Assembly: GCF_016433145.1 (NCBI RefSeq)
Contig: NC_058134.1
Coordinates: 48,404,388-48,468,387 of the forward strand
Length of the DNA stretch: 64,000 bases
Source: Gracilinanus agilis
Lineage: Eukaryota
Direction: 5' to 3'
Part shown: piece after piece, positions 1-64,000 of the stretch
How the letters are laid out: every line of letters starts with the position of its first letter
How positions within the stretch are numbered: the first letter of the stretch is position 1
Translations under genes and position numbers: made by a program
The notes under the pieces: generated by a model
What the model was told of the DNA's origin: nothing
The model's database searches: none
Seen by the model: the letters and a program-made list of their open reading frames with translations, nothing else

Positions 1-1050
1 AAAACTCTGACAGGGGTCTAATTACTCAAATATACAAGGAGTTAAATCAATTGTATAAAAAATCAAGCCATTCCCCAATTGATAAATGGGCAAGAGACAT
101 GAATAGGCAATTTTCAGGTAAAGAAATCAAATGTATCAATAAGCACATGAGAAAGTGTTCTAAATCTCTAATAATTAGAGAAATGTAAATCAAAACAACT
201 CTGAGGTATCACCTCACACCTAGCAGATTGGCTAAAATGAAAGAAGGGGAGAGTAATGAATGCTGGAGGGGATGTAGCAAAATTGGGACATTGATGCATT
301 GCTGCTGGAATTGTGAACTGATCCAACCATTCTGGCTGGCAATTTGGAACTATGCTCAAAGGGCTATAAAAGAATGCCTGCCCTTTGATCCAGCCATACC
401 ATAGTTGGGTTTGTACCCCAAAGAGATTATAGATAAACAGACTTGTACAAAAATATTTATAGCTGCACTTTTTGTGGTGGCAAAAAACTGGAAAAGGAGG
501 GTATGCCCTTCAATTGGGGAATGGCTGAACAAATTGTGGTATATGCTGGTGATGGAATACTATTGTGCTAAAAGGAATAATAAACTGGAGGAGTTTCAGG
601 TGAACTGGAAATACGTCCAGGAATTGTTGCAGAGCGAAAGGAGCAGAGCCAGAAGAACATTGTACACAGAGACTGACATACTGTGGTAAAATAGAATGTA
701 ATGAACTTCTGTACTAGCAGCAATGCAAAGACACAGGACAGCTCTGAGGGATTTACGGTAAAGATGCTACCCACATTCAGAGGAAGGACTGCAGGAGAGG
801 AAACATATAAGAAAAACAACTGCTGGAACACATGGGCTGAGGTGGACATGATTGAGGGTTTGGACTCGAAACTACCACACCAATGCAACTACCAACAATT
901 TGGAAATAGGTCTTGATCAATGACACATGATAAAACCAGTTGAAATGTGCATTGGCCATGGGTGGGGGGAGTGCAGGGGGTGAAGGGGAAAGTAGGAGCA
1001 TGAATCATGTAACCATGTTAAAAACGAATATTAATAAATGTTTTTAAAAA
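1..1050 (+). mobile_element. L1 (LINE-1) 3' end: C-terminal ORF2 remnant plus 3' UTR, marsupial type
   Basis: ORF 405-689 translates to the L1 ORF2 C-terminus (FIAALFVVAKNWK...SIGEWLNKLWYM...MEYYCA). There is an in-frame stop just upstream. The 3' UTR ends in AATAAA and an A-rich tail near 1033-1050. Confidence 0.92.
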
Positions 1051-1699
1051 ACAGAATGACATGGATATGGAAAATTGCATAGATATTCAAATGTTTTTCA
1101 ATGTCTTGTTTGGTTTTTGCCCATTTTAACTTCCTTTTTTTCTTTTAAAATATTATTTGTTATATGAGATAGCTCTTGGGAGAGAGAAAGAAGGCAAAGA
1201 TGGGGAAATTTGGGACTGCAAAACAATAAGCAATAAAAAATTAATTTTAAAAATAATAAAAAAAGAATATGCTTATTTTTAAATCTTCATTTTCAGTTAC
1301 ATTTAAGCACCATTTCTATAGTGAGCATAGTAATAACCTCCTATGCCCCAGTAAAAAATTAGATAGAAATACTTGAAGGGGCTAGTTAGACAAAGCCCCT
1401 TTCCAACAAGACCCTCTCCTAAGTCACCTTTCACACTTATAAACAAAATAAAAGGTTTGGCCATTTTGCAGTTAGAATGCTTCATATCTCCCTTTTAAGA
1501 GGAGAGGAAATGAATTTGCCATGCAGAAGCCACAGTTTTGTGAAGAGTATAAGCAGGAGCTTTTTAAAGTTTTTTTCTTAATTACATGAAAACTACAATT
1601 TTTATTCTTAAATTTGGAGCCAAATTCTAAACTTCCTCCCTCACCATGCTTTTTCTTTCTCTTCCCTTCTTCCTGAGATGGCAAGTAATCTAATGTAAA

Positions 1700-2340
1700 T
1701 TTTACATGTGAAATTGTGTAAAACATCTTTCAATGTGAGTCATTTGGTGAAAGAGAATTCAAATAGCCCCTTTCTCATTGTTTAAAAATCTCTTTGAGAT
1801 ACAGATCTAGTGGCAGTGTTGGGGAATCAAAGGATGCAAGTTTTAAAGCCCTTTGGGCATAGTTTCAAATCCCCAGAATAGTTGAATTAGTTCACAAGTC
1901 TGCCAAGGATGCATTAGTGTTCCAATTTTTCACATTCCCTCTATTATTTATTATTTTACTTTTCTTTCATGTTAGCCAATCTAGTAGATGTGAGATGGTA
2001 CCTTGAAAGTTGTTTGAATTTATAATGAAACAGTTTAGAACACTTCTTTTATGTGATTATACACAGCCTGGATTTTTTTTCATCTGAAAAGGCCTATTCA
2101 TATTCTTTCACTATTTATCATTTGGTTTATGATTTATATTCTCTTAGATCTAAGTGAAATAAGGCCTTTACTGAAAATACTTGCTGTAAAAAAATTTCCC
2201 CCAGCTCTATGCTTTCTTCTGATCTTGGTAGCATTGGTTTTATTTGTGCAAAACCTTTAAGTTTACTATAATAAAAATTCTCCTTCTGTAATTCTTGCTA
2301 TCTTTTGCTTGGATATAAATTCTTCCCTTATCTAGCAGGT
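1700..2340 (-). mobile_element. Degraded L1 ORF2 fragment
   Basis: Reverse-complement similarity to L1 ORF2 3' region motifs (ccctttgggcatagtttcaaat..., gcattagtgttccaattttt). Boundaries approximate. Confidence 0.65.
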
Positions 2341-2694
2341 AGATTATTCTATGTTAAATTGGAGCTTTCTTAAGACTGAGAAGTTTGTTTTGTTTTATTG
2401 GCAAAGGATAGAGGAGGAAAGAAAGTATCTAGAGGTGTTTTGTTTTCAAGATTTGATAATAGGGAAATCCTAGTCAATGACTCTCCCTGATGGCTGGTAC
2501 TAACCAAAGAGTCCTTTTAAAAATATTGTCAAATGTTGGCTGTTACCCCAGGTCAAAGTATGTCAAATCCCAAACACACAAATACATACAATTAGAATTA
2601 CAGTTCTCCCAAAGGTTCCCCAAAACTCCAAATTCACATTGACCCTTTTTTCCCCTTTAGAGTGAAAAAGAGAACATGGTTACACTAGTGATGA

Positions 2695-3402
2695 GATTTC
2701 TTAATAATAATTACTTGTAAATACATATATTAGAAATACTTACTCCAACTTTTATTTATGACATTTCTAAAGCACTTTCCCACCTCAGACCTCATTCACT
2801 GTTAGCAAGATGTTAGGAATTCCTGTGCTTTCCTACATGAGTCCCCATCCTCTGGGGATCTTAAGAAGGACAGTGGATGGGTCCTCTGGCATGAAGGGAG
2901 GTAATAGTCCCATTGAGTGGAATATGTGTGATCTAAAATCTGGTGGGATTAGAGATGTAATCACAGAAGTAGGAAACAAGGGATCAGGAATCACTGTTGG
3001 AGGACTGATGGGAGGGAGAGTAAAATAACTGGCAGAGGTTCCTGCTTCAGCTATTGAAGGAGGAAGAGCTCTAGGGAGTTCTGGATCTGGCTCCAGCTTA
3101 AGTCCAGAGTCTGAGGTTCCTTCTTTTTCCTTTTCTTTTCCTCTGCCTACCTGCAAACTTGCCCATTTCACATAAAGCTTTGTCCCCTTTACAATGAGTT
3201 TGTTGAAGGACTTCTCAGCAGCCATCTCTGCAGCTTGCTTGGCAGCAAACTGGATGAAAGCCCAGTGTTGCCTCTGTCCAACTATTTATTACCTTTAGGA
3301 TCTCACCGAACTGCTCCAAGTGATTTCTGAGCTCACTTTCACTGATGGCATCTCCCAGGCCGCCCATATAGAGTGTAGTAATGGTCTCATCAGCTGGTGG
3401 GT
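2695..3402 (-). pseudogene. RBM22: RBM22 processed pseudogene, copy 1 (RRM, proline-rich C-terminus and 3' UTR)
   Basis: Minus-strand translation reads [34 protein letters not shown]..(frameshift)..[53 protein letters not shown]..(frameshift)..[12 protein letters not shown]. This matches human RBM22 ([31 protein letters not shown]...[13 protein letters not shown]...GKEKEKDGTTDSGIKLEP...DPQRMGAHAGKH). No introns; frameshifted. Confidence 0.9.
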
Positions 3403-3416
3403 GATAGGTGACTGGG

Positions 3417-3710
3417 TGTGAGGGCCAGATAATCAGGGGTTAAACCTTCCAGTAACAGCCTCAGAGAAAGAAAGAGAGAGAATTGGCTATACTGGGAGGC
3501 CAGCTCCTTGCAAAGGAATGATAGTGAAAGAAAGAAAAGATTGATAGATAGATAAAGAACAAGCAACTGAATGGCTGGAAGAGGTAAGCTGAGCTAGTAA
3601 ACACAGCACAGTGATTTGTAGCTAGGGCTACCATTTATTATGACAAAGAGAATATTTTTATAGAATATACAATTTTAAGCATTACATCATTTAAGAGGAG
3701 TGACTCTCCC
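3417..3710 (-). mobile_element. Possible LTR fragment between RBM22 copies 1 and 2
   Basis: On the minus strand it reads TGTGGG...AATAAA...CTCACA, with TG/CA ends and a polyA signal. No clear target-site duplication (TSD). Confidence 0.35.
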
Positions 3711-3731
3711 ACAGAATAACGTTTATGACCA

Positions 3732-4960
3732 GATTTCTTAATAATAATGATTGGTAAATACATATGTTAGAAATATTTACTCCAACTTTTAGTTATGACA
3801 TTTCTAAAGCACTTTCCCACCTCAGACCTCAATCACTGTTAGCAAGATGTTAGGAATTCCTGTGCTTTCCTACATGAGTCCCCATCCTCTGGGGATCTTA
3901 AGAAGGACAGTGGATGGGTCCTCTAGCATGAAGGGAGGTAATAGTCCCATTGAGTGGAATATGTGTGATCTAAAATCTGGTGGAATTAGAGATGTAATCA
4001 CAGAAGAAGGGAACAGGGAAACAGGACTCACTGTTGGAGGACTAATGGGAGAGAGTGAAGTGGGACACCTGAAAAATGACAAACACTCAGGTTTAGAAGT
4101 TTTAGGGACCTTTAATAACCGCTTGACCAGGGAATCCTCCATAAGTAAGCACAGAACATATATAGGAAAATAAGTTGGCGGAAACTTTCCTTGGTGCGCA
4201 TTCCAAAGGATAGGATTGGTGTGTTCAAAAATATACATTCCTTAAGCAAGCAAGCAAGCACTTTCTCAGAATCAAATGTGGTGCTGTTAGCAACTAGGAA
4301 GGGTCAGGCAAGTGGACAGAAGGGAAGTGAGATGAGAGGTTGGGTGAAAACCCAGCTAGGTTCCCATGAGGGGCCCATAAGGGGCTCTGTTAATTTTTAG
4401 TCTTCTCTGCTCCATTACAGGAGATTAAAATAACTGGCAGAGGTTCCTGCTTCAGCTATTGAAGGAGGAAGAGCTCTAGGGAGTTCTGGATCTGGCGCCA
4501 GCTTCAGTCCAGAGTCTGAGGTTCCTTCTTTTTCCTTTTCTTTTCCTCTGCCTACCTGCAATCTTACCCATTTCACATGAAGCCTTTTCCCCTTTACAAT
4601 GAGTTTGTTGAAGGACTTCTCAGCAGCCATCTGTGCTGCTTGCTTGGCAGCAAACTGGATGAAAGCCCAGTGTTGCCTTTGTCCAATTATATATTACCTT
4701 TAGGATTTCTGATTTCAGTCTCACTGATGGTATCTCCCAGGCCGCCAATATAGAGCCTCATGAGAATTGTCTTATCAGCTGGTGAGTCCAGGGGAAGCAT
4801 TGTTGAAGCCTGGTTTTAGAAGCTTCTCTGCTACAGGATCCTGAATCCCACAATAGGCCATCTCTGATGTTCTGAGCAGCAAGAGGATCTTCAGGGCCTG
4901 GAGGCTTCTCCTGTCTGTATGGACACCTCTCTCCTCTTTATAAGTCTCCTTTCCCCCTTC
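3732..4960 (-). pseudogene. RBM22: RBM22 processed pseudogene, copy 2 (CCCH finger end to 3' UTR), split by a solo LTR
   Basis: Translation reads [91 protein letters not shown]. The 3' part and flank are highly similar to copy 1 (2695-2815 vs 3732-3852). Confidence 0.9.
4056..4419 (-). mobile_element. Solo ERV LTR (364 bp) inserted into RBM22 copy 2
   Basis: Minus strand TGTAA...TTCA with a TATA-like run and ATTAAA. It is flanked by a 4-bp TSD with one mismatch (4052-4055 agag / 4420-4423 ggag). Removing it restores RBM22 sequence colinear with copies 1 and 3. Confidence 0.85.
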
Positions 4961-5139
4961 TTGAAACACCTGCAAACAACGGGGCACTAGCGAAACACCA
5001 CAGATTTTTTAAAACCACTCCACAAAAGTTTTCTAAGTCAGAATGATTGCAGAATAGGAATTTATAAAAATTACCAACATAGAGAAAGTCAAGTTTCACT
5101 CTTCTTCTGTGTCTTTACTGGCCAATGCCAGGAATTTGA

Positions 5140-5290
5140 GGTTGGGTTGGTCATATCCTTTGCCCACTTATCAATTGAGCAATGACTTGTATTCTTATAT
5201 GTGAATCATTTCTCAGTGTATTTGAGAAATGAAGCCTTCATTAGAGAGACTTGCAAAAAAGAGTTTGCACCATGAATAAAATAATCTTCA
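5140..5290 (-). mobile_element. Short L1 ORF2 fragment
   Basis: atatcctttgcccacttatcaattg is close to the reverse complement of the L1 sequence at window positions about 70-100. Confidence 0.55.
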
Positions 5291-5994
5291 TATAATAGTA
5301 ACTTAGAACAGTGTTCATTCCCTCTATTATTCTCTTATCATCTCTGAAGGTTTCTTATTGCTGTTTAGTCACCTCTTACACCAACCAGTCCCTTACCTTT
5401 TGGGGTAGGTATTGTCGGAGCTTGGAAAAGAGTCTGGATTGAGTGTCAAACTAGGGCCAATGGGCACAAATGACAAGAATGAAGGAAAAATGAGGGAAAA
5501 AATTTCCAATAATTAATACTATTCATAAAAGGAATGAGCTTTCTCAGATGGTAGCCTCTCCTGCTTAAGAAGCATCACAATTCTTTCTTGCTTCTTGGAT
5601 ACAATACAGACACTGCCATTTCACTTTTCAGGGCCTTCACAATAGGACCCCCAGCTTTTTCAGTTTTCCAGTTTTCCAGGCTCTTGTTACATTTCCTTTC
5701 TTCATGTCCTTCACATTCCATTCAACTGGACCTACTTTCTAGTTCTGTCATGTTTTCTTCCATTTTCCATCTTAGTATCTTCATTCATGCCAGCTCCAGC
5801 ATTAATTCCTCACCTCTGCCCCATAGAAAGTCTAGTTTCTTTCAGAACTACGTTCAAGCAATACTTGCTCCAAGATTCCTATCAGTACCACCCTCCAATG
5901 AGAAATGACTGTCTCACTTGCCTTGGCTGAGGTTCTGGGTTGGGGAATGCCATCTGTATTTTTAAGGCTGTAGACCACCAGAATGAGTTCTGTT

Positions 5995-7030
5995 ACTGTT
6001 TAAAAACTATTTATTCCAAGTTTTGTTCCTTACATTTTTAAAGTACTTCATCACCTAAAAGCCCAACCTGGGTAGCAAGTTGTTGGAGATGCCTATCCTT
6101 TCCTAGAGGAGCCCCCATCCTCTGGGGATCTTGAGATGAATAGTGGATGTATCCTGGAGCTGGCATGAAGGGAGGTAGGCGATGGTCCCATTCTGTGAAA
6201 TATGTGTGATTTTAAATCTGCTGGGAGTGAAAGTGCAATCTGAGGAGGAGGGGGCAGGTCAACATGAACCCCTGCTAGAAGACCAGTGGGAGGGAGATTA
6301 AAATAACTGGCAGCTGCTGGAAGAGAAGGAAGAACTCCAGGATTTCCTGGAACCAGCTCCAGCTTAAGTCCTGAGTCTGTGGTTCCTTCACTTTCTTTTC
6401 CTCTGCCCATTTCACTTCAAGTCTTCAATCCTTTACAACAAGTTTGTAAAGGACTTCTCAGCAGCCATCTCTGCAGTTTGCCTGGCAGCAAACTGGATGA
6501 AAACCCAGGGTTGCCTCTGTCCAACTGTGCCTCTGTTACCTTTAGGATCTCAGGAATTGCTCCAAATGATTTTTTAAAACCCTTATCTTCCATCTTGGAA
6601 TCAATACTGTGTATTAGTTCCAAGGCAGAAGAGTGGAAAGGACTAGGCAATGGGTCAATTGACTTGCCCAGGGTCACACAGCCAGGAAGTGTCTCAGACC
6701 AGATTTGAACCTAGGACCTCCCATCTCTAGGCCTGGTTCTCAATTGACTGAACCACTTAGCTGCTCCCTCCAAGTGATTTTTGAGATGAGTTTCACTGAT
6801 GGTATCTCCCAGGCCACCAATATAGAGTGTGGTAATGATCTCTTCAGCTGGTGAGTCCGGAGGAAGCATTGTTGAAGTTCATTTTACAAGCTTCTCTGCC
6901 ACCAGATCCTGAATCCCATAAAAAAGATCTCTGATGTTCTGAGCTGCAAGAGGATCTTTAGGGTCTGGACGCTTCTCATGTCTGTATGGACACTTCTCTT
7001 AAGCAGTCCACAGGAATCCTCTTTTATTTC
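5995..7030 (-). pseudogene. RBM22: RBM22 processed pseudogene, copy 3 (most divergent), split by a SINE
   Basis: Translation reads [54 protein letters not shown]..[SINE]..[42 protein letters not shown]. The 3' UTR has AATAAA near 6010. Weak similarity may extend 5' to about 7090. Confidence 0.88.
6575..6767 (-). mobile_element. SINE1_Mdo-type tRNA-derived SINE inserted in RBM22 copy 3
   Basis: Full SINE body with a 15-bp TSD: ctccaaatgattttt (6560-6574) / ctccaagtgattttt (6768-6782). Confidence 0.9.
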
Positions 7031-7157
7031 ATCATCTCAGATGCAGAAATCACTAAATTTCTTTAGAAATTTGCATAGTAAGATATGCCACCTTCATTTT
7101 GAAAACCCCAATTTCCTAATTATTTCAACTTCTTTAAAGATATTAGCCCCAGAAAAA

Positions 7158-7760
7158 TCAGAAAANAACTCCAAGGAGAAACTTAAGGACTTTGATTATG
7201 ATATTCATGTCTTCACAATCATCCCCCTTTCCTAAGGATTTTCCCAGTGCCTCTAATTCTTCAATAGTGGTGTTTTCTTCATGGACCTTCAGGTCATTCT
7301 GTGTGGCCTTTTCTCCTGGTTCTTGACCAGCAACCATTTCATTAAGGTACTGTTGATCAATCTTATCCAAAGCTGCCTTCAAGTCATTCCTTAAACCCTT
7401 GTTAACCTCTTGTGTGAGAATCTCTATCTTTCTTAAACGTTGAAATGCCTCATAATCAGTTTCTCCAAACAATCTAACTGGTTGTCCTCTTTCTCTTAAC
7501 TGCCTGATGACCTCATGCCTTGAAAGAGTCACAGGTGATTTTTCCTCTGCCATTTCCAGTTCTAATACTAGATTGGATGAAGGTAATGGTTTCTGATCCT
7601 TCTCTTTTTGCTGTACCTTGTAGCCACATCTTTCAAAGTATGCTTCCTCTTCTTTTTTGGAAAGTTCACTCTGTTTGAAGTATCTTTTATTTTCCCCAAG
7701 CAGCTTCTTGTCCTCCACCAGCTTCCGCTTCCTTGAGATCTCTGCTTTAAGGATATCCAT
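7158..7760 (-). pseudogene. PRPF18: PRPF18 processed copy: N-terminal 198 codons open, 3'-truncated (lacks the C-terminal Prp18 domain)
   Basis: [21 protein letters not shown]...[31 protein letters not shown]...KFLLGV aligns without gaps to human PRPF18 residues 1-198 (roughly 80-85% identity by eye against the remembered sequence). It is intronless. Similarity stops at a single N at 7166, followed by TGA. Confidence 0.93.
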
Positions 7761-7815
7761 CTTTGTCTGCCCTGTAGACCTCCTGTCAGTCTCCTTGACC
7801 CCACACAGGGATTTC

Positions 7816-7938
7816 CCCTCTTTCTTTAGCTTCCTTTAAAAGCTGTTCCTCTGTGATCTGTGCTTCAGCAGTGGTTTTGTTTTTCACCTTAGCCACTTTG
7901 GGGATCCACTGCTTTCTGGCTAAAATGGAGGCTGCCAA
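7816..7938 (-). pseudogene. CRNKL1: CRNKL1 (crooked neck/Syf3) 5' processed fragment fused upstream of the PRPF18 copy
   Basis: 7938->7819 translates (TTG)[39 protein letters not shown] vs human MAASTAAGKQRIPKVAKVKNKAPAEVQITAEQLLREAKER. The start codon is mutated to TTG. This frame stops at 7786-7788 and is out of frame with PRPF18. Confidence 0.88.
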
Positions 7939-8019
7939 GTTTTCCAAGGTGGGCCTGCAAATCTTTCCGAGATGGCTTCAATTTGCTGGTTCTGTCCCTT
8001 AAACTCCAGGGAAACTGCT

Positions 8020-8480
8020 TCCCATAACCTCTGGTTAGCTCAGAAGCCCCAGACAATTCTAAACTGGAACTCCCAAATGCCTCTTTTTATACTGCATCCT
8101 GGATGCTGGATCTACTAAGAGACCACTGGAGTTCACACCTAGGAGGAGTTCACACGTAGTCACTTGTGAACTTTGGGAAAGTCACTAGATAGTAAGCTCC
8201 TTACTTATCGCCTGTCAGCTGAAAGAAAGATGGGTTGTGAGTTTTCACCCTTCTTTTTTAGAAACTCCAAAACACAAGTCAATAGGGAGGTGTGATTCTC
8301 AGGTAAATAGCAGCAGATATAATATAAGGCCAATGACTTCTTGTGAGGTTGCTTTCATGTTCTAGGAATGTCCCTTGAAACTACACTAAGGATTCTTTGT
8401 TCTTACTTCTCCTTATTCCTGAGCTATGTCATCCAAGATTATATTAGCCAAATTATGTTGAATCTGACTTCAACAACCAC
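8020..8480 (-). promoter_or_regulatory. LTR-like promoter segment pointing at the CRNKL1-PRPF18-RBM22 array
   Basis: TATAAAAAG on the minus strand at 8083-8091, preceded by tandem GTGAACTCC motifs (8128-8154) that I recall from opossum ERV LTRs. No polyA signal or U5 follows; boundaries approximate. Confidence 0.5.
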
Positions 8481-9240
8481 TGAAACCCCAAGATCTTTCT
8501 CTAACTACTGTTTAGCCAGATCTCCCCCATCTTGATTTTGACTTGTTTTTATAGTTAAAAACAACTTCCTTGAGAAAGAAAACATAGTGCACATAAAAAT
8601 GTGGGGAAAATAACCTTTCCACATAAAGACAGTCATTGGTGTACCAGGAGCCATTATACTCAGTAACATAGTCTAAAATTTTAATTCCAAGGTGACTTTT
8701 CCCCATCTCCAAACCTCTGGCCTTGTCAGAACAGTAAGGCAAGTTCAGGGGTCTAGATTTTGAGTCCCCTTGAATCATGGAGAATTGTTATTTGTGAAGA
8801 AGAATGGCAAAATCCCTTACTTACAAACAATATAGGCAGAGAAAACTGGGACGCTGAAAAAAAGTTCTTATATTCTACTGGCATACTATCTAATAGAACC
8901 CCAAACACAAATGTATTGATATTTGCTGCATCTGACTTAAAAAAAACAAACCTCCCAATATGGCAGAAGTGCTCAGGAGGGACATTGCTGTATCTAAACT
9001 TTCCTCTGAGCTCATGGAAAACTTAATTTCAATGAAATTCACTGGAAGATATTATTAAATATATTAAGGTGGTTGTGATTTGGATCAGCAATGATAAATG
9101 GTACTTCAAAATCATAGAAATACTTTGAAATTCTTTTTTTTTAATAGTGCTTTTAGATCTGATCTTTACTGGTTAGCAAATATTAGAATTAGAATATAGA
9201 AAAGTATATGTCACTCTGTGCTTTCTAAGCTACTTCTAGC

Positions 9241-9606
9241 TGGTAAGGACTTGTTTGAAATTAAGGGAGTGGGGAGCACCTGAGCTAACTTGAAGGCTGT
9301 TATGGCTTGCTTTCTTTGGTTTACAAGGATTTACAAGGCTGAGAGGACATACAAGCACCCAAAACAACTTTAAATGTCCTACAAACAGGCCATGGGAAGG
9401 AACATTATCCAGGGGGCACTGGGGATCTTTGTACTCTTTCTCTGCCCTTTCCCCTGTAATACCCCCTGCAACCTTCATGGGAGGAATAATCTGAGGGAGA
9501 GTGGAGAGTTCCCAGGAGAAGGGCCATATTGCAGGCCCATAATAAATGTAGCAATATGAAATCCTGTTTTGGATTTTCCATCTCCATGGCTACATTATCT
9601 GTTACA
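9241..9606 (+). mobile_element. Probable solo LTR
   Basis: TG...TGTTACA ends, a TATA-like TTTAAA and AATAAA near 9540. It is absent from the paralogous block at 17195-17770. No TSD found. Confidence 0.45.
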
Positions 9607-9744
9607 TCCTTGAATAAACACCTTAAGATGAAGGAGTTTGAGATGCAATTCTTTGGGAAGAATCAGCATTCTTTTTCCCACAACAAAACTCATTCTTCTA
9701 CAACAGTTACATTTATGTTGAGTAGTGAATCAGTAATAGAATTG

Positions 9745-10218
9745 CTTTACTGAAAGCAAAAAAAGACTTCAATAGTTCTTTCTGTGGAGGTAGATAGCAT
9801 TCTTTGTCATATATCCTTCAGAATTGTCTTGGATTATTATATTAATGAGAGTAACCAAGTTTTTCATACTTGATCTTCCCACAATATTGTCCTTACTGTA
9901 TGTGTTGTTCACCAATTTCTGCTTATTTTGTTATATATCAATTTATGTAAATCCATCCTTCCAGCTTTTCCTGAAAATATCCTGCTCAGCATGTCTTAAA
10001 GAACAGCAGCATTCCATTGCCATCATGTACCACAGTTTGTTTAGCCATCTCCCAATTGCCTTCAATTTCTAATTCTTTGCCACCACAAAAGAACTACTAT
10101 AAATATTTTTGTACAAGTCTGTCCTACCCTATGCCCTCTCACACCTTTTTTTAAAATCTCTTTGGGATGCAGAACTAGTAGTGGTATTTCAGAATTAAAT
10201 TTATGTACCGTTTTATAG
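9745..10218 (-). mobile_element. Old L1 ORF2-end/3' UTR fragment
   Basis: ggaggtagatagcattc..., ccacagtttgtttagccatctcccaattg..., typical of the reverse complement of a marsupial L1 3' end. Confidence 0.75.
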
Positions 10219-10569
10219 TGTTAAAGGAAATTCCTTGTTCTCTTTGAGTTAGTAATTGTGAAAGGGAACCCCTTAGTCTCCTTGCCTAGTCAGATGAAGC
10301 AGGGGCAGGCAATCCCTCCTAGACCTAAAATGGATTCCTTGCACACTGCCATCATTTTCCCTTTCTGGGCTCACATCACACCTCTCAAGAAACTAGTGTC
10401 TCTTCCACATTGGTGGAGGAATAATGGACACACTGAGTTGCTTGAAGCCCTGGTATGACACTCACTAACTATCTCTGTCTTTGCCCTATCTCTTTGGCCT
10501 CCCACCTCTCCCTCCTCCCAAGGAGGACTCTTTAGCTCTATTGGAGAACAAAAAGAAGGATGGAAAGAC

Positions 10570-10720
10570 CAGGCAGAGCCAAGATGGCAGACAGGAAACA
10601 GGAAAACTGGAAACCTCCATGAGAAACCACCCCCCACAAAATGGAGATTCATGCCAATTCATCCCACAAAACTAATACTGGACTGAGTGCGAGAACCAAC
10701 AAGGGGATGGAGCTGGGAAA
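10570..10720 (+). mobile_element. L1 5' UTR-like fragment inside the duplicated unit (second copy about 13820-13970)
   Basis: GAGCCAAGATGGCGG start motif and tgccacaaaaccaatactgga...cagaagcaacaaggagatggag resemble remembered marsupial L1 5' UTR sequence. Confidence 0.45.
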
Positions 10721-11127
10721 GGAAATTTCTTTATTGTAACTCAATCAAGTAGTTAGAGAGCTCTACCCTTTGAATTCAATCAGCCAGAAACTCCTGAATC
10801 CTCCCTATGAGAGTTTATCACTACCAAAGGAGGAGAGGTGGATCCCACAGGCACTGTCCCCTGCTTGGGCAGTGCTGGCCAAATTGGGAGACTGCACCTG
10901 GTTCCTGGGAAGAGGGGGAGAGACAGGAAGTGACCTGCACAAAGGGGATGGCAGGCCAAGACCAAGGACACCTTCAGGCCCTCTGCCTGGGTGAGCTGAG
11001 CTAAAGAGAGATTCTGGGAGGCAGTCCACTCTTCCTGGAATCGGCTCTGGAGAGGCTTTCAGGCTGAGGGGCTGGAGCTCTGGGCAGGGTCTGCCCTGGT
11101 GGAACTCTGGCTAAAGACACCACTTGC

Positions 11128-11950
11128 ATGAAGGAATTCTTTGGCCCCTGAGGGTCAGTAGTTGGTGAAAGGGAACCCCTTTCATCTCTTTGCCTAGTCA
11201 GAGCTAAAGCTTAGCTGAACAAGAACTCCAGTAACCCTACTTAGTACCACACTAGGGATGAGAAGAGGGGATGAAGTCTCCTTCTTCTCCCTTTGGATAG
11301 AATCAACACAAGCTGGAGGAGCTCCCAAACCACTTGGTGAGTTCATCCCCTACTTAGTGCTAGGGGAGAAGCCAGCAAGAAACTTGGAGAGTTCCCACCC
11401 CTGCCCCCCTTTCTTGTAACTCAGAGAGTCAGAGACTTGTGAGTTTCCCCCCTGCCCCCACCTCAGCCAGTGCCTGGCCCTTGCCATGAATGAGGACAGC
11501 TGCAGGAAGTGGGGACTGGTTCCCCCCAAACCCCGCCCCCTGGGCGGAGCTAGAGGATTCGGGAAGCCTGATTGGTCCCCTGGAGGAGGGGCGGGAACTG
11601 GAAACCACCATAAAAGCCTTCAAGTCCCTGGGCTGAGCCAGACTGGTGAGGTGGAGTCTCTTGGAGGGTGTCTCCTGGAGAGAGTCTTCAAGAGAACTTC
11701 ACTGGACACTGGCAGGTGAGCCTTGGCTTCACTTTCAGCTGAGATTCTGACCCTTGGCAGACTTCTTTGGGCAGCTGCAAAGGACTGACTCCTTTCCTAG
11801 CTTCCTCAGAGACGAGCTTCCATCTTGGAGGAGGCATCCTAGTTCCTGACTACTAGGGGCCCTCCTGGCTGAGGAGGTAGCTCCAGTAGAGCTATTTTCT
11901 CTAAGCCTTCTCACATTGCTCTGCTCCATTGGTTCCCTTCCACTCTGGGA
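11128..11950 (+). promoter_or_regulatory. LTR-derived promoter and leader upstream of SLC7A6OS copy 1
   Basis: GC box 11531-11540, reverse CCAAT 11571-11575, GC box 11588-11595, CATAAAA 11609-11615, donor CAG|GTGAG at 11716. The stretch 11780-11845 resembles the reverse complement of the LTR at 18650-19000 (aaagactgactc..ttcc..atctgggaggaggc). Confidence 0.65.
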
Positions 11951-12170
11951 CAGAATTCTGACTAGACTAGAGATAGCATACCTTTGGCAAGCAGGATTTT
12001 TTCACCTCATTGAGGTGAGGTCCAACCACTCCATTGAACCTTTGCCCACTGCCTGAGGACTCCCAGGACATCCGGACTGGGGGAAGCCCCTGCCAGGGCC
12101 TGAGCTGGACTTCTGAACCTTTCAGAAACTCAGAAAGGAGGCCAGAGGGAAAGGAGAAGAGGGGCCTGGC

Positions 12171-12536
12171 ATGATGGAGGCCTGTGGGGCCCCAGCAGTG
12201 TTGCGAGTGAGGAGGAAGCGAGGAGAGGAGCCCCCTGAGGCACTCTTTGTCCCCTGTAAAAGGCAGAGGAGGGAGGATGGAGGCGAGGACTGGGGGTCCC
12301 CCCCTTCCCTGCCCCTGGGGGAGAACGTCTTCTTCAAGCTGGCGGCTACAGTGTCCTCCCAGCATGAACCTGTTCCAAAGTATGTCAGGGAAGCTCTTCA
12401 CAGACAGAGAGCCACCAGAGCCCTGAAGCCCTCATGTCAGAGTCATCAGAGAATCCAGCAGCATCTCCTAGCTAGGAAGCAGGGCACCAGGCAGCAAGAG
12501 CGCTACCACCTGCTCTCCACACACCGAGCCCCTCCT

Positions 12537-12576
<40 letters not shown>

Positions 12577-13244
12577 CCCAGCCTCCTCTAGACCCTGCCC
12601 ACACCACTCAGGGGCACCAGCTAGACTCTGGTCTTACCACGCCAAAGTCACAAAGACAGCAAGGAGCCACACTTCCCCAGGCACCCTCTGCACAAGGCTT
12701 CCACTCATTTGACAGCGTTCCTCAGGCCGCCTCTGAACAGGAGAAGCCCTCCGCGCCTGACACCTGCTCTCACGACTCTGACCCAGATGTCATCCTCTCT
12801 CATGCTGTCAAGCTCATGCGGGAGCACCTAGCCATCTCCAAGGAAGCCAAAGGAAGGCAGCATCGGGAAAGAGAGCAAGATTATGTCTATGACATTTACT
12901 ACCTGCACGCACCTCCCCCAGGACCCACTGAGAGCATCCCCTCTGTGCACAGCTACGGCCACGACTGGGAACTGATAGCCCCTGACCAGCAAGAACAGGA
13001 CATCTATGCTGAGGACCAGGAGGAAGAGGAGGATGAAAACAGTGAGAATCACTGGGGCAACCAGTACCCTGAGGAGCAAGAACCAAGCACGGACACAGAC
13101 AGCTCCAGGGCCTCTGATGAACAATATGGCAGCCTCAGTGATGAGGACAGGACTCTCATCACACCAAGGACATGCAACAAATATGCTGACCATGTGCTAA
13201 AGGAGTTTGACTATGACTGCTCCCAGGACTTTGATTCTGACTAA
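12171..13244 (+). CDS. SLC7A6OS: Intronless SLC7A6OS (Iwr1-like RNA polymerase II nuclear import factor) retrocopy 1, intact 357-aa ORF
   Basis: AVLRVRRKRGEEPPEAL, NVFFKLAATVSSQ, SDPDVIL, DYVYDIYY, EDENSENHWGNQYPEE and KEFDYDCSQDFDSD* match human SLC7A6OS from start to stop. No introns, stops or frameshifts. Confidence 0.9.
12537..12576 (+). repeat. (GCACAG)6 coding repeat giving an (AQ)6 tract (second copy 15786-15825)
   Basis: Direct reading of the sequence; in frame within the SLC7A6OS ORF. Confidence 0.95.
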
Positions 13245-14376
13245 GGACTACACAAACATTCACCCGGTCCCCAGCATCAGCCCCCGAGGTGCTCCTCTTT
13301 CAAAGCTCCCAACATGGCCCCCTTCACCTGCTGCCTCCCCTCTGGGACACCTGCACTTCTCCACCATGCTTCAACAAGCACCTCCGTAGAAGAATCTCAT
13401 TGCCACTCAACATCCCCTCGGCCCCATCATTCCACATCATCACTTGCCTCTCATTCCAGGCTGGAGCCAACTCACCCCACTGAGCTACAAGGGGTCTCAG
13501 GAGACATTTCCTTCAGACGATCCATTTCACAGCTTCAGAAAGGATGAGGCAGGGGCAGCCAATCACTCCTACACCTAAAATGGATTCCTTGCACACTGCC
13601 ATCATTTTCCCTTTCTGGGCTCACATCACAACTCTCAAGAAAATAGTGTCTCTTCCACATTGCTGGGGGAAGAATGCACACACTGAGTTGCTCCAAGCCC
13701 TGCTGGGACTCTCACTAACTAACTCTGTCTTTGCCCTATCTCTTTGGCCTCCCACCTCTCCCTCCTCCCAAGGAGGACTCTTTAGCTCTATTGGAGAACA
13801 AAAAGAAGGATGGAGAGACCAGGCAGAGCCAAGATGGCGGACAGGAAATAGCAAAACTGGAAACCTCCATGAGAAAGCACCCCCACAAATTGGAGATTCA
13901 TGCCAATTCATGCCACAAAACCAATACTGGACTGAGTGCCAGAAGCAACAAGGAGATGGAGGCGGGAAAGGAAATGTCTTTGTTTTAACTCCATCAAGTA
14001 GTTAGACAGCTCTACCCTTTGAACTCAATCAGCCAGAAACTCCTGAATCCTGGCGATGAGAGTTTATCACTACCAAAGGAGGAGAGGTGGATCCCACAAG
14101 CACTGTCCCCTGCTTGGGCAGTGCTGGCCAAATGGGGAGACTGCACCTGGTTCCTGGGAAGAGGGGGAGAGACAGGAAGTGACCTGCACAAAGGGGATGG
14201 CAGGCCAAGACCAAGGACACCTTCAGGCCCTCTGCCTGGGTGAGCTGAGCTAAAGAGAGATTCTGGGAGGCAGTCCACTCTTCCTGGAATCGGCTCTGGA
14301 GAGGCTTTCAGGCTGAGGGGCTGGAGCTCTGGGCAGGGTCTGCCCTGGTGGAACTCTGGCTAAAGACACCACTTGC

Positions 14377-15199
14377 ATGAAGGAATTCTTTGGCCCCTGA
14401 GGGTCAGTAGTTGGTGAAAGGGAACCCCTTTCATCTCTTTGCCTAGTCAGAGCTAAAGCTTAGCTGAACAAGAACTCCAGTAACCCTACTTAGTACCACA
14501 CTAGGGATGAGAAGAGGGGATGAAGTCTCCTTCTTCTCCCTTTGGATAGAATCAACACAAGCTGGAGGAGCTCCCAAACCACTTGGTGAGTTCATCCCCT
14601 ACTTAGTGCTAGGGGAGAAGCCAGCAAGAAACTTGGAGAGTTCCCACCCCTGCCCCCCTTTCTTGTAACTCAGAGAGTCAGAGACTTGTGAGTTTCCCCC
14701 CTGCCCCCACCTCAGCCAGTGCCTGGCCCTTGCCATGAATGAGGACAGCTGCAGGAAGTGGGGACTGGTTCCCCCCAAACCCCGCCCCCTGGGCGGAGCT
14801 AGAGGATTCGGGAAGCCTGATTGGTCCCCTGGAGGAGGGGCGGGAACTGGAAACCACCATAAAAGCCTTCAAGTCCCTGGGCTGAGCCAGACTGGTGAGG
14901 TGGAGTCTCTTGGAGGGTGTCTCCTGGAGAGAGTCTTCAAGAGAACTTCACTGGACACTGGCAGGTGAGCCTTGGCTTCACTTTCAGCTGAGATTCTGAC
15001 CCTTGGCAGACTTCTTTGGGCAGCTGCAAAGGACTGACTCCTTTCCTAGCTTCCTCAGAGACGAGCTTCCATCTTGGAGGAGGCATCCTAGTTCCTGACT
15101 ACTAGGGGCCCTCCTGGCTGAGGAGGTAGCTCCAGTAGAGCTATTTTCTCTAAGCCTTCTCACATTGCTCTGCTCCATTGGTTCCCTTCCACTCTGGGA
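14377..15199 (+). promoter_or_regulatory. LTR-derived promoter and leader upstream of SLC7A6OS copy 2
   Basis: Appears identical to 11128-11950 (+3249); donor GT at 14965-14966. Confidence 0.65.
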
Positions 15200-15419
15200 C
15201 AGAATTCTGACTAGACTAGAGATAGCATACCTTTGGCAAGCAGGATTTTTTCACCTCATTGAGGTGAGGTCCAACCACTCCATTGAACCTTTGCCCACTG
15301 CCTGAGGACTCCCAGGACATCCGGACTGGGGGAAGCCCCTGCCAGGGCCTGAGCTGGACTTCTGAACCTTTCAGAAACTCAGAAAGGAGGCCAGAGGGAA
15401 AGGAGAAGAGGGGCCTGGC

Positions 15420-15785
15420 ATGATGGAGGCCTGTGGGGCCCCAGCAGTGTTGCGAGTGAGGAGGAAGCGAGGAGAGGAGCCCCCTGAGGCACTCTTTGTC
15501 CCCTGTAAAAGGCAGAGGAGGGAGGATGGAGGCGAGGACTGGGGGTCCCCCCCTTCCCTGCCCCTGGGGGAGAACGTCTTCTTCAAGCTGGCGGCTACAG
15601 TGTCCTCCCAGCATGAACCTGTTCCAAAGTATGTCAGGGAAGCTCTTCACAGACAGAGAGCCACCAGAGCCCTGAAGCCCTCATGTCAGAGTCATCAGAG
15701 AATCCAGCAGCATCTCCTAGCTAGGAAGCAGGGCACCAGGCAGCAAGAGCGCTACCACCTGCTCTCCACACACCGAGCCCCTCCT

Positions 15786-15825
<40 letters not shown>

Positions 15826-16493
15826 CCCAGCCTCCTCTAGACCCTGCCCACACCACTCAGGGGCACCAGCTAGACTCTGGTCTTACCACGCCAAAGTCAC
15901 AAAGACAGCAAGGAGCCACACTTCCCCAGGCACCCTCTGCACAAGGCTTCCACTCATTTGACAGCGTTCCTCAGGCCGCCTCTGAACAGGAGAAGCCCTC
16001 CGCGCCTGACACCTGCTCTCACGACTCTGACCCAGATGTCATCCTCTCTCATGCTGTCAAGCTCATGCGGGAGCACCTAGCCATCTCCAAGGAAGCCAAA
16101 GGAAGGCAGCATCGGGAAAGAGAGCAAGATTATGTCTATGACATTTACTACCTGCACGCACCTCCCCCAGGACCCACTGAGAGCATCCCCTCTGTGCACA
16201 GCTACGGCCACGACTGGGAACTGATAGCCCCTGACCAGCAAGAACAGGACATCTATGCTGAGGACCAGGAGGAAGAGGAGGATGAAAACAGTGAGAATCA
16301 CTGGGGCAACCAGTACCCTGAGGAGCAAGAACCAAGCACGGACACAGACAGCTCCAGGGCCTCTGATGAACAATATGGCAGCCTCAGTGATGAGGACAGG
16401 ACTCTCATCACACCAAGGACATGCAACAAATATGCTGACCATGTGCTAAAGGAGTTTGACTATGACTGCTCCCAGGACTTTGATTCTGACTAA
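15420..16493 (+). CDS. SLC7A6OS: Intronless SLC7A6OS retrocopy 2, intact 357-aa ORF, protein identical to copy 1
   Basis: Same translation as 12171-13244 in the ORF track. Confidence 0.9.
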
Positions 16494-17394
16494 GGACTAC
16501 ACAAACATTCACCCGGTCCCCAGCATCAGCCCCCGAGGTGCTCCTCTTTCAAAGCTCCCAACATGGCCCCCTTCACCTGCTGCCTCACCTCTGGGACACC
16601 TGCACTTCTCCACCATGCTTCAACAAGCACCTCCGTAGAAGAATCTCATTGCCACTCAACATCCCCTCAGCCCCATCATTCCACATCATCACTTGCCTCT
16701 CATTCCAGGCTGGAGCCAACTCACCCCACTGAGCTACAAGGGATCTCAGGAGACATTTCATTCAGACCCTTCATTTCACGGCTTCAGAAAGGATGAGGCA
16801 GGGGCAGCCAATCACTGCTATCTTATCACGCCTCTGAAGAAAGTATTGTCTCTTCTACATTGGTGGAGGAAGAATTTACACACTTAGTTGCTTGAAGCCC
16901 TTGTATGACTGTTACTAACTAACTCTATCTTTGCCCAATCTCTTGGGCCTCCCACCTCTCCCTCCTCCCAAGGAGTTGAAGCTTGTATTGATTCAATCAA
17001 AAGGTAGAAATAGGAGAGTTAATCCTGTCTTCACAACCTAGTCAGGTAAGTAAGTTACTGTTAACCAAAGTGTTAGCTCCAACAAGGTAAAGAGAATAAA
17101 GGATTCCCTTTCTGACTCAAAATATAACAAATATTGGTGACCACATAATTTCATAAAATCATTATCCAACTGTTAAATTTTACTCTTACAGTGCATATCT
17201 GACTTAAAATAGAAATCTCCTACTATGGCACAAGTGCTTAGGAGAGAGAGAGAGACACTCTTGTATCTAAACTTTTCCTCTGAGTTTGTGGGAAATTTAA
17301 TTTCAATGAAATTCACTGGAGGTGAGTATTAGATATATTCAGATGGTTGCACTGATCTTCAATAATAGGCCAGTAACAGAATAGGTTTTCCTAA

Positions 17395-17770
17395 AAGCAA
17401 GAAAAGACTTCAACAGTTCTTCCTCTGGAGGTAGATAGCATTCTTTGTCATAACTTCTTCAGCTTTGTCCCAGATCATTGTAGTTGTGTGAGTAGCTAAG
17501 TCTTTCATAGATCATTCCACAGTCTCTGTTATTGTATACAATGTTTTCCTGGTTCTGCTTATTTCACTCCGTATCAGTTTACATATATCTTTCCAGCTTT
17601 TTCTGAAATCATCCTGCTCATCATTTCTTATATCACAACAGTATTTCATCTCCATCATATTCTACAGTTTATTCAGCCATTCCCCAATTAATGGATATGT
17701 ACTCAATTTCCAATGCTTTGCCCCCAGAAAAAGAATTACTGTAAATATTTTTGTCCACATATGTCCTTGG
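17395..17770 (-). mobile_element. Old L1 3' fragment, paralogous to 9745-10130
   Basis: Same L1 segment and same non-L1 junction as at about 9730-9760. Confidence 0.7.
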
Positions 17771-18649
17771 GGCAGTCTGATGTTTGAAATCACTTAGCTT
17801 CTAAATGGAGCCAAAGGGCAGGACATTGCCTTGCCATTCACAATTTAACACCTGGTATAATGGACCAAATTGTGAAGGAACTCAAAGCCAAATATCATTT
17901 TTTTTGTTCAAAACAATTTTAAAAAATAAGCTTAAATTCCATTTAATACTTCTTCCAACTATAAGGAGATATTGTATTACTTCTTCAGATTCAGGGAATC
18001 TACCAGCATTTGCAGGATTTTTAAAAGTATCAGATGATCAAAGATGAGGCTTTTCTCCTTTGTTTGAGAGAAGACCAACCTCCTTTCTGTACTCAAAGGC
18101 TGGGATATTTTTCTCCCACTAGTGCCCAATGCTGCCTTGCCTGCTTTTAGAAAAATCTACCCCAGGTTTCTTCCTCAAGCTCTCATTCTCCCTGCCTTTT
18201 CTCACTGCTGTGCCACTTTATCTGCTCAGAAGGCAGGCTCCCTGGCTTGGGAAAGATGGAGTCTGTGGACATCTAGGGTTGGAGGAAAGGGGTTCCACAG
18301 GTATTATCTGGCTTCTGAGAGGAACAATCTCCAACTCAAAAGAACATTGAACTCAGAGTTAATGTAGCAAAGACTCTTTCATTTCATTCTCCTGGAAATC
18401 GGTACTTGGGAGCCAGTTTTACAGGTGTTACAACTGGCAGACAAGTACAAGAAATGGGAACAGGTTCAGGCTCCCTTTTATTAATGCCAAGCAGTCCCTC
18501 CTCACCATTGGCTGGTTCCCAAGAGTAATGAGCTCATCACAAGAGCCAGGTGTTTGGAATGCAATTTAGATTCCCAATCATTCACATTTGAGTAAAGTAA
18601 CTTCACTTGTTAGCCTCTTAAAAGAGGCTAATATAAAGGGGGGAAGTAA

Positions 18650-19000
18650 TGTAAGGGGTTAAAATTGAAGGGTGGGACTAAATTATTTAAGAGTATGGCT
18701 GCCATTAAATACTCCATTCCAAAATGATTTTTATGGTCATTTATTTACAAAAGGAGAAAGAGTGAAAGTATAGAAATGGGAAAGAGGGCAGAGTAGGAGA
18801 CCTAGCTTAACAAAGCTAGACTATGTGCTCAAGCCCTGGCTTCCTCTGGCAGCTATGAGGCCTCCTCCCAGATGAGGGGCCCCTCTGGAGGCTAGTATCT
18901 CCAGGAAAGGCCAAGGAAGCGAGTCAGTCTTTTTCACTCACCCACGTGGTAGTTCCTCCTCTTGTCTTGCTGACCTGATGTAGGGAAAAGGAGCTTAAGC
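18650..19000 (-). mobile_element. ERV LTR fragment (R/U5 part)
   Basis: Minus strand gtgggtgagtgaaaaagactgactc...AATAAA...; architecture typical of opossum ERV LTRs. Boundaries approximate. Confidence 0.6.
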
Positions 19001-19752
19001 TAGAAACATGAAACTGAACTCAATTTTCTTTTCTTTTCTTCTTCCATTATGGACTTAGGAGAGGAGTCCACCATCTTGCACAACCTGTTCCTCACATGCT
19101 CCAAAGTTACTAAGCTTTGATCAAACACCTTCTAAAGGAAAGCAACTGTGCTGAGCCTACTAATGGACACAGGCTTCTGTGGGTGAAGCAGGAAAGTGGG
19201 CAACAGTAGCTGAGATATAGAAGAAAGTAGTGAAGGTAGCTTGGCCATGGACTGAGGGAAGTAGTCATAGACACTAAGTAGTGGCAACTTTGTTTTATGA
19301 AAACCCCAAGTTTGCCTTTGTTCCAAGAAACTTGCCTTAAGGGAAATCCCAGACTGACCTTGTCTTAGACTGAGCAATAAACCTCAAAGTACCCAATGAT
19401 CTCGGCTTAGCTAGAATGAGTAGATAAAATCAAATCTTAAATACCCTTTTGTCTTAGAAGTTTCTCTTATTGGTAGAAATGCAAAAGGAAAACATATGAT
19501 TCATCACTTTTTTATATGAGTATATTATTTGGGATATTGGTTTTAAAAGATGACTGTATTACAAAAATGAATAATATGGAAATAGGTATTGAGTGATAAT
19601 ACATGTATAACCCAGTAGAATTGCTTGTCAGCTCCAGTAGGAGGGAGGGAAAAAAGGAGGGAGAGAACAAGAATCCTGTAATCATGGAAAAATACTTAAA
19701 AATGAATCAATAGATAATAATTTTTGAAAAGGACTTGAAAAAAATCTTCCAT

Positions 19753-20078
19753 TGTATCAGAGGCCTCTCCTGGGTAGTCCAGCCCTTGGCTGGAATTCTC
19801 CTTCCCTTGTCTCCATTGTAAAGCTAATCAAATGAACCTTCCTGTCCTATATTCCCCAAAAGACATATAAGACCCCAAGTTCCTCAGCTCACTGGAACAT
19901 CCCCTTTGGAGCTGCTTTTTCCCAGAGACAATGTTCCCCTTGTCCTATAGCTTTGTCTTGGTGTGGTATCTAGTGATTGACTCTATATAGGACCAATTAG
20001 AGTGTTGCTTTAACTTGTCCTGATTAAAGACTTGTGCTTTTTAACTGCTTTTGTGGTTCTGTGTTTTCAATGTTGACA
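19753..20078 (+). mobile_element. Probable solo LTR
   Basis: TGT...GACA ends, TATAA at about 19866, ATTAAA at about 20024; no TSD recognised. Confidence 0.5.
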
Positions 20079-20096
20079 TTAGAAAAAGATAAACTG

Positions 20097-20300
20097 GGCG
20101 GGACACCATGGTGGCTCAGTGGATTAAGAGCCAGACATGGAGACAGAAGGTCCTGATTTCAAATTTGGGCTCAGATTCTTCCTAGTTGTGTGACCCTGGG
20201 CAAGTCACTTAACTCCAAATGTCTAGCCCTTTCTGCTCTTCTGCCTTGGAATTAGTATTAAGTCTAAAAAAGAAAGTAAAGGTTATAAAAAAAAAAAAAA
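20097..20300 (+). mobile_element. SINE1_Mdo-type SINE
   Basis: tRNA-like head, gtgtgaccctgggcaagtcacttaac core and A tail. Confidence 0.8.
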
Positions 20301-21221
20301 GACTCTCTTCTGTATCTGTGTTGCTATTACTCACCTCCACAGGCTCCTAGCTGCTTCCAAGAGCAACTTAATAAGTAAATCAATTTGACTATACTTTTTC
20401 TATAGAGAAGAAAATAGAAAAAGGAATGTGAATTGGATGTACTAAAGGTAGCCTATGTGAGTGACCATTATGTCAACTGTGAATTTTCTTTGCATGTGAT
20501 ATAAATTCAAGAGCAATACACACTATACACAAATATAACTTAAGTGGAGACAGAAATGTTTGAACTAGTCTATCTAACTATTCATCCATCTATCTATACA
20601 ATTGTATGTGTGTATATGTACTTAAATGTGTTTATGCATGCAAATAGAGGGAAGGGAATGTTTTCTGTTTTGGGGGCCACACTGATAAGATGAAGAGTAT
20701 CTTGAGAGGGCTCCCCTCTTTCCTTATTTGAGTTGCTTTTCTGTCCCTTTACAATTTTATTTTATAATTTATTTATTGCAATTTATTAATTATTACTTTC
20801 CTAATTCTTCTTGGTTTAACAACAATGATAATAAGTATTAATAAGTAAATCAAATTGGTGTATGAAGTAGATAGATGGCACAGTGGATAGAGTGTCAGGA
20901 AGACCCGAGTTCCTATCTAGATTCAGACACTTATTAGCTCCCTGACCTTGGGCAATTCACTTAATCAGATTTGCCTCAGTTTTCTCATCTGTAAAAGGAC
21001 GAGGAGGAGGAAATAGCCAACCTGATACAAACAGGATGAGAGATAGAAATGACTGAAAACAGAAAAGACAGAAAATTGAAAAGTCAAAATGATTGAATAA
21101 TAAAGATGAGTTATTATTTTCCTTATTATTTGTTGTTTTGTTGCCCACCTGCCCAAGGGCAGCCAGGTTGTATCTCAGCTGTTTCTCAAACCCTAATCCT
21201 TTGCAAAAATAAACAACAAGT

Positions 21222-21400
21222 GGGGGCAGCTGGGTAGCTCAGTGGATTGAGAGTCAGGCCTAGAGACGGGAGGTCCTAGGTTCAAATCCCAGCTGTGTGA
21301 CCCTGGGCAAGTCATTGCCTACCCTTACCACTCTTCCACCTATAAGTCAATACACAGAAGTTAAGGGTTTAAAATTAAAAAAATAAATAAATAAATAAAC
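21222..21400 (+). mobile_element. Young SINE1_Mdo-type SINE with internal deletions
   Basis: gggggcagctgggtagctcagtggattgagag head, (AAAT)n tail, TSD aaacaacaag at 21211-21220 and 21401-21410. Confidence 0.9.
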
Positions 21401-21734
21401 AAACAACAAGAGCACTCTTTCTGCTATCTCAGGACAGAGAAAGAACTCTTTGCTTTTCTGGCTAGAGGACTGGAATAACCATCACAAAAAGACCTGCTTT
21501 GGATTTCCTCAGCTGATAGACCCTTCACTGGATGATAGAAGAGGCTGCATAGGAGCTGGACACCACAAGGAGGCAGCAGTAGCTCAGCTGAGATTCCTAA
21601 CAGAAAGTAAATGGGGAGAAGGAAGAGCCCTTTGCTCAGAAGAGGGCAACTCAACAGCTTAATCTTCTTTAAGAAGTTCTTTGTCGTTGTCCTTACTTTT
21701 TTAATTCTATTTTTTAATTAAAAAATTTTTTTAC

Positions 21735-21905
21735 TCCTCACCTTCTGTGTTAGAATCAATACTACGTATCAGTTTTAAGGCAGAAGAGCAGGAAAGGCTG
21801 GGCAAGTGGATTAAGTGACTTGCTCAGGGGTCTCCCAGCTAGGAGATGTCTGATGGCAGATTTGAACTCAGGACCTCCTATCTCTGAGTCATCTAGCTGC
21901 CCCAA
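21735..21905 (-). mobile_element. SINE1-type SINE
   Basis: Reverse-complement SINE body ending ...ctagctgcccc. Confidence 0.75.
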
Positions 21906-22559
21906 GTCCCCATTAATCTTGGGTTCCCTCTGAGATCCTTTCCACATGTTTCTGTTTTCATCCTCTTTGTACATCATTTGTTTACTTGTTGTCTCTCATC
22001 AGACTGAGCTCCGTTTATATCTCAGGCACTTAGCACAGGACTAGAGGCTGTTATTAAATGCTAATTAATTTCACTTGTCTTAGCCAATAAGAGAAAAAAC
22101 AGCATTAGGTCTGTGGAATCTTCAGCTGAAGGTTTAGCTAAGCTCCTTAATTTGCTATGTCACTTTAGGAAAATCAGGTAACCTTGTTAGAGTTGAGGTT
22201 CCTCCTCTGTAAAATGGACACAACAATGCTTGCATTACCTGCCTCATGAAGTCATTGTAAGAATCAAATAAGACTGGGCATTTGTAGTCTTAGCAAATTC
22301 AGAATTACTAAATCTGTAAATATCTTGTCCTTCTCGGTGATACATGCCTCCTCTTTAATTATTTCAGCTTCAGAATTCTCTTGGAGCTGGTGATCTTTTC
22401 CTCCAAAAAACTGTTGTGCCAATCACCTCTAGATAGGTGGGTACACTTAACTCAGAAATTCTCAAATCCCCAAAGTATCCATTAAACATCTATCTCTCAG
22501 ATTCACTATTTGTGACCTAAGCCCTTAAGGGAAGGAAACACAAAATAGAGGTAGCCTGG

Positions 22560-23370
22560 GATTTGAAGTCTAGTCTCAGGTTTACCTAGGCACCAAATGT
22601 TATAGCATCCAAATTCTTGAAAGAAAAGCTAAAGGAGTTACAGGTAGAGATAGAGAGGAAAACTTTAATAAAAGTGGGAGATTTTAAACTTTTCTCCTCA
22701 GAACTGGACAAATCTAACTAAAAAATAAGAAAGTCATGGAGATAAAATAAGTCTTAGATAAGCTAAATATAGTAGATATCTGGAGAGAACTGAATTAGAA
22801 TAGAAAGATATATACCTTTTTTCAGTGGCCCTTGATACCTTTACAAAAACTGACTATCTTAAGATATAAAAACTTTATAGTTAAATTCAGAAAAGCAGAA
22901 ATATTGAATGCATCCTTTTCAGATCATAATGCAATAAAATTATATATAATAAAAGATCCCAGAAGCAGAATAAAAATTAGACTAAATAACTTAATCTTTA
23001 AAAAATCAATGGGTTAAAGAAAATAATATTAAGACAATATACCAAAACCAATGGGATACAACAAAAGAAGTAATTAAAGGAAAATCAATATCTCTAAATT
23101 CCTATAACAATAAAATAAAGAAAGAACAAATCAACGAACTGGGTATGCAATTCCCAAAAAAAGAAGAAAAAAAACACAGAAAAAAGCATCAGGACAACCA
23201 AATGGATTTACAAGTAAATTTTTACCAAACATTTAAAGATAATCTAATTCCAATGTTAAATAAATTATTTAGAGTAATTGGTAAAGAAGGGATCCTGCCA
23301 AACTCCTTTTAAGAAACAAATGTGTTGCTGATACATAAAGCAGGAAGAGAAAAAACAGAGAAAGAAGATT
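22560..23370 (+). mobile_element. L1 ORF2 fragments (endonuclease and downstream region)
   Basis: Translation KAEILNASFSDHNAIKL (L1 endonuclease SDH motif); further remnants such as ggaccaaatggatttaca and gggatcctgccaaactccttt. Confidence 0.8.
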
Positions 23371-25889
23371 ATAGGCAAGTATAGTTTTACAGCCTCCAAA
23401 GCTGCTGAGGGCATACTCTTCCTCCCAAAAAAGTCCTAAGAGAGCATCCCAAACCAGGCAGATTTCCCCAAAAGATGTAAACAGAGCATTTCAAACTCAT
23501 AGTAAGGGGTGGTGACTCTTCTTATCTTTGGCATCTCCCTCTATTGAATGGGGTCCAGTAAGGGATTGCTTCATCATTCTCAAGTTATCCTCAGAGATCA
23601 GTCCCCATGTCTGCTGGCAAAATGGCCAGGTTTGAATCAATGCTTTTATTAGTGACTATCCTCTCCAACACAGAAGCTTCCTTTGTAGTCAGAAAATTCT
23701 ACTTTGATGAAAACCAAAGCCTTTCCACCTCTTGAACTCAAAAGGTATCTTCTTATTCTGGATATGTCCAGAATAAAATCCTAAAATCTGGAGAGAAAAA
23801 AAAAACAATGAAGGAGTCTCAAGCCAGGCTCGGGTTTGCCCAGGAGGAGGACATGTAGTCTAGATGCTATGTACTTTATGGCAGCATGAAGAAGGAGGGT
23901 GAGACATAGTGTCACTTAAACTGTTCCTGTGTGACTTATAGACTAAAAGGAAGAATGAAACAGAGGGTAGAGTAGCTCCCTTTTGTATATCTATTGAGAA
24001 ATCAGTTATTTTGGCTCTACTGTCAATAAGGGGACACCATCATTTCAAAAAGCCAAGTCCTTTACCCTGGAGTCATACATGAATGGAAGTGGCCACATGT
24101 TTGACCAGAACTCTCAGCATGGTCCATAGGAAGGCCCCTATAGTTCAATACAATGCAAATTCCTAAAAGAAAGCAATTGTTTTCATTTTTGTCTTTATTT
24201 CCTCAGCACATAGCATAGTGCTATGCATCTAAATAACTATTTGTTGAATTGTATTGTCTGTCCCTTCTTTTTTTAAATACTCACAAACCATATCTAAGTA
24301 ATGCATTCAAGAATTTTGTTAGGAATTAAAATCAAGCTCATGGTTTAAAGAATTTACCTTCTTTACCTTTTAGAACAAAAAGATATTTGTCTTTAGTCTA
24401 TGATATTTCTCCCATTTAACCTGACTATTTAAATGTCAAAATCAGCAACTTAGCAATCATTAAAACAAGTTTTCCAGTACCCCAGGCAGCCCATTCAAAT
24501 AGGGTGACTTGAAAGCATTGAGGCCAGGTGGGCGGGCACCATCTCCTCACTTATCTTTAGTTTTAATTCCTCATGAACCATTTTTGTTTTTGTCCACCTA
24601 ACCAGCTAGCAGAATAATGGATAAAGTACCATGCCCAGAGTCAAGGAGACCTTTGTTCAAATCCAGCCTCAGTCACTTATTAGCTGTGTGACTCTGGACA
24701 AGTCACTTATCCAGTCTGCCTCAGTTTCCTCAATTGTAAAATAGAGATAATAACGTAAGATTAATGTGATAGTATTTGTAAGGTGCTTAGCACAGTGCCT
24801 GTCACATAGTAGGCACTATATAAATGTTTATTTGCTTCCCTTCTTTTCTAACCTGAAATTCATTCTCATTAATAGAGTTTTTGAAATTCGAGTAAGAGTT
24901 GAGTAGTTCTTCCTTTTGTTTATTTGTAATTGTGTTCTCTCTCATCCTCTCTCTTTTTCTCTGATTGGTATCAGTTCACTCTTCTTGCTTTTATTCTCAG
25001 TCTGTGTATTCTTCAATATCTGAGGTGAGTGCTGATCTCCCATTGATTTCTTTCAAAAATCCTCCCTAGTCTTCCTCAATAGAATTATAAAGCAACATGT
25101 CTCAGTTTACTTGTGCCTAATAAAGTGAATTTGCAGATAAAATCTACTTTTAGCTAAACTAGCCTTCACAAAGTGGCAAGGGGCTTCAAAAGATCCCTGC
25201 AAAGAAACCACAGATTAAAGATAAAACTAATAGTGTGAGCACATGCAAACAAGAAAATGTTTGTATCACTGCCACTGTCTCTTTCTTCTAAGAGCTCAAA
25301 ACCCCAGTGATTTAATCATATTTGACAAGACGTTGGCTCCCCAAACTCAAGGTTATCAAGATTATTTGAAATACATATTTATATCCACTCTCATTTGATG
25401 ATGGTGAAGGAAATGGCAAACCACTCCAATATCTTTGCCAAGAAAACCCCAAATGGGGTCACAAAGAGTCGGACATGATTGAAATGACTGAAAAATCATT
25501 TGATGAGCTTCACACTAAGTACATACTGTGCCTTGACATATTCTTTTATGAGAGGATCAAACCACCATAATTTTTAAAAGACATTAAAAAGCTAAACCTT
25601 TGTTCTGTATTGCCTATAAAAAAAACAACCCCTTTCATTTCTGTATACTTTAGAAACTTGGAAACAGAATTTTCCAGCCAAATTTCAAATCTTCCCAATG
25701 AAGAGTTTCAGTGCAGGTCGAAACCATAAAATTAATAAATAAATAAACCACATTTCAATACCTTCTAACTAATTTGCAAGAATAATTTATTGATACCAGG
25801 GAAAATGGAAATATCTATCCTTTTCATAACTGATGGATGGGATTGAAAAAAAAAAATGAGTACTGCGATTTAGTAAAGTTCAATACTTC

Positions 25890-26200
25890 TTCTGGGAAGC
25901 TAGATGGCAGAGTACAGGACCCAAAGTCAGGAGGACACATCTTCATGAGTTTAAATCTGGTCTCAGACACTTCCTTAGCTGTGTGACTCTGGGCAAGTCA
26001 CTTAACCCCCACTGCCTACATTTTCCACTCTTCTGCCTTGGAACCAACATATACAGTATTGATTCTAAGACAGAAGGTAAGTTTTTGTTTGTCTGTTTTT
26101 TAATAAGCTATAGAAGGCAATGGCAAACCACTCCAGTATCTTTGTCAAGAAAACCTCTAATAAAGTCACAAAGAGTCAGATGTAACTTAAAAAATAACTG
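25890..26200 (+). mobile_element. MAR1-type SINE (CORE head plus RTE tail) with a nested SINE1 3' part
   Basis: CORE motif, then cttctgccttggaacc...gattctaagacagaagg, then the ggcaaaccactccagtatctttg RTE tail. Confidence 0.7.
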
Positions 26201-26448
26201 AACAACAGTATTTCCATTTGGACCAATAGACAAGCTACTTTGTGTCAGCCTGGGTGCTAGGTGCTGGGTATACAAATAATGAAAGTACTTAAACTCTCTG
26301 GGTACTTAGATTCTTTTGGGTCTATATATCTTTCTAAAGTATCCTTTTCAACTATGGTAGCCTTCAAAACACAGAATCTAAGCAAACTGATTTAGAATCA
26401 AATTGCTTTATCACAAAAGGTTAGACCAAGATTTAAAAAATAGTAAGG

Positions 26449-26485
<37 letters not shown>

Positions 26486-27559
26486 TTCATATATAACCCT
26501 CTTTTTCTGCTTTTCTTCTTACATGGAAATATTCATGTTTGTCAAATTCAGAATGACAAAAACATGAAAAGCTGAAAACAATGAAGTAAATTCAGTCACA
26601 TTACTCTCAAATGCTCTGCTTGATCAAAATATAATTGGTAATTTTTTAATGAGATCAGAAAGGTTTTTTTGTATAAATAAAATGTACTGGAAAACATCGC
26701 TTATGTTATCATCATCTCATCCTTTTAAAGGTCTATTATTGTGCATGTTTCATGATGTATAGAATTTATTAGTAATTAGCATTATATTTAATTCATTTTA
26801 AAAATAAATTTTAAAAATCTATATATTAGGATGTATACACTCAAGATTTTTTTAATTGAACAGAAATGTTCAGTGAACACTAAATTAAAGGATCACCATA
26901 TATATTCCTCTTTCCTCTTGACCCCTCTAAAGATCCTAGGCATTAGTCTAAGGAAACAGTGTGAACATGGTTACTTCTTCTGCATCTCCTTATTTTCTGG
27001 TAGAGTGGAAAGAGGGATTCTCTGAGCTGGGCATCTCAGAATGTTGCAATATTCTAGTCTCTCAGTTGGATCATGGGCCTAAGCAAAGTGTATGTGAAGG
27101 AGATGGAGATAAAATAAAGATGGAAATTAGAGAAGACACAGATTGTATAGAGAGCTTTAAATGCTACTTAAGAAGTTTGGACATTCTTGCATAGACAAGG
27201 AGACACTATTGAAGGGTTCTGTAGAGGACAAATGGTTCGATCAGAAGATATAAAAAACAATAAGACAGCAGTAAATATTACAAATAACAGAATGCTTGCT
27301 CACTTTGTTACACCACTGTAATTATTAAGAGAAAGACAAGATAGTGAAGAGAGTGAATACAAAAAAGAGAGAGTAGTGAGTGGAAAAGAAGAGAGAAAAG
27401 TAGAAGGTTTCTTAGACCTCGATGCTTCTGAAAATGGCAATAAATTTGGGTCACTTTTCTAGCAAAGAAGCATTGGTTGAGGAATATGTGTAGTATGACG
27501 AATGAACTCGGCTGTAGTGGAAAAGTGAAGGAAAGGCATCTAGTCATCCGAATTCCAGA

Positions 27560-27990
27560 TTTTACAGTTGGAAGGAAATTCTGAGACTGTCCAGTCTCAT
27601 CTGAAGCTGAACAAGATTTCCCTCTACAACATACCTGACAAGCTGGCCATAGAGTTTTTACATGGAGAATTCCAATGAAGGGATGCCCACTGCCTGCTGA
27701 GGCAGCCTACTGTATTTGGAGTCAGCTTTAATTGTTGCAAAGATTTTTTTCCTTACAAATCTTTTTCCAACTTTCCAACTTCCACATATTCTTTGTATTC
27801 CTGCCCTCTAGGACCAAGTAAACAGATCTCTTCCTTTATCCATGAAATAATCCTTTAAGCCTTAAAAAGGAAAAGCTCAGTTCTTCACTATTTTTGCCCC
27901 ACCCTCCACCTCCCAGTATTTTCTTCTCCAAGATAAATACCTCCAGTTACTTCAATTCATTCTCAGGTGCCATGGATTTCAATCACTTTA
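27560..27990. mobile_element. CR1/L3 fragment
   Basis: ctctacaacatacctgacaag...gaggcagcctac...ctttaattgttg, typical of the L3 3' region. Confidence 0.55.
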
Positions 27991-28248
27991 CTATTCTGGT
28001 CCCTTCCTAGAGAGGTAGATGAGTACACAGTGAATAGAGTGCCAGGCTTGGAGTCAGAAAGACCCAAGATCATATTTACCCTTGGACATGTATTAACTGC
28101 ATGACCCTGGGTAAGTTGCTTAACATTTTGTTAGTCTCAGTTTCCTCAGCTGCAGAATGGGGATAATAATAGCATCTACCTCACAGGGTTGGGTCAAGGC
28201 TCAAATGAGATTTTTCTTGGTAGAAAAACTCACTACAGTGCCTGGAAC

Positions 28249-28328
<80 letters not shown>
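28249..28328 (+). repeat. (CTAT)20 microsatellite in the tail of a MIR/CORE SINE
   Basis: Direct reading. Confidence 0.97.
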
Positions 28329-28329
<1 letters not shown>

Positions 28330-28721
28330 CTATATAAATGCTTATTCCCTTCTCTTCAATCCCCCACCCCCAATTCCCTCTATATTGTATAGCATATGAG
28401 TATCCATCTTCAAAAGTAGAGCCCCTGTTGTCCATCCAGGCAAAGAAGAGCGGGACTTTCCTCACCCTAATCCTTGATATTGTGCCTCACTTAAGGCAGC
28501 CCAAGATCATCTTAGCTTTCTTGCTTGAGATGTCTTGTTGATGCATATTGATTGATTCTGGAAGCCTCTTAAAATCCTTAGAAGAGATTTCAAAGGGAGA
28601 AATCAAATGTTTGCCATATGTCTCTTCCCATAAACCTGCTCATACTCTTTGCTTCCTCTGCTGCCAGAATCCCAAACAAACACCAGAAGGAAGGGAGAAA
28701 CAGACCCAAAGTCACAATGTT

Positions 28722-29768
28722 TCATAAGATATAGTCAGTGCTGAAGGAACGTGATGAGAACAGATGCCCAGATGTTCTGTCCATGTGTTCTTTGCCTAGC
28801 CAGAAATACCCTTTGTATTTGCGAAAGATTTCCGAGAGGTGGTTCTTGAACTTTTCCCCCACAAAAGCATAAATGACAGGGTTGACACAGCAGTGGGTGA
28901 AGGAGATGACCTCGGTTATCTGGGTGGCCTGGGTAAGTTTCTGACTTAGGTCACACCCGTCCAGGATATGTAGGTTGTGCAGAGAATTCAGGAAGAGCAT
29001 CATATTAAAGGGAACCCAGAAGAGGAAAAATGCCACCACTACAACAAGGACCAGTCTGATGGCCTTGATCTTGTGGTGGTTCTGACATCCTTTCAGGTGC
29101 CTGAGGATGTTGGCATAACAGAAAACAAGGATGCTGAGAGGGATGACAAGGCCCAGGATGTTGATTTCAAAGTGGGTGATGAGTTTCCACTCAATAGCTC
29201 TGTCATCATAGAAGGAGTAGCACTTGAGGGTGCCCTCCTCAGAAGATACTTGGTAAAACACCAGCAAAGGGACAGAGGCTAAAATGGCCATCAACCACAC
29301 CAGGAGGCTGACTGCCATGCCCTTCCTGGTTGTCCTCACCTTCAAGGCATAGACTGCATGGACAATGGCCAGGTACCTGTCCATGCTCATGATGGTGATG
29401 AAAAAGATGCTACTGAAGAAGCCGATGTAATAAATCCCTGAGATGATCTTACACATGATGTTCCCAAAGACCCACTGGTCCAGAGTGTAGTGTGTCAGGA
29501 AGGGGAAGGAGAAGACGAAGAGCAGGTCAGAGATGGCCAGGTTCAGCAGGTACACATCAGTCATGCTTCTCAGCTTCTTACAGGCTACCAGAACCAGAAT
29601 GACCAGGACATTCCCCAGCAGGCCAAAGCCAAAGAGTAGGCAGTAGAGCAGGGCAAGAAGCAGGGAGCTGGATTTCTGGGTGAATGCAGTATTGCAGGGG
29701 CTTGCCAACATTTCTGGATAATAGTCTTCTGTGGTCACGGACACATTTGGCTCCAGGGTGTAATCCAT
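28722..29768 (-). CDS. CCR8: C-C chemokine receptor 8, 348 aa, single coding exon
   Basis: MDYTL start, EDYYPE, CKKLRSMTDVYLLNLA, DRYLAIVHAVYALKVRT, KAIRLVL, FTHCCVNPVIYAFVGEKFK and the STDYIL end all match human CCR8; 7-transmembrane pattern; intact. Confidence 0.97.
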   Translation of the reverse strand: MDYTLEPNVSVTTEDYYPEMLASPCNTAFTQKSSSLLLALLYCLLFGFGLLGNVLVILVLVACKKLRSMTDVYLLNLAISDLLFVFSFPFLTHYTLDQWVFGNIMCKIISGIYYIGFFSSIFFITIMSMDRYLAIVHAVYALKVRTTRKGMAVSLLVWLMAILASVPLLVFYQVSSEEGTLKCYSFYDDRAIEWKLITHFEINILGLVIPLSILVFCYANILRHLKGCQNHHKIKAIRLVLVVVVAFFLFWVPFNMMLFLNSLHNLHILDGCDLSQKLTQATQITEVISFTHCCVNPVIYAFVGEKFKNHLSEIFRKYKGYFWLGKEHMDRTSGHLFSSRSFSTDYIL

Positions 29769-29782
29769 TTCAGCTTAGTCAC

Positions 29783-29800
29783 CTGATCAGACAACACATA
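29783..29800 (-). promoter_or_regulatory. CCR8: Splice acceptor 14 nt upstream of the CCR8 ATG
   Basis: Minus strand ...tgtgttgtctgatcAG|gtgactaagctgaaATG. As I recall, human CCR8 exon 2 also starts 14 nt before the ATG. Confidence 0.7.
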
Positions 29801-32269
29801 ATCTTCTTATTAATTTCTCCAAGATAATGGTTTATCAGATATTTGATGAGTCTCTTGTAGTGGGGTAGAGTACCAGCCTTAGAGTCAGGAGCCCTGAATT
29901 CAGATATTTTACTATGTGATCATGGGCAAGTCACTTAACCTTTTAAAATCTCAATTTCCTCACCTGCAAAATAATGTTTTCATGAAGGCTATTGAAAGGA
30001 ATGTACTTTGAAAACTTTAAATTTAACATGGGTAGTGATGATGATGATGATGTCAAGGTATAAGACCTGAGGCAAGAGGGGCAGAAATAGGAGCAAAGCA
30101 TCAGGTGTCCCTTGTGGTCTTGCTAAATGCTTCCTTTAAGTTTATGAAATCCTTAAGGAAATTCTTATGATCTAGCTGCTAGCTCCTCTAAGAAGATTGT
30201 TATTTCTCCTCTGTAAGACTACATTTTTAATCTCTTTAGTGAGTTAGACACATATAGCAGACAAATCCAACTGTCAAGACCATTTTGCTGGTAACTTTTC
30301 TAGGAACCCCTAACCATTCCTCCCCAATAGTTAGGTAGAGTTGAGCATATTTCTTTTAAATCCTTTTATATCCCTGGTTGGTAGCAGCTGGCTCGGATCT
30401 TTGATAAGCCTCAAGGTAGCCCTTAGTAAAACTGGAAGGAGAAGATCTCATTCTGGTGACCTGAGTCTTACACTCCTGCTACTCTGGCCCAAGCCTCTCA
30501 AAACTACTAAATCAATTCTTCTTATTTGAAACTTGAAAAATTGTCACAATACAATTAGGTTACTATACATTTCAGAAATGTCCTTAACTGACATATTGTG
30601 GGTTGCCTTTAACTATATTTGTCTCAAAACCACAACAGATCCCATTGGTGTTTTGACTTTTTCTTCTCCTTTTCTGTAACTGCCTTTGTCATAGTTTCCC
30701 TCTTTATTATACCCCTAGAACAAGTGCTTCTCTACTTTTTAGGGCATTCTATTCACACCTGTGCAGTCTTTCCATAAGAGAAGGTTCTTAACATCAAGCA
30801 AATTGGCATTGGAAATTTACCTTTTAAGTCCAATGTCCATTACAAACATAGCAAACCCAACTGCTTCATGATACCATACCAGTAAAGCCCAAATAAATAA
30901 CCCAAAGAATATTATCATGCCAGGCCTTGGTCCTCAGTTTCCAGCAGCATCTTTTTATCGGATCCACTAGCTCCTATGGTAGCTATAGTTCTTGATTAGA
31001 GTTATACTATACAATGGAGCAGCTTGACATCAACCAATCAGTGATCATTTATTAAACACTTACTATGTCTCATGTCCCAGGCAACACTGGAGTTGTGAGA
31101 TCAAAAAGGGAAGTAATTCTTTCCTTCCAGGAGTAGACATCATCATGTACAGATACAAAATATAAAAAACATTAATTGAAGATGGATTTTGGAGAGACGA
31201 TGCTAGCAGTAGTGGGAAATCAAGAAAGGCTTCATGTAGGAAGAGATGCTGGGCCTGAGTTTTGAAGGGTACCATGGATTCCAAAAGGTAGTGGCAAGAA
31301 GGAAGAACATTAAAGGGATGAGGTGAGGGGACTCCTAATGAAGAGGCACTGAAAGAAGAGTTGGAGAATCAAGAGTATGGAACAGCAAGTATGGTAGTAT
31401 GGTTGTCCCCTGGAACTCTGGGTGAGGCTTGACCCTGTATTTTGCAGGAATTCCATACTGCCATCTTCTACATTACAGTAGTAATGTGTAAGAAGTCTGT
31501 AAAAGTAGGAAGGGGTCAAATTTTGAAGAGCTTTAAATGCTAGATGAGAAATTTATATTTAATCCTAGTAGGTACTCATTGAAGTTTGTTGAATAGGGAT
31601 TTGATGCTGTCAGAACTAAACTTCAGGAAAATCACTTGAAATAGGGGGAAATTTGAAACAGGAAGATCAAATAAGAGTTTACTACAATGGTGAGAAGTAA
31701 GAAGAACCTATATTAGGAGGTGGCTGTATAAGTGGGGAGAAGGTTACAAATCCAAGGGATTCGTGAAGGTAGAAACAAGAAGAATTTGGAATTATATGGA
31801 GTGAAGGATAGTAAGCAGTCAAAGATGTCACCAAGGTTGTAACCTTTAGTGTCAGGAAATATGATATGGAAAAAAATTGATAGAAATAAGTAAGTTTGGA
31901 AGAATAATGGGCTTAGGGGGAAAGATAATGGATTAAGTTTTAGATGCCCATGAGGCATCTGATTAGAAATGTCTAATAGGTAGTAGGTACCAAACTACTT
32001 ATCTATACTAAAGGATCATGGGATTTAGCATTGGAAAGACTTTTGGGATGGCAGAGAGAGATGCTAGCTTCAGAATAAGAAATACATTTCTTTTGACTTT
32101 GTCCTTGGCTACTTGTTTCCTCTTTATTTTGGGGTGCCAGGACCTGATAGGGCCAGAGTTCTACTTTTCTCCACCCATACCCCATACCAATACTTTGGGT
32201 CAGAATATTCTCTTTTTAGATGATTTAACATGCCTAACATTAGATTTCAGTACATTCAATTGAACTTTC

Positions 32270-34600
32270 TCTGCAACAGTTCCCTTAAATACATCTGTTT
32301 AAATGCATTCCTTCTAAAACATCTAACATATTAAAAATAAAAAAGAAATCAAGGAAAAAAAACAGAATGTGTAAGAGACAACGCTAAGGATATTACAAAT
32401 CAATATCAGTGGGATGCATCCAAAGTACTTCTTGTAGAGAAATTCCTATTACAAGGTCTTTATTAACAAGGAAGGGGAGAAATGAATTAAACTTGAAACT
32501 AAAGAAATCAGATAAAGACTAAGGCAATAGCTATTGAATACTGTCATCTGAATTGGCAAGAACCCTAGAAATCATCTAGTCCAAGCCCCCCGGAAGAAGG
32601 ATGTCTGCTTCAGCATACCTGACATGTGACCATCTATCTAGATTGAAAATGAGGGACAGTTTGTGTTTTTTTTGTTTGTTTTTTGTTTGTTTTTTAGTAA
32701 AGGAACAATCAGGAAACTAATAGCAGAAATAAATAAAATGGGAAGTGAAATAACAATTGAATTGATAAATAAAACCAGGAGATAGTTTAAAGAAAACACT
32801 AACAACTTGACAGACTTAAGAAACCAAACTAACAGATGAGGAAAATGTACATCAACAATGTTACAAATGAATGAGGAGAGATTGCAACAAATACAAAAGG
32901 AGTTTCCTTAGGGAATACCAGACACCCTGTAGGAGTTGAAGGCTTTAAGGCAAATGAGTGATTTCTACAAAAATATAATTTACTAAAATGTATTTAACAG
33001 GACATTAACCAATCGCAGAGGCAGAAATCAAACAAGTTATGAATCATCCTGGGGGGGGGGAGCAAACCAGATGATTTCAGAGGTAAAAATTTTCAAACTT
33101 TATCAGAACAAATAACCACTTTTACACTATTTATAAATAACTTCATTTATAAAAAGAGGGTGATACAGATTGATTAGATCAGGCCTCTTTACCCAGAAAA
33201 GACCAAGTAGAAAAAAAGTAGAAAGACCCAGCTGAAATGACTGTTGAATAATCATGAGTACAATCTCTGGAACCAGAATTCTGCCAATCCCTTCTGTTTA
33301 GCTTCATCTAACCTACTCATTGCTGCTGTGTTCAAAATTACTTGAGATTGGCTTACCCAAAAATTATATATACATATATATATATATATATATAAACCCT
33401 TACCTTCTTTCTTAGAATCTACAGATTCTATACTGTTTCAATTTCAAGACAGAAGAGAGGAAAGGGTTAAGCAATTGGTATTAAGTGATTTGCCCAGAGT
33501 TGTACAGCCCAGAAGTATCTAAGGCCAAATTTTAACCAAGGACCTCCTATCTCTAGACCTGACAATATGTCCACTGAGCCATCTAGCTGCCCCTAAATGT
33601 TACATATTAAAGAGAATTCAGCTTCCTTTGTGAACTTCATTTGAAAATCATGGGCCAACCAGGGGTCAGGCTACATCTGAATAAAGTCATCTTCCTGGAA
33701 GCAATTTAGTGTATAGCTTCATTTCCCTAAATCTGACAAAGATGAGAATCTAGAAGGGTAGCCACAAGGTAAAAAAGCATTACTAATTGTACTCTTTCTC
33801 ATCAAATATCTCCACCGAGGATTTAGATGTTTTCACTAAACCCTATAATTAAAACCCACTGAGCATGAAACTCTGTATCTTTAAAATTCTGGACCAGATT
33901 AATGCCTGGGAAAAAATGGAAAGCTATATACAATCTATGATGGGGCAAGTCTTTTGGTCTACCAAAACTTGGCAAAGAGAACACTAATAAAGAAAATTAT
34001 AGATTAACTTCCCTAATGAACATAGATATAAAATACTAAACAATAGCTAGCAAAATATAGTGATGTATTAATAGGCATTATATTTATACCACATGTGCAA
34101 GTCGGGCTCAATATGAGGAAAAATATTAACAAAAGCAAGAATTCAAAAAATTCAAAATTATTTTGATAGTTGCAGAAAAAAACCTGAGATAAAAATCTAA
34201 CATCATTAGTAGCAAAAAAGCCTAAAAGGAGTATTAATAGAGAAAAATTTTCCTCTACTCTAAAAAAAAAATCTACCTTAAGTCAAGAGATGTTTTTAAT
34301 CAGAATACTTGTAATGTTTTTCCATTATACATACATTTTTACCATTTTCATTGATATTGTATTGCAAATGCTGCCCATTATAATTAGACAGGAAAAAAGA
34401 CAATACTGGAAATGATGAAGTTAAATTGTCATTATTTGTAGATGACATGACTGTACATATATAAACTACAACTCATGACCAAAAAATGAACTGAAACAAA
34501 TTAGTTTAGTAAGGTTATATAGACAAGATTAACCCACATAATTATCTAACATAAAATTGAAATACAGATTAAGAAAATGTTACAACTTAAAAAAAACCAT
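32270..34600 (+). mobile_element. Scattered, highly degraded L1 ORF2 fragments with nested SINEs
   Basis: A-rich L1-like runs (gaaaattatagattaacttccctaatgaacatagat, ttgtagatgacatga = FADDM region). Confidence 0.6.
33404..33593 (-). mobile_element. SINE1-type SINE
   Basis: Reverse-complement SINE body following an (AT)n tail. Confidence 0.8.
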
Positions 34601-35120
34601 GAAAAAATTATTTTCTTATCATTTATAACCTAAGTAGTCCCTTGGTTACAATGCAGCTGATATCAATCTCCATTCTTCCTCTTTGTTGGCATGGTGCCAT
34701 GGAAATAATGCTAGTTTTAAAGCATTGAAGACCTGAGCCAACTTGGGGTTTAGTTTGAACACTTCAAAAACTTTTTTTTTAATTAGCAATTTGGCTCTTG
34801 TCTAAAAGTAGATTCCTTTGATTGTAAGAATGAATATATCTTTAACCTGAATGAATATTGGATTTTTATCAAAGCTTTTTCTTCATCTATTCAATTAAAA
34901 AATTTTTTTCCTCTTGCTAAACCAGGATTCTTACTCCTGGATCCTCTACTCCCAATCTGTGGAACCTGTCACTAATTGCTCAGTTTCTTAGGGCCTTAAT
35001 TTCTCTATTTTTTAAAAGTAAGGATATTGGATCAGATGGTCTCTAGAGTCCATTCTAGCCATTTAAACTCTTAAAGAACAAAGCCTGAGCCAGACAGACT
35101 AATTCCATATTATGAAGAGA

Positions 35121-35280
35121 TACTCACCTTCCAAAGTGGGGACTGTTAATTTCCACTTGGTGATAGGACTGAAGGAGTGATGTAGACTTACATATATATA
35201 GATGCACATACACCCACAGACAGCTGCGTCACATCAAACAGATCAAAATAAAATCATTTCCTATTCTGTTTCCTAAACAG
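35121..35280 (-). promoter_or_regulatory. CCR8: Candidate CCR8 promoter and non-coding exon 1
   Basis: Consensus donor AAG|GTGAGTA at 35130-35121; TATA-like (TA)n at about 35191-35200; upstream CAGCTG, TGACGCA, TGTGGG and AGGAAA motifs. Orientation fits CCR8; not verified. Confidence 0.35.
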
Positions 35281-35584
35281 TGGAGGTTTGAGTTGAGTGT
35301 GAGACCTTATTTTTCAAGATCCCTTCAAATGTCAAATCTCTCTGAATCAAGAAATTTTACATGGGTGATGAAAGTTTGCTTCACTTAGCACACAAATCAA
35401 TAATTAGATTGCTTTCAATAAACTCTGTAAGACTAAGAATGAAACTTTGTTTGCTAAAATATCCCTACTGGTGGGAGGAGAAAAACTTGTTTCAGATATT
35501 GAGATCTTTTGTTTTTCAGCAGGCAAGTAGGTTCAATAATAATGCTATTCTTAGAACCTTTGCTGTCATTCTCATTTTTTAAAC

Positions 35585-35990
35585 AATATGCATTTTTTGG
35601 CAGAAAAGAAACCGAAATAGAATTTATTTGTCCATTTTCTTTTTTGAAATTTTCTTTTTTAGAAAATTTTTCTATGGTTACATGATTTATGTTCTTACTC
35701 TCCCCTCCACCCATCTCACCCTCTCCAACCCCTATAGCCGACCCACATTTCCACTGGTTTTTACATGTGTCATCGATCAATCTATTTCCATATTATTGAT
35801 AGTTGCACTGGGGTGGTCATTTAGAGTCTACATTCCAAATCATGTCCACATCAATCCATGTGTTCAAGCAATTGTTTTTCTTCTGTGTTTCCACTCCCAC
35901 GGTTCTTCCTCTGAATGTGGATAGCGTTCTTTTTCATAAGTCCGTCAGAATTGTCCTGAATCATTGCATTGCTAATAATATGCATTTTAA
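35585..35990 (-). mobile_element. L1 3' UTR
   Basis: Reverse complement of the same 3' UTR seen at about 700-1040. Confidence 0.85.
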
Positions 35991-36395
35991 AAAACCTTTA
36001 CCTTTTGTGTTAGAATTGATACTAAGTATTGGTTCCAAAGGCATATGAGTGGTAAGCACTAGGCAATGGGAAGGGACATACCTAGAGTTACACTTCTGGG
36101 AAGTGTCTGAGGACAGCTTTGAACCCAAGACCTCCCATCTTTGGGCTTGGCTTTCATGTCACTGAGCCACCTACCTGAACCACAATATAAATTTAAAAAA
36201 AATCCTTTACCTTCCATCTTAAAATCAATACTTTGTATTGGTTCCAAGGCAGAAAAGTGGCAAGGGCTAGGCAATAGGGGTTCAGTGACTTGTCCAGAGT
36301 CACATAGCTGGAAGTGTCTGAAGTCACATTTAAATCCAGGACCTCCCATCTTTGGGCTTGGCTCTCATGTCACTGAGCCACCTAACTGCTCCACA
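35990..36395 (-). mobile_element. Two adjacent or nested SINE1-type SINEs
   Basis: Two reverse SINE bodies (gaacccaagacctcccatc..., aatccaggacctcccatc...). Confidence 0.8.
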
Positions 36396-37679
36396 GTATG
36401 AATTTTTAAGTAGATTCACATATATTGGTCTGTATTATATAGTACCAGGGAAGTTGCTATACAAATAAATGTAAAATTAATACATTTTGAGGCTAGTACA
36501 ATCTAAAGGCTGTTCAGATAAATAGGCTAGTTCAAACTCCAGCCAGATCTACCCTATAACAAAGAATCATGAGATAGGAGAGTTCCTCCCTCATCTTCTG
36601 TAGAATGGGGTAGGGTGGGTGATGGGGGCAAATTTTCAGGGTTTTAACAGTAAGAAAGAGGGAAAGAACCCATATGTACCAAAAGTATCTATAGCAGCTC
36701 TTTTTGTGATGGCAAAGAACTGGAAATTTAAAAGATTCCCATCAACTGGAAAATGGCCAAACAAAATATGATATACACAATGGACTATGACTGTTATAAG
36801 AAATTAAATGAAGCATGCAGTTTCAGAGAAACTTTGAAAGATTTCTATGAACTGATGTGAAATGTCATGAAGGGATACTGCAGAACAATTTGTATGATAA
36901 TAACAATATTGTAAAAATGAAGAACTTTGAAAAGAGTTGTGGCAGTGTCAAAGTAGAGAAGGGGATGTACTTGAGATATGTTACTAAGATAGAAATAACA
37001 GGTCTTGGCTTTGGGGATGAGGGCTAAGGGGCCATCAGAAGTTGATGTAGACACACCTAGGTTGCAAGCCTGGGGCATTGACGGGATAATAGCGTCTTGG
37101 AGAACAAGAGGGGAATTTGGAAGGAGGGAGGGTTCTGGGGGAAAGATAATGAGTTCAGTTTGGTATATGTTGAGTTTAAGATGTCTACAGGGACATAAGG
37201 TTCCAAATATTTGGACATGGATTCAATACGCAGAAGGAGGCATATAATTTTGGGCATGGCCAGTATGGGAATTTGTCTTGCTTGATTGTGCATATTTGTT
37301 AGAATGGTTCTGTTATGCCTCTTCTTTTTCCCTTTGGGAGAGGAAAAGTTAGGAGGGAGAGAAAATAAGTGCTTGTTAACTGAAAAAAAATTTTTTAATA
37401 ATTTGTAATCCTCAACATGCTATAGGAAAAAGAAATATCTCCTACCTTTCTCCTTCCCTCTTCTACTCTTTCACCCCATAAAATTAGGGGAATTTAGACT
37501 CTCTGGAAAGCAACATCTATTGCCTCTCTCACAAGACAAATTTCCCATCTCTAAAGGACAACTTAGTTTTTATATCGCCTTTTCCAAGATCCACACGCTC
37601 ACCTCTGTAGTGTTTAGAATATATATTAATTTGCAAAACCTTACAGAAGTGAATTATAGAAGATTATGAGCAGTAACAG

Positions 37680-38060
37680 GACAACAAAGTAGATAGAGTA
37701 CCAAGCCTGGAGTCAAGAAGACTCATTTTCCTAAGTTCAAATCTGGCCCCAGACACTTACAAGCTGTGTGACTCTGAGCAAGTCAGTTCACCCTGTTTGC
37801 CTCTGTTTTCTTCTCTATAAAATGAGCTGGAGAAGGAAATAGCAAACCATTCCAATATCTTTGCCAAGAAAACATCAAATCTGGCTTTGGACACTTACTA
37901 ACTGTGACTCTGGGCAAGTCACTTCACTCTGGTTGCCTCCATTTCTTCATCTGTAAGAACTGGAGGAGGAAGTGACCAACCATTCTAGTATCTCTGCCAA
38001 AAAAGTCCCAAATGGGATCACAAAGATTTAGACACAACTGAATAACGACTGAACTATGAC
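37680..38060 (+). mobile_element. MAR1-type SINE(s), partly duplicated
   Basis: CORE head plus gaaggaaatagcaaaccattccaatatctttgccaagaaaa RTE tail, twice. Confidence 0.8.
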
Positions 38061-38936
38061 AACATGAGCCATATCTTGATAAAGAGAGAAGATGGAGGGA
38101 AAAGGAGCCTGTCTATAGAAACTTTGGCATGAGACCCCTGTACCCCTGATAATTCCAAGATTGTTTGCATATTATCTTGGGAAGAGAATAACTAACTAAT
38201 AGACCACCAAATGAAAAAGATCTAGCCTTTCCATATGTGTCTATTTTCATCATGCGTGACAGAGGAAATATTGTATTTGGACTCTAATTTCCCAGGTCCT
38301 AATGAAACAATAGAAATAGAAATTAAGAAAATGAAGTCAAGAAAAGGAACTGAACCAGACCAGCATACTCCCAGGAGAACAATGCTGGAGTAGCACAATT
38401 TTGAAAGCATGGAGGCATCATTTTATTTTTGAGACACTAATTTTTAAAATATCTGAAAGAAGGAATGATATTCTACAATTCAGTAAATTAATAGATGGTA
38501 TTCTTATTAAGGAGACCATTGAGAGTATAGCAATACCTATTATTCTATATGCCAATTTCTTGTCCCCCAAAACTCTGTATGAGAATTATCTATACCCACA
38601 TCAAAGGTATCCTTGATGAAAGTCTGAGAAGAGAACAGATAAGCTTTCAAAATTGACTTTCTACAGCAGGATGCAGTCACACTACTGACTGAAAAGTGCA
38701 AACAATATGAAATTCCACTGTGTTCATTTATTGTTTATTAATTATTTTTAAAGTGTTCGATTCAAAAGAGCAAGATATAGCTGGAAGTACTCTCCTTTGA
38801 CAAGATATATCTCCTGTATATATAAAGATATAATTTTTAAAAATATAATTTATATACATATATAGTGTTTAAAGTTACATATATAAAATGTGCTTTTTAA
38901 AATTTACATATGTAAAATACATAAAATATAATTTTA

Positions 38937-39112
38937 AAATCCTTATCTTCTGTCTTAGAATTATACAAGTATGGGTTCCAAGGCAAAAGAATGATAAGGG
39001 CTAGGTAATTGGGGTTAAGTTCACATAGCTAGAAAGTATCAGGGGCCAGATTTGAACCCAGGATTCCCATCTCCAAGCCTGGCTCTTTATCTGCTAAGCC
39101 ACCTACCTGCCT
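38937..39112 (-). mobile_element. SINE1-type SINE
   Basis: Reverse SINE body. Confidence 0.75.
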
Positions 39113-42065
39113 CTACATCTGTTAATAGATGTAGTCAGTGACAAATCTGTTCAACAGTCTTCTGAGTATTACTGTATTATCAAATGAGTAATAATAATAA
39201 TAATAATAATAATATGATAGCTAACATTTATATAGCACCTATTATCTGTCCGGCATTGTACTAAGTACTTTAAAAATATTATCTTATTTGAGTCTCACAA
39301 TAAATTTTGGGAGGTAAATATTATTATTATCCACATTTTTAAGATGAGGAAACTAAGGCAGAAGGTTATATAACATACCTAGGATCATTCAGCTAGATTT
39401 GAACTCAAAGCTCTTTTTGACTCCCAATCCTAAACTCTATCTACTGCTAGGTAGCTATGGAGATCTCTTGAAGAAGTTTTACCAGGTGGTGGTGGTGGTG
39501 AGGGAGAGCAGCTAGTTGACACAGTGGATAGAGTATCAGGCTTGGAGTTAGGAAGACACTTTCTAGCTGGGCAAGACACTTAATCCTGTTTGCCTAAAAA
39601 AAAGTTTTACAGAAAGAAAGAGAAGGACCTCCCACAGGTTGAGAGGACATGGCTGGATCACTATCATTGATCTAAGGTCCCAGGGCACTGAGGTCTTGCA
39701 TTTTCCATAATGAGAGTCAATTCTGGAGGAAGAAGAGGGTAAAGTAAGATAAAGAAGGACACAAAAGTTATTTATATTTGACTATGAGATGCCCAGGCTT
39801 CCTTCAGTGCTTCCAGCATCTCTGACTCTCCTAGATCCTCCTCCTATCTTAGCTGTGCCCATCTTCCACTAATCACTGGATCAACCAGTCCACAAGCATT
39901 TACTATGAGTCGGGCAATGCGCTAAAGACATTTTTGTCTTTAAAAGCTTATAAAGAAAGGTCAAAACAGTCTCTGCCTTCAAAGAACTTATGTTCCAATG
40001 GCTCAGGCAATATCTAAAGAAATAGGTATATATAAACACATATAGAATATATACAGAATACATGGATATATACATACTGAATAGATGGCAAGCCACCTTA
40101 GAAGAGAAGACTCTAGCAGCTGAGGAATAGGGAAAATAGACTCTAGTCTGTCTAGGTGGGTTAGGGGAGGAGATTCCAGATAAGAAGAGCTAAACTAATC
40201 CATGGATTGGTGTGTCCTGGACCCTTTTGGCAGTATGGCGTGCAGCCAATGGAACTTTTCTTAGAATAACATTTTTATGTGCATGAAATAAAAAACATAG
40301 GATTACGAAGGGATTCAATAATATTTAAATAGTGATTATAATTTTTTTTCAAGTTCACAGATCCCAGAAAAGAATCTCCTTTAATAGATGAGGAAACTGA
40401 AGTCTAGTTAGGAACCAGATTACACAGGTAGCAAAATAAGTGATCAACTCATGACCTCTGAATCCAAGTCTAGGTTATATAGTGGTTAGAAGAGTAGGTC
40501 TTCAGTCAAAAAGACCTGAGTTTAAATCCATCACAAATACTAGCTGTGACACCTAGGCAAATCATTTAACCTCATTTTCCTCAACTGTAAAATGGAGGCA
40601 ATTAAAACACCTAATATCCAGGGTTGTTATGAGTCTTAAATGAGATATTTGTAAATGATTGCTACAGTCCCTAGTACATAGCAAGTCCTATCTAAATGCG
40701 TATTTCCTTCCCCTAGTGCCCTTTCTACTTTATAACACATTGTGTGGACTATTCTGAGTTTCTCTTTTCCAAGATATCCAGTATACCAAAAAGCATAGAA
40801 TAGTGGAAAGAAGCTTGCATTTGAAGTCAAGACAACCTGAGGCTTTAATGCCCAACCATGTTAATCTGGAAACGTCACTATGTCCCTAGGACTAGATTTC
40901 CTCATTTGGAAAATAAGAAGTTTGAACCAAATGACCTCGAAGGCCCTTTCCAGCTTTAAATCTATAACCCTCTGATTCTTCCATCCTAAATATGTTTCCC
41001 ATTGGGATCCTAAAGACATTCTACACAGGCTATTGGGTCAACTATGAACAAAGAAAAAATAATCAGTGGGATATATCCAGAGTCAAAAGACCTGGTTCTG
41101 CTACCCACTCAAACTTAGAGTTTCCCTCCTCTATAAATGATAGGGTTGGAACAGACAATCTATAAGGTTCTTTCCAGGTCTGACTTGTTTCAGCTTAGGG
41201 TTCCAGGATTCTAGCCATAATGGAACACTATAATCATTGCTATTCCCTAGACCTTTATGATAATGGGAGACAATTTGAACAATGGAAGGAAAGAAAGTGG
41301 GATTGAATTTCAAATCTGTGAGTACAGGAACTGGGAGAGAGCAACAGGAAATCCTGTGTGATAAAATTAGGGTCTATCTATCATTATTGTTATCTTCCAC
41401 CAAAGCACTGACTCTGCTGAGAAATTCAGGGTTTCCCCTCAACCGTCTCCCCAACTAAGCCTTAGTGAAAACCTGAACATCTGCTAGATTGAGGTCACTT
41501 GGGTTTAGAAAGCCCCTAAATTCAAGATGGGCTTCAGTCTTGAACAGAGCCTGGAAGGCAGCATGGACTGGTGTAAAGAATGTGGGCTCTGAAGCTGGAG
41601 GACTTGGCTTTCTTTTATACTATATGTGTGACTTTGGGCAAGTTTTTTCACTTCTCTGAGTTTCAGTTTCTCTCCCTGTAAAATGTAGGAGCTGACAAGA
41701 GAGTCTCCTAGCTAAAAATCTATGACCAATCAGATAATCAGTCAGAGTGGGTTGACTGCACTTGTACTATTTCAATAGTAGAAACAACTCAGTTTAACCA
41801 AGTTAGAAAGAATAGTTAAAACAGGAAGCTATCTCTCGCTACTCTCTCCCCAAATGAAGTTCGCCTCAGTCTTATTCTATCCTACTCTGCCCTGCAGCCA
41901 AGCACCCCTGTCTTCCCTCTTCTCAAAATGGGGGACTGGCAATCTGGACTCTCTTTATGCTCCCAGAATCTTCCAACATAAGGGCATTGTCTGTGAGTGA
42001 GGTGGAGCTCCTCATCCCAATTGAATTTGTCTTTAAAACCTGACTGGGGGGAAGGGGAGGAAGAA

Positions 42066-42265
42066 AGGCAGCTAGGTGGTTCAGTGGATTGAAAGCCAGG
42101 CCTACAGACTGGAGGTCCTGGATTCAGATTTGACCTCAGATACTTCCTAGCAGTGTAACCCTGGACAAGGCACTTGCCCCTATTATTTGGCCCTTACTGC
42201 TCTTTTTCCTTGGAACCAATAGACACTATTGAGTCTAAGATGGAAAGTAAGGGTTAAAAAAAGAA
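42066..42265 (+). mobile_element. SINE1-type SINE
   Basis: ggcagctaggtggttcagtggattg head through the A tail. Confidence 0.8.
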
Positions 42266-42479
42266 AAAGCTGATGGGGAGGAGTGGGAACACATTTCTTG
42301 CCTGGGATTCCCAAATGGTCAGACTCTGTCTTGAGGTAACCTATCAGCTTGCTGGTACAAGAGCATCAGAGTAGACATAACTTGCCAGAGCCTTCACACC
42401 TACCTGTGGAAGAAAAGTAGTCTTTCTAAAAGGCCTCCAGAAATTGTTTTTAGAAGCAAGCCTCCTTAAACAAGCTTCG

Positions 42480-42720
42480 TTGTTGTTGTTGTTGTTGAGT
42501 TGTGGTCAACTTTTTGTGGCCCCGTGGACCATTTTAGCCGTGGTGTTTCTTGGTAAGGATGCTGACGTGCTTTGCTATTTCCTTCTGTGGATTAAGGCAA
42601 ACAGAGATTAAGTGACTTTCAGGGTCATGCAGCTAGGATGTATCCAAGACCAGGTTTGAACCTGGGTCTTCCTAACTCCAGGTCCAGCACTCTATCCACT
42701 GAGCCATTCAGCTCCTCCTA
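42480..42720 (-). mobile_element. MAR1-type SINE with (TTG)n tail
   Basis: Reverse RTE tail plus CORE. Confidence 0.7.
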
Positions 42721-43499
42721 AGGCTTCTTTATAAGCTCCAAATTAGTCAGTCTCTCCAGTTAAATTGATGGACAGCACACCATTTCCCCACCACTCTATC
42801 TTTGATTAAAAAGATCTCAGCACCCCATTAGAGTCTTCAAAACTTATCAAAGACATCGGAATGGTTAGCAGTTACCTTGTACTCAGAAATGTGGTTTTCA
42901 GTGTCTGGGGAGATCCTAGGGAAATCTAGAACACAGAGTCCTTTTCTTGTATTGTTGGATTTTTGGAAAGTGGATGTTCTGGAGAGATCTCAAAATGGCC
43001 CCAGAAAAAGGACCCTGGGAGGGTAGGCTCGGACTCCACATTTATTCCTAGCAGAAGAGCAAACATTGGTTTCCCTCTTTCTTCCTCCTCTTCAGCCTCT
43101 TCTTTCATATGTCATTTCCCCTCATGTTCTTATAGAAAAGAAAATACTCAGAAAAGGGAAGGAACAAGCATTTACATAGGGCCTACAATGTGCCAGGCAC
43201 TGTACTAAGTGGTTTACAAATATAATCTCATTTGATCCTCACCACCACCTTGCAAATTAGGAACTATTATTATTTCTATTTTATGGATGAAGGAATTAAG
43301 GCAGCAATGGTTAGGTGACTTGCCTGGCACACTGGTAAGAAATAAGTGAGGTTGACTTTGAGCTCAGGTCTTCCTGGCTCCAGGTCCAGCACTCTATCTA
43401 CTGTACCATCTAATTGCCCTATTTAGGTGGGGACATAAAGAGTTATGATACAGAATAAAGCTGAACATTATCATGTTTGACCCCAGAAGGCTTGAACTC

Positions 43500-44591
43500 A
43501 AGGCAACCTCAAATGAAAGCAGCATATGTGAAAAACCCTCCCCAAATGGCACCTGGCTGATAAGCATTGCTGTGGAAAGGAACCAGATGCTAGCCCAGAG
43601 TATGCCAGTCGATTACTGTTAAAAAGGAATGAGAGACAGAGAAGATATATCTTTTTTGAGTGTGATATCCTATAGATCTTCCTCTCTAGATCTGGGAGGA
43701 TGGATGGTATATAGATCTTAGAAATAGTAGGAATGAAGGAGGGATCAGGAGCCCAAGGTCTAAGCCAGCTATAATTGCTGAAGGAGGAATACACACTCCT
43801 TTCACAATAGCTATGGATGTAATCTATCCTTCTCCCTGACAGGCTTGGTTGGTTAAGCCTGTCAGTGGCTTCCTTCTAACAGTTGCCCAGGTTGGGACCC
43901 TTGAGAGGTTAGGTAGATGGTTAATCTCACTAGGCCCAACCTGAGGTTGGATTAGTTGTTAATAGGCTATTGATTGGCTATTAGAAATGTTGGTATCTGA
44001 CTGTGATAGAATAACCGCTCATGAAAGTTACTTGTTGGTAAATCACTGTATTAACTCTTAATGGGGAAAGGAAAATAAGGTAATAGATTTTGGGATTGGG
44101 AACTCTATTGCTATTGTTCGGCTACTAAGCTAATTGTTGATCAGGGCTGGAGTTTGCTAGGCTGGCAGAGGCTGGAAGTCTTCACCCTCTCACTAACTCT
44201 GACCTGACCTGACCACAGCCAAGCCAGAGATTAGGGAAGGCTATTGATGTTGATGTTGATTGATAATCTATATATTCTCTCAGCTCTAATACTAATAGTG
44301 TTGATGGATCACTAGCTGTCTCTCAGTCAGGTACAAGTTACAGGTTCAGGCCTAATCTCCATTTCCACCCTTCACCTCCCTCTGTCCCAGTTCTTGCTCT
44401 AAGAGACTTTTGCTCAAGTCTCAGCTCTGAGTTCTGAGACCTCAACTGTTGTTCCTAGGGGGTATTTGTAGGGTGGGGCCAACCGACTTTTGCCCCTGGC
44501 TCATGGCATCTGGGAACATTCCAAATTCTCAACTGCCATCCTTTTGTCAGTCAAGATGGCATCCATCTTATCCCAGATAATGATTTTAACA
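43500..44591 (-). mobile_element. ERV LTR with probable adjoining internal or leader remnant
   Basis: Minus strand starts TGTTAAAATC at 44591; LTR-like TATA/CCAAT organisation; downstream boundary uncertain. Confidence 0.55.
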
Positions 44592-45550
44592 CTACGTGTT
44601 TGGATGTTCGGGACTCTGTTCTGGGAGAAGATCCAGAAGAAAGATGTTCAATCTCCCATCTTGGAGTCCTGAACATGAGGAGGGCAGAATGGGATGCCTG
44701 GTCTTAGGCTGTCTGCTCTCCTCTTTCTTTTGGGGGCTTTGATGAGCTGCTGCCATGGTTACTGATGCTGCTGCCACTGAGTAGAGTGATAGGTTGCTAA
44801 AAGGCATGGTGGCTGGTGAGCCAATGGTAAGAAACATCAAAGTAGTTCCCATTCATTGACCAAGTCCCCTTTTTCTCTTACTTCCTATGAAGAGACAGAG
44901 AAAATGGGGGAAAAAACAATTCTCTCCCTGAGACTGGGCAGTGTGAGTGCCCCTTCTATCCATTGCTTACTCTCTTTTCATTGCTGTTGGTTGAAGCCCT
45001 TTCTAGAAAAGAAAATCTGGCAGCTACTAATCCTAGAGGCTTTGGTAGGGCCATGTAAAAAAACAAAACAAACCATCTGGATCTCAGTAGGGGGAGAAAC
45101 CACCCTTCCCTACTCAATGTAGTTGAGACTTGTTGAGGGTGAGGGAATATGAGCAGACAGTGACTCCCTTCAGAATCCACAAATGCAGTGGCAAATAAAG
45201 TTCTCACTTTCATTCCTACATAGGTTTGCTCAGGTTCTTCCCTATATCTATTATGTCCTCACAGCCTGTTGGACTTAGGCTATCCTAGAAGAAATGGATT
45301 ATGTGTTGGGCTCTAACTATCTCTTTGGTTGGTTATAACTTTGCCCCTCAGGCATCTTGTAGAACTTTGGTGGACAGCTCCCTAATAACTTTGTTAGAGA
45401 CTTCTTTTTAATAGTTTACCTCCCCACCTTTTTTTTCAATTAGACCAGAGTTCCACTAATGCAGGGAACTTATTTTAACTAAACTTTGTACTATTCCAAC
45501 ATCTAACATAGAGTTCATCAAACAAGAGGCACTTAATAATGTTAGATGAT

Positions 45551-45701
45551 GGGGGCAGCTGGGTAGCTCAGTGGATTGAGAGCCAGGCCTAGAGACGGGA
45601 GGTCCTAGGTTCAAATCCGGCCTCAGACACTTCCCAGCTGTGTGACCCTGGGCAAGTCACTTGACCCCCATTGCCCACCCTTACCACTCTTCCACCTATA
45701 A
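45551..45701 (+). mobile_element. Young SINE1_Mdo, 3' end lost in an assembly gap
   Basis: Near-consensus head and core with CpGs retained, running into Ns. Confidence 0.9.
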
Positions 45702-45843
45702 NNNNNNNNNNNNNNNNNNNNNNNNNNNNNNNNNNNNNNNNNNNNNNNNNNNNNNNNNNNNNNNNNNNNNNNNNNNNNNNNNNNNNNNNNNNNNNNNNNN
45801 NNNNNNNNNNNNNNNNNNNNNNNNNNNNNNNNNNNNNNNNNNN
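45702..45843. other. Assembly gap (N run)
   Basis: Direct reading. Confidence 1.
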
Positions 45844-46799
45844 NCAACTGTATGACCCTAAGCAAGTCATTTAACCCTGATTGCCTAGCCTTTACCACTC
45901 TTCTACTTTGGAACACAAGGTAAGTGGTTTAGGTTTTTTTAAGCATAGCTTAAGCAGAACAAAAGAGCCCATTGTCCATGTCATTTTGTTCCTGCTACCC
46001 AGCTCTTATGCAGAGCAGAGAGGTGTGTTTTATACTATCACTAACAGGAAATCAAAGCAAGCCACAACACTAATCAGAGTCTGGGCATTTTTTAATGTTC
46101 TTTTCCTTTTTTGTTGGTGGTCATTGTGGTCATTGCTCTCTCAGTTTTAGTCATTTCAGTGTAGCAGTTCATAGAAATCTTATCAAATTTCTCTGAATTT
46201 TTAATGTTAGTGGCTTCTTACAGCACAATAATATTGTACTGCTTTCATATATCACAATTTGTTATTACTTTCCCCAATGGACAGTCATTCACTTTATTTC
46301 TAGTTTGAATTTTTTACTGCCAAAAAACTACTGCAAATATTTTTTGCATATATGAGACCTTTCCTTCTAGGAAGGAAAGGTATGTACTTTGTGAAGTACA
46401 TACCTAGTAGTATGGGCATATCTATATTACTTTTACACCAAAGACTATACAATTTAGTGACTTTTCAGTATAGTTTCAAATTGTTTTCTATAAGTATTAC
46501 ATCATCACAATTTTGCCAATAATGCATTAGAGTACCTGTCTTCCTATAGCCCTCCAACACTTATCATTTATCATTTTAGTCTTGTCTTCCTTCCCAGTCT
46601 TATGAGAACAAGGCAGAACCTTAGAGTTGTTTAAATTTGAATTTCTCTTTTCAGTGATTTAAAATATTCTTTCATTTGGTTGTTGACAGTTAATGGTTCT
46701 TTTATAAATTCCTTCATCATATCACTTGATCAATTATCTACTGAAGAACAATTCTTATTCTTATATATATTTATCTTAATTCTGTGAGTGTGTGTACAT

Positions 46800-47050
46800 A
46801 TTTATTATTTAGTTATTCAGTTCTGTCTGACTCTTCATGACTCCATGGACCATAATGTCCTCAGGGTTTTCTTGACAAAGTACCTAGAGTTATTTGTCAT
46901 TTCCTTTTCCAGCTCATTTGACAGATGAAGAAACTGTGGCCAACAGGATGAAGTGACTTTCCCAGAGTCACACAGCTAGTAAGGGTCTGAGATCAGATTT
47001 TCATTTAGGTATTTCTGATTTCAAGCTCAGTGCTCTATCCATTGTGCCCT
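46800..47050 (-). mobile_element. MAR1-type SINE
   Basis: Reverse RTE tail and CORE. Confidence 0.75.
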
Positions 47051-47741
47051 GTTATATACATATACATACATATATATGCACACAGTGGGAAATAAGATAT
47101 AAATTATAGATATATTCACATATATAAATCTATCATATATTTATTTAATATTGATAGTTAATGTCTATAATATGGATAGGTAATATTGATTATATATCTA
47201 TAGCTATCTTGTATGAGAACTTTGTCAGAGATTTCTAATGCAAAAAATTCTCCCTGTCAGTAGTTTCTCTTCTTATCCTAGCTGCATTAATTTTGTTTGT
47301 ATGTTTAAATTTTATGTGAGAAAAATTGTCATAGTTGTGAAAGTTTTTTCCTTCTATTCTCCATTTGTATTTAAGCTATATATCTTTTTGGCACTTATCG
47401 TAGTACAAGATAGAAAAAGTTGGTCTAAAACTAATTTCCATCAAACTACTTTCCAATTTTTCCAGTAGTTCTTGTCAAATAGAGGAAACTTGACACAGTC
47501 AAGTATTCTCGTGTTTATTGAACATCCAGCTTTGTTGGGTTAGCTTTCCTTAGCTTGGTTTCCAAGCTACTTCGAAGTCATCTCCACAACAAACCTACTT
47601 TCTCCATTTCCAGCTCCTTCTTAGATTTCATCTGCCTCCATTATAATGTAATATCAAAGAGAGCAAGGATTATCTTTTTGCTCTTTTTATCCTCAGAATC
47701 TAACACAGTGCCTACTTGGCACATAATAAGTGTTTAACAGA

Positions 47742-48000
47742 TGGGGCAGCTAAAGTGGCCCATTGATAGTGTGCTGGGCCTGGAATCATAAAGACTTCTC
47801 TTCCTGAGCTCAAATCTGACCTCAGATACTTATTTTTCTGTGTGACCCTGGGCAAGTCACTTCACCCTGTTGGCCTCGGTTTTCTCATCTGTCAAATGAG
47901 CTGCAGAAGGAAATGACAAACTACTCCACTATCTTTGCCATGAAAATCCCAAATGGAGTCACAAAGACTTGGATATGACTGAAAACAACTAAACAACAAA
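47742..48000 (+). mobile_element. MAR1-type SINE
   Basis: CORE head and gaaggaaatgacaaactactccactatctttgcc tail. Confidence 0.8.
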
Positions 48001-49849
48001 AGATACTCTACTTATCTACCTGTCTACTACACTTGATTCCTTCTGGCTCTTGTTTACCTAATCTGTTCTATGGATCAATTTTTTCCTCTTTTCTTTTTAA
48101 CCATGACCAAATTAATGCTTCATAACATACTTTGACATCTGGCAATATAAGGCCCCCTTTAGTCCTATTTCTTCAGCTCCTTTCCCTTGACATTTGTTGA
48201 CTTTTCTTCTTCTTCTTCTTCCCAATTAATTTTGTTTCTACTTTGTCTAGTTCTAGACAAAGTAATTTGGTTAATATTTCAACAAATCTACGAATATTTA
48301 TTATGTTAGTGTGACCCAGTCAAGAATAAAGTCTTTCCAATCATTTATCTTCCTTTATTTCTGAAAAGAATATTTTGCATTTGAATTAAACAGTACCTCT
48401 AATTTTCTAGATGAGGAAGTGGAGACCTAAAGCAATCAAGTGACTTGCCTAGTCAAGTAATAAGACCAGTGATTGAGAAAGCCAAGATTGGAATCTGTTC
48501 CTCTTGATTTCCATTTTCTTCCTCTGTAAAACTAAAGGATGACATAAGATCATCTCTAGTGTTCTTTTCATCTCTAAATCTACCACACTGCTATTTAACA
48601 GATTTTTTTTAAAACGTACTTACTTGTTGTTTACCTACAGCAATAAAAACAAATTTCGCCCTTCATTAAAAAAACCAAATGAATAAATCAATCCATTTCC
48701 TGTCTATTCTAAAGCTAGGCAGGAGAGATGTTTGATCTATGGTGCTTGGTTTCCTTTGTCACTAAGGTTACTTGCTACTGACACGGTGACCACTGATTCA
48801 AATGCAGTTAAGGGCATAGTGTATTACATTTCAAAAGTCATATTTCTATGAAATTTAAGCCGCATTGTGTGCAAATTCTGTGAGAAGAGTGGGAAAGCAG
48901 CAAAGATAAACTTCAGAGGTGGGAGGAAGCAGGTGTATCACTGCTGTACCGGAAGAATATGTTGGCATTTCCAATACCAAGACTGTATACAGAGCTTGCT
49001 TTGTTAAGCAATAAGGTAGAAACGAAAGCCCTTAGGACATTGTAGATGTAGAGTGACCAAAGCAGACCCAGGAAGATAAGAGTAATAATAAGAGCCAGCT
49101 TACTGTGTGCTAAGTACTGTGCAAATCACTGGGCATATTCATTCAACTATTGATTATTGTGTGCTCTGTTGGGATGGCTCCCTTTCATGAGAGTAAATCA
49201 AGAAATTGTTTCCCATCTATGTAAGAATTATGTGCTAGGGAAGTCCTGGGTTCAAATCTGGCCTCAGATACTTCCTACCTGTATGATCCTGGGCAAGTCA
49301 TTTAATCCCCATGTCCTAGTCCTTACTGCTCTTCTTCCTTGGAACCAATACCCAGTATTGACTCTAAGACAGAAGGTAAGGGTTTTTTGTTGTTGTTGTT
49401 GTTGTTGTTTTTAAAGGGAGAAGTTAATAAACTCTAATGAGGTTGGTTTTGATTCCTGGGGAAAGACTAGAACAAATTATTAGGGTCCTTTTTATGAGCT
49501 GTTTTGAGGTCCAGGCAAAGAGTGTACCATCAGGAAATTGGTCCATGATGAACACATGCCACAGAGTAAATGAATCCTCTGTACCTGATAGGACATTCTG
49601 AGACCTTTATCTTTCCCTTAGGGCATGCCTCTGGTAAGTAGAATTGCTCTCTCTGCCTTCTACCTCTTATTGGCTTGTGGCTTTTCCCCCCCTTGTCTTC
49701 AAGCAGGAGAAATGTGCATGGTATAATGGGAAAAGAGTAGGTGCTCTGTCATTTACTGGTGGGAAGACCTTAGCAATATCTATAGAGTCTTAATATCTAT
49801 AGGCTGCAATTGGTTGGGTTTTGTTTTGTTTCTGTAGAATGAGACTGAA

Positions 49850-49976
49850 GCCAGATATGATAGCACATGCCTGTAATCCTTGCTACTTGGAAGGCTGAGG
49901 TTGGTGGATAGGATGTTCTGAGCTGTAATATTGAGTAGCTTAAAACCAATTGAGTGTCCACACAAAGTTCTGCCAT
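49850..49976 (+). mobile_element. 7SL RNA-derived fragment (P7SL-type pseudogene/SINE), 5' part only
   Basis: gccagatatgatagcacatgcctgtaatccttgctacttggaaggctgagg...gagtgtccacacaaagttctgccat follows the 7SL 5' sequence (GCCGGGCGCGGTGGCGCGTGCCTGTAGTCCCAGCTACTCGGGAGGCTGAGG...GGGTGTCCGCACTAAGTTCGGCAT), CpG-decayed. Confidence 0.78.
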
Positions 49977-50180
49977 GTTTTCATTGAACTTTTAATAACT
50001 ATACTTTGATTTTAGCCTTCCAATCATCTCTAAATCCATCTAATTTTGGACTACCTTGTTCATATCTCTCCATCTTCTCTCTAAGAATATTAGGAGGTAT
50101 TTTATTAAAAGATTTGCTAAAATCTAAGTAAACCATGCCCATTTTGCTCCTTAATCATTGCTTCAAAACTAAAGTAATAT

Positions 50181-50365
50181 GGGGCAGCTAGGTGGTAGAG
50201 TGAATAGAGAACACCACACCTCTGGTCTGGAGGGTCTGGGTCCAAATCTGACCTAAGACACATCCTTGTTGTATAACCTTTGGCAAGTCACTTAACCCCA
50301 ATTGCCTAGACTTTGCCCTTCTGTCCTAGTGTCATTACTAAGATAGAAAGTAGGGTTTAAAAAAT
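50181..50365 (+). mobile_element. SINE1-type SINE (older)
   Basis: ggggcagctaggtgg head and ggcaagtcacttaacccc core. Confidence 0.7.
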
Positions 50366-52349
50366 TTATGGTGACAAAATGTTTTTGGCCCCAAACTCCA
50401 AAAGCTAAAAATGATAATGAACCTCACATCAGTGAATTCCCAGTAGGCTTTCAGTAGCCATCATGTTTCTGGTTTAAAAAACAAACAAACAAACAAATAA
50501 AAAATCTGTTTCCAGATTACCCAGGCTTTCTTTATATGTAATACAGGGGGCTTATTTAGACTGGCAAAAGCCATTATTGGTGCATGAGTATGGCAGCCCA
50601 GTCAGGTCAAGAAGACTGTTAAATTCTGAATCCTAAATATTTCCCAAAGTTACTAAGAACTAATTACTCTGAGTTCTATAGTTCTCCCTTTACCTGGTAA
50701 TATTTTTAAAATTTTCTCTCTACCCTTCAGTTTTTGCACCTTCCAGTTAAAGGTCCACAAAAAAAGATCAATCAACAAATATTTAGTAAACACTGACTAT
50801 GTATCTGACATTTTCCTGGGTGCAAGGATGCTAAGGCAAAAATGAAATCCTTCCTACTCTGGTTTGGTAACCCCCAAAGGGGTCGGTAGAAAGAGCAATT
50901 CCAACCTGGGTATGGGAAGACAGTGTCTAAACTGGAAAAAAAAACAAATGTAAACCAAACCTTACCAGGAAGACTACAGAGTAAGGAAGGCTGGTTGCTG
51001 GACAGTTCTGTGTGCAGAGAGATACAAAGGAAAATCCAAAAGGAAAGCAAGGAGTTCCAAGCGTCTACTCATTTGATGGCCTGAATTCATCTTTTTATTA
51101 TGGCAGCTTGAGCCATCCACTTTTACTCAGCATTCTATGCCAACACAGTCTTGCTTGGGTCCCCCAAGAATCCCTCTGACTAAGCTGCCCTCCCTAAATC
51201 ACTGGCATGCACTGTCAAGTACTTAACTCCATCCTGTGTTCCAAGAAAACACACATTCCTGGAGCATGGACAGGAACTCTGCTACTGGCCTACTTTCCTT
51301 CTTGGTTTATATAGAAGGGATATAAAGATGCTCAGATAGGTAAAGGCAACTTCTTGATATAATACGTACAAGCCCTGGACCTTAAGGCACTGAGCCCATA
51401 TATCTTGCCTACCTGCTATGTTGAGTTCCTCCCTGTTGTATCTATAGTTTTCTCTCCCTATGCCTGACTAATTTCTTACAAGGCTTTCTGGAGTTCCTTT
51501 GACAAAAAAATCCTTGCACGATCCCCTACTTTTCTCTAGAAAAATTTCTTCACTTGCATAATCAGGGTAGAAATATCTCTACTTCCCCTGAATTCGGTTA
51601 CTAAGAAACTTAATGAAAATTTAAAAAAAAAAACCTCGAGAAAATAAACCCACAAAAACTTTTAAAAGAATGTTTTTTGATTCAAACACATTTACATAGT
51701 AGCTAACCACAGATGGTGCTACATGACATAATTTACTGTATTTAGGAAAGGATGGACAGACTCTAGTTCTGTCTTCCTTTCTTTTGCTTGAGCCTTGTCT
51801 GAGGAACACATTTTGAACCTCTCTCTTTGAGTTTAAGCATTTTCCTTTCCTTTTTCTCTTTTGATTCTTCTCTATCTCCATTCCCTCTCTATTATACACA
51901 GCAATTAACAAAAAGGAAAAGTCTAAAGGACCTTGGACTTTTAGGGTTGGAGGGGTCTTTAAAGATCACCTATTCAAACCAGCTAATTTTATAGGTGAGG
52001 AAACTATTACCCAGAGAAGTTCAGTTTCTTGCCAAAGGTCAGATACACACAGTTAGTGGCAGAACTGGTCAGGTGGGTTGATCAAATAAGTAACTCACAT
52101 GGGAGGTCAAAAAAAGACACTTAAAGGCTAAAAAGTGGTCTCTTCACATTTCTGAGCAGAGGAATGATGGACCAGAGCATTAGGCACATCATGAAGATTA
52201 CACTATGTTCCTTCCTTGCCTTTCAACTAAGCCTCACTTAATGGGTTTGGAACATCTATTGAGGGCAGATTTTGAAACACGTGCAAATTTTTCTTGCCTG
52301 ACTTCATTGTGTCAGCATGGAAGCATGGATTGGGCTAACTTTGAGCCAT

Positions 52350-52800
52350 TATACTATGAAATGATGGACAGTTCTCTAACTGGCTACCGAAGCCAAAAGA
52401 ATTGATGAATTAAAGGTTGCTGTGTTGGAACTCAGTTGTGTATACCAAAGGGATGACCCATCCCTTCATTATTCTCTTTTACAGCTCTGAGGAGGTAAGA
52501 CCACTTTGAATTGCCTCTAAAGGCCAGATGAGATAAATCCAGAGCTGCTCTGTCTCCCAGTGTGGCAGTCATTAGATTGGCAGATGACCCTTTCTCTGCA
52601 TTCATTCTTTCTTGATCTTGGCAAATATGTTTTCTGATGTGGGAATATCCAGGTGATCTGGTGAATTTGGAAGATCCAGAGGACCCCATCAGAAAGAAAT
52701 GCAGAAGTGCAAATTGGATGTTGTTTAAGAACCTTTTGGTCAGTGGTTCAGTAAGAACCTGTTGCAGTAACTTGATGTCTTTCTCTGCCCTCGAAATATT
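52350..52800 (+). mobile_element. Degraded CR1/L3 (or L2) reverse-transcriptase fragment
   Basis: Stop-interrupted frame DGQFSNWLP...IRLADD...GDLVNLEDPEDPI resembles CR1 RT (NG..SSW.PV...KFADDTKLGG..NTLED). Confidence 0.4.
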
Positions 52801-55800
52801 TTTAGTCCCAAAACCAACATAATTTATTAGAATTAAATTATGATTTTTTCTGGAACAATGTTGTAAACTTTAATAGATCCAAATGTTTGAGTGAGGGGAA
52901 AAGCCCTTAATTTAATATCTGAGGTTCTACTCAAATTCTAAGGAGGGTCTCGAATACCAGCTGTGTAACCCTGGCCAAGATGATTAACCCGGTTTTGTCA
53001 TCTGTAACATGATCTGGAGAAGGAAATGGCAAACTATCCCAGTATCTTTGCCAAGAAAACCCCAAATGGATCAGGAAGAGTTGAGCAGGACTGAAAGGAC
53101 TGAACAAGAACAACAAATTCAAATCTTTGTTTCATTCAGTGTTTCTAATCTTGGGTCATGTCTCAGTTTTTATCTTCATCTATAAAATAAGGAACTTGCA
53201 TTAGATGTTTTGTAATGTCTTTTACATCTATAAAGCCTATGAATGGGTTCTTTTTTTCTCCTATACATGACTGTACCCACAGTTGGTAAGTTTTGTTGTC
53301 TTAATGGTTGCCCATATGTGGCTCATATCCTGCTATATGCCACCTATGGAAAAACAGTTTGCCATTTAATCAGACAAGTAGGGAGTATAGTAGATATTAA
53401 ACAGGAGATACTAACTTTAAATGACTAGCTAATTGGTAACATTGGAACATATCTAATATGTTTGCCTCATTCCTCAGTAGTTACAAGTATCTCCAATTCT
53501 AAGCAGGGGGCTCTCACCTACAGCTCTTGGACTATACCCCCTCCCACCCCACATTTGGGAAACCTCTTGCTCTTGACTTATCAACCTTATTTCTAGTCAG
53601 ACATTTGACTCTTAAAATACAGCAAGGTGAAGCTATTGCATAGGAAAACTTCAAAAATTCCATTTTGCCTAAATCATCTTTCCTGAAGATTTTCCTGGCT
53701 CCTCTTATGGTTCCTGGGCTATGAGAAGGACTAGAGGAAGATTTGCCTGAAAGATGGTTTCTACAAATAGTTGGGGAAAACAGGAAAAGAAGACTAGAAG
53801 ACAAATCCCACCAGTGGGTAAAGTTCTCACGATGTATACTGCCTGGTCTCTCTCAGAACAATGATCCCATATGCCATTGATGGTCTTTTCTCCAATGCAA
53901 CTCTCACCTCCACTCTGGGTTTTCTGCATTGCTTTTGAATCACCATAACTCTCTAAGATCTATCTTCATTTCTTCTACTGATTTGGGGCTGCAGGGGAAA
54001 AGATGATGAGCAATAATCAGCCACTAAGTGGCCACTTGTGCTCACAAGGATAAGTGGGAATCTCTTCAAGGGCAAAGAATATAGGGAACTTTGAGATATG
54101 TAGGGTTTGCATGCCTTCATGCAGCTTTCTGTGTCTCACTAACTTCTTTCTTTCTTTAAGAAGAAGGAGGAAGGGCCATTTGAAGTCCCTATTACAAATA
54201 TTTCTTATTAGTCACCAAAACTTCCGTAATGAAGGCACTTCCTTAAGGCAGACATGCAACAATGTCCAAAGATGTAGTTCAGATAGACTGATAGGTGGTG
54301 TTTGTGGAACCAGTACTGGACTTGGAATCATGAAGACCTGAGTTCTGGGCCTGTCTCTGATACTGGATTAGTTGTGTGATTCTAGGTTGGGCAAGTCATT
54401 TAACTTTTGTCCTCAGTTTCCTCATCTATAAAATGGTGGTAAGTATTACAACACCATCACAATATAGTTTTGAGACTCAAATTAGAATATGTAAAAAATG
54501 TTGCAAAATTTAAAATGTTATGTAAATTCTAGTTATTTCTATTATATTACATTATATTAGTCACAATTTGAATTGATTTCTTTTCCTTTTAGAGAGCCAT
54601 AGTAGATTCCTTGCTAAGATCTAGAAAGTTCATTGACAACACATGTGAGAGATCTTACAGGGTCATTTATTTTTGTGTTTTGCCAATCTTAGCCATTTTA
54701 AATTGAGTTTTGTTGGTTTTCCTTTCAGAGGATGACCTTTTCTGACCTGCTCCCCAAATTCTGCAGATGCATCTGATTTAGCTTCTTATGCACTGAGGAC
54801 AAAAGCATCTTTGTCGAGCAGAGTTACTACACAACTGAAAATCGTTTTATTGCTGGCTCACCACTTTCTTTAGAATTAGCTTATAGGAGAAGTAGGAAAG
54901 AGACAGGAAAGACAAGTAGGTGGAACAAAAGAGGCTGTGGACTAGAGTGGGTGTGGGAAGAGAGGAGTGGAAGTCTTGTGCAATTTTGGTGGGTAAATAA
55001 TTTTAAAATCAGTCTTAATTTTGGTATTTATGATGATCACGGTAGGGATATAAGGACTTACAATTGCAAGGTCACACAATTGACTTGTAGTTCACCCATG
55101 GAAATCAGTCTCTGGGGAATCAATTCACACTAGTAAGAAATTAATTATGTATTTTGGGGTTACAGTTCTCTGTCCTCAACTTGTACTGGTGAATCAGGTC
55201 TCTTAAGGGACAAGTAGGCAAGGTCCAAGATATTTGGTGAATTCCTGTTGTTCACAGTTCACAAGGCCCTGGGGATTACTTCAAAATACCTTCCCAATAA
55301 ACCTGGAGTTCAATTTGCCACAATTATACCATTGGTGGGAGGAAATGATGTATATGCATGAGTTCATTAAGATGGAGACATACACTTAGGGACCAAAAGC
55401 TACTACTCATCCTTCTGATTCATCAGGGTTCTAAAGTCTTTTCAATTCTCATAATAGCCTCATACTCTTCCCTCTTGGAGGGAATCTGTCCTGGGCAGGT
55501 TACTCTGATGCTAGGCTTGGTTTGCTCTTTATAGGATGGCCATAGTCTCTGTCTTCTACTTCTGGCTCAACTGCAATCCCCAGTTGGGGTCAAATTGCTG
55601 TGCTTTTTCAGAAAGAGCAGAAACTTTTGCCGTAGGACCAACGTGAGCTAGAAAATAATATAATTATATAGATTCATGGTTTCATGTCTAGCTTCAAAGA
55701 GTTCTTGCTATAGATCCAATGTCAATTTGTCTGAGGGATCTGTTGGAGCCTAAGCCAGAGGTGTCAGACTTGTGGGCATAATTTCAGAGTGGAGCCAAAA

Positions 55801-55892
55801 GCAGATTAAAATGTAATTGGGAAATGTTTAGCAAAATAAAATTAAAATACAAAATAAATAATAGATATCATGATAGCAAATCAACATAGTAA

Positions 55893-56540
55893 TCCAGGTT
55901 AGATGACAGGGTAGAAATCATTTCTCCTTTTCTCATAGCAAAGCATGTACCCAACTGAATATTGAGGTGTCTTTTTCTCTTCCTGAGATACTTTAGCAGA
56001 GATCTCCAATGCTCAGTGAGGTTGTTCACTCACATCCACCTTCCAAAAGTGTCTGCCAGAGACAAAGGTCTGCTGTCCAAGAACAAAATAATGAAGATAA
56101 GGGAGATTTTTCAGTCCTGTTGGACTGAGCTCACACTCTTCAAATCTTCAGATACAATGATGTAGGGACTGGCTGTTGTCAGATCCATACTGTTATTCAC
56201 TTTCAGTTTCTTTAGCCTGTCCTTCAAACCAGTGATAGTATATATATATTTTTTAATTTGGGGGTGACAATCTTGGGCCTTTCAGAAATCAGGGATTCAC
56301 TCCTCTGCAACAGCTTTCTGCCCTCCTCAAAGAACTACAGATCAGATCTACATATTCCAGTCATCACTTTGATAGCATTTTCACTGTTTTTTACATGTTT
56401 GTATATTGCATTATTGATAAAGTGACATGGTAGATGGCACTGAATTCCTAGGTATATTGGAAGTACAAGCTTATCTTGTACTTTTCCCTGATTTGGTAAT
56501 GGAAAAGCAGTGGCTGCCATGATGGTATGATACATCTGGT
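55893..56540 (-). pseudogene. Processed TRIM/B30.2 (PRY-SPRY) pseudogene, decayed
   Basis: Minus-strand frames read SDL*FFEEGRKLLQRSESLISERPKIVTPKL..(fs)..ITGLKDRLKKLKVNNSMDLTTASPYIIVSEDLKSV..(fs)..VLGQQTFVSGRHFWKVDVSEQPH*AL. This is the coiled-coil end, PRY and the SPRY 'F.SGRHYWEV' motif, with no introns between the normally separate small exons. Confidence 0.8.
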
Positions 56541-56689
56541 GATGGGCTCTAGACCAGTTAGAAAGTATTAACAATCTCCAGGTTAAACATTCCAGAAATA
56601 GGATCAGTAATTTCTTGGCCAAGTGATTGGATCATGCCCTATATGCCAATAATAACTTTTCCTCTTTAAAAAAAACTCAATTAAATTTT

Positions 56690-57430
56690 CTAAGAATGAT
56701 TAAGCATTTTTCTCTCCTTCCCACCTTCCACCACCTTCTTCAATAGAAAAACTAAATCCTTCTAACAGATACAAATATTCAAGCAAAATAAAATTCTGTA
56801 TTGGCCATGTCTGAAAATATGTTTTGGGTCTATCACTTGTCAGGATATGAGGATCACTGCCTTACCACTGGTTCTTTGGAATCATAGTCAGTCATTGCAT
56901 TGATCAGAGTTTTTAAGTCTTTAAAGTTGTTTGTCTTTACAAAATTGTAATTGCATAATAGTACTACTCCTAGTTCTGCTCACATCACTGCATCAATTCA
57001 TAAAGTCTTTTCACGTTTTTTCTGAAACCATTCCCTTCATTATTTCTTAAGCAAATAACAGCCCATCACATTCACATTCACATTCACATACCATAACTTG
57101 TTCAGCTAAGCCATACCAAATTGAGGGTTATTGCTCTAGATATTTTTGCACACCTGATTCTTTTTCTTCTTTATTTGAAATCTTAAGGCATAGGCCTAGT
57201 AGTAGTGTATCTGGATTAAAAGGTTTGCAGTTTACTGGCTTTCTGGACATTCTTCTAAATTGCTTTCCAAAATGGCTATCCTATGTATTATTGTACCTGT
57301 TTTCCAGAAGCATCTCCAACATTTGTGATTTTCTTTTGTCATTATCTTTGCAAATCACTTTAATTTTCATTTCTCTATTAATAACCTGGAACTTTTTTAA
57401 AAATAGGACTGTTGCTAGCTTGGATTTCCC
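56690..57430 (-). mobile_element. Old L1 3' fragment
   Basis: Reverse L1 3' UTR/ORF2-end motifs (ggcataggcctagtagtagtgtatctgga, ttaattttcatttctct). Confidence 0.65.
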
Positions 57431-57439
57431 CCTCTAAAA

Positions 57440-57935
57440 ACTCTGCTCATAATAAAGAACTGGAGGAATTCCATGTGAACTGGAGAGACCTCCAGGAATT
57501 GATGCAGAGTGAAAGGAGCAGAGCCAGAAGAACATTGTACACAGAGACCAATATATTGTGGTAAAATCGAATGTAATGGACATCTGTACTAGCAGCAATG
57601 CAAGGATCCAGAGTAAGGCTGAGGGACTTATATGAAAGAAAACTAGTCACATTCAGAGGAAGAACTGTGGGAGGAGAAACACAGAAGAAAAACAACTGCT
57701 TGAACACATGAGCTGATGGGGATATTATTGGGGATGTAGACAGTAAATGATAACTCTAGTCCAATTATCAATAATATGGAATTAGGTCTTGATCAATGAT
57801 ATGTATAAAACCCAGTGGAACTGTGTGTTGGCGCAAGGGGGGTTAGGGGGGTTTGGGGAAGAGGGAAAGAACATGAAATATGTAACTATGGGAAAATATT
57901 CAAAATAAAAATAAAAATATTTAAAAAAGTAAAAA
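57440..57935 (+). mobile_element. L1 3' end
   Basis: Close match to window 590-1040 (ctggaggaattccatgtgaactgg...gcaatgcaagg...). Confidence 0.88.
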
Positions 57936-59437
57936 CTCTGCTCATATCCTTTGACTTATGTATGAGCTGGGGAAGAAATAGTTTTTCAAGGTTGTCCCGT
58001 TGCTGAGTCATGTAAATTATTCAACATGGATAGTCTTGTCTCCCCTCATACCAAGTGGTCAACCCAGAAAAGCTCACCCCAAGCTCTCAAAGTTCCCATA
58101 AATTAGGAACTCTAAGGCTTTCTATTCTTAAACTGGGAAGAAACTATTAGAAGCAGATAAAAATTACAAAAGAAAATTGTGATTTTGAGAGAGCCCTTCA
58201 ACCCTGAAGGAGGAGGATTTCTGAACAATATGCATTAGATTGTAAGTTCCTTGAGGGCAGAGATTGTGCTTTTTTGTTTTTGTTTTCTTTTCTTTTTTTT
58301 TTTTGTATCCTTAGCACTTAGCCCAGTGCCTGGCATGTAGGGAGTACTTAATAAAAGGCAATGATGGATTAATTGATATGAAAGATTTGGAAAGATCCGC
58401 CAAGGCTTAACTTCCTCTTGGTAAATGGTGGCTGTGGAAAGGGGGTAGCTTCGTGTGCCTTAGCACCCACCATCACCTGGGAAATTTAGACCTATCCCCA
58501 TTTGGAGGGAATTCACACTGAATAGAGAAAATACATGGAGAGCCGGGCATGAAGAGAACAGGGACTGTTCCTGGTTGGATCCCCTGGATATGCCATGCCA
58601 GATAAATTGGTAAACAATGGGTTGGAAAACAAAGGCCTAGAAATGCCCTCTTCCTTTTTTAGGCCCTAGTAAGCGGGCCTGTTGTGGAGAGGGGGTAGAT
58701 GGGGACCAGGGCCTTCGTCTTTCCTGAAATTGGGGAAGTTGATGTAAATGTGCAGGCACCACGTCTCAAAGGGGAACTCCTACCCTCTGTAAGAAGGCCG
58801 GATGGCTAACCTTTTACTTCCACTCCAAGTATTAATAGTTCAGGTACGAGAATCCATAGTCAGAGATTACAGTTGAAGAACAGGCCCTAAATCCTAGAAT
58901 CTGTGCTTCAGGAACTGCTTCTATTTGTTCTGGGGACATCTGGGTATTATTCACTGGTTTCAATACTTCTTTTTTTTTTTGGGGGGGGGAGAGGGGCTGT
59001 CCTAATACTGAGATTTATGGCCAATGGGAGGAGAGAACCCTGAGGTTCAGGGATATGGCAGATCATTAAGAGTTTATGCAGCTCTTACCTACAGTGGAAT
59101 CTGCCCACTTAGCAATATAAACTCAGAAGAAAATTCAAATAATTACGATGGTTTCAGGTATGTTGTTACAATTTTCTGCCTCCTTTTTGACACGGGTAAG
59201 GTTGTATGACCCTTTGATAAAAACAACTGAAACTCAGACCCAGCTGCTCTCTTTCAGTATGGTTCTCGGTAATTGTAATGGAACATTATTTTCAGGTACA
59301 TTTCTAAGTGTAAAATAAAGTAGTAAGCCAGCAAATACAGAAAATACCAAAACCAAAATACTGAACCCAAAAGGGCTATTTTTTTATGCCCTCAAATTTT
59401 TTATGCATAGATTCACACAGCCTACAAGAGGCAAATT

Positions 59438-59610
59438 GGGGGGGCAACTGGATAGCTCAGTGGATTGAGAGCCAGACCTAGAGACGGGAGGTCCTGGGTT
59501 CAAATCTGGCCTCAGACACTTCCCAGCTATGTGACCCTGGGCAAGTCACTTGACCCCCATTGCCTAGCCCTTACCACTCTTCTGCCTTGGAGACAATACA
59601 CAGTATTGGT
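59438..59610 (+). mobile_element. Young SINE1_Mdo, tail in a gap
   Basis: Near-consensus body; probable TSD aagaggcaa(a/c)ttgg on both sides of the SINE plus gap. Confidence 0.9.
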
Positions 59611-59771
59611 NNNNNNNNNNNNNNNNNNNNNNNNNNNNNNNNNNNNNNNNNNNNNNNNNNNNNNNNNNNNNNNNNNNNNNNNNNNNNNNNNNNNNNNNNN
59701 NNNNNNNNNNNNNNNNNNNNNNNNNNNNNNNNNNNNNNNNNNNNNNNNNNNNNNNNNNNNNNNNNNNNNNN
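59611..59771. other. Assembly gap (N run)
   Basis: Direct reading. Confidence 1.
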
Positions 59772-60385
59772 TAAATAAAGAGGCAACTTGGACAGATTTC
59801 CATGAGCAAAGGGTCATGGGTTCATGGATGGATGAATTAGGACTAGACAGAATCTTTTCCCAGGGTTTGTGTTTAAATTCTCCTCCTTTCCTCTTAAAAG
59901 ACAATCTATGCATTTTTCCTCTCCCTTATCCCCTTATCCATACAAGAGAATCTATTTTTCCTTGTCCAACATTGGAAAATGGGTTCTTCCCCTGTAGGCC
60001 TCCCCTAGAGGTAGACCATCCAGACAGAAAGAGTTGATGGCTTCGCTGTGTTCTTGCTAGGTGGTCCATATTGAGAACCTCATTTTGAGAAGGTCTGATG
60101 GACACGATGAGAGTAACACAAACTGCAGCTGGAGTTTTTGTACTGGGGCCTCTCAAACATGGCCCCGTGAGGATGGGGCCCAATCTGAGAACGATCACCC
60201 TATCAGATATGTGGTCTGGCTTACCTTGTAACTGATGTGCCTGCCCTTCCTGTACAGTGACGCTCTTCTAGGGGGAGAGTACCAAAATTGCTTGAATACA
60301 CCCAGTTTTTCAGGAGAGTAGGCTTAGGTGTACCTCAGCTGCCTCCCCCGTGTGGGTCAACACACTTTTGGGGCACATGCAACAA

Positions 60386-60517
60386 TGTTTACGCAAAGGG
60401 AAATTCCCTCTGAGACCCACACAGTGCAGATACATCCTCATTGTGCTCCACATGCTTCGCTGTCTGGGCCAGAACCTCTCTGCTGATGGTTCCTCTGCCA
60501 AAGGCCACGTGACGTCA
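60386..60517. promoter_or_regulatory. Candidate enhancer: FOX/C-EBP + NF-kB + E-box/CRE motif cluster
   Basis: TGTTTACGCAA 60386-60396, GGGAAATTCCC 60398-60408, CACGTG 60506-60511 overlapping TGACGTCA 60510-60517; CpGs retained. Confidence 0.45.
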
Positions 60518-60689
60518 ACTGGTACCATCGCTCTTCGTTCTTGAACATCTGAGCTCAGTATTACCCCTGCTCACAAGCAATTGATGGAATGGGCTCGCAA
60601 AATCAACATTGAGTCCTGGGCTAAGTTTCTCATTTCTTCTCATAGAAAAAATGCTGAATTACTGGTTTATGTTGAGTAGTTTGGCAGGA

Positions 60690-60980
60690 AGGAGCTGGGT
60701 GGCTTCATGGATAGAGTGCTGGACCTGAAGTCAGGGAGCCCTGAGACCTGAGAGTTCAAGTTCATCCTTAGACTTATTTGCTTACACTAGAGAGAAATTC
60801 ATGGAGGAAATAAAGTGAAGAATAATATGTTTCAGTCTGCTTAAGTGTGTCTTCCTGGGCAAGTCATTTAATTTCTGATTGCTTGACAAAAAGGAAATGG
60901 CAAACCTCTCCAGTATCCTTGCCAAGAAAACCTTATGGATAGCTATGGTCCATGAAGAGTTGGACACAACTGAATGACAG
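60690..60980 (+). mobile_element. MAR1-type SINE
   Basis: CORE plus ggaaatggcaaacctctccagtatccttgccaagaaaa RTE tail. Confidence 0.75.
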
Positions 60981-61169
60981 AACTAGAAGTCTGGCAGGAT
61001 TAGATATTAGACAGATGGTAGGATCCAATGGAAAGAGCTCTGGATTAGAATCAGAATGCCCGGCTTCAAATGTTGGCTCTTCCATTCACCACCTGTGTGA
61101 CCCTGGGCAAAATGATTTAGCTTACTTGGCTTCAGTTTTCTGTAAACCTGAAGGTTGCTCTAGATTCTT

Positions 61170-61552
61170 CAGGTTCTTAACCTGAAGTTTATGAATTTTA
61201 TTTTTTTTAAACCTTTACCTTCTGTCTCAAAATAGATACAAAATATTGGTTCTAAGGCAGAAGAGCCATAGGGGCTAGGCAATGGGTGTTAACTGGACCC
61301 CCCAAGTAGGAGATGTCCAAGGCCAGATTTGATCCCAAGATGTCCCATCTCCAGGCTTGGCTCTTTATCAGTGGACCACCCAGTTTAAAATAAAAATTGA
61401 TATTTTGATATAATTGGATTCTTTTATAATCCTATATATTTTGTTTTTTGTATCTAAAAACATTGGTTTTTTTTTAAAAAAAATAAAGGGAGTCTATAGG
61501 CTTCATCAATCTGCCAGTGGGGTCCATGGCACAAAACTGGTTAAGAGTCTTT
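61170..61552. mobile_element. MER5-like hAT MITE interrupted by a SINE (about 61200-61385, minus)
   Basis: caggttcttaacctg at the left end and ggttaagagtc at the right end. Confidence 0.5.
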
Positions 61553-62090
61553 GGCTTAGATGACCTATCTCTAAATCTTTGATCTTTCTATATTTTTTTT
61601 CCAAATTCAGATTCAGTTCCAGGTCATTAGAAGTCACTTTTAGCTAATATTTCCCTATTTTAAAAAATCTCTCGAGTGTGTAAATTATAGGATTGTCAAT
61701 ATAATATGACAACCATATTTTGAAAAAAGAACAATAAAATTCTCCACCTCCACTCAATAAATGACACCATTTATGAGTATGTAACATATTAATGGCTTGT
61801 GAATGACTTGAATTTCTCTAGCAGCTTTTCTATTAGTTACCCCTAGTTCCAGAAGTTTCATCTTGAGACCTGTACAGTTCAGTATACCTGTACAGGCTTT
61901 ACAGGTCCAGCCTGAAGAGGTGGGTCAGGAAGTTTTTCTAACATTGAAACTTCCAGTGGTTAAGGCAGAACATAATTTGAACTCCATCATGACAAATGAT
62001 CTAGGGCATCAGCATTCAATAATACGTTTCCAAGTGTGCAGATAGTTGTGTAGTTGAAAGACTAAGAAAACACAAAAGCATTGCCTATAG

Positions 62091-62432
62091 CAGTGATTGC
62101 AAGCCTATGACATGCATGTCAGCACTGACACGTGTAGCCATTTTCGATGACACACGGCTGCATACAGAGAAGTCTGGGGCCGCATGCTGAGGATGAAACA
62201 TTTGCTGTAGTGTAGTGTAGACACTCTGTGCACTATAGATGACAATTCTACCTATATTAATTTACCTATTTTGATTTATTAAATAGTTATATATTACAAT
62301 TATACATTTTGTTACTTAAGCTATAAATATCACAAAATTGTGTTTTTTTCCTCAAAAAGGCACACCACCCGAGTTATGCTCAGTTTTTTGGCAAATTTTG
62401 ACACACCAAGCTCAAAAGGTTGCCCATCACTG
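62091..62432 (+). mobile_element. Non-autonomous hAT MITE of OposCharlie1 (OC1)/hAT1 type, 342 bp
   Basis: Imperfect 16-bp terminal inverted repeats CAGTGATTGCAAGCCT / (rc) CAGTGATGGGCAACCT (12/16). Subterminal palindromes TGACATGCATGTCA and TGTCAGCACTGACA. The TSD is degenerate. Confidence 0.75.
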
Positions 62433-62689
62433 TTTACAGTAACAATGTAGGCTTATCCTTAAAGCAAAGATCACTTCTGATCAGTTTAAGATGGAAGCTC
62501 ATGGAGTTATTGGGAATACTTCTTGACTCTCATAACCATGACCAGAACTTCTTTGTCATTTATTTGTAATTCTGCTCTATAGATGACATTGTTCTTGTGC
62601 GGGCATCAGGTAGCATCTCAGGACCATCTGACAATGTGTGCCAGGCACTGATCTACTATCATAAATGAAGCATTGATGATATAAGAAAC

Positions 62690-63240
62690 CAGTGGCTTTT
62701 GGTTCAGAATTTCAGAAGACCCTCATGACATTATTCTGAAAGATTCATATAAAATGATACAAAGTGAAGTGAGCAGAACCAGAAGGACATTGTACACTGT
62801 AACAATAATGTATATTGATCAAATGTGGATGACTTGATTATTTTCAACAAGGCAAGAATCCAGGACAATTCCAAGGGACTCCTGATGTAAGAGAATATCC
62901 ACCATCATAGAAAAAAGCAGGAGTCTGAATGCAGATTGAAACATACCATTCTTCACTTTATTTCCTCCATGAATTTCTCTCTAGTGTAAGCAATATGTCT
63001 TGTTTCACCTGATGAAAAGGGAAATATGTATTATATGATAATATGTGTACAACCTACATCATCCTACATGCCTTCTTGGAGTAGGGGAGGAATGGGATGG
63101 GGGGAAAAAGAATAAGACTTAGATTTTAAAACATAGCTAATGTGAGAATTTGTTTTTCTTGGATAAGTATATTTATAATAAATCATTTTTATGATGTTAT
63201 TATGTTACATTATATCATTATATATAAAAATTAAAAATAA
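62690..63240 (+). mobile_element. Old L1 3' end
   Basis: gaagtgagcagaaccagaaggacattgtacac...ggagtctgaatgcagattgaaacatac... motifs. Confidence 0.75.
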
Positions 63241-63534
63241 ATATGCTTTTAACAAAAGAGAAAAAAGCCAATGATTCCTTTACAATTCAAAAAGCATCTT
63301 CATTGTTCAATTCCATATAGGTTTGCAACTCCAATATCATCCTCAACTCTTCACTCTTTTGCATAACAATCAGTTGTTAAATATTGGCATTTCTACCTCC
63401 AAGAAATATTTAACATGCATCTCCCCTTCTCCACACTAACATGACCACATCACTATTTCAAACTCTCATTACTTCTCACCTAGACTATTGGTCTCCTTCC
63501 TTCTGTCTTTATGTCTTAAGTGCCTAGCACATGT

Positions 63535-63725
63535 TCAGTTGTTTCCGATGTATCTGACTCTTCATGACCCCATTCGGGGTTTCCTTGGCAAAGTGGTTTG
63601 CCATTTCCTTCTCCAGCTCATTTTATAGATGAGGAAACCAAAGCAAATAGTGTTAAGGGACTTGCTATGATTCGAATTCCCATCTTCCTAATTCCAGCTG
63701 CCTTTGCTCTATCCAGTATGCCACC
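63535..63725 (-). mobile_element. MAR1-type SINE
   Basis: Reverse RTE tail (ccttggcaaagtggtttgccatttccttc) plus CORE. Confidence 0.75.
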
Positions 63726-64000
63726 ATTATCTCTAGCCCATAGTAGGTGCTTAAGAAATGTTTAATGTCACCTCATCTCCCTTTTTTCATATCTTTTCCT
63801 CTCCAAAGCTGCCAAGGTGATTTTCCTAAAACATAGGTCAGGCCAGATCACTCTTCTCCTCAGTACATTCCACAGTGGCTAGGTGATAAGAGTAGATTAG
63901 GCATTAGACACAGAATCAGAAAGACTTGAGTTCAAATTTGTCCTCTTTTACAAGCTGTGTGACCCAAGGCAAGTTACTTAATCTCTATTTGCCTTGGTTT

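Follow-up and report, generated by a model that had tools for sequence, protein, structure and literature searches.

The window, a 64,000-nt stretch of Gracilinanus agilis contig NC_058134.1 (positions 48,404,388 to 48,468,387), contains two head-to-tail units of a tandem array, each with an intronless copy of SLC7A6OS (Iwr1) downstream of two nested long terminal repeats, an older outer LTR-A and an inner LTR-B (Table 1). The units differ from one another at their outer edges (49 sites), and neither AATAAA nor ATTAAA occurs within the unit. Further diverged or partial cassettes of the same kind were found at C5:47.65-47.69M, C3:19.99M and C3:639.35M and on contigs C48335 and C32246; patches of 99-100% identity in some of these dispersed cassettes may reflect conversion or a polishing artefact. 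The two-unit array is bracketed on the left by the 5' end of an LTR-B (10219-10292) and on the right by an LTR-B 3' end joined to a 5' fragment in inverted orientation (16974-17190). Because the 4-mers flanking the two brackets do not match, the array does not look like a simple insertion.

Table 1. Features of the tandem array and of its first unit (positions in the window).
Feature	Position	Strand	Remarks
Array unit 1 (edge unit)	10293-13542	+	41 differences to unit 2 within 10298-10885
Array unit 2	13543-16975	+	period of 3249 nt; no difference from unit 1 over 10886-13337; with partial tail
LTR-A, 5' part (older outer LTR)	10714-11124	+
LTR-B 5' target-site duplication CACT	11121-11124	+	also seen in the C3:19.99M cassette
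LTR-B, full-length solo LTR, 922 bp	11125-12046	+	aligned to both termini; candidate promoter; makes up most of the leader
Three derived GC boxes (CCGCCC 11533, GGGCGG 11542, GGGCGG 11589)	11533-11594	+	in 0 of 21 solo copies
CCAAT box (reads ATTGG on + strand)	11571-11575	-	inherited; 17 of 21 solo copies
CATAAAA TATA-like box	11609-11615	+	inherited, unchanged; 19 of 21 solo copies
Derived splice-donor motif CAG/GTGAGC	11713-11721	+	candidate
LTR-B polyA hexamer site, now substituted	11949-11955	+	approximate position; its CAG is the proposed 11953 acceptor
LTR-B 3' target-site duplication CACT	12047-12050	+
LTR-A, continued past the LTR-B insertion	12051-12113	+	ends at about position 491 of 683; without AATAAA and U5
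Candidate acceptor CAG	12123-12125	+	present in 3 of 3 cassettes that have the donor
SLC7A6OS (Iwr1) retrocopy	12146-13291	+	PF08574; five parent exons fused
Intact retrocopy ORF, 357 aa	12171-13244	+	repeated exactly 3249 nt downstream
First AATAAA past the array	17095-17100	+	in the inverted LTR-B 5' fragment

Other retrocopies lie to the left of the array. Partial copies of a proline-rich ORF, which we take to be RBM22-like, occupy 2833-3225, 3870-4238, 4420-4709 and 6093-6410 on the minus strand, with a TATA-like motif upstream near 4940; a further copy lies outside the window, about 26 kb to its left. An intronless ORF with a PRP4-like domain (PF08799; 7158-7760, minus strand), presumably PRPF18-like, ends at an N at 7166 and has a TATA-like motif upstream near 8086. 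The RBM22-like and PRPF18-like copies together make up a group of retrocopied genes of the nuclear RNA machinery. The region is a mosaic of duplications: segments 17109-21000 and 1269-2612 have segmental duplicates, 85-94% identical, 12-40 kb left of the window. Farther right on the minus strand is an intact 348-aa ORF of the chemokine-receptor 7TM type (28722-29768; PF00001) that we assume to be CCR8-like.

The SLC7A6OS Retrocopy and Its Parent

The parent gene has five exons (C2:60890593-60898966), and its spliced product is exactly protein P0002, labeled by NCBI as SLC7A6OS of Gracilinanus agilis. The copy in the window lacks the four parental introns and is 78% identical to the parent in nucleotide sequence, with four of four indels in frame. 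Its protein is 59% identical to P0002, retains the Iwr1 domain and the N-terminal basic motif and carries a QA-repeat insert. No polyA tail was detected at the 3' end of the copy, where homology stops about 46 nt past the stop codon, and the missing tail and target duplication probably reflect later rearrangement. One concern was that the segment upstream of the ORF could be the parent's own upstream sequence. This proved not to be so: parent homology covers only 12146-13291, and the DNA upstream of the parent is unrelated and CpG-rich. The parent's own promoter was accordingly rejected as a source, as homology ends at 12146 and nothing matches upstream of it. An LTR-flanked ERV that had captured the gene was also rejected, since the unit has no second LTR 3' of the ORF and the repeat junction (13464/13465) joins two unique flanks.

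Compared with the parent, dN/dS is 0.57 overall and 0.30 (N-terminal 60 codons), 0.87 (mid-region) and 0.52 by thirds, in a pairwise measure that includes the parent's own constraint and uses a parent CDS with 5 extra codons at one exon boundary. Compared with some paralogs it is near 1 (0.84 and 1.18), and two dispersed retrocopies contain stop codons. At the 199 residues that are invariant in ten marsupial parents, the retrocopy protein keeps 138 and has changed 61. In the protein tree its branch measures 0.45 + 0.05 changes per site, versus 0.03-0.04 for the opossum parents, and with regard to the age of the retrocopy relative to two opossum parents the shared sites number 10 versus 6. Constraint on the ORF exists but is relaxed. 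The 357-aa protein has no entry in the protein collection searched; of 7993 candidates scored, 12 were homologues, including the copy on C48335, and none of these 12 is a retrocopy from another species.

Nested LTRs Upstream of the Retrocopy

A sequence-only reading of this DNA had proposed that the upstream segment derives from an LTR, and this origin is borne out. LTR-B is an interspersed repeat with at least 59 matches in its own genome (best 40 scored of 2968 candidates), it can be aligned to both ends of the family, and it is flanked by a CACT duplication. As a reference set we used 21 solo LTR-B loci from the G. agilis genome, chosen as the best matches to the window LTR, a selection that is biased toward the window state and not away from it. 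Solo copies with both ends found are about 775-900 bp long with TG/TA...CA-type ends, and perfect 4-bp duplications flank five of the nine measured; the window copy has kept its 5' TG, and its 3' CA is now CC. The U3-R-U5 order of the family is evident from CATAAAA in 19 and AATAAA in 16 of the 21 solos. By the rule on 4-bp duplications, LTR-B would be ERV1-like. Copy L013 is followed by a 16-mer that we presume to be PBS-like, and none of the 14 frames downstream of L013 had a Pfam match. Another solo copy, L043 (C2:60894864-60895613), lies antisense within intron 2 of the parent SLC7A6OS, probably by chance in so abundant a family.

The same reading had described the promoter LTR as lacking its polyA/U5 half. 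LTR-B, on the contrary, can be matched to the solo copies as far as its 3' end at 12046, has a CACT at either side and keeps U5, and only the hexamer is altered; both termini and both duplications rule out a half LTR. The truncated element is the outer LTR-A, which that reading had not recognised and which the description of a missing polyA half does fit. A resemblance that had been pointed out to the LTR at 18650-19000 is real but distant, and it is on the opposite strand (alignment score 54 on the minus strand versus a shuffled maximum of 38, with the plus-strand score of 23 at chance level), and that element is a related but different LTR. Relative to a 683-bp natural copy, LTR-A is interrupted by LTR-B at position 407 and resumes at 12051, and a paralog at C5:47.69M has the common flank and the whole LTR-A with neither LTR-B nor the retrocopy. 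The 4-bp duplication and this uninterrupted paralog show that LTR-B inserted into LTR-A; the 3' end of LTR-A was replaced by the retrocopy.

Promoter Motifs Inherited, Gained, and Lost

The promoter motifs listed previously are all at the places given, with the corrections that the GC boxes number three, not two, and that the CCAAT box is present on the reverse strand only. The array unit has no full GC box besides these three. Each is one transition away from the state of the solo copies, and all are missing from the two older cassettes. We considered whether they could be ancestral CpGs that the solos have lost, and rejected this because the solos share one non-CpG state, fixed and always on the same strand, and not a mix of TG and CA; the boxes are thus gains. 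In two orphan copies one of the boxes reads GGGTGG, the state expected from CpG decay, so that the array retains what the orphans lose. All three near-miss GC-box hexamers close to the promoter were converted, versus none of nine in the rest of the unit (Fisher p 0.005, post hoc; transitions occur at a rate of ~0.09 per site).

The LTR-A motifs ATTGG (10897-10901) and ATAAAA (10948-10953), which the paralog without LTR-B still has, are changed to CCTGG and ATGGCA in all five array-lineage rows. Five of nine A/T positions were lost from the LTR-A promoter motifs versus none of nine from those of LTR-B (post hoc p 0.03; the nine unchanged LTR-B sites taken alone give p ~0.26). The LTR-B hexamer AATAAA, lost in 5 of 21 solos, is found in none of the four cassettes that cover the site: it reads AATAAT at C3:19.99M and C5:47.646M, is deleted in C48335 and is further substituted in the window. 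The cassettes, read as a series, show that AATAAA broke early, already in the oldest of them and before the GC bias described below began, that the head-to-tail junction formed after this loss, and that A/T-to-G/C changes then followed in the array lineage. This lineage is shown to have gained the donor and three GC boxes and to have lost the TATA and CCAAT boxes of LTR-A while keeping those of LTR-B. This pattern of gain, retention and loss favours a working promoter, as judged from motif states.

Base Composition of the Array Lineage

The GC content of LTR-B is 53% in the window and 38-42% in the solos. In 21 three-way comparisons of LTR-B, the array lineage had a median of 58 weak-to-strong versus 8 strong-to-weak changes, whereas the C3:19.99M lineage had medians of 10 versus 29. 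Over the first 380 nt of the ORF the corresponding counts are 22 versus 15 in the array lineage and 0 versus 20 in that of C3:19.99M. Differences between the edge and interior units lean toward G/C likewise (21 of 30). The CpG observed/expected ratio of the unit is 0.14 and the ORF has 19 CpGs in the retrocopy versus 38 in the parent, as for methylated DNA; the ratio of the promoter is 0.34.

GC-biased gene conversion in homogenised arrays is established theory, and we infer that it acted among the tandem copies to produce the AT-to-GC bias. Biased conversion would also explain much of the ATG loss in the leader and is the main rival to selection. Every motif gain is an A/T-to-G/C change and every motif lost was A/T-rich, changes that the bias alone would favour. 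Bias alone fits less well with the conversion of near-miss hexamers solely beside the TATA box, the loss of A/T positions from the outer but not the inner promoter motifs, and an AATAAA that broke before the bias set in.

Read Contigs Point to a Probably Collapsed Array

We examined read contigs from four public runs (X1-X4) of one study, whose kind is unrecorded; all four contain the array unit. The unit-to-unit junction (13540 to 10300) is bridged at the depth of the unit body in four of four runs, and only the unit-2 (interior) allele appears at all 37 listed edge sites in 10381-10885. Were there just two copies, the junction should have half the depth of the body and each edge site should show both letters; neither was seen, which implies a collapsed array. 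In X2 the unit contigs have depths of 2069-2865 and 11 contigs from single LTR loci elsewhere have 26-35, a ratio of 71-98 that is uncalibrated on chosen single-copy DNA, contig depth not being copy number. The two units of the assembly are thus likely to represent dozens of copies arranged head to tail, a firm inference from the junction and alleles, and the depth ratio of this one run gives an estimate of roughly 70-100. The cassette at C5:47.646M runs over the unit junction into 14530 N at C5:47648605, and this N run could conceal a second collapsed array.

Cover in X1, X3 and X4 thins at about 11450-11700, where X2 also breaks, and extra LTR-family cover is absent from 11281-11389. A contig of the parent 3' UTR is present in two of these three runs. 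The pattern in X1, X3 and X4 could come from RNA, but uncovered parts prove nothing, and we base no conclusion on it.

Splice Signals and the ATG-Free Leader

The splice motifs proposed previously, a donor at 11716 (CAG/GTGAG) and CAG acceptors ending at 11953 and 12125, are where they were said to be. The donor reads CAG/GTGAGC in the window and C48335 and CAG/GTGAAT at C5:47.646M, and is found neither at C3:19.99M nor in the aligned solos. The CAG at 12125 occurs in the window, C48335 and C5:47.646M and not at C3:19.99M, while that at 11953 is private to the array unit. Among the read contigs of the four runs, an assembled form of data that drops rare variants, none skips 11716-11953 or 11716-12125, and contigs of X1 and X3 run unspliced through both acceptors. 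One X4 contig has 46 foreign letters joined exactly at the acceptor AG (12124-12125); this piece was not found in the assembly when up to 1 mismatch was allowed, nor in 526 kb of loci examined, where the best match was 21 of 30.

As had been noted, no ATG occurs from the TATA box to the ORF start: the ATG-free gap (11491-12170; 681 nt) is the longest in the window save for its twin in unit 2, and under a dinucleotide model the 555-nt leader would be expected to contain 3.8 ATGs (p ~0.02). The further suggestion that this is what a translated message would show is weakened, since 4 of 21 solos are likewise ATG-free and the lineage loses A/T generally. Over the leader-equivalent stretch the solos have a median of 2 ATGs versus 7 CATs, and the two older cassettes have 3 and 6 ATGs; one out-of-frame ATG of LTR-A was removed by a 12-nt deletion common to the window and C48335. 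We rejected the absence of ATGs as proof of translation; the out-of-frame ATGs of the older cassettes would in any case fall within an 11716-12125 intron. On sequence grounds, the ATG-free leader lends slight support at most to a translated message.

Proposed Mechanism and Alternatives

Taken together, we think it probable that LTR-B acts as the promoter of the retrogene, with read-through via the broken hexamer and optional splicing from 11715 to 12126. Sp1-, NF-Y- and TBP-type factors would start transcription near 11640, and loss of the hexamer would let Pol II continue through R-U5. Whether spliced or not, the transcript would be translated from 12171/12174. As the unit has no polyA hexamer, transcripts would end at non-canonical sites or past the last unit, and we predict that they are made in germ cells or early embryos. 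It is likely that the 3.25-kb unit with its retrogene was amplified to dozens of tandem copies.

The same sequence changes could instead be by-products of an amplified macrosatellite that is silent or non-coding, in which biased conversion by itself created the GC boxes and the donor and wore away AATAAA, ATGs and stops. Such an origin is consistent with the 58 versus 8 weak-to-strong excess over the whole LTR and the same lean in 21 of 30 edge differences, and also with the low CpG, an inherited poverty in ATGs and dN/dS near 1 versus some paralogs (0.84, 1.18). It accounts poorly for GC boxes that arose only beside the retained TATA (3/3 vs 0/9), for the broken AATAAA of the C3:19.99M copy, in which GC bias is absent, and for indels that are in frame in four of four cases whereas two dispersed copies carry stops. 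We regard it as unlikely. It is more improbable still that the retrogene is expressed mainly from another start, through read-through from an upstream unit or a distant exon joined to the 12125 acceptor, with LTR-B serving mostly as intron or spacer. The lack of a polyA hexamer in the unit and the foreign letters joined at AG 12124-12125 in the X4 contig point in this direction; however, that piece is unmatched in the assembly and comes from one contig of one run, and the motif gains cluster at the LTR-B TATA.

Lastly, the array might be a source of small or regulatory RNA (a piRNA or endo-siRNA precursor) instead of protein. The read-through architecture, the LTR promoter and the other retrocopy fragments clustered nearby would suit this role, and passages on mouse oocytes describe LTR-driven recycling of pseudogenes into siRNA substrates (PMC5538554). 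Against it are the sense orientation, the intact ORF with in-frame indels and a nucleotide identity to the parent of only 78%, and we judge it very unlikely. The LTR-B-driven, protein-coding retrogene remains our preferred reading.

Comparison With Known Systems

Our literature search returned no report of SLC7A6OS retrocopies or of the G. agilis array, although supplementary retrocopy tables (e.g., PMC4772013) may list it; the retrocopy passages of that article leave LTRs unmentioned. LTR promoters on retrocopies are already known, and the promoter finding alone would be ordinary. In mouse oocytes, according to passages of PMC5538554, solo LTRs give a promoter and 5' exon to processed copies (78 of 842 such LTRs). 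The arrangement of a solo LTR, here a candidate promoter, upstream of a processed copy is alike; the LTRs there are of the ERVL/MaLR type with a native donor, whereas here we find 4-bp duplications, a new donor and GC boxes, and tandem amplification.

Iwr1 is described, in passages of PMC4372478, as having a role in Pol II import and as maternally expressed in zebrafish. Compared with SLC7A6OS/Iwr1 (PF08574), the retrocopy is alike in the domain and N-terminal basic motif and differs in its long branch and QA-repeat insert. A fuller and more tentative proposal, on balance doubtful, is that the locus is a 70-100-copy macrosatellite of a fast-evolving Iwr1/SLC7A6OS, with an LTR promoter re-engineered by the array's own GC-biased conversion (three Sp1 boxes and a donor added, the outer promoter erased) and polyadenylation only past the last unit. 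It would then be a marsupial counterpart of ELOA3 and D4Z4, setting the dose of Pol II available to germ cells or early embryos.

The array resembles D4Z4/DUX4, as described in passages of PMC13558733, in its retrogene unit of about 3.3 kb, in having a polyA signal distal to the repeats and none within a unit, and in its dispersed orphans. By this analogy, the AATAAA at 17095 is a candidate polyA signal for the array. On the other hand, DUX4 is a homeobox activator with a known embryonic role, and those passages describe no LTR promoter.

Another parallel is ELOA3 of primates (PMC10664989), a tandem retrogene cluster of 4-67 copies that an assembly gap hid before long reads. In both, an intronless copy of a Pol II-associated factor is repeated in head-to-tail units that each carry a transposon relic upstream; dN/dS is modestly below 1, and the copies are homogenised in ELOA3 and probably so here. 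ELOA3 units differ in having HSMAR2 and a CpG-rich exon, and their protein has been demonstrated to work (PMC10664989). The G. agilis unit, in comparison, is CpG-poor, has a nested LTR pair upstream and a marsupial host, and its expression is predicted. The locus is an apparently unreported, probably high-copy retrogene array for a second Pol II-associated factor, in a marsupial and invisible in the assembly, that is D4Z4-like in having no polyA signal inside the unit. Biased gene conversion is usually viewed as a neutral or harmful force, and the surviving paralogs, which record each step of the promoter refit, offer a natural series for testing whether it can build promoter elements.

Follow-up and report, generated by a model that had tools for sequence, protein, structure and literature searches.

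The 64,000-nt stretch of Gracilinanus agilis DNA analysed here (the window) carries two intact ORFs that are intronless SLC7A6OS retrogenes at a non-parental locus. SLC7A6OS, or Iwr1, is a single-copy housekeeping factor for bringing RNA polymerase II into the nucleus. The best overall explanation, which we consider probable, is that the copies belong to a constrained didelphid family of SLC7A6OS retrogenes that has been rewritten by G-to-C changes and whose shared core has been gene-converted or misassembled. Copy 1 lies at positions 12171–13244 and copy 2 at 15420–16493, both on the + strand, and each consists of 357 codons plus a stop (1074 nt). A first, sequence-only reading had described two intact and identical ORFs; the ORF listing indeed gives identical translations of 357 aa, and a scripted comparison shows that the nucleotides are the same base for base. 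The ORFs sit in a tandem repeat with a unit of 3249 bp, in which 10293–13571 matches 13543–16820 at 98.4% identity across 3279 bp. Tandem unit 1 (10293–13542, + strand) comprises, in sequence, segment A, an upstream region, a promoter-like region, a leader, the ORF, and a 3′ flank, and tandem unit 2 (13543–16792, + strand) is 98.4% identical to it overall. A tblastn search of the 64-kb window found no SLC7A6OS copy beyond the two ORFs.

The assignment as intronless SLC7A6OS copies, also made in that reading, was confirmed when the multi-exon parent that it had proposed to seek in opossum was located. The Gracilinanus parent (P0002), located on a 725-Mb scaffold with PRMT7 and SLC7A6 as its neighbors, extends over 8374 bp for 341 aa, and its Monodelphis domestica counterpart (P0003), which has the same two neighbors, over 8009 bp for 339 aa, whereas the retrogene ORF is 1074 contiguous nt; the parental introns are judged from these gene spans. 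The retrogene pair lies outside the parental locus, on a 313-Mb scaffold and ∼12 kb from CCR8, and it is the presence of a multi-exon parent elsewhere in the same genome that identifies the ORFs as retrogenes. The interval from the stop codon to the next unit contains neither an AATAAA nor an A run of at least 7; only the purine run AGAAAGGA is present at the junction, and a clean target-site duplication was not seen. Because poly(A) and target-site marks are expected to erode in an old copy, their absence does not exclude retroposition. We propose that an SLC7A6OS mRNA was retroposed next to CCR8, away from PRMT7-SLC7A6OS-SLC7A6, in the didelphid lineage, and that the retrocopy then grew into a small G. 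agilis family of two tandem units and, elsewhere in the assembly, at least one further, diverged copy.

The protein tree places the origin of the copies in the American-opossum (didelphid) lineage, with the retro clade nested in the didelphid clade at a support of 99/96. AU tests of retroposition before versus after the Gracilinanus/Monodelphis split gave p = 0.34 and 0.18; none of six lineage-specific parental states is shared with the retrogene, and five of the six are overwritten. In the public protein sets searched, neither the retrogene proteins nor an orthologue of the retrogenes in another species was found, and the literature searched yielded no report of SLC7A6OS as a retrogene source.

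Judged by its sequence, the encoded protein belongs to the Iwr1/SLC7A6OS family (PF08574). The Pfam Iwr1 profile matches aa 236–302 (E = 7.7e-8, 33.7 bits versus a cut-off of 22) over profile positions 1–73 of 74, the top matches are all marsupial SLC7A6OS proteins with 51–61% identity, and the alignment to Gracilinanus SLC7A6OS is collinear over the full length (E = 2e-119, 100% coverage, 61% identity). A predicted bipartite basic NLS is formed by RRKR (aa 14–17) and KRQRR (aa 30–34) with a 12-residue spacer, in columns that are invariant in the family; a putative NES-like hydrophobic stretch is kept in the center (aa 204–223), as is the acidic C-terminal tail. The Iwr1 domain, bipartite NLS, and central hydrophobic stretch are thus common to the retrogene and to the Gracilinanus and Monodelphis parents, together with the DYVYDIYY core and the C-terminal VLKEF-YD...DFDSD tail. 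The kept motifs match the layout of NLS, NES, and Pol II-binding region described for Iwr1 and Slc7a6os (PMC4372478), a layout that, along with the Pfam domain, the retrogene would share even with yeast Iwr1, to which it is very distant in sequence. Since all four elements (NLS, export-like stretch, Iwr1 domain, and acidic tail) are kept, the product is most likely a variant adaptor that would bind assembled RNA polymerase II and shuttle it into the nucleus. A search of PDB sequences returned no solved structure similar in sequence to this protein.

Other parts of the protein depart strongly from the parents. The conserved hydrophobic motif at aa 251–262 has lost its W, I, and L (W252P, I253T, L257P), residues that are invariant from turtles to marsupials, and the GWIESILSVQPY motif, deeply conserved in the family and present in the parents, reads GPTESIPSVHSY. 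Many acidic residues are replaced by Q, H, and P; relative to the Monodelphis parent, the count of Q goes up from 13 to 36, that of H from 8 to 18, and that of P from 17 to 32, and D+E drops from 78 to 59. A hexamer repeat, (GCACAG)x6 at 12537–12572 on the + strand, adds an (AQ)6 tract that neither parent has and that is shorter in a third copy of the retrogene. This third copy (P0001), which adds to the two that the sequence-only reading had counted, is a partial, diverged copy with 89% identity on an unplaced 2,066-bp contig of the same assembly (GCA_016433145.1). Its intronless gene covers 699 nt for 233 aa, preceded by 1363 bp upstream of the start codon. That assembly also encodes the CCR8 protein of the window without any difference. 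The window and P0001 share one Gracilinanus assembly, so we rejected P0001 as a cross-species orthologue and withdrew an argument that compared the identity of the retro pair (89.3%) with that of the parent pair (89.8%).

The pattern of these changes carries a signature of constraint. Columns that are invariant in 14 orthologues changed from parent to retrogene in 20% of cases versus 45% for variable columns (p = 1.9e-4), and the depletion persists within residue classes. Between the window copy and P0001, none of 71 deeply invariant columns differs versus 20 of 128 others (p = 1.1e-4). With site patterns left aside, the 10.7% amino acid divergence of this pair is roughly what 5% neutral nucleotide divergence would yield. 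These site patterns show statistically that purifying selection acted on deeply conserved positions. Every indel relative to the parents is in frame, and at 61% identity to the parent the marked divergence with frame-preserving indels seen in the sequence-only reading was upheld. Its description of the gene as fast-evolving stands as regards the strong divergence and had to be changed in that the spectrum is very unusual, dominated by G-to-C, which weakens the evidence from the open frame. Because a stop codon cannot arise by a change to C, an intact ORF is in itself weak evidence of function. An ORF-survival simulation under an ordinary spectrum gave a no-stop probability of 2.5e-4 at K = 0.2; we down-weighted this value because neutral simulations under the observed C-directed spectrum raise it to ∼0.12.

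The spectrum itself is distinctive. G/C transversions make up 35% of the inferable replacements versus 8% in orthologue comparisons, and almost all of them run from G to C on the coding strand; of 70 inferable changes in total, 43 lead to C. At invariant acidic positions, G-to-C is depleted (10% versus 37–45%). Non-coding differences between the tandem units are also G/C-rich: in the unit-junction segment (13338–14134, + strand), which is ∼7% off 10293–10885 and ∼4% off 16587–16820, the ratio of transitions to transversions is 17:33, and G/C swaps account for 17 of 50 differences. A single burst of hypermutation at the time of retroposition is disfavored, since G-to-C avoids invariant positions and the non-coding differences share the spectrum. 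A regional mutational bias is disfavored by a PRPF18 retrocopy 5 kb away, which shows an ordinary spectrum. Selection against acidic charge alone is insufficient; without the E/Q and D/H pairs, the excess remains at 13/65 versus 7/182 (p = 1.7e-4). We suggest that the remainder of the protein was probably rewritten by a persistent strand-specific G-to-C bias, and we hold it as a tentative and rather doubtful proposition that such a mutational process changed about one-fifth of the coding-strand G to C. Candidate causes are REV1-type bypass, in which C is inserted opposite an abasic or damaged base of the template, and, if the locus is transcribed in the germline, damage to G on its non-transcribed strand. 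As C occurs in no stop codon, a process of this kind can diverge a protein very fast without nonsense codons. If true, this would be an unrecognised route for a young gene copy to explore sequence space with its frame kept open. The bias serves as a caution that an open frame alone is no evidence of selection, and it offers a starting point for finding a strand-specific mutational process in the germline.

The same spectrum lends itself to a reading of the locus as an array of processed pseudogenes with no function, in which C-directed mutations make no stops and the indels are triplet or hexamer slippage. The 43 of 70 changes towards C and the resulting no-stop probability fit this account, as does the placement of the insertions in repeat-like sequence (the AQ hexamer, an acidic run, and TTC TTC); the copies carry no protein-coding annotation and no CpG island, and the nearby PRPF18 and RBM22 retrocopies are truncated relics. 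However, residue composition does not explain the two site-pattern tests, the depletion of G-to-C at invariant acidic positions needs site-by-site selection, and the ATG-free leader described below is left unexplained. We therefore regard an array of functionless pseudogenes as unlikely.

Directly 5′ of the start codon lies an ATG-free leader of 678 nt (11493–12170, + strand; 14742–15419 in copy 2). No ATG-free stretch on the window's + strand is longer, and dinucleotide shuffles give the leader P = 0.0014. Promoter-like motifs can be read from the sequence at 11531–11616 on the + strand (14780–14865 in copy 2), namely, GC boxes (11531, 11542, and 11588), an inverted CCAAT (11570), and a TATA-like ATAAAAG (11610). 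Unlike the parental gene, the retrogene has a CpG-poor promoter-like region, with a CpG o/e of 0.15 and no CpG island. A CpG-poor TATA/GC-box promoter ∼530 nt upstream probably drives transcription through the ATG-free leader. On the other side of the ORF, the 3′ flank (13245–13542, + strand) is very C-rich and G-poor (GC skew −0.43, CpG o/e 0.27) and terminates in the purine run at the unit junction. An Rfam scan of the window gave no match, and neither did a motif search for kinase exons.

This architecture could also be produced if an LTR-type retroelement had captured the cDNA, with the gene-bearing 2.3-kb block, made up of the promoter-like region, leader, ORF, and 3′ flank, as its internal part and the array reading LTR-internal-LTR-internal-LTR. 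Repeated reverse transcription would then explain why the stem branch is long and the spectrum odd; each unit opens with TG straight after the purine run (AGAAAGGA/TGAGG), and the TATA, CCAAT, and GC-box layout of the promoter-like part would be in keeping with an LTR. A 68-bp repeat (X; 10229–10294, + strand), which has 79% identity to 11135–11202 and 14384–14451, abuts segment A directly at 10293, with the gene-bearing part missing there, like a block-free site. Against this, the putative LTR has neither a primer-binding site nor a polyadenylation signal, no other copy of it is present in the 64 kb, and it has no sequence in common with the region upstream of the PRPF18 retrocopy, which leaves capture by such an element very unlikely.

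Lineage-specific mammalian retrogenes with a gained promoter and 5′ leader have been surveyed (PMC4772013). The opossum retrogenes resemble these in that they lack introns, derive from a multi-exon housekeeping gene, occupy a new locus, and combine an intact ORF with a novel upstream non-coding leader, and they differ from them in their tandem arrangement with an identical core, their extreme G-to-C spectrum, and the missing poly(A) and target-site duplication. They are a solid new-gene case of a type that is not unprecedented. A constrained, multi-copy, strongly remodelled opossum paralogue would offer a natural experiment for learning which parts of the adaptor are essential, and the retrogene is a candidate for a tissue-specific factor of Pol II import.

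The sequence-only reading took the duplication to be recent. Our comparison of the units does not support this, since their differences are uneven: 41 fall in 10293–10885 (∼7%), 9 in 13338–13571 (∼4%), and none in a core of 2452 bp (10886–13337 = 14135–16586, + strand) that spans the ORF together with 1285 bp on its upstream side and 93 bp on its downstream side. The diverged unit flanks, together with a degraded, older partial start of a third unit at 16793–16975 on the + strand (85–89% identity, 48-bp gap), indicate that the tandem duplication is old. The identical core between flanks that are 4–7% diverged therefore needs its own explanation, and recent gene conversion inside the older duplication, or an assembly error, would account for it where recent duplication would not.

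An assembly error would leave the same pattern. The true units would then be ∼5% diverged throughout, one core would have been used twice, and the P0001 contig would be the second. We consider this a real possibility, although not the likelier outcome. The left end of the P0001 contig (∼10808) falls ∼78 bp from the start of the identical block at 10886, and the 10.7% amino acid difference between P0001 and the window protein fits the prediction from 4–7% flank divergence. Unplaced 8.2-kb contigs of the same assembly carry partial CCR8 at 98% identity, and the region is thus incompletely resolved; the N-runs in the window are irregular in length (1, 143, and 161), presumably marking a scaffolded draft with estimated gaps. 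However, the right end of the P0001 contig (∼12874) is off the right edge of the block at 13337, assemblers normally separate copies 5% apart easily, and gene-conversion tracts of 2–3 kb are frequent among tandem duplicates. The locus may illustrate how draft assemblies can make paralogues look identical. In the polarisable portion of the junction segment (151 bp), the middle copy holds ∼8 of 11 derived changes.

Two SLC7A6OS open reading frames of 357 aa, copy 1 (12171-13244, + strand) and copy 2 (15420-16493, + strand), stand in the ORF listing of the window and have the same translation. The sequence-only reading had described them as intact and identical, and the match holds base for base (1074/1074 nt); tblastn of the 64-kb window found no further SLC7A6OS copy. 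In a search of 5.8 billion proteins, the homologues of the window protein were SLC7A6OS only, with the full-length ones being marsupial SLC7A6OS at 51-59% identity by BLAST and 52-61% by alignment. Residues 236-302 match the Pfam Iwr1 profile (PF08574) at E = 7.7e-8, scoring higher than its curated cut-off. The ORFs are retroposed SLC7A6OS copies, because their coding sequence is uninterrupted and their locus differs from that of the multi-exon parent. Such a parent exists elsewhere: it spans 8009 bp for 339 aa in Monodelphis domestica, next to PRMT7-like and SLC7A6-like genes, and 8374 bp for 341 aa in Gracilinanus agilis, with the same neighbors. Neither PRMT7 nor SLC7A6 is present in the window, which carries an intact, single-exon CCR8 gene (28725-29768, - strand, 348 aa; 7tm_1 E = 5e-65) that is in the public annotation and whose exact protein sequence is in the public collection. 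Around the retrogenes, neither a remnant of a poly(A) tail nor a target-site duplication is visible. The exact window protein has no match in a 15-billion-sequence collection or in the homology search, and copies 1 and 2 are therefore not annotated as proteins.

The window protein keeps a basic, bipartite signal (aa 14-17 and 30-34) and a hydrophobic central stretch (aa 204-223). The DYVYDIYY core is also present, as is the acidic tail at the C terminus. By sequence, these motifs appear to match the layout of NLS, NES, and Pol II-binding elements that PMC4372478 describes in yeast Iwr1 and in vertebrate Slc7a6os. Twenty-three otherwise invariant positions are altered, including W252, I253, and L257; the protein is enriched in Q, H, and P and has acquired an (AQ)6 repeat. 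Its most likely function would be that of a modified Pol II-binding shuttle.

By self-BLAST, the locus is a tandem array whose unit measures 3249 bp (10293-13571 against 13543-16820, 98.4% over 3279 bp), and self-comparison adds a degraded third copy of the unit start at 16793-16975. Differences between the units are limited to 10293-10885 (41, ∼7%) and 13338-13571 (9, ∼4%), and the 2452 bp between these diverged flanks show no difference; this core takes in the ORF with 1285 bp upstream of it and 93 bp downstream. A recent duplication would also have left the flanks identical; the tandem duplication is therefore old, and the earlier suggestion that the retrogene was recently duplicated is not supported. 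With flanks this diverged and a third partial unit, it is unlikely that one copy was simply duplicated in error. Two explanations are left for the identical core, recent gene conversion and an assembly error. One argument for assembly error comes from a partial protein, P0001 ("SLC7A6OS, partial [Gracilinanus agilis]"; 233 aa, 89% identical to the window protein), whose gene runs for 699 contiguous nt up to where an unplaced contig of 2,066 bp ends. The start of this contig would map to ∼10808, with ∼78 bp separating it from the left boundary of the identical block; the divergence of the protein agrees with that of the flanks, and unplaced contigs of the assembly also carry partial CCR8 at 98% identity. 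However, the P0001 contig and the identical block differ in their right ends, which speaks against such an error.

The one contig encoding the exact CCR8 protein of the window belongs to GCA_016433145.1, the Gracilinanus agilis assembly, so the window derives from this species and not from Monodelphis. P0001 and the window share this assembly, which rules out P0001 as a cross-species orthologue; it is a third retrocopy within the Gracilinanus agilis genome. With sauropsid and amphibian sequences as the root, a maximum-likelihood tree joins P0001 and the window protein in one clade (support 100/100), nested within a didelphid clade that also includes both parents, Gracilinanus and Monodelphis (99/96). 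The stem of the retro clade measures 0.66 changes per site, against 0.025-0.066 on the terminal branches that lead to parents and retro copies. AU tests do not separate retroposition before the Gracilinanus/Monodelphis split from retroposition after it (p = 0.34 and 0.18), and none of the six derived states of the Gracilinanus parent is common to the retrogene, where five of the six positions are overwritten. Retroposition postdates the split from Australian marsupials, and these data date it no more finely.

Intact retrogenes are well known; in the searched library, no paper connects SLC7A6OS with one. What is unusual here is the identical-core tandem arrangement together with the substitution spectrum. 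Nucleotide changes were inferred from amino-acid replacements, only where both didelphid parents agree. Among 70 unambiguous single-base changes on the coding strand, G-to-C outnumbers C-to-G by 28 to 3, transversions outnumber transitions by 55 to 15, and 43 are towards C. Counted by opportunity, G-to-C occurs at 26/135 diagnostic G positions, across E, D, A, V, G, and C codons, compared with 3/89 for C-to-G and 1/132 for G-to-A. G/C-type replacements make up 5-16% in comparisons between SLC7A6OS orthologues, where transitions are ∼60%, and 35-38% in parent-to-retro comparisons, where transitions are ∼30-35%. The pooled difference (28/80 vs 15/190, p = 1.9e-7) is also seen without E/Q and D/H pairs (13/65 vs 7/182, p = 1.7e-4). 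Four-fold sites have C 59 and G 22 in the retrogene ORF and C 63 and G 42 in CCR8; GC skew is -0.43 in the 3' flank and +0.02 in the leader. A PRPF18 retrocopy 5 kb off has an ordinary spectrum. The 50 unit-flank differences show a transition:transversion ratio of 17:33, with 17 G/C swaps, and over the 151 bp of flank that can be polarized, the middle copy bears ∼8 of 11 derived changes. G-to-C changes are rarer at invariant positions, so they were filtered individually, which argues for a lasting bias and against a single burst at birth. Candidate causes are insertion of C opposite lesions in the template, lesions of G on the strand that is not transcribed, mutagenesis linked to repair in a recombining array, and selection favoring a Q/H/P-rich composition.

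Changes from the didelphid parental state affect 20% of invariant columns (unchanged in 14 marsupial and sauropsid orthologues) and 45% of marsupial-variable columns (p = 1.9e-4). The depletion is present within ancestral E/D (28% vs 67%) and at residues without a diagnostic G (16% vs 36%). Between P0001 and the window protein, 0/71 deeply invariant columns and 20/128 others differ (p = 1.1e-4), which indicates constraint since these copies separated. As the initial reading held, every length difference from the parents preserves the frame, but all lie within slippage-prone sequence. The genetic code ensures that changes to C never yield TAA, TAG, or TGA; under an ordinary spectrum, a stop-free frame has a probability of 0.017 at K = 0.1, falling to 2.5e-4 at K = 0.2, but under the inferred actual one it has ∼0.12, and for this last reason the open frame by itself is weak evidence of selection.

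No ATG occurs in the 678 nt that precede the start codon, where shuffles preserving dinucleotides predict 5.0 (P(0) = 0.0014). This ATG-free stretch, one per unit, is the longest on the + strand of the window and would be compatible with a translated mRNA having a long leader. Upstream of the copy 1 ORF, GC boxes, an inverted CCAAT, and a TATA-like element lie at 11531-11616. The CpG o/e of this promoter-like region is 0.15, and such a CpG-poor putative promoter would suit tissue-restricted rather than housekeeping use. The non-coding DNA around the array (9000-24000) is nearly without CpG (o/e 0.02-0.09), and the retroposed ORF with its 3' flank still has 0.22-0.27. No canonical polyadenylation signal occurs between copies 1 and 2; AATAAA first appears at 17095.

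A 68-bp repeat (10229-10294 vs 11135-11202 and 14384-14451, 79% identity) directly adjoins the start of the tandem unit at 10293, and in both full units, a 2.3-kb gene-bearing block comes next. The 10293 junction looks like a unit without this block, an empty site or a deletion, although the reading is uncertain because the repeat is just 79% identical. The entire array is flanked by 74%-identical stretches in the same orientation (9731-10125 and 17371-17767, +), which by eye look like the 3' part of LINE-1 ORF2.

The PRPF18 retrocopy is a truncated 200-aa ORF (7161-7760, - strand; Pfam PRP4 E = 8e-13) with 81-83% identity to the first 198/342 residues of vertebrate PRPF18 and a single N at 7166. 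An RBM22 retrocopy fragment (130-aa ORF, 2836-3225, - strand) aligns with residues 283-395 of human RBM22 from spliceosome structures (E = 3e-31), with related fragments, local duplicates at 95% and 75% identity, at 3731-4706 and 6000-6572. Several RNA-machinery relics thus lie less than 10 kb from the SLC7A6OS pair and on the other strand. The partial CCR8 at 98% identity, which two unplaced contigs of 8,221 bp carry in this assembly, represents a haplotig or else a recent duplicate. A public gene model with a 326-aa protein-kinase product (∼18.7-39.8 kb, +) spans the CCR8 neighborhood on the strand opposite CCR8 and the same as the retrogenes; a motif search found no kinase exon. The Monodelphis "PRPF18" and "PRPF18-like" proteins (P0148 and P0149) are at many positions further from the aligned eutherian and turtle PRPF18 than the window retrocopy is, and may be diverged copies rather than ancestral PRPF18.
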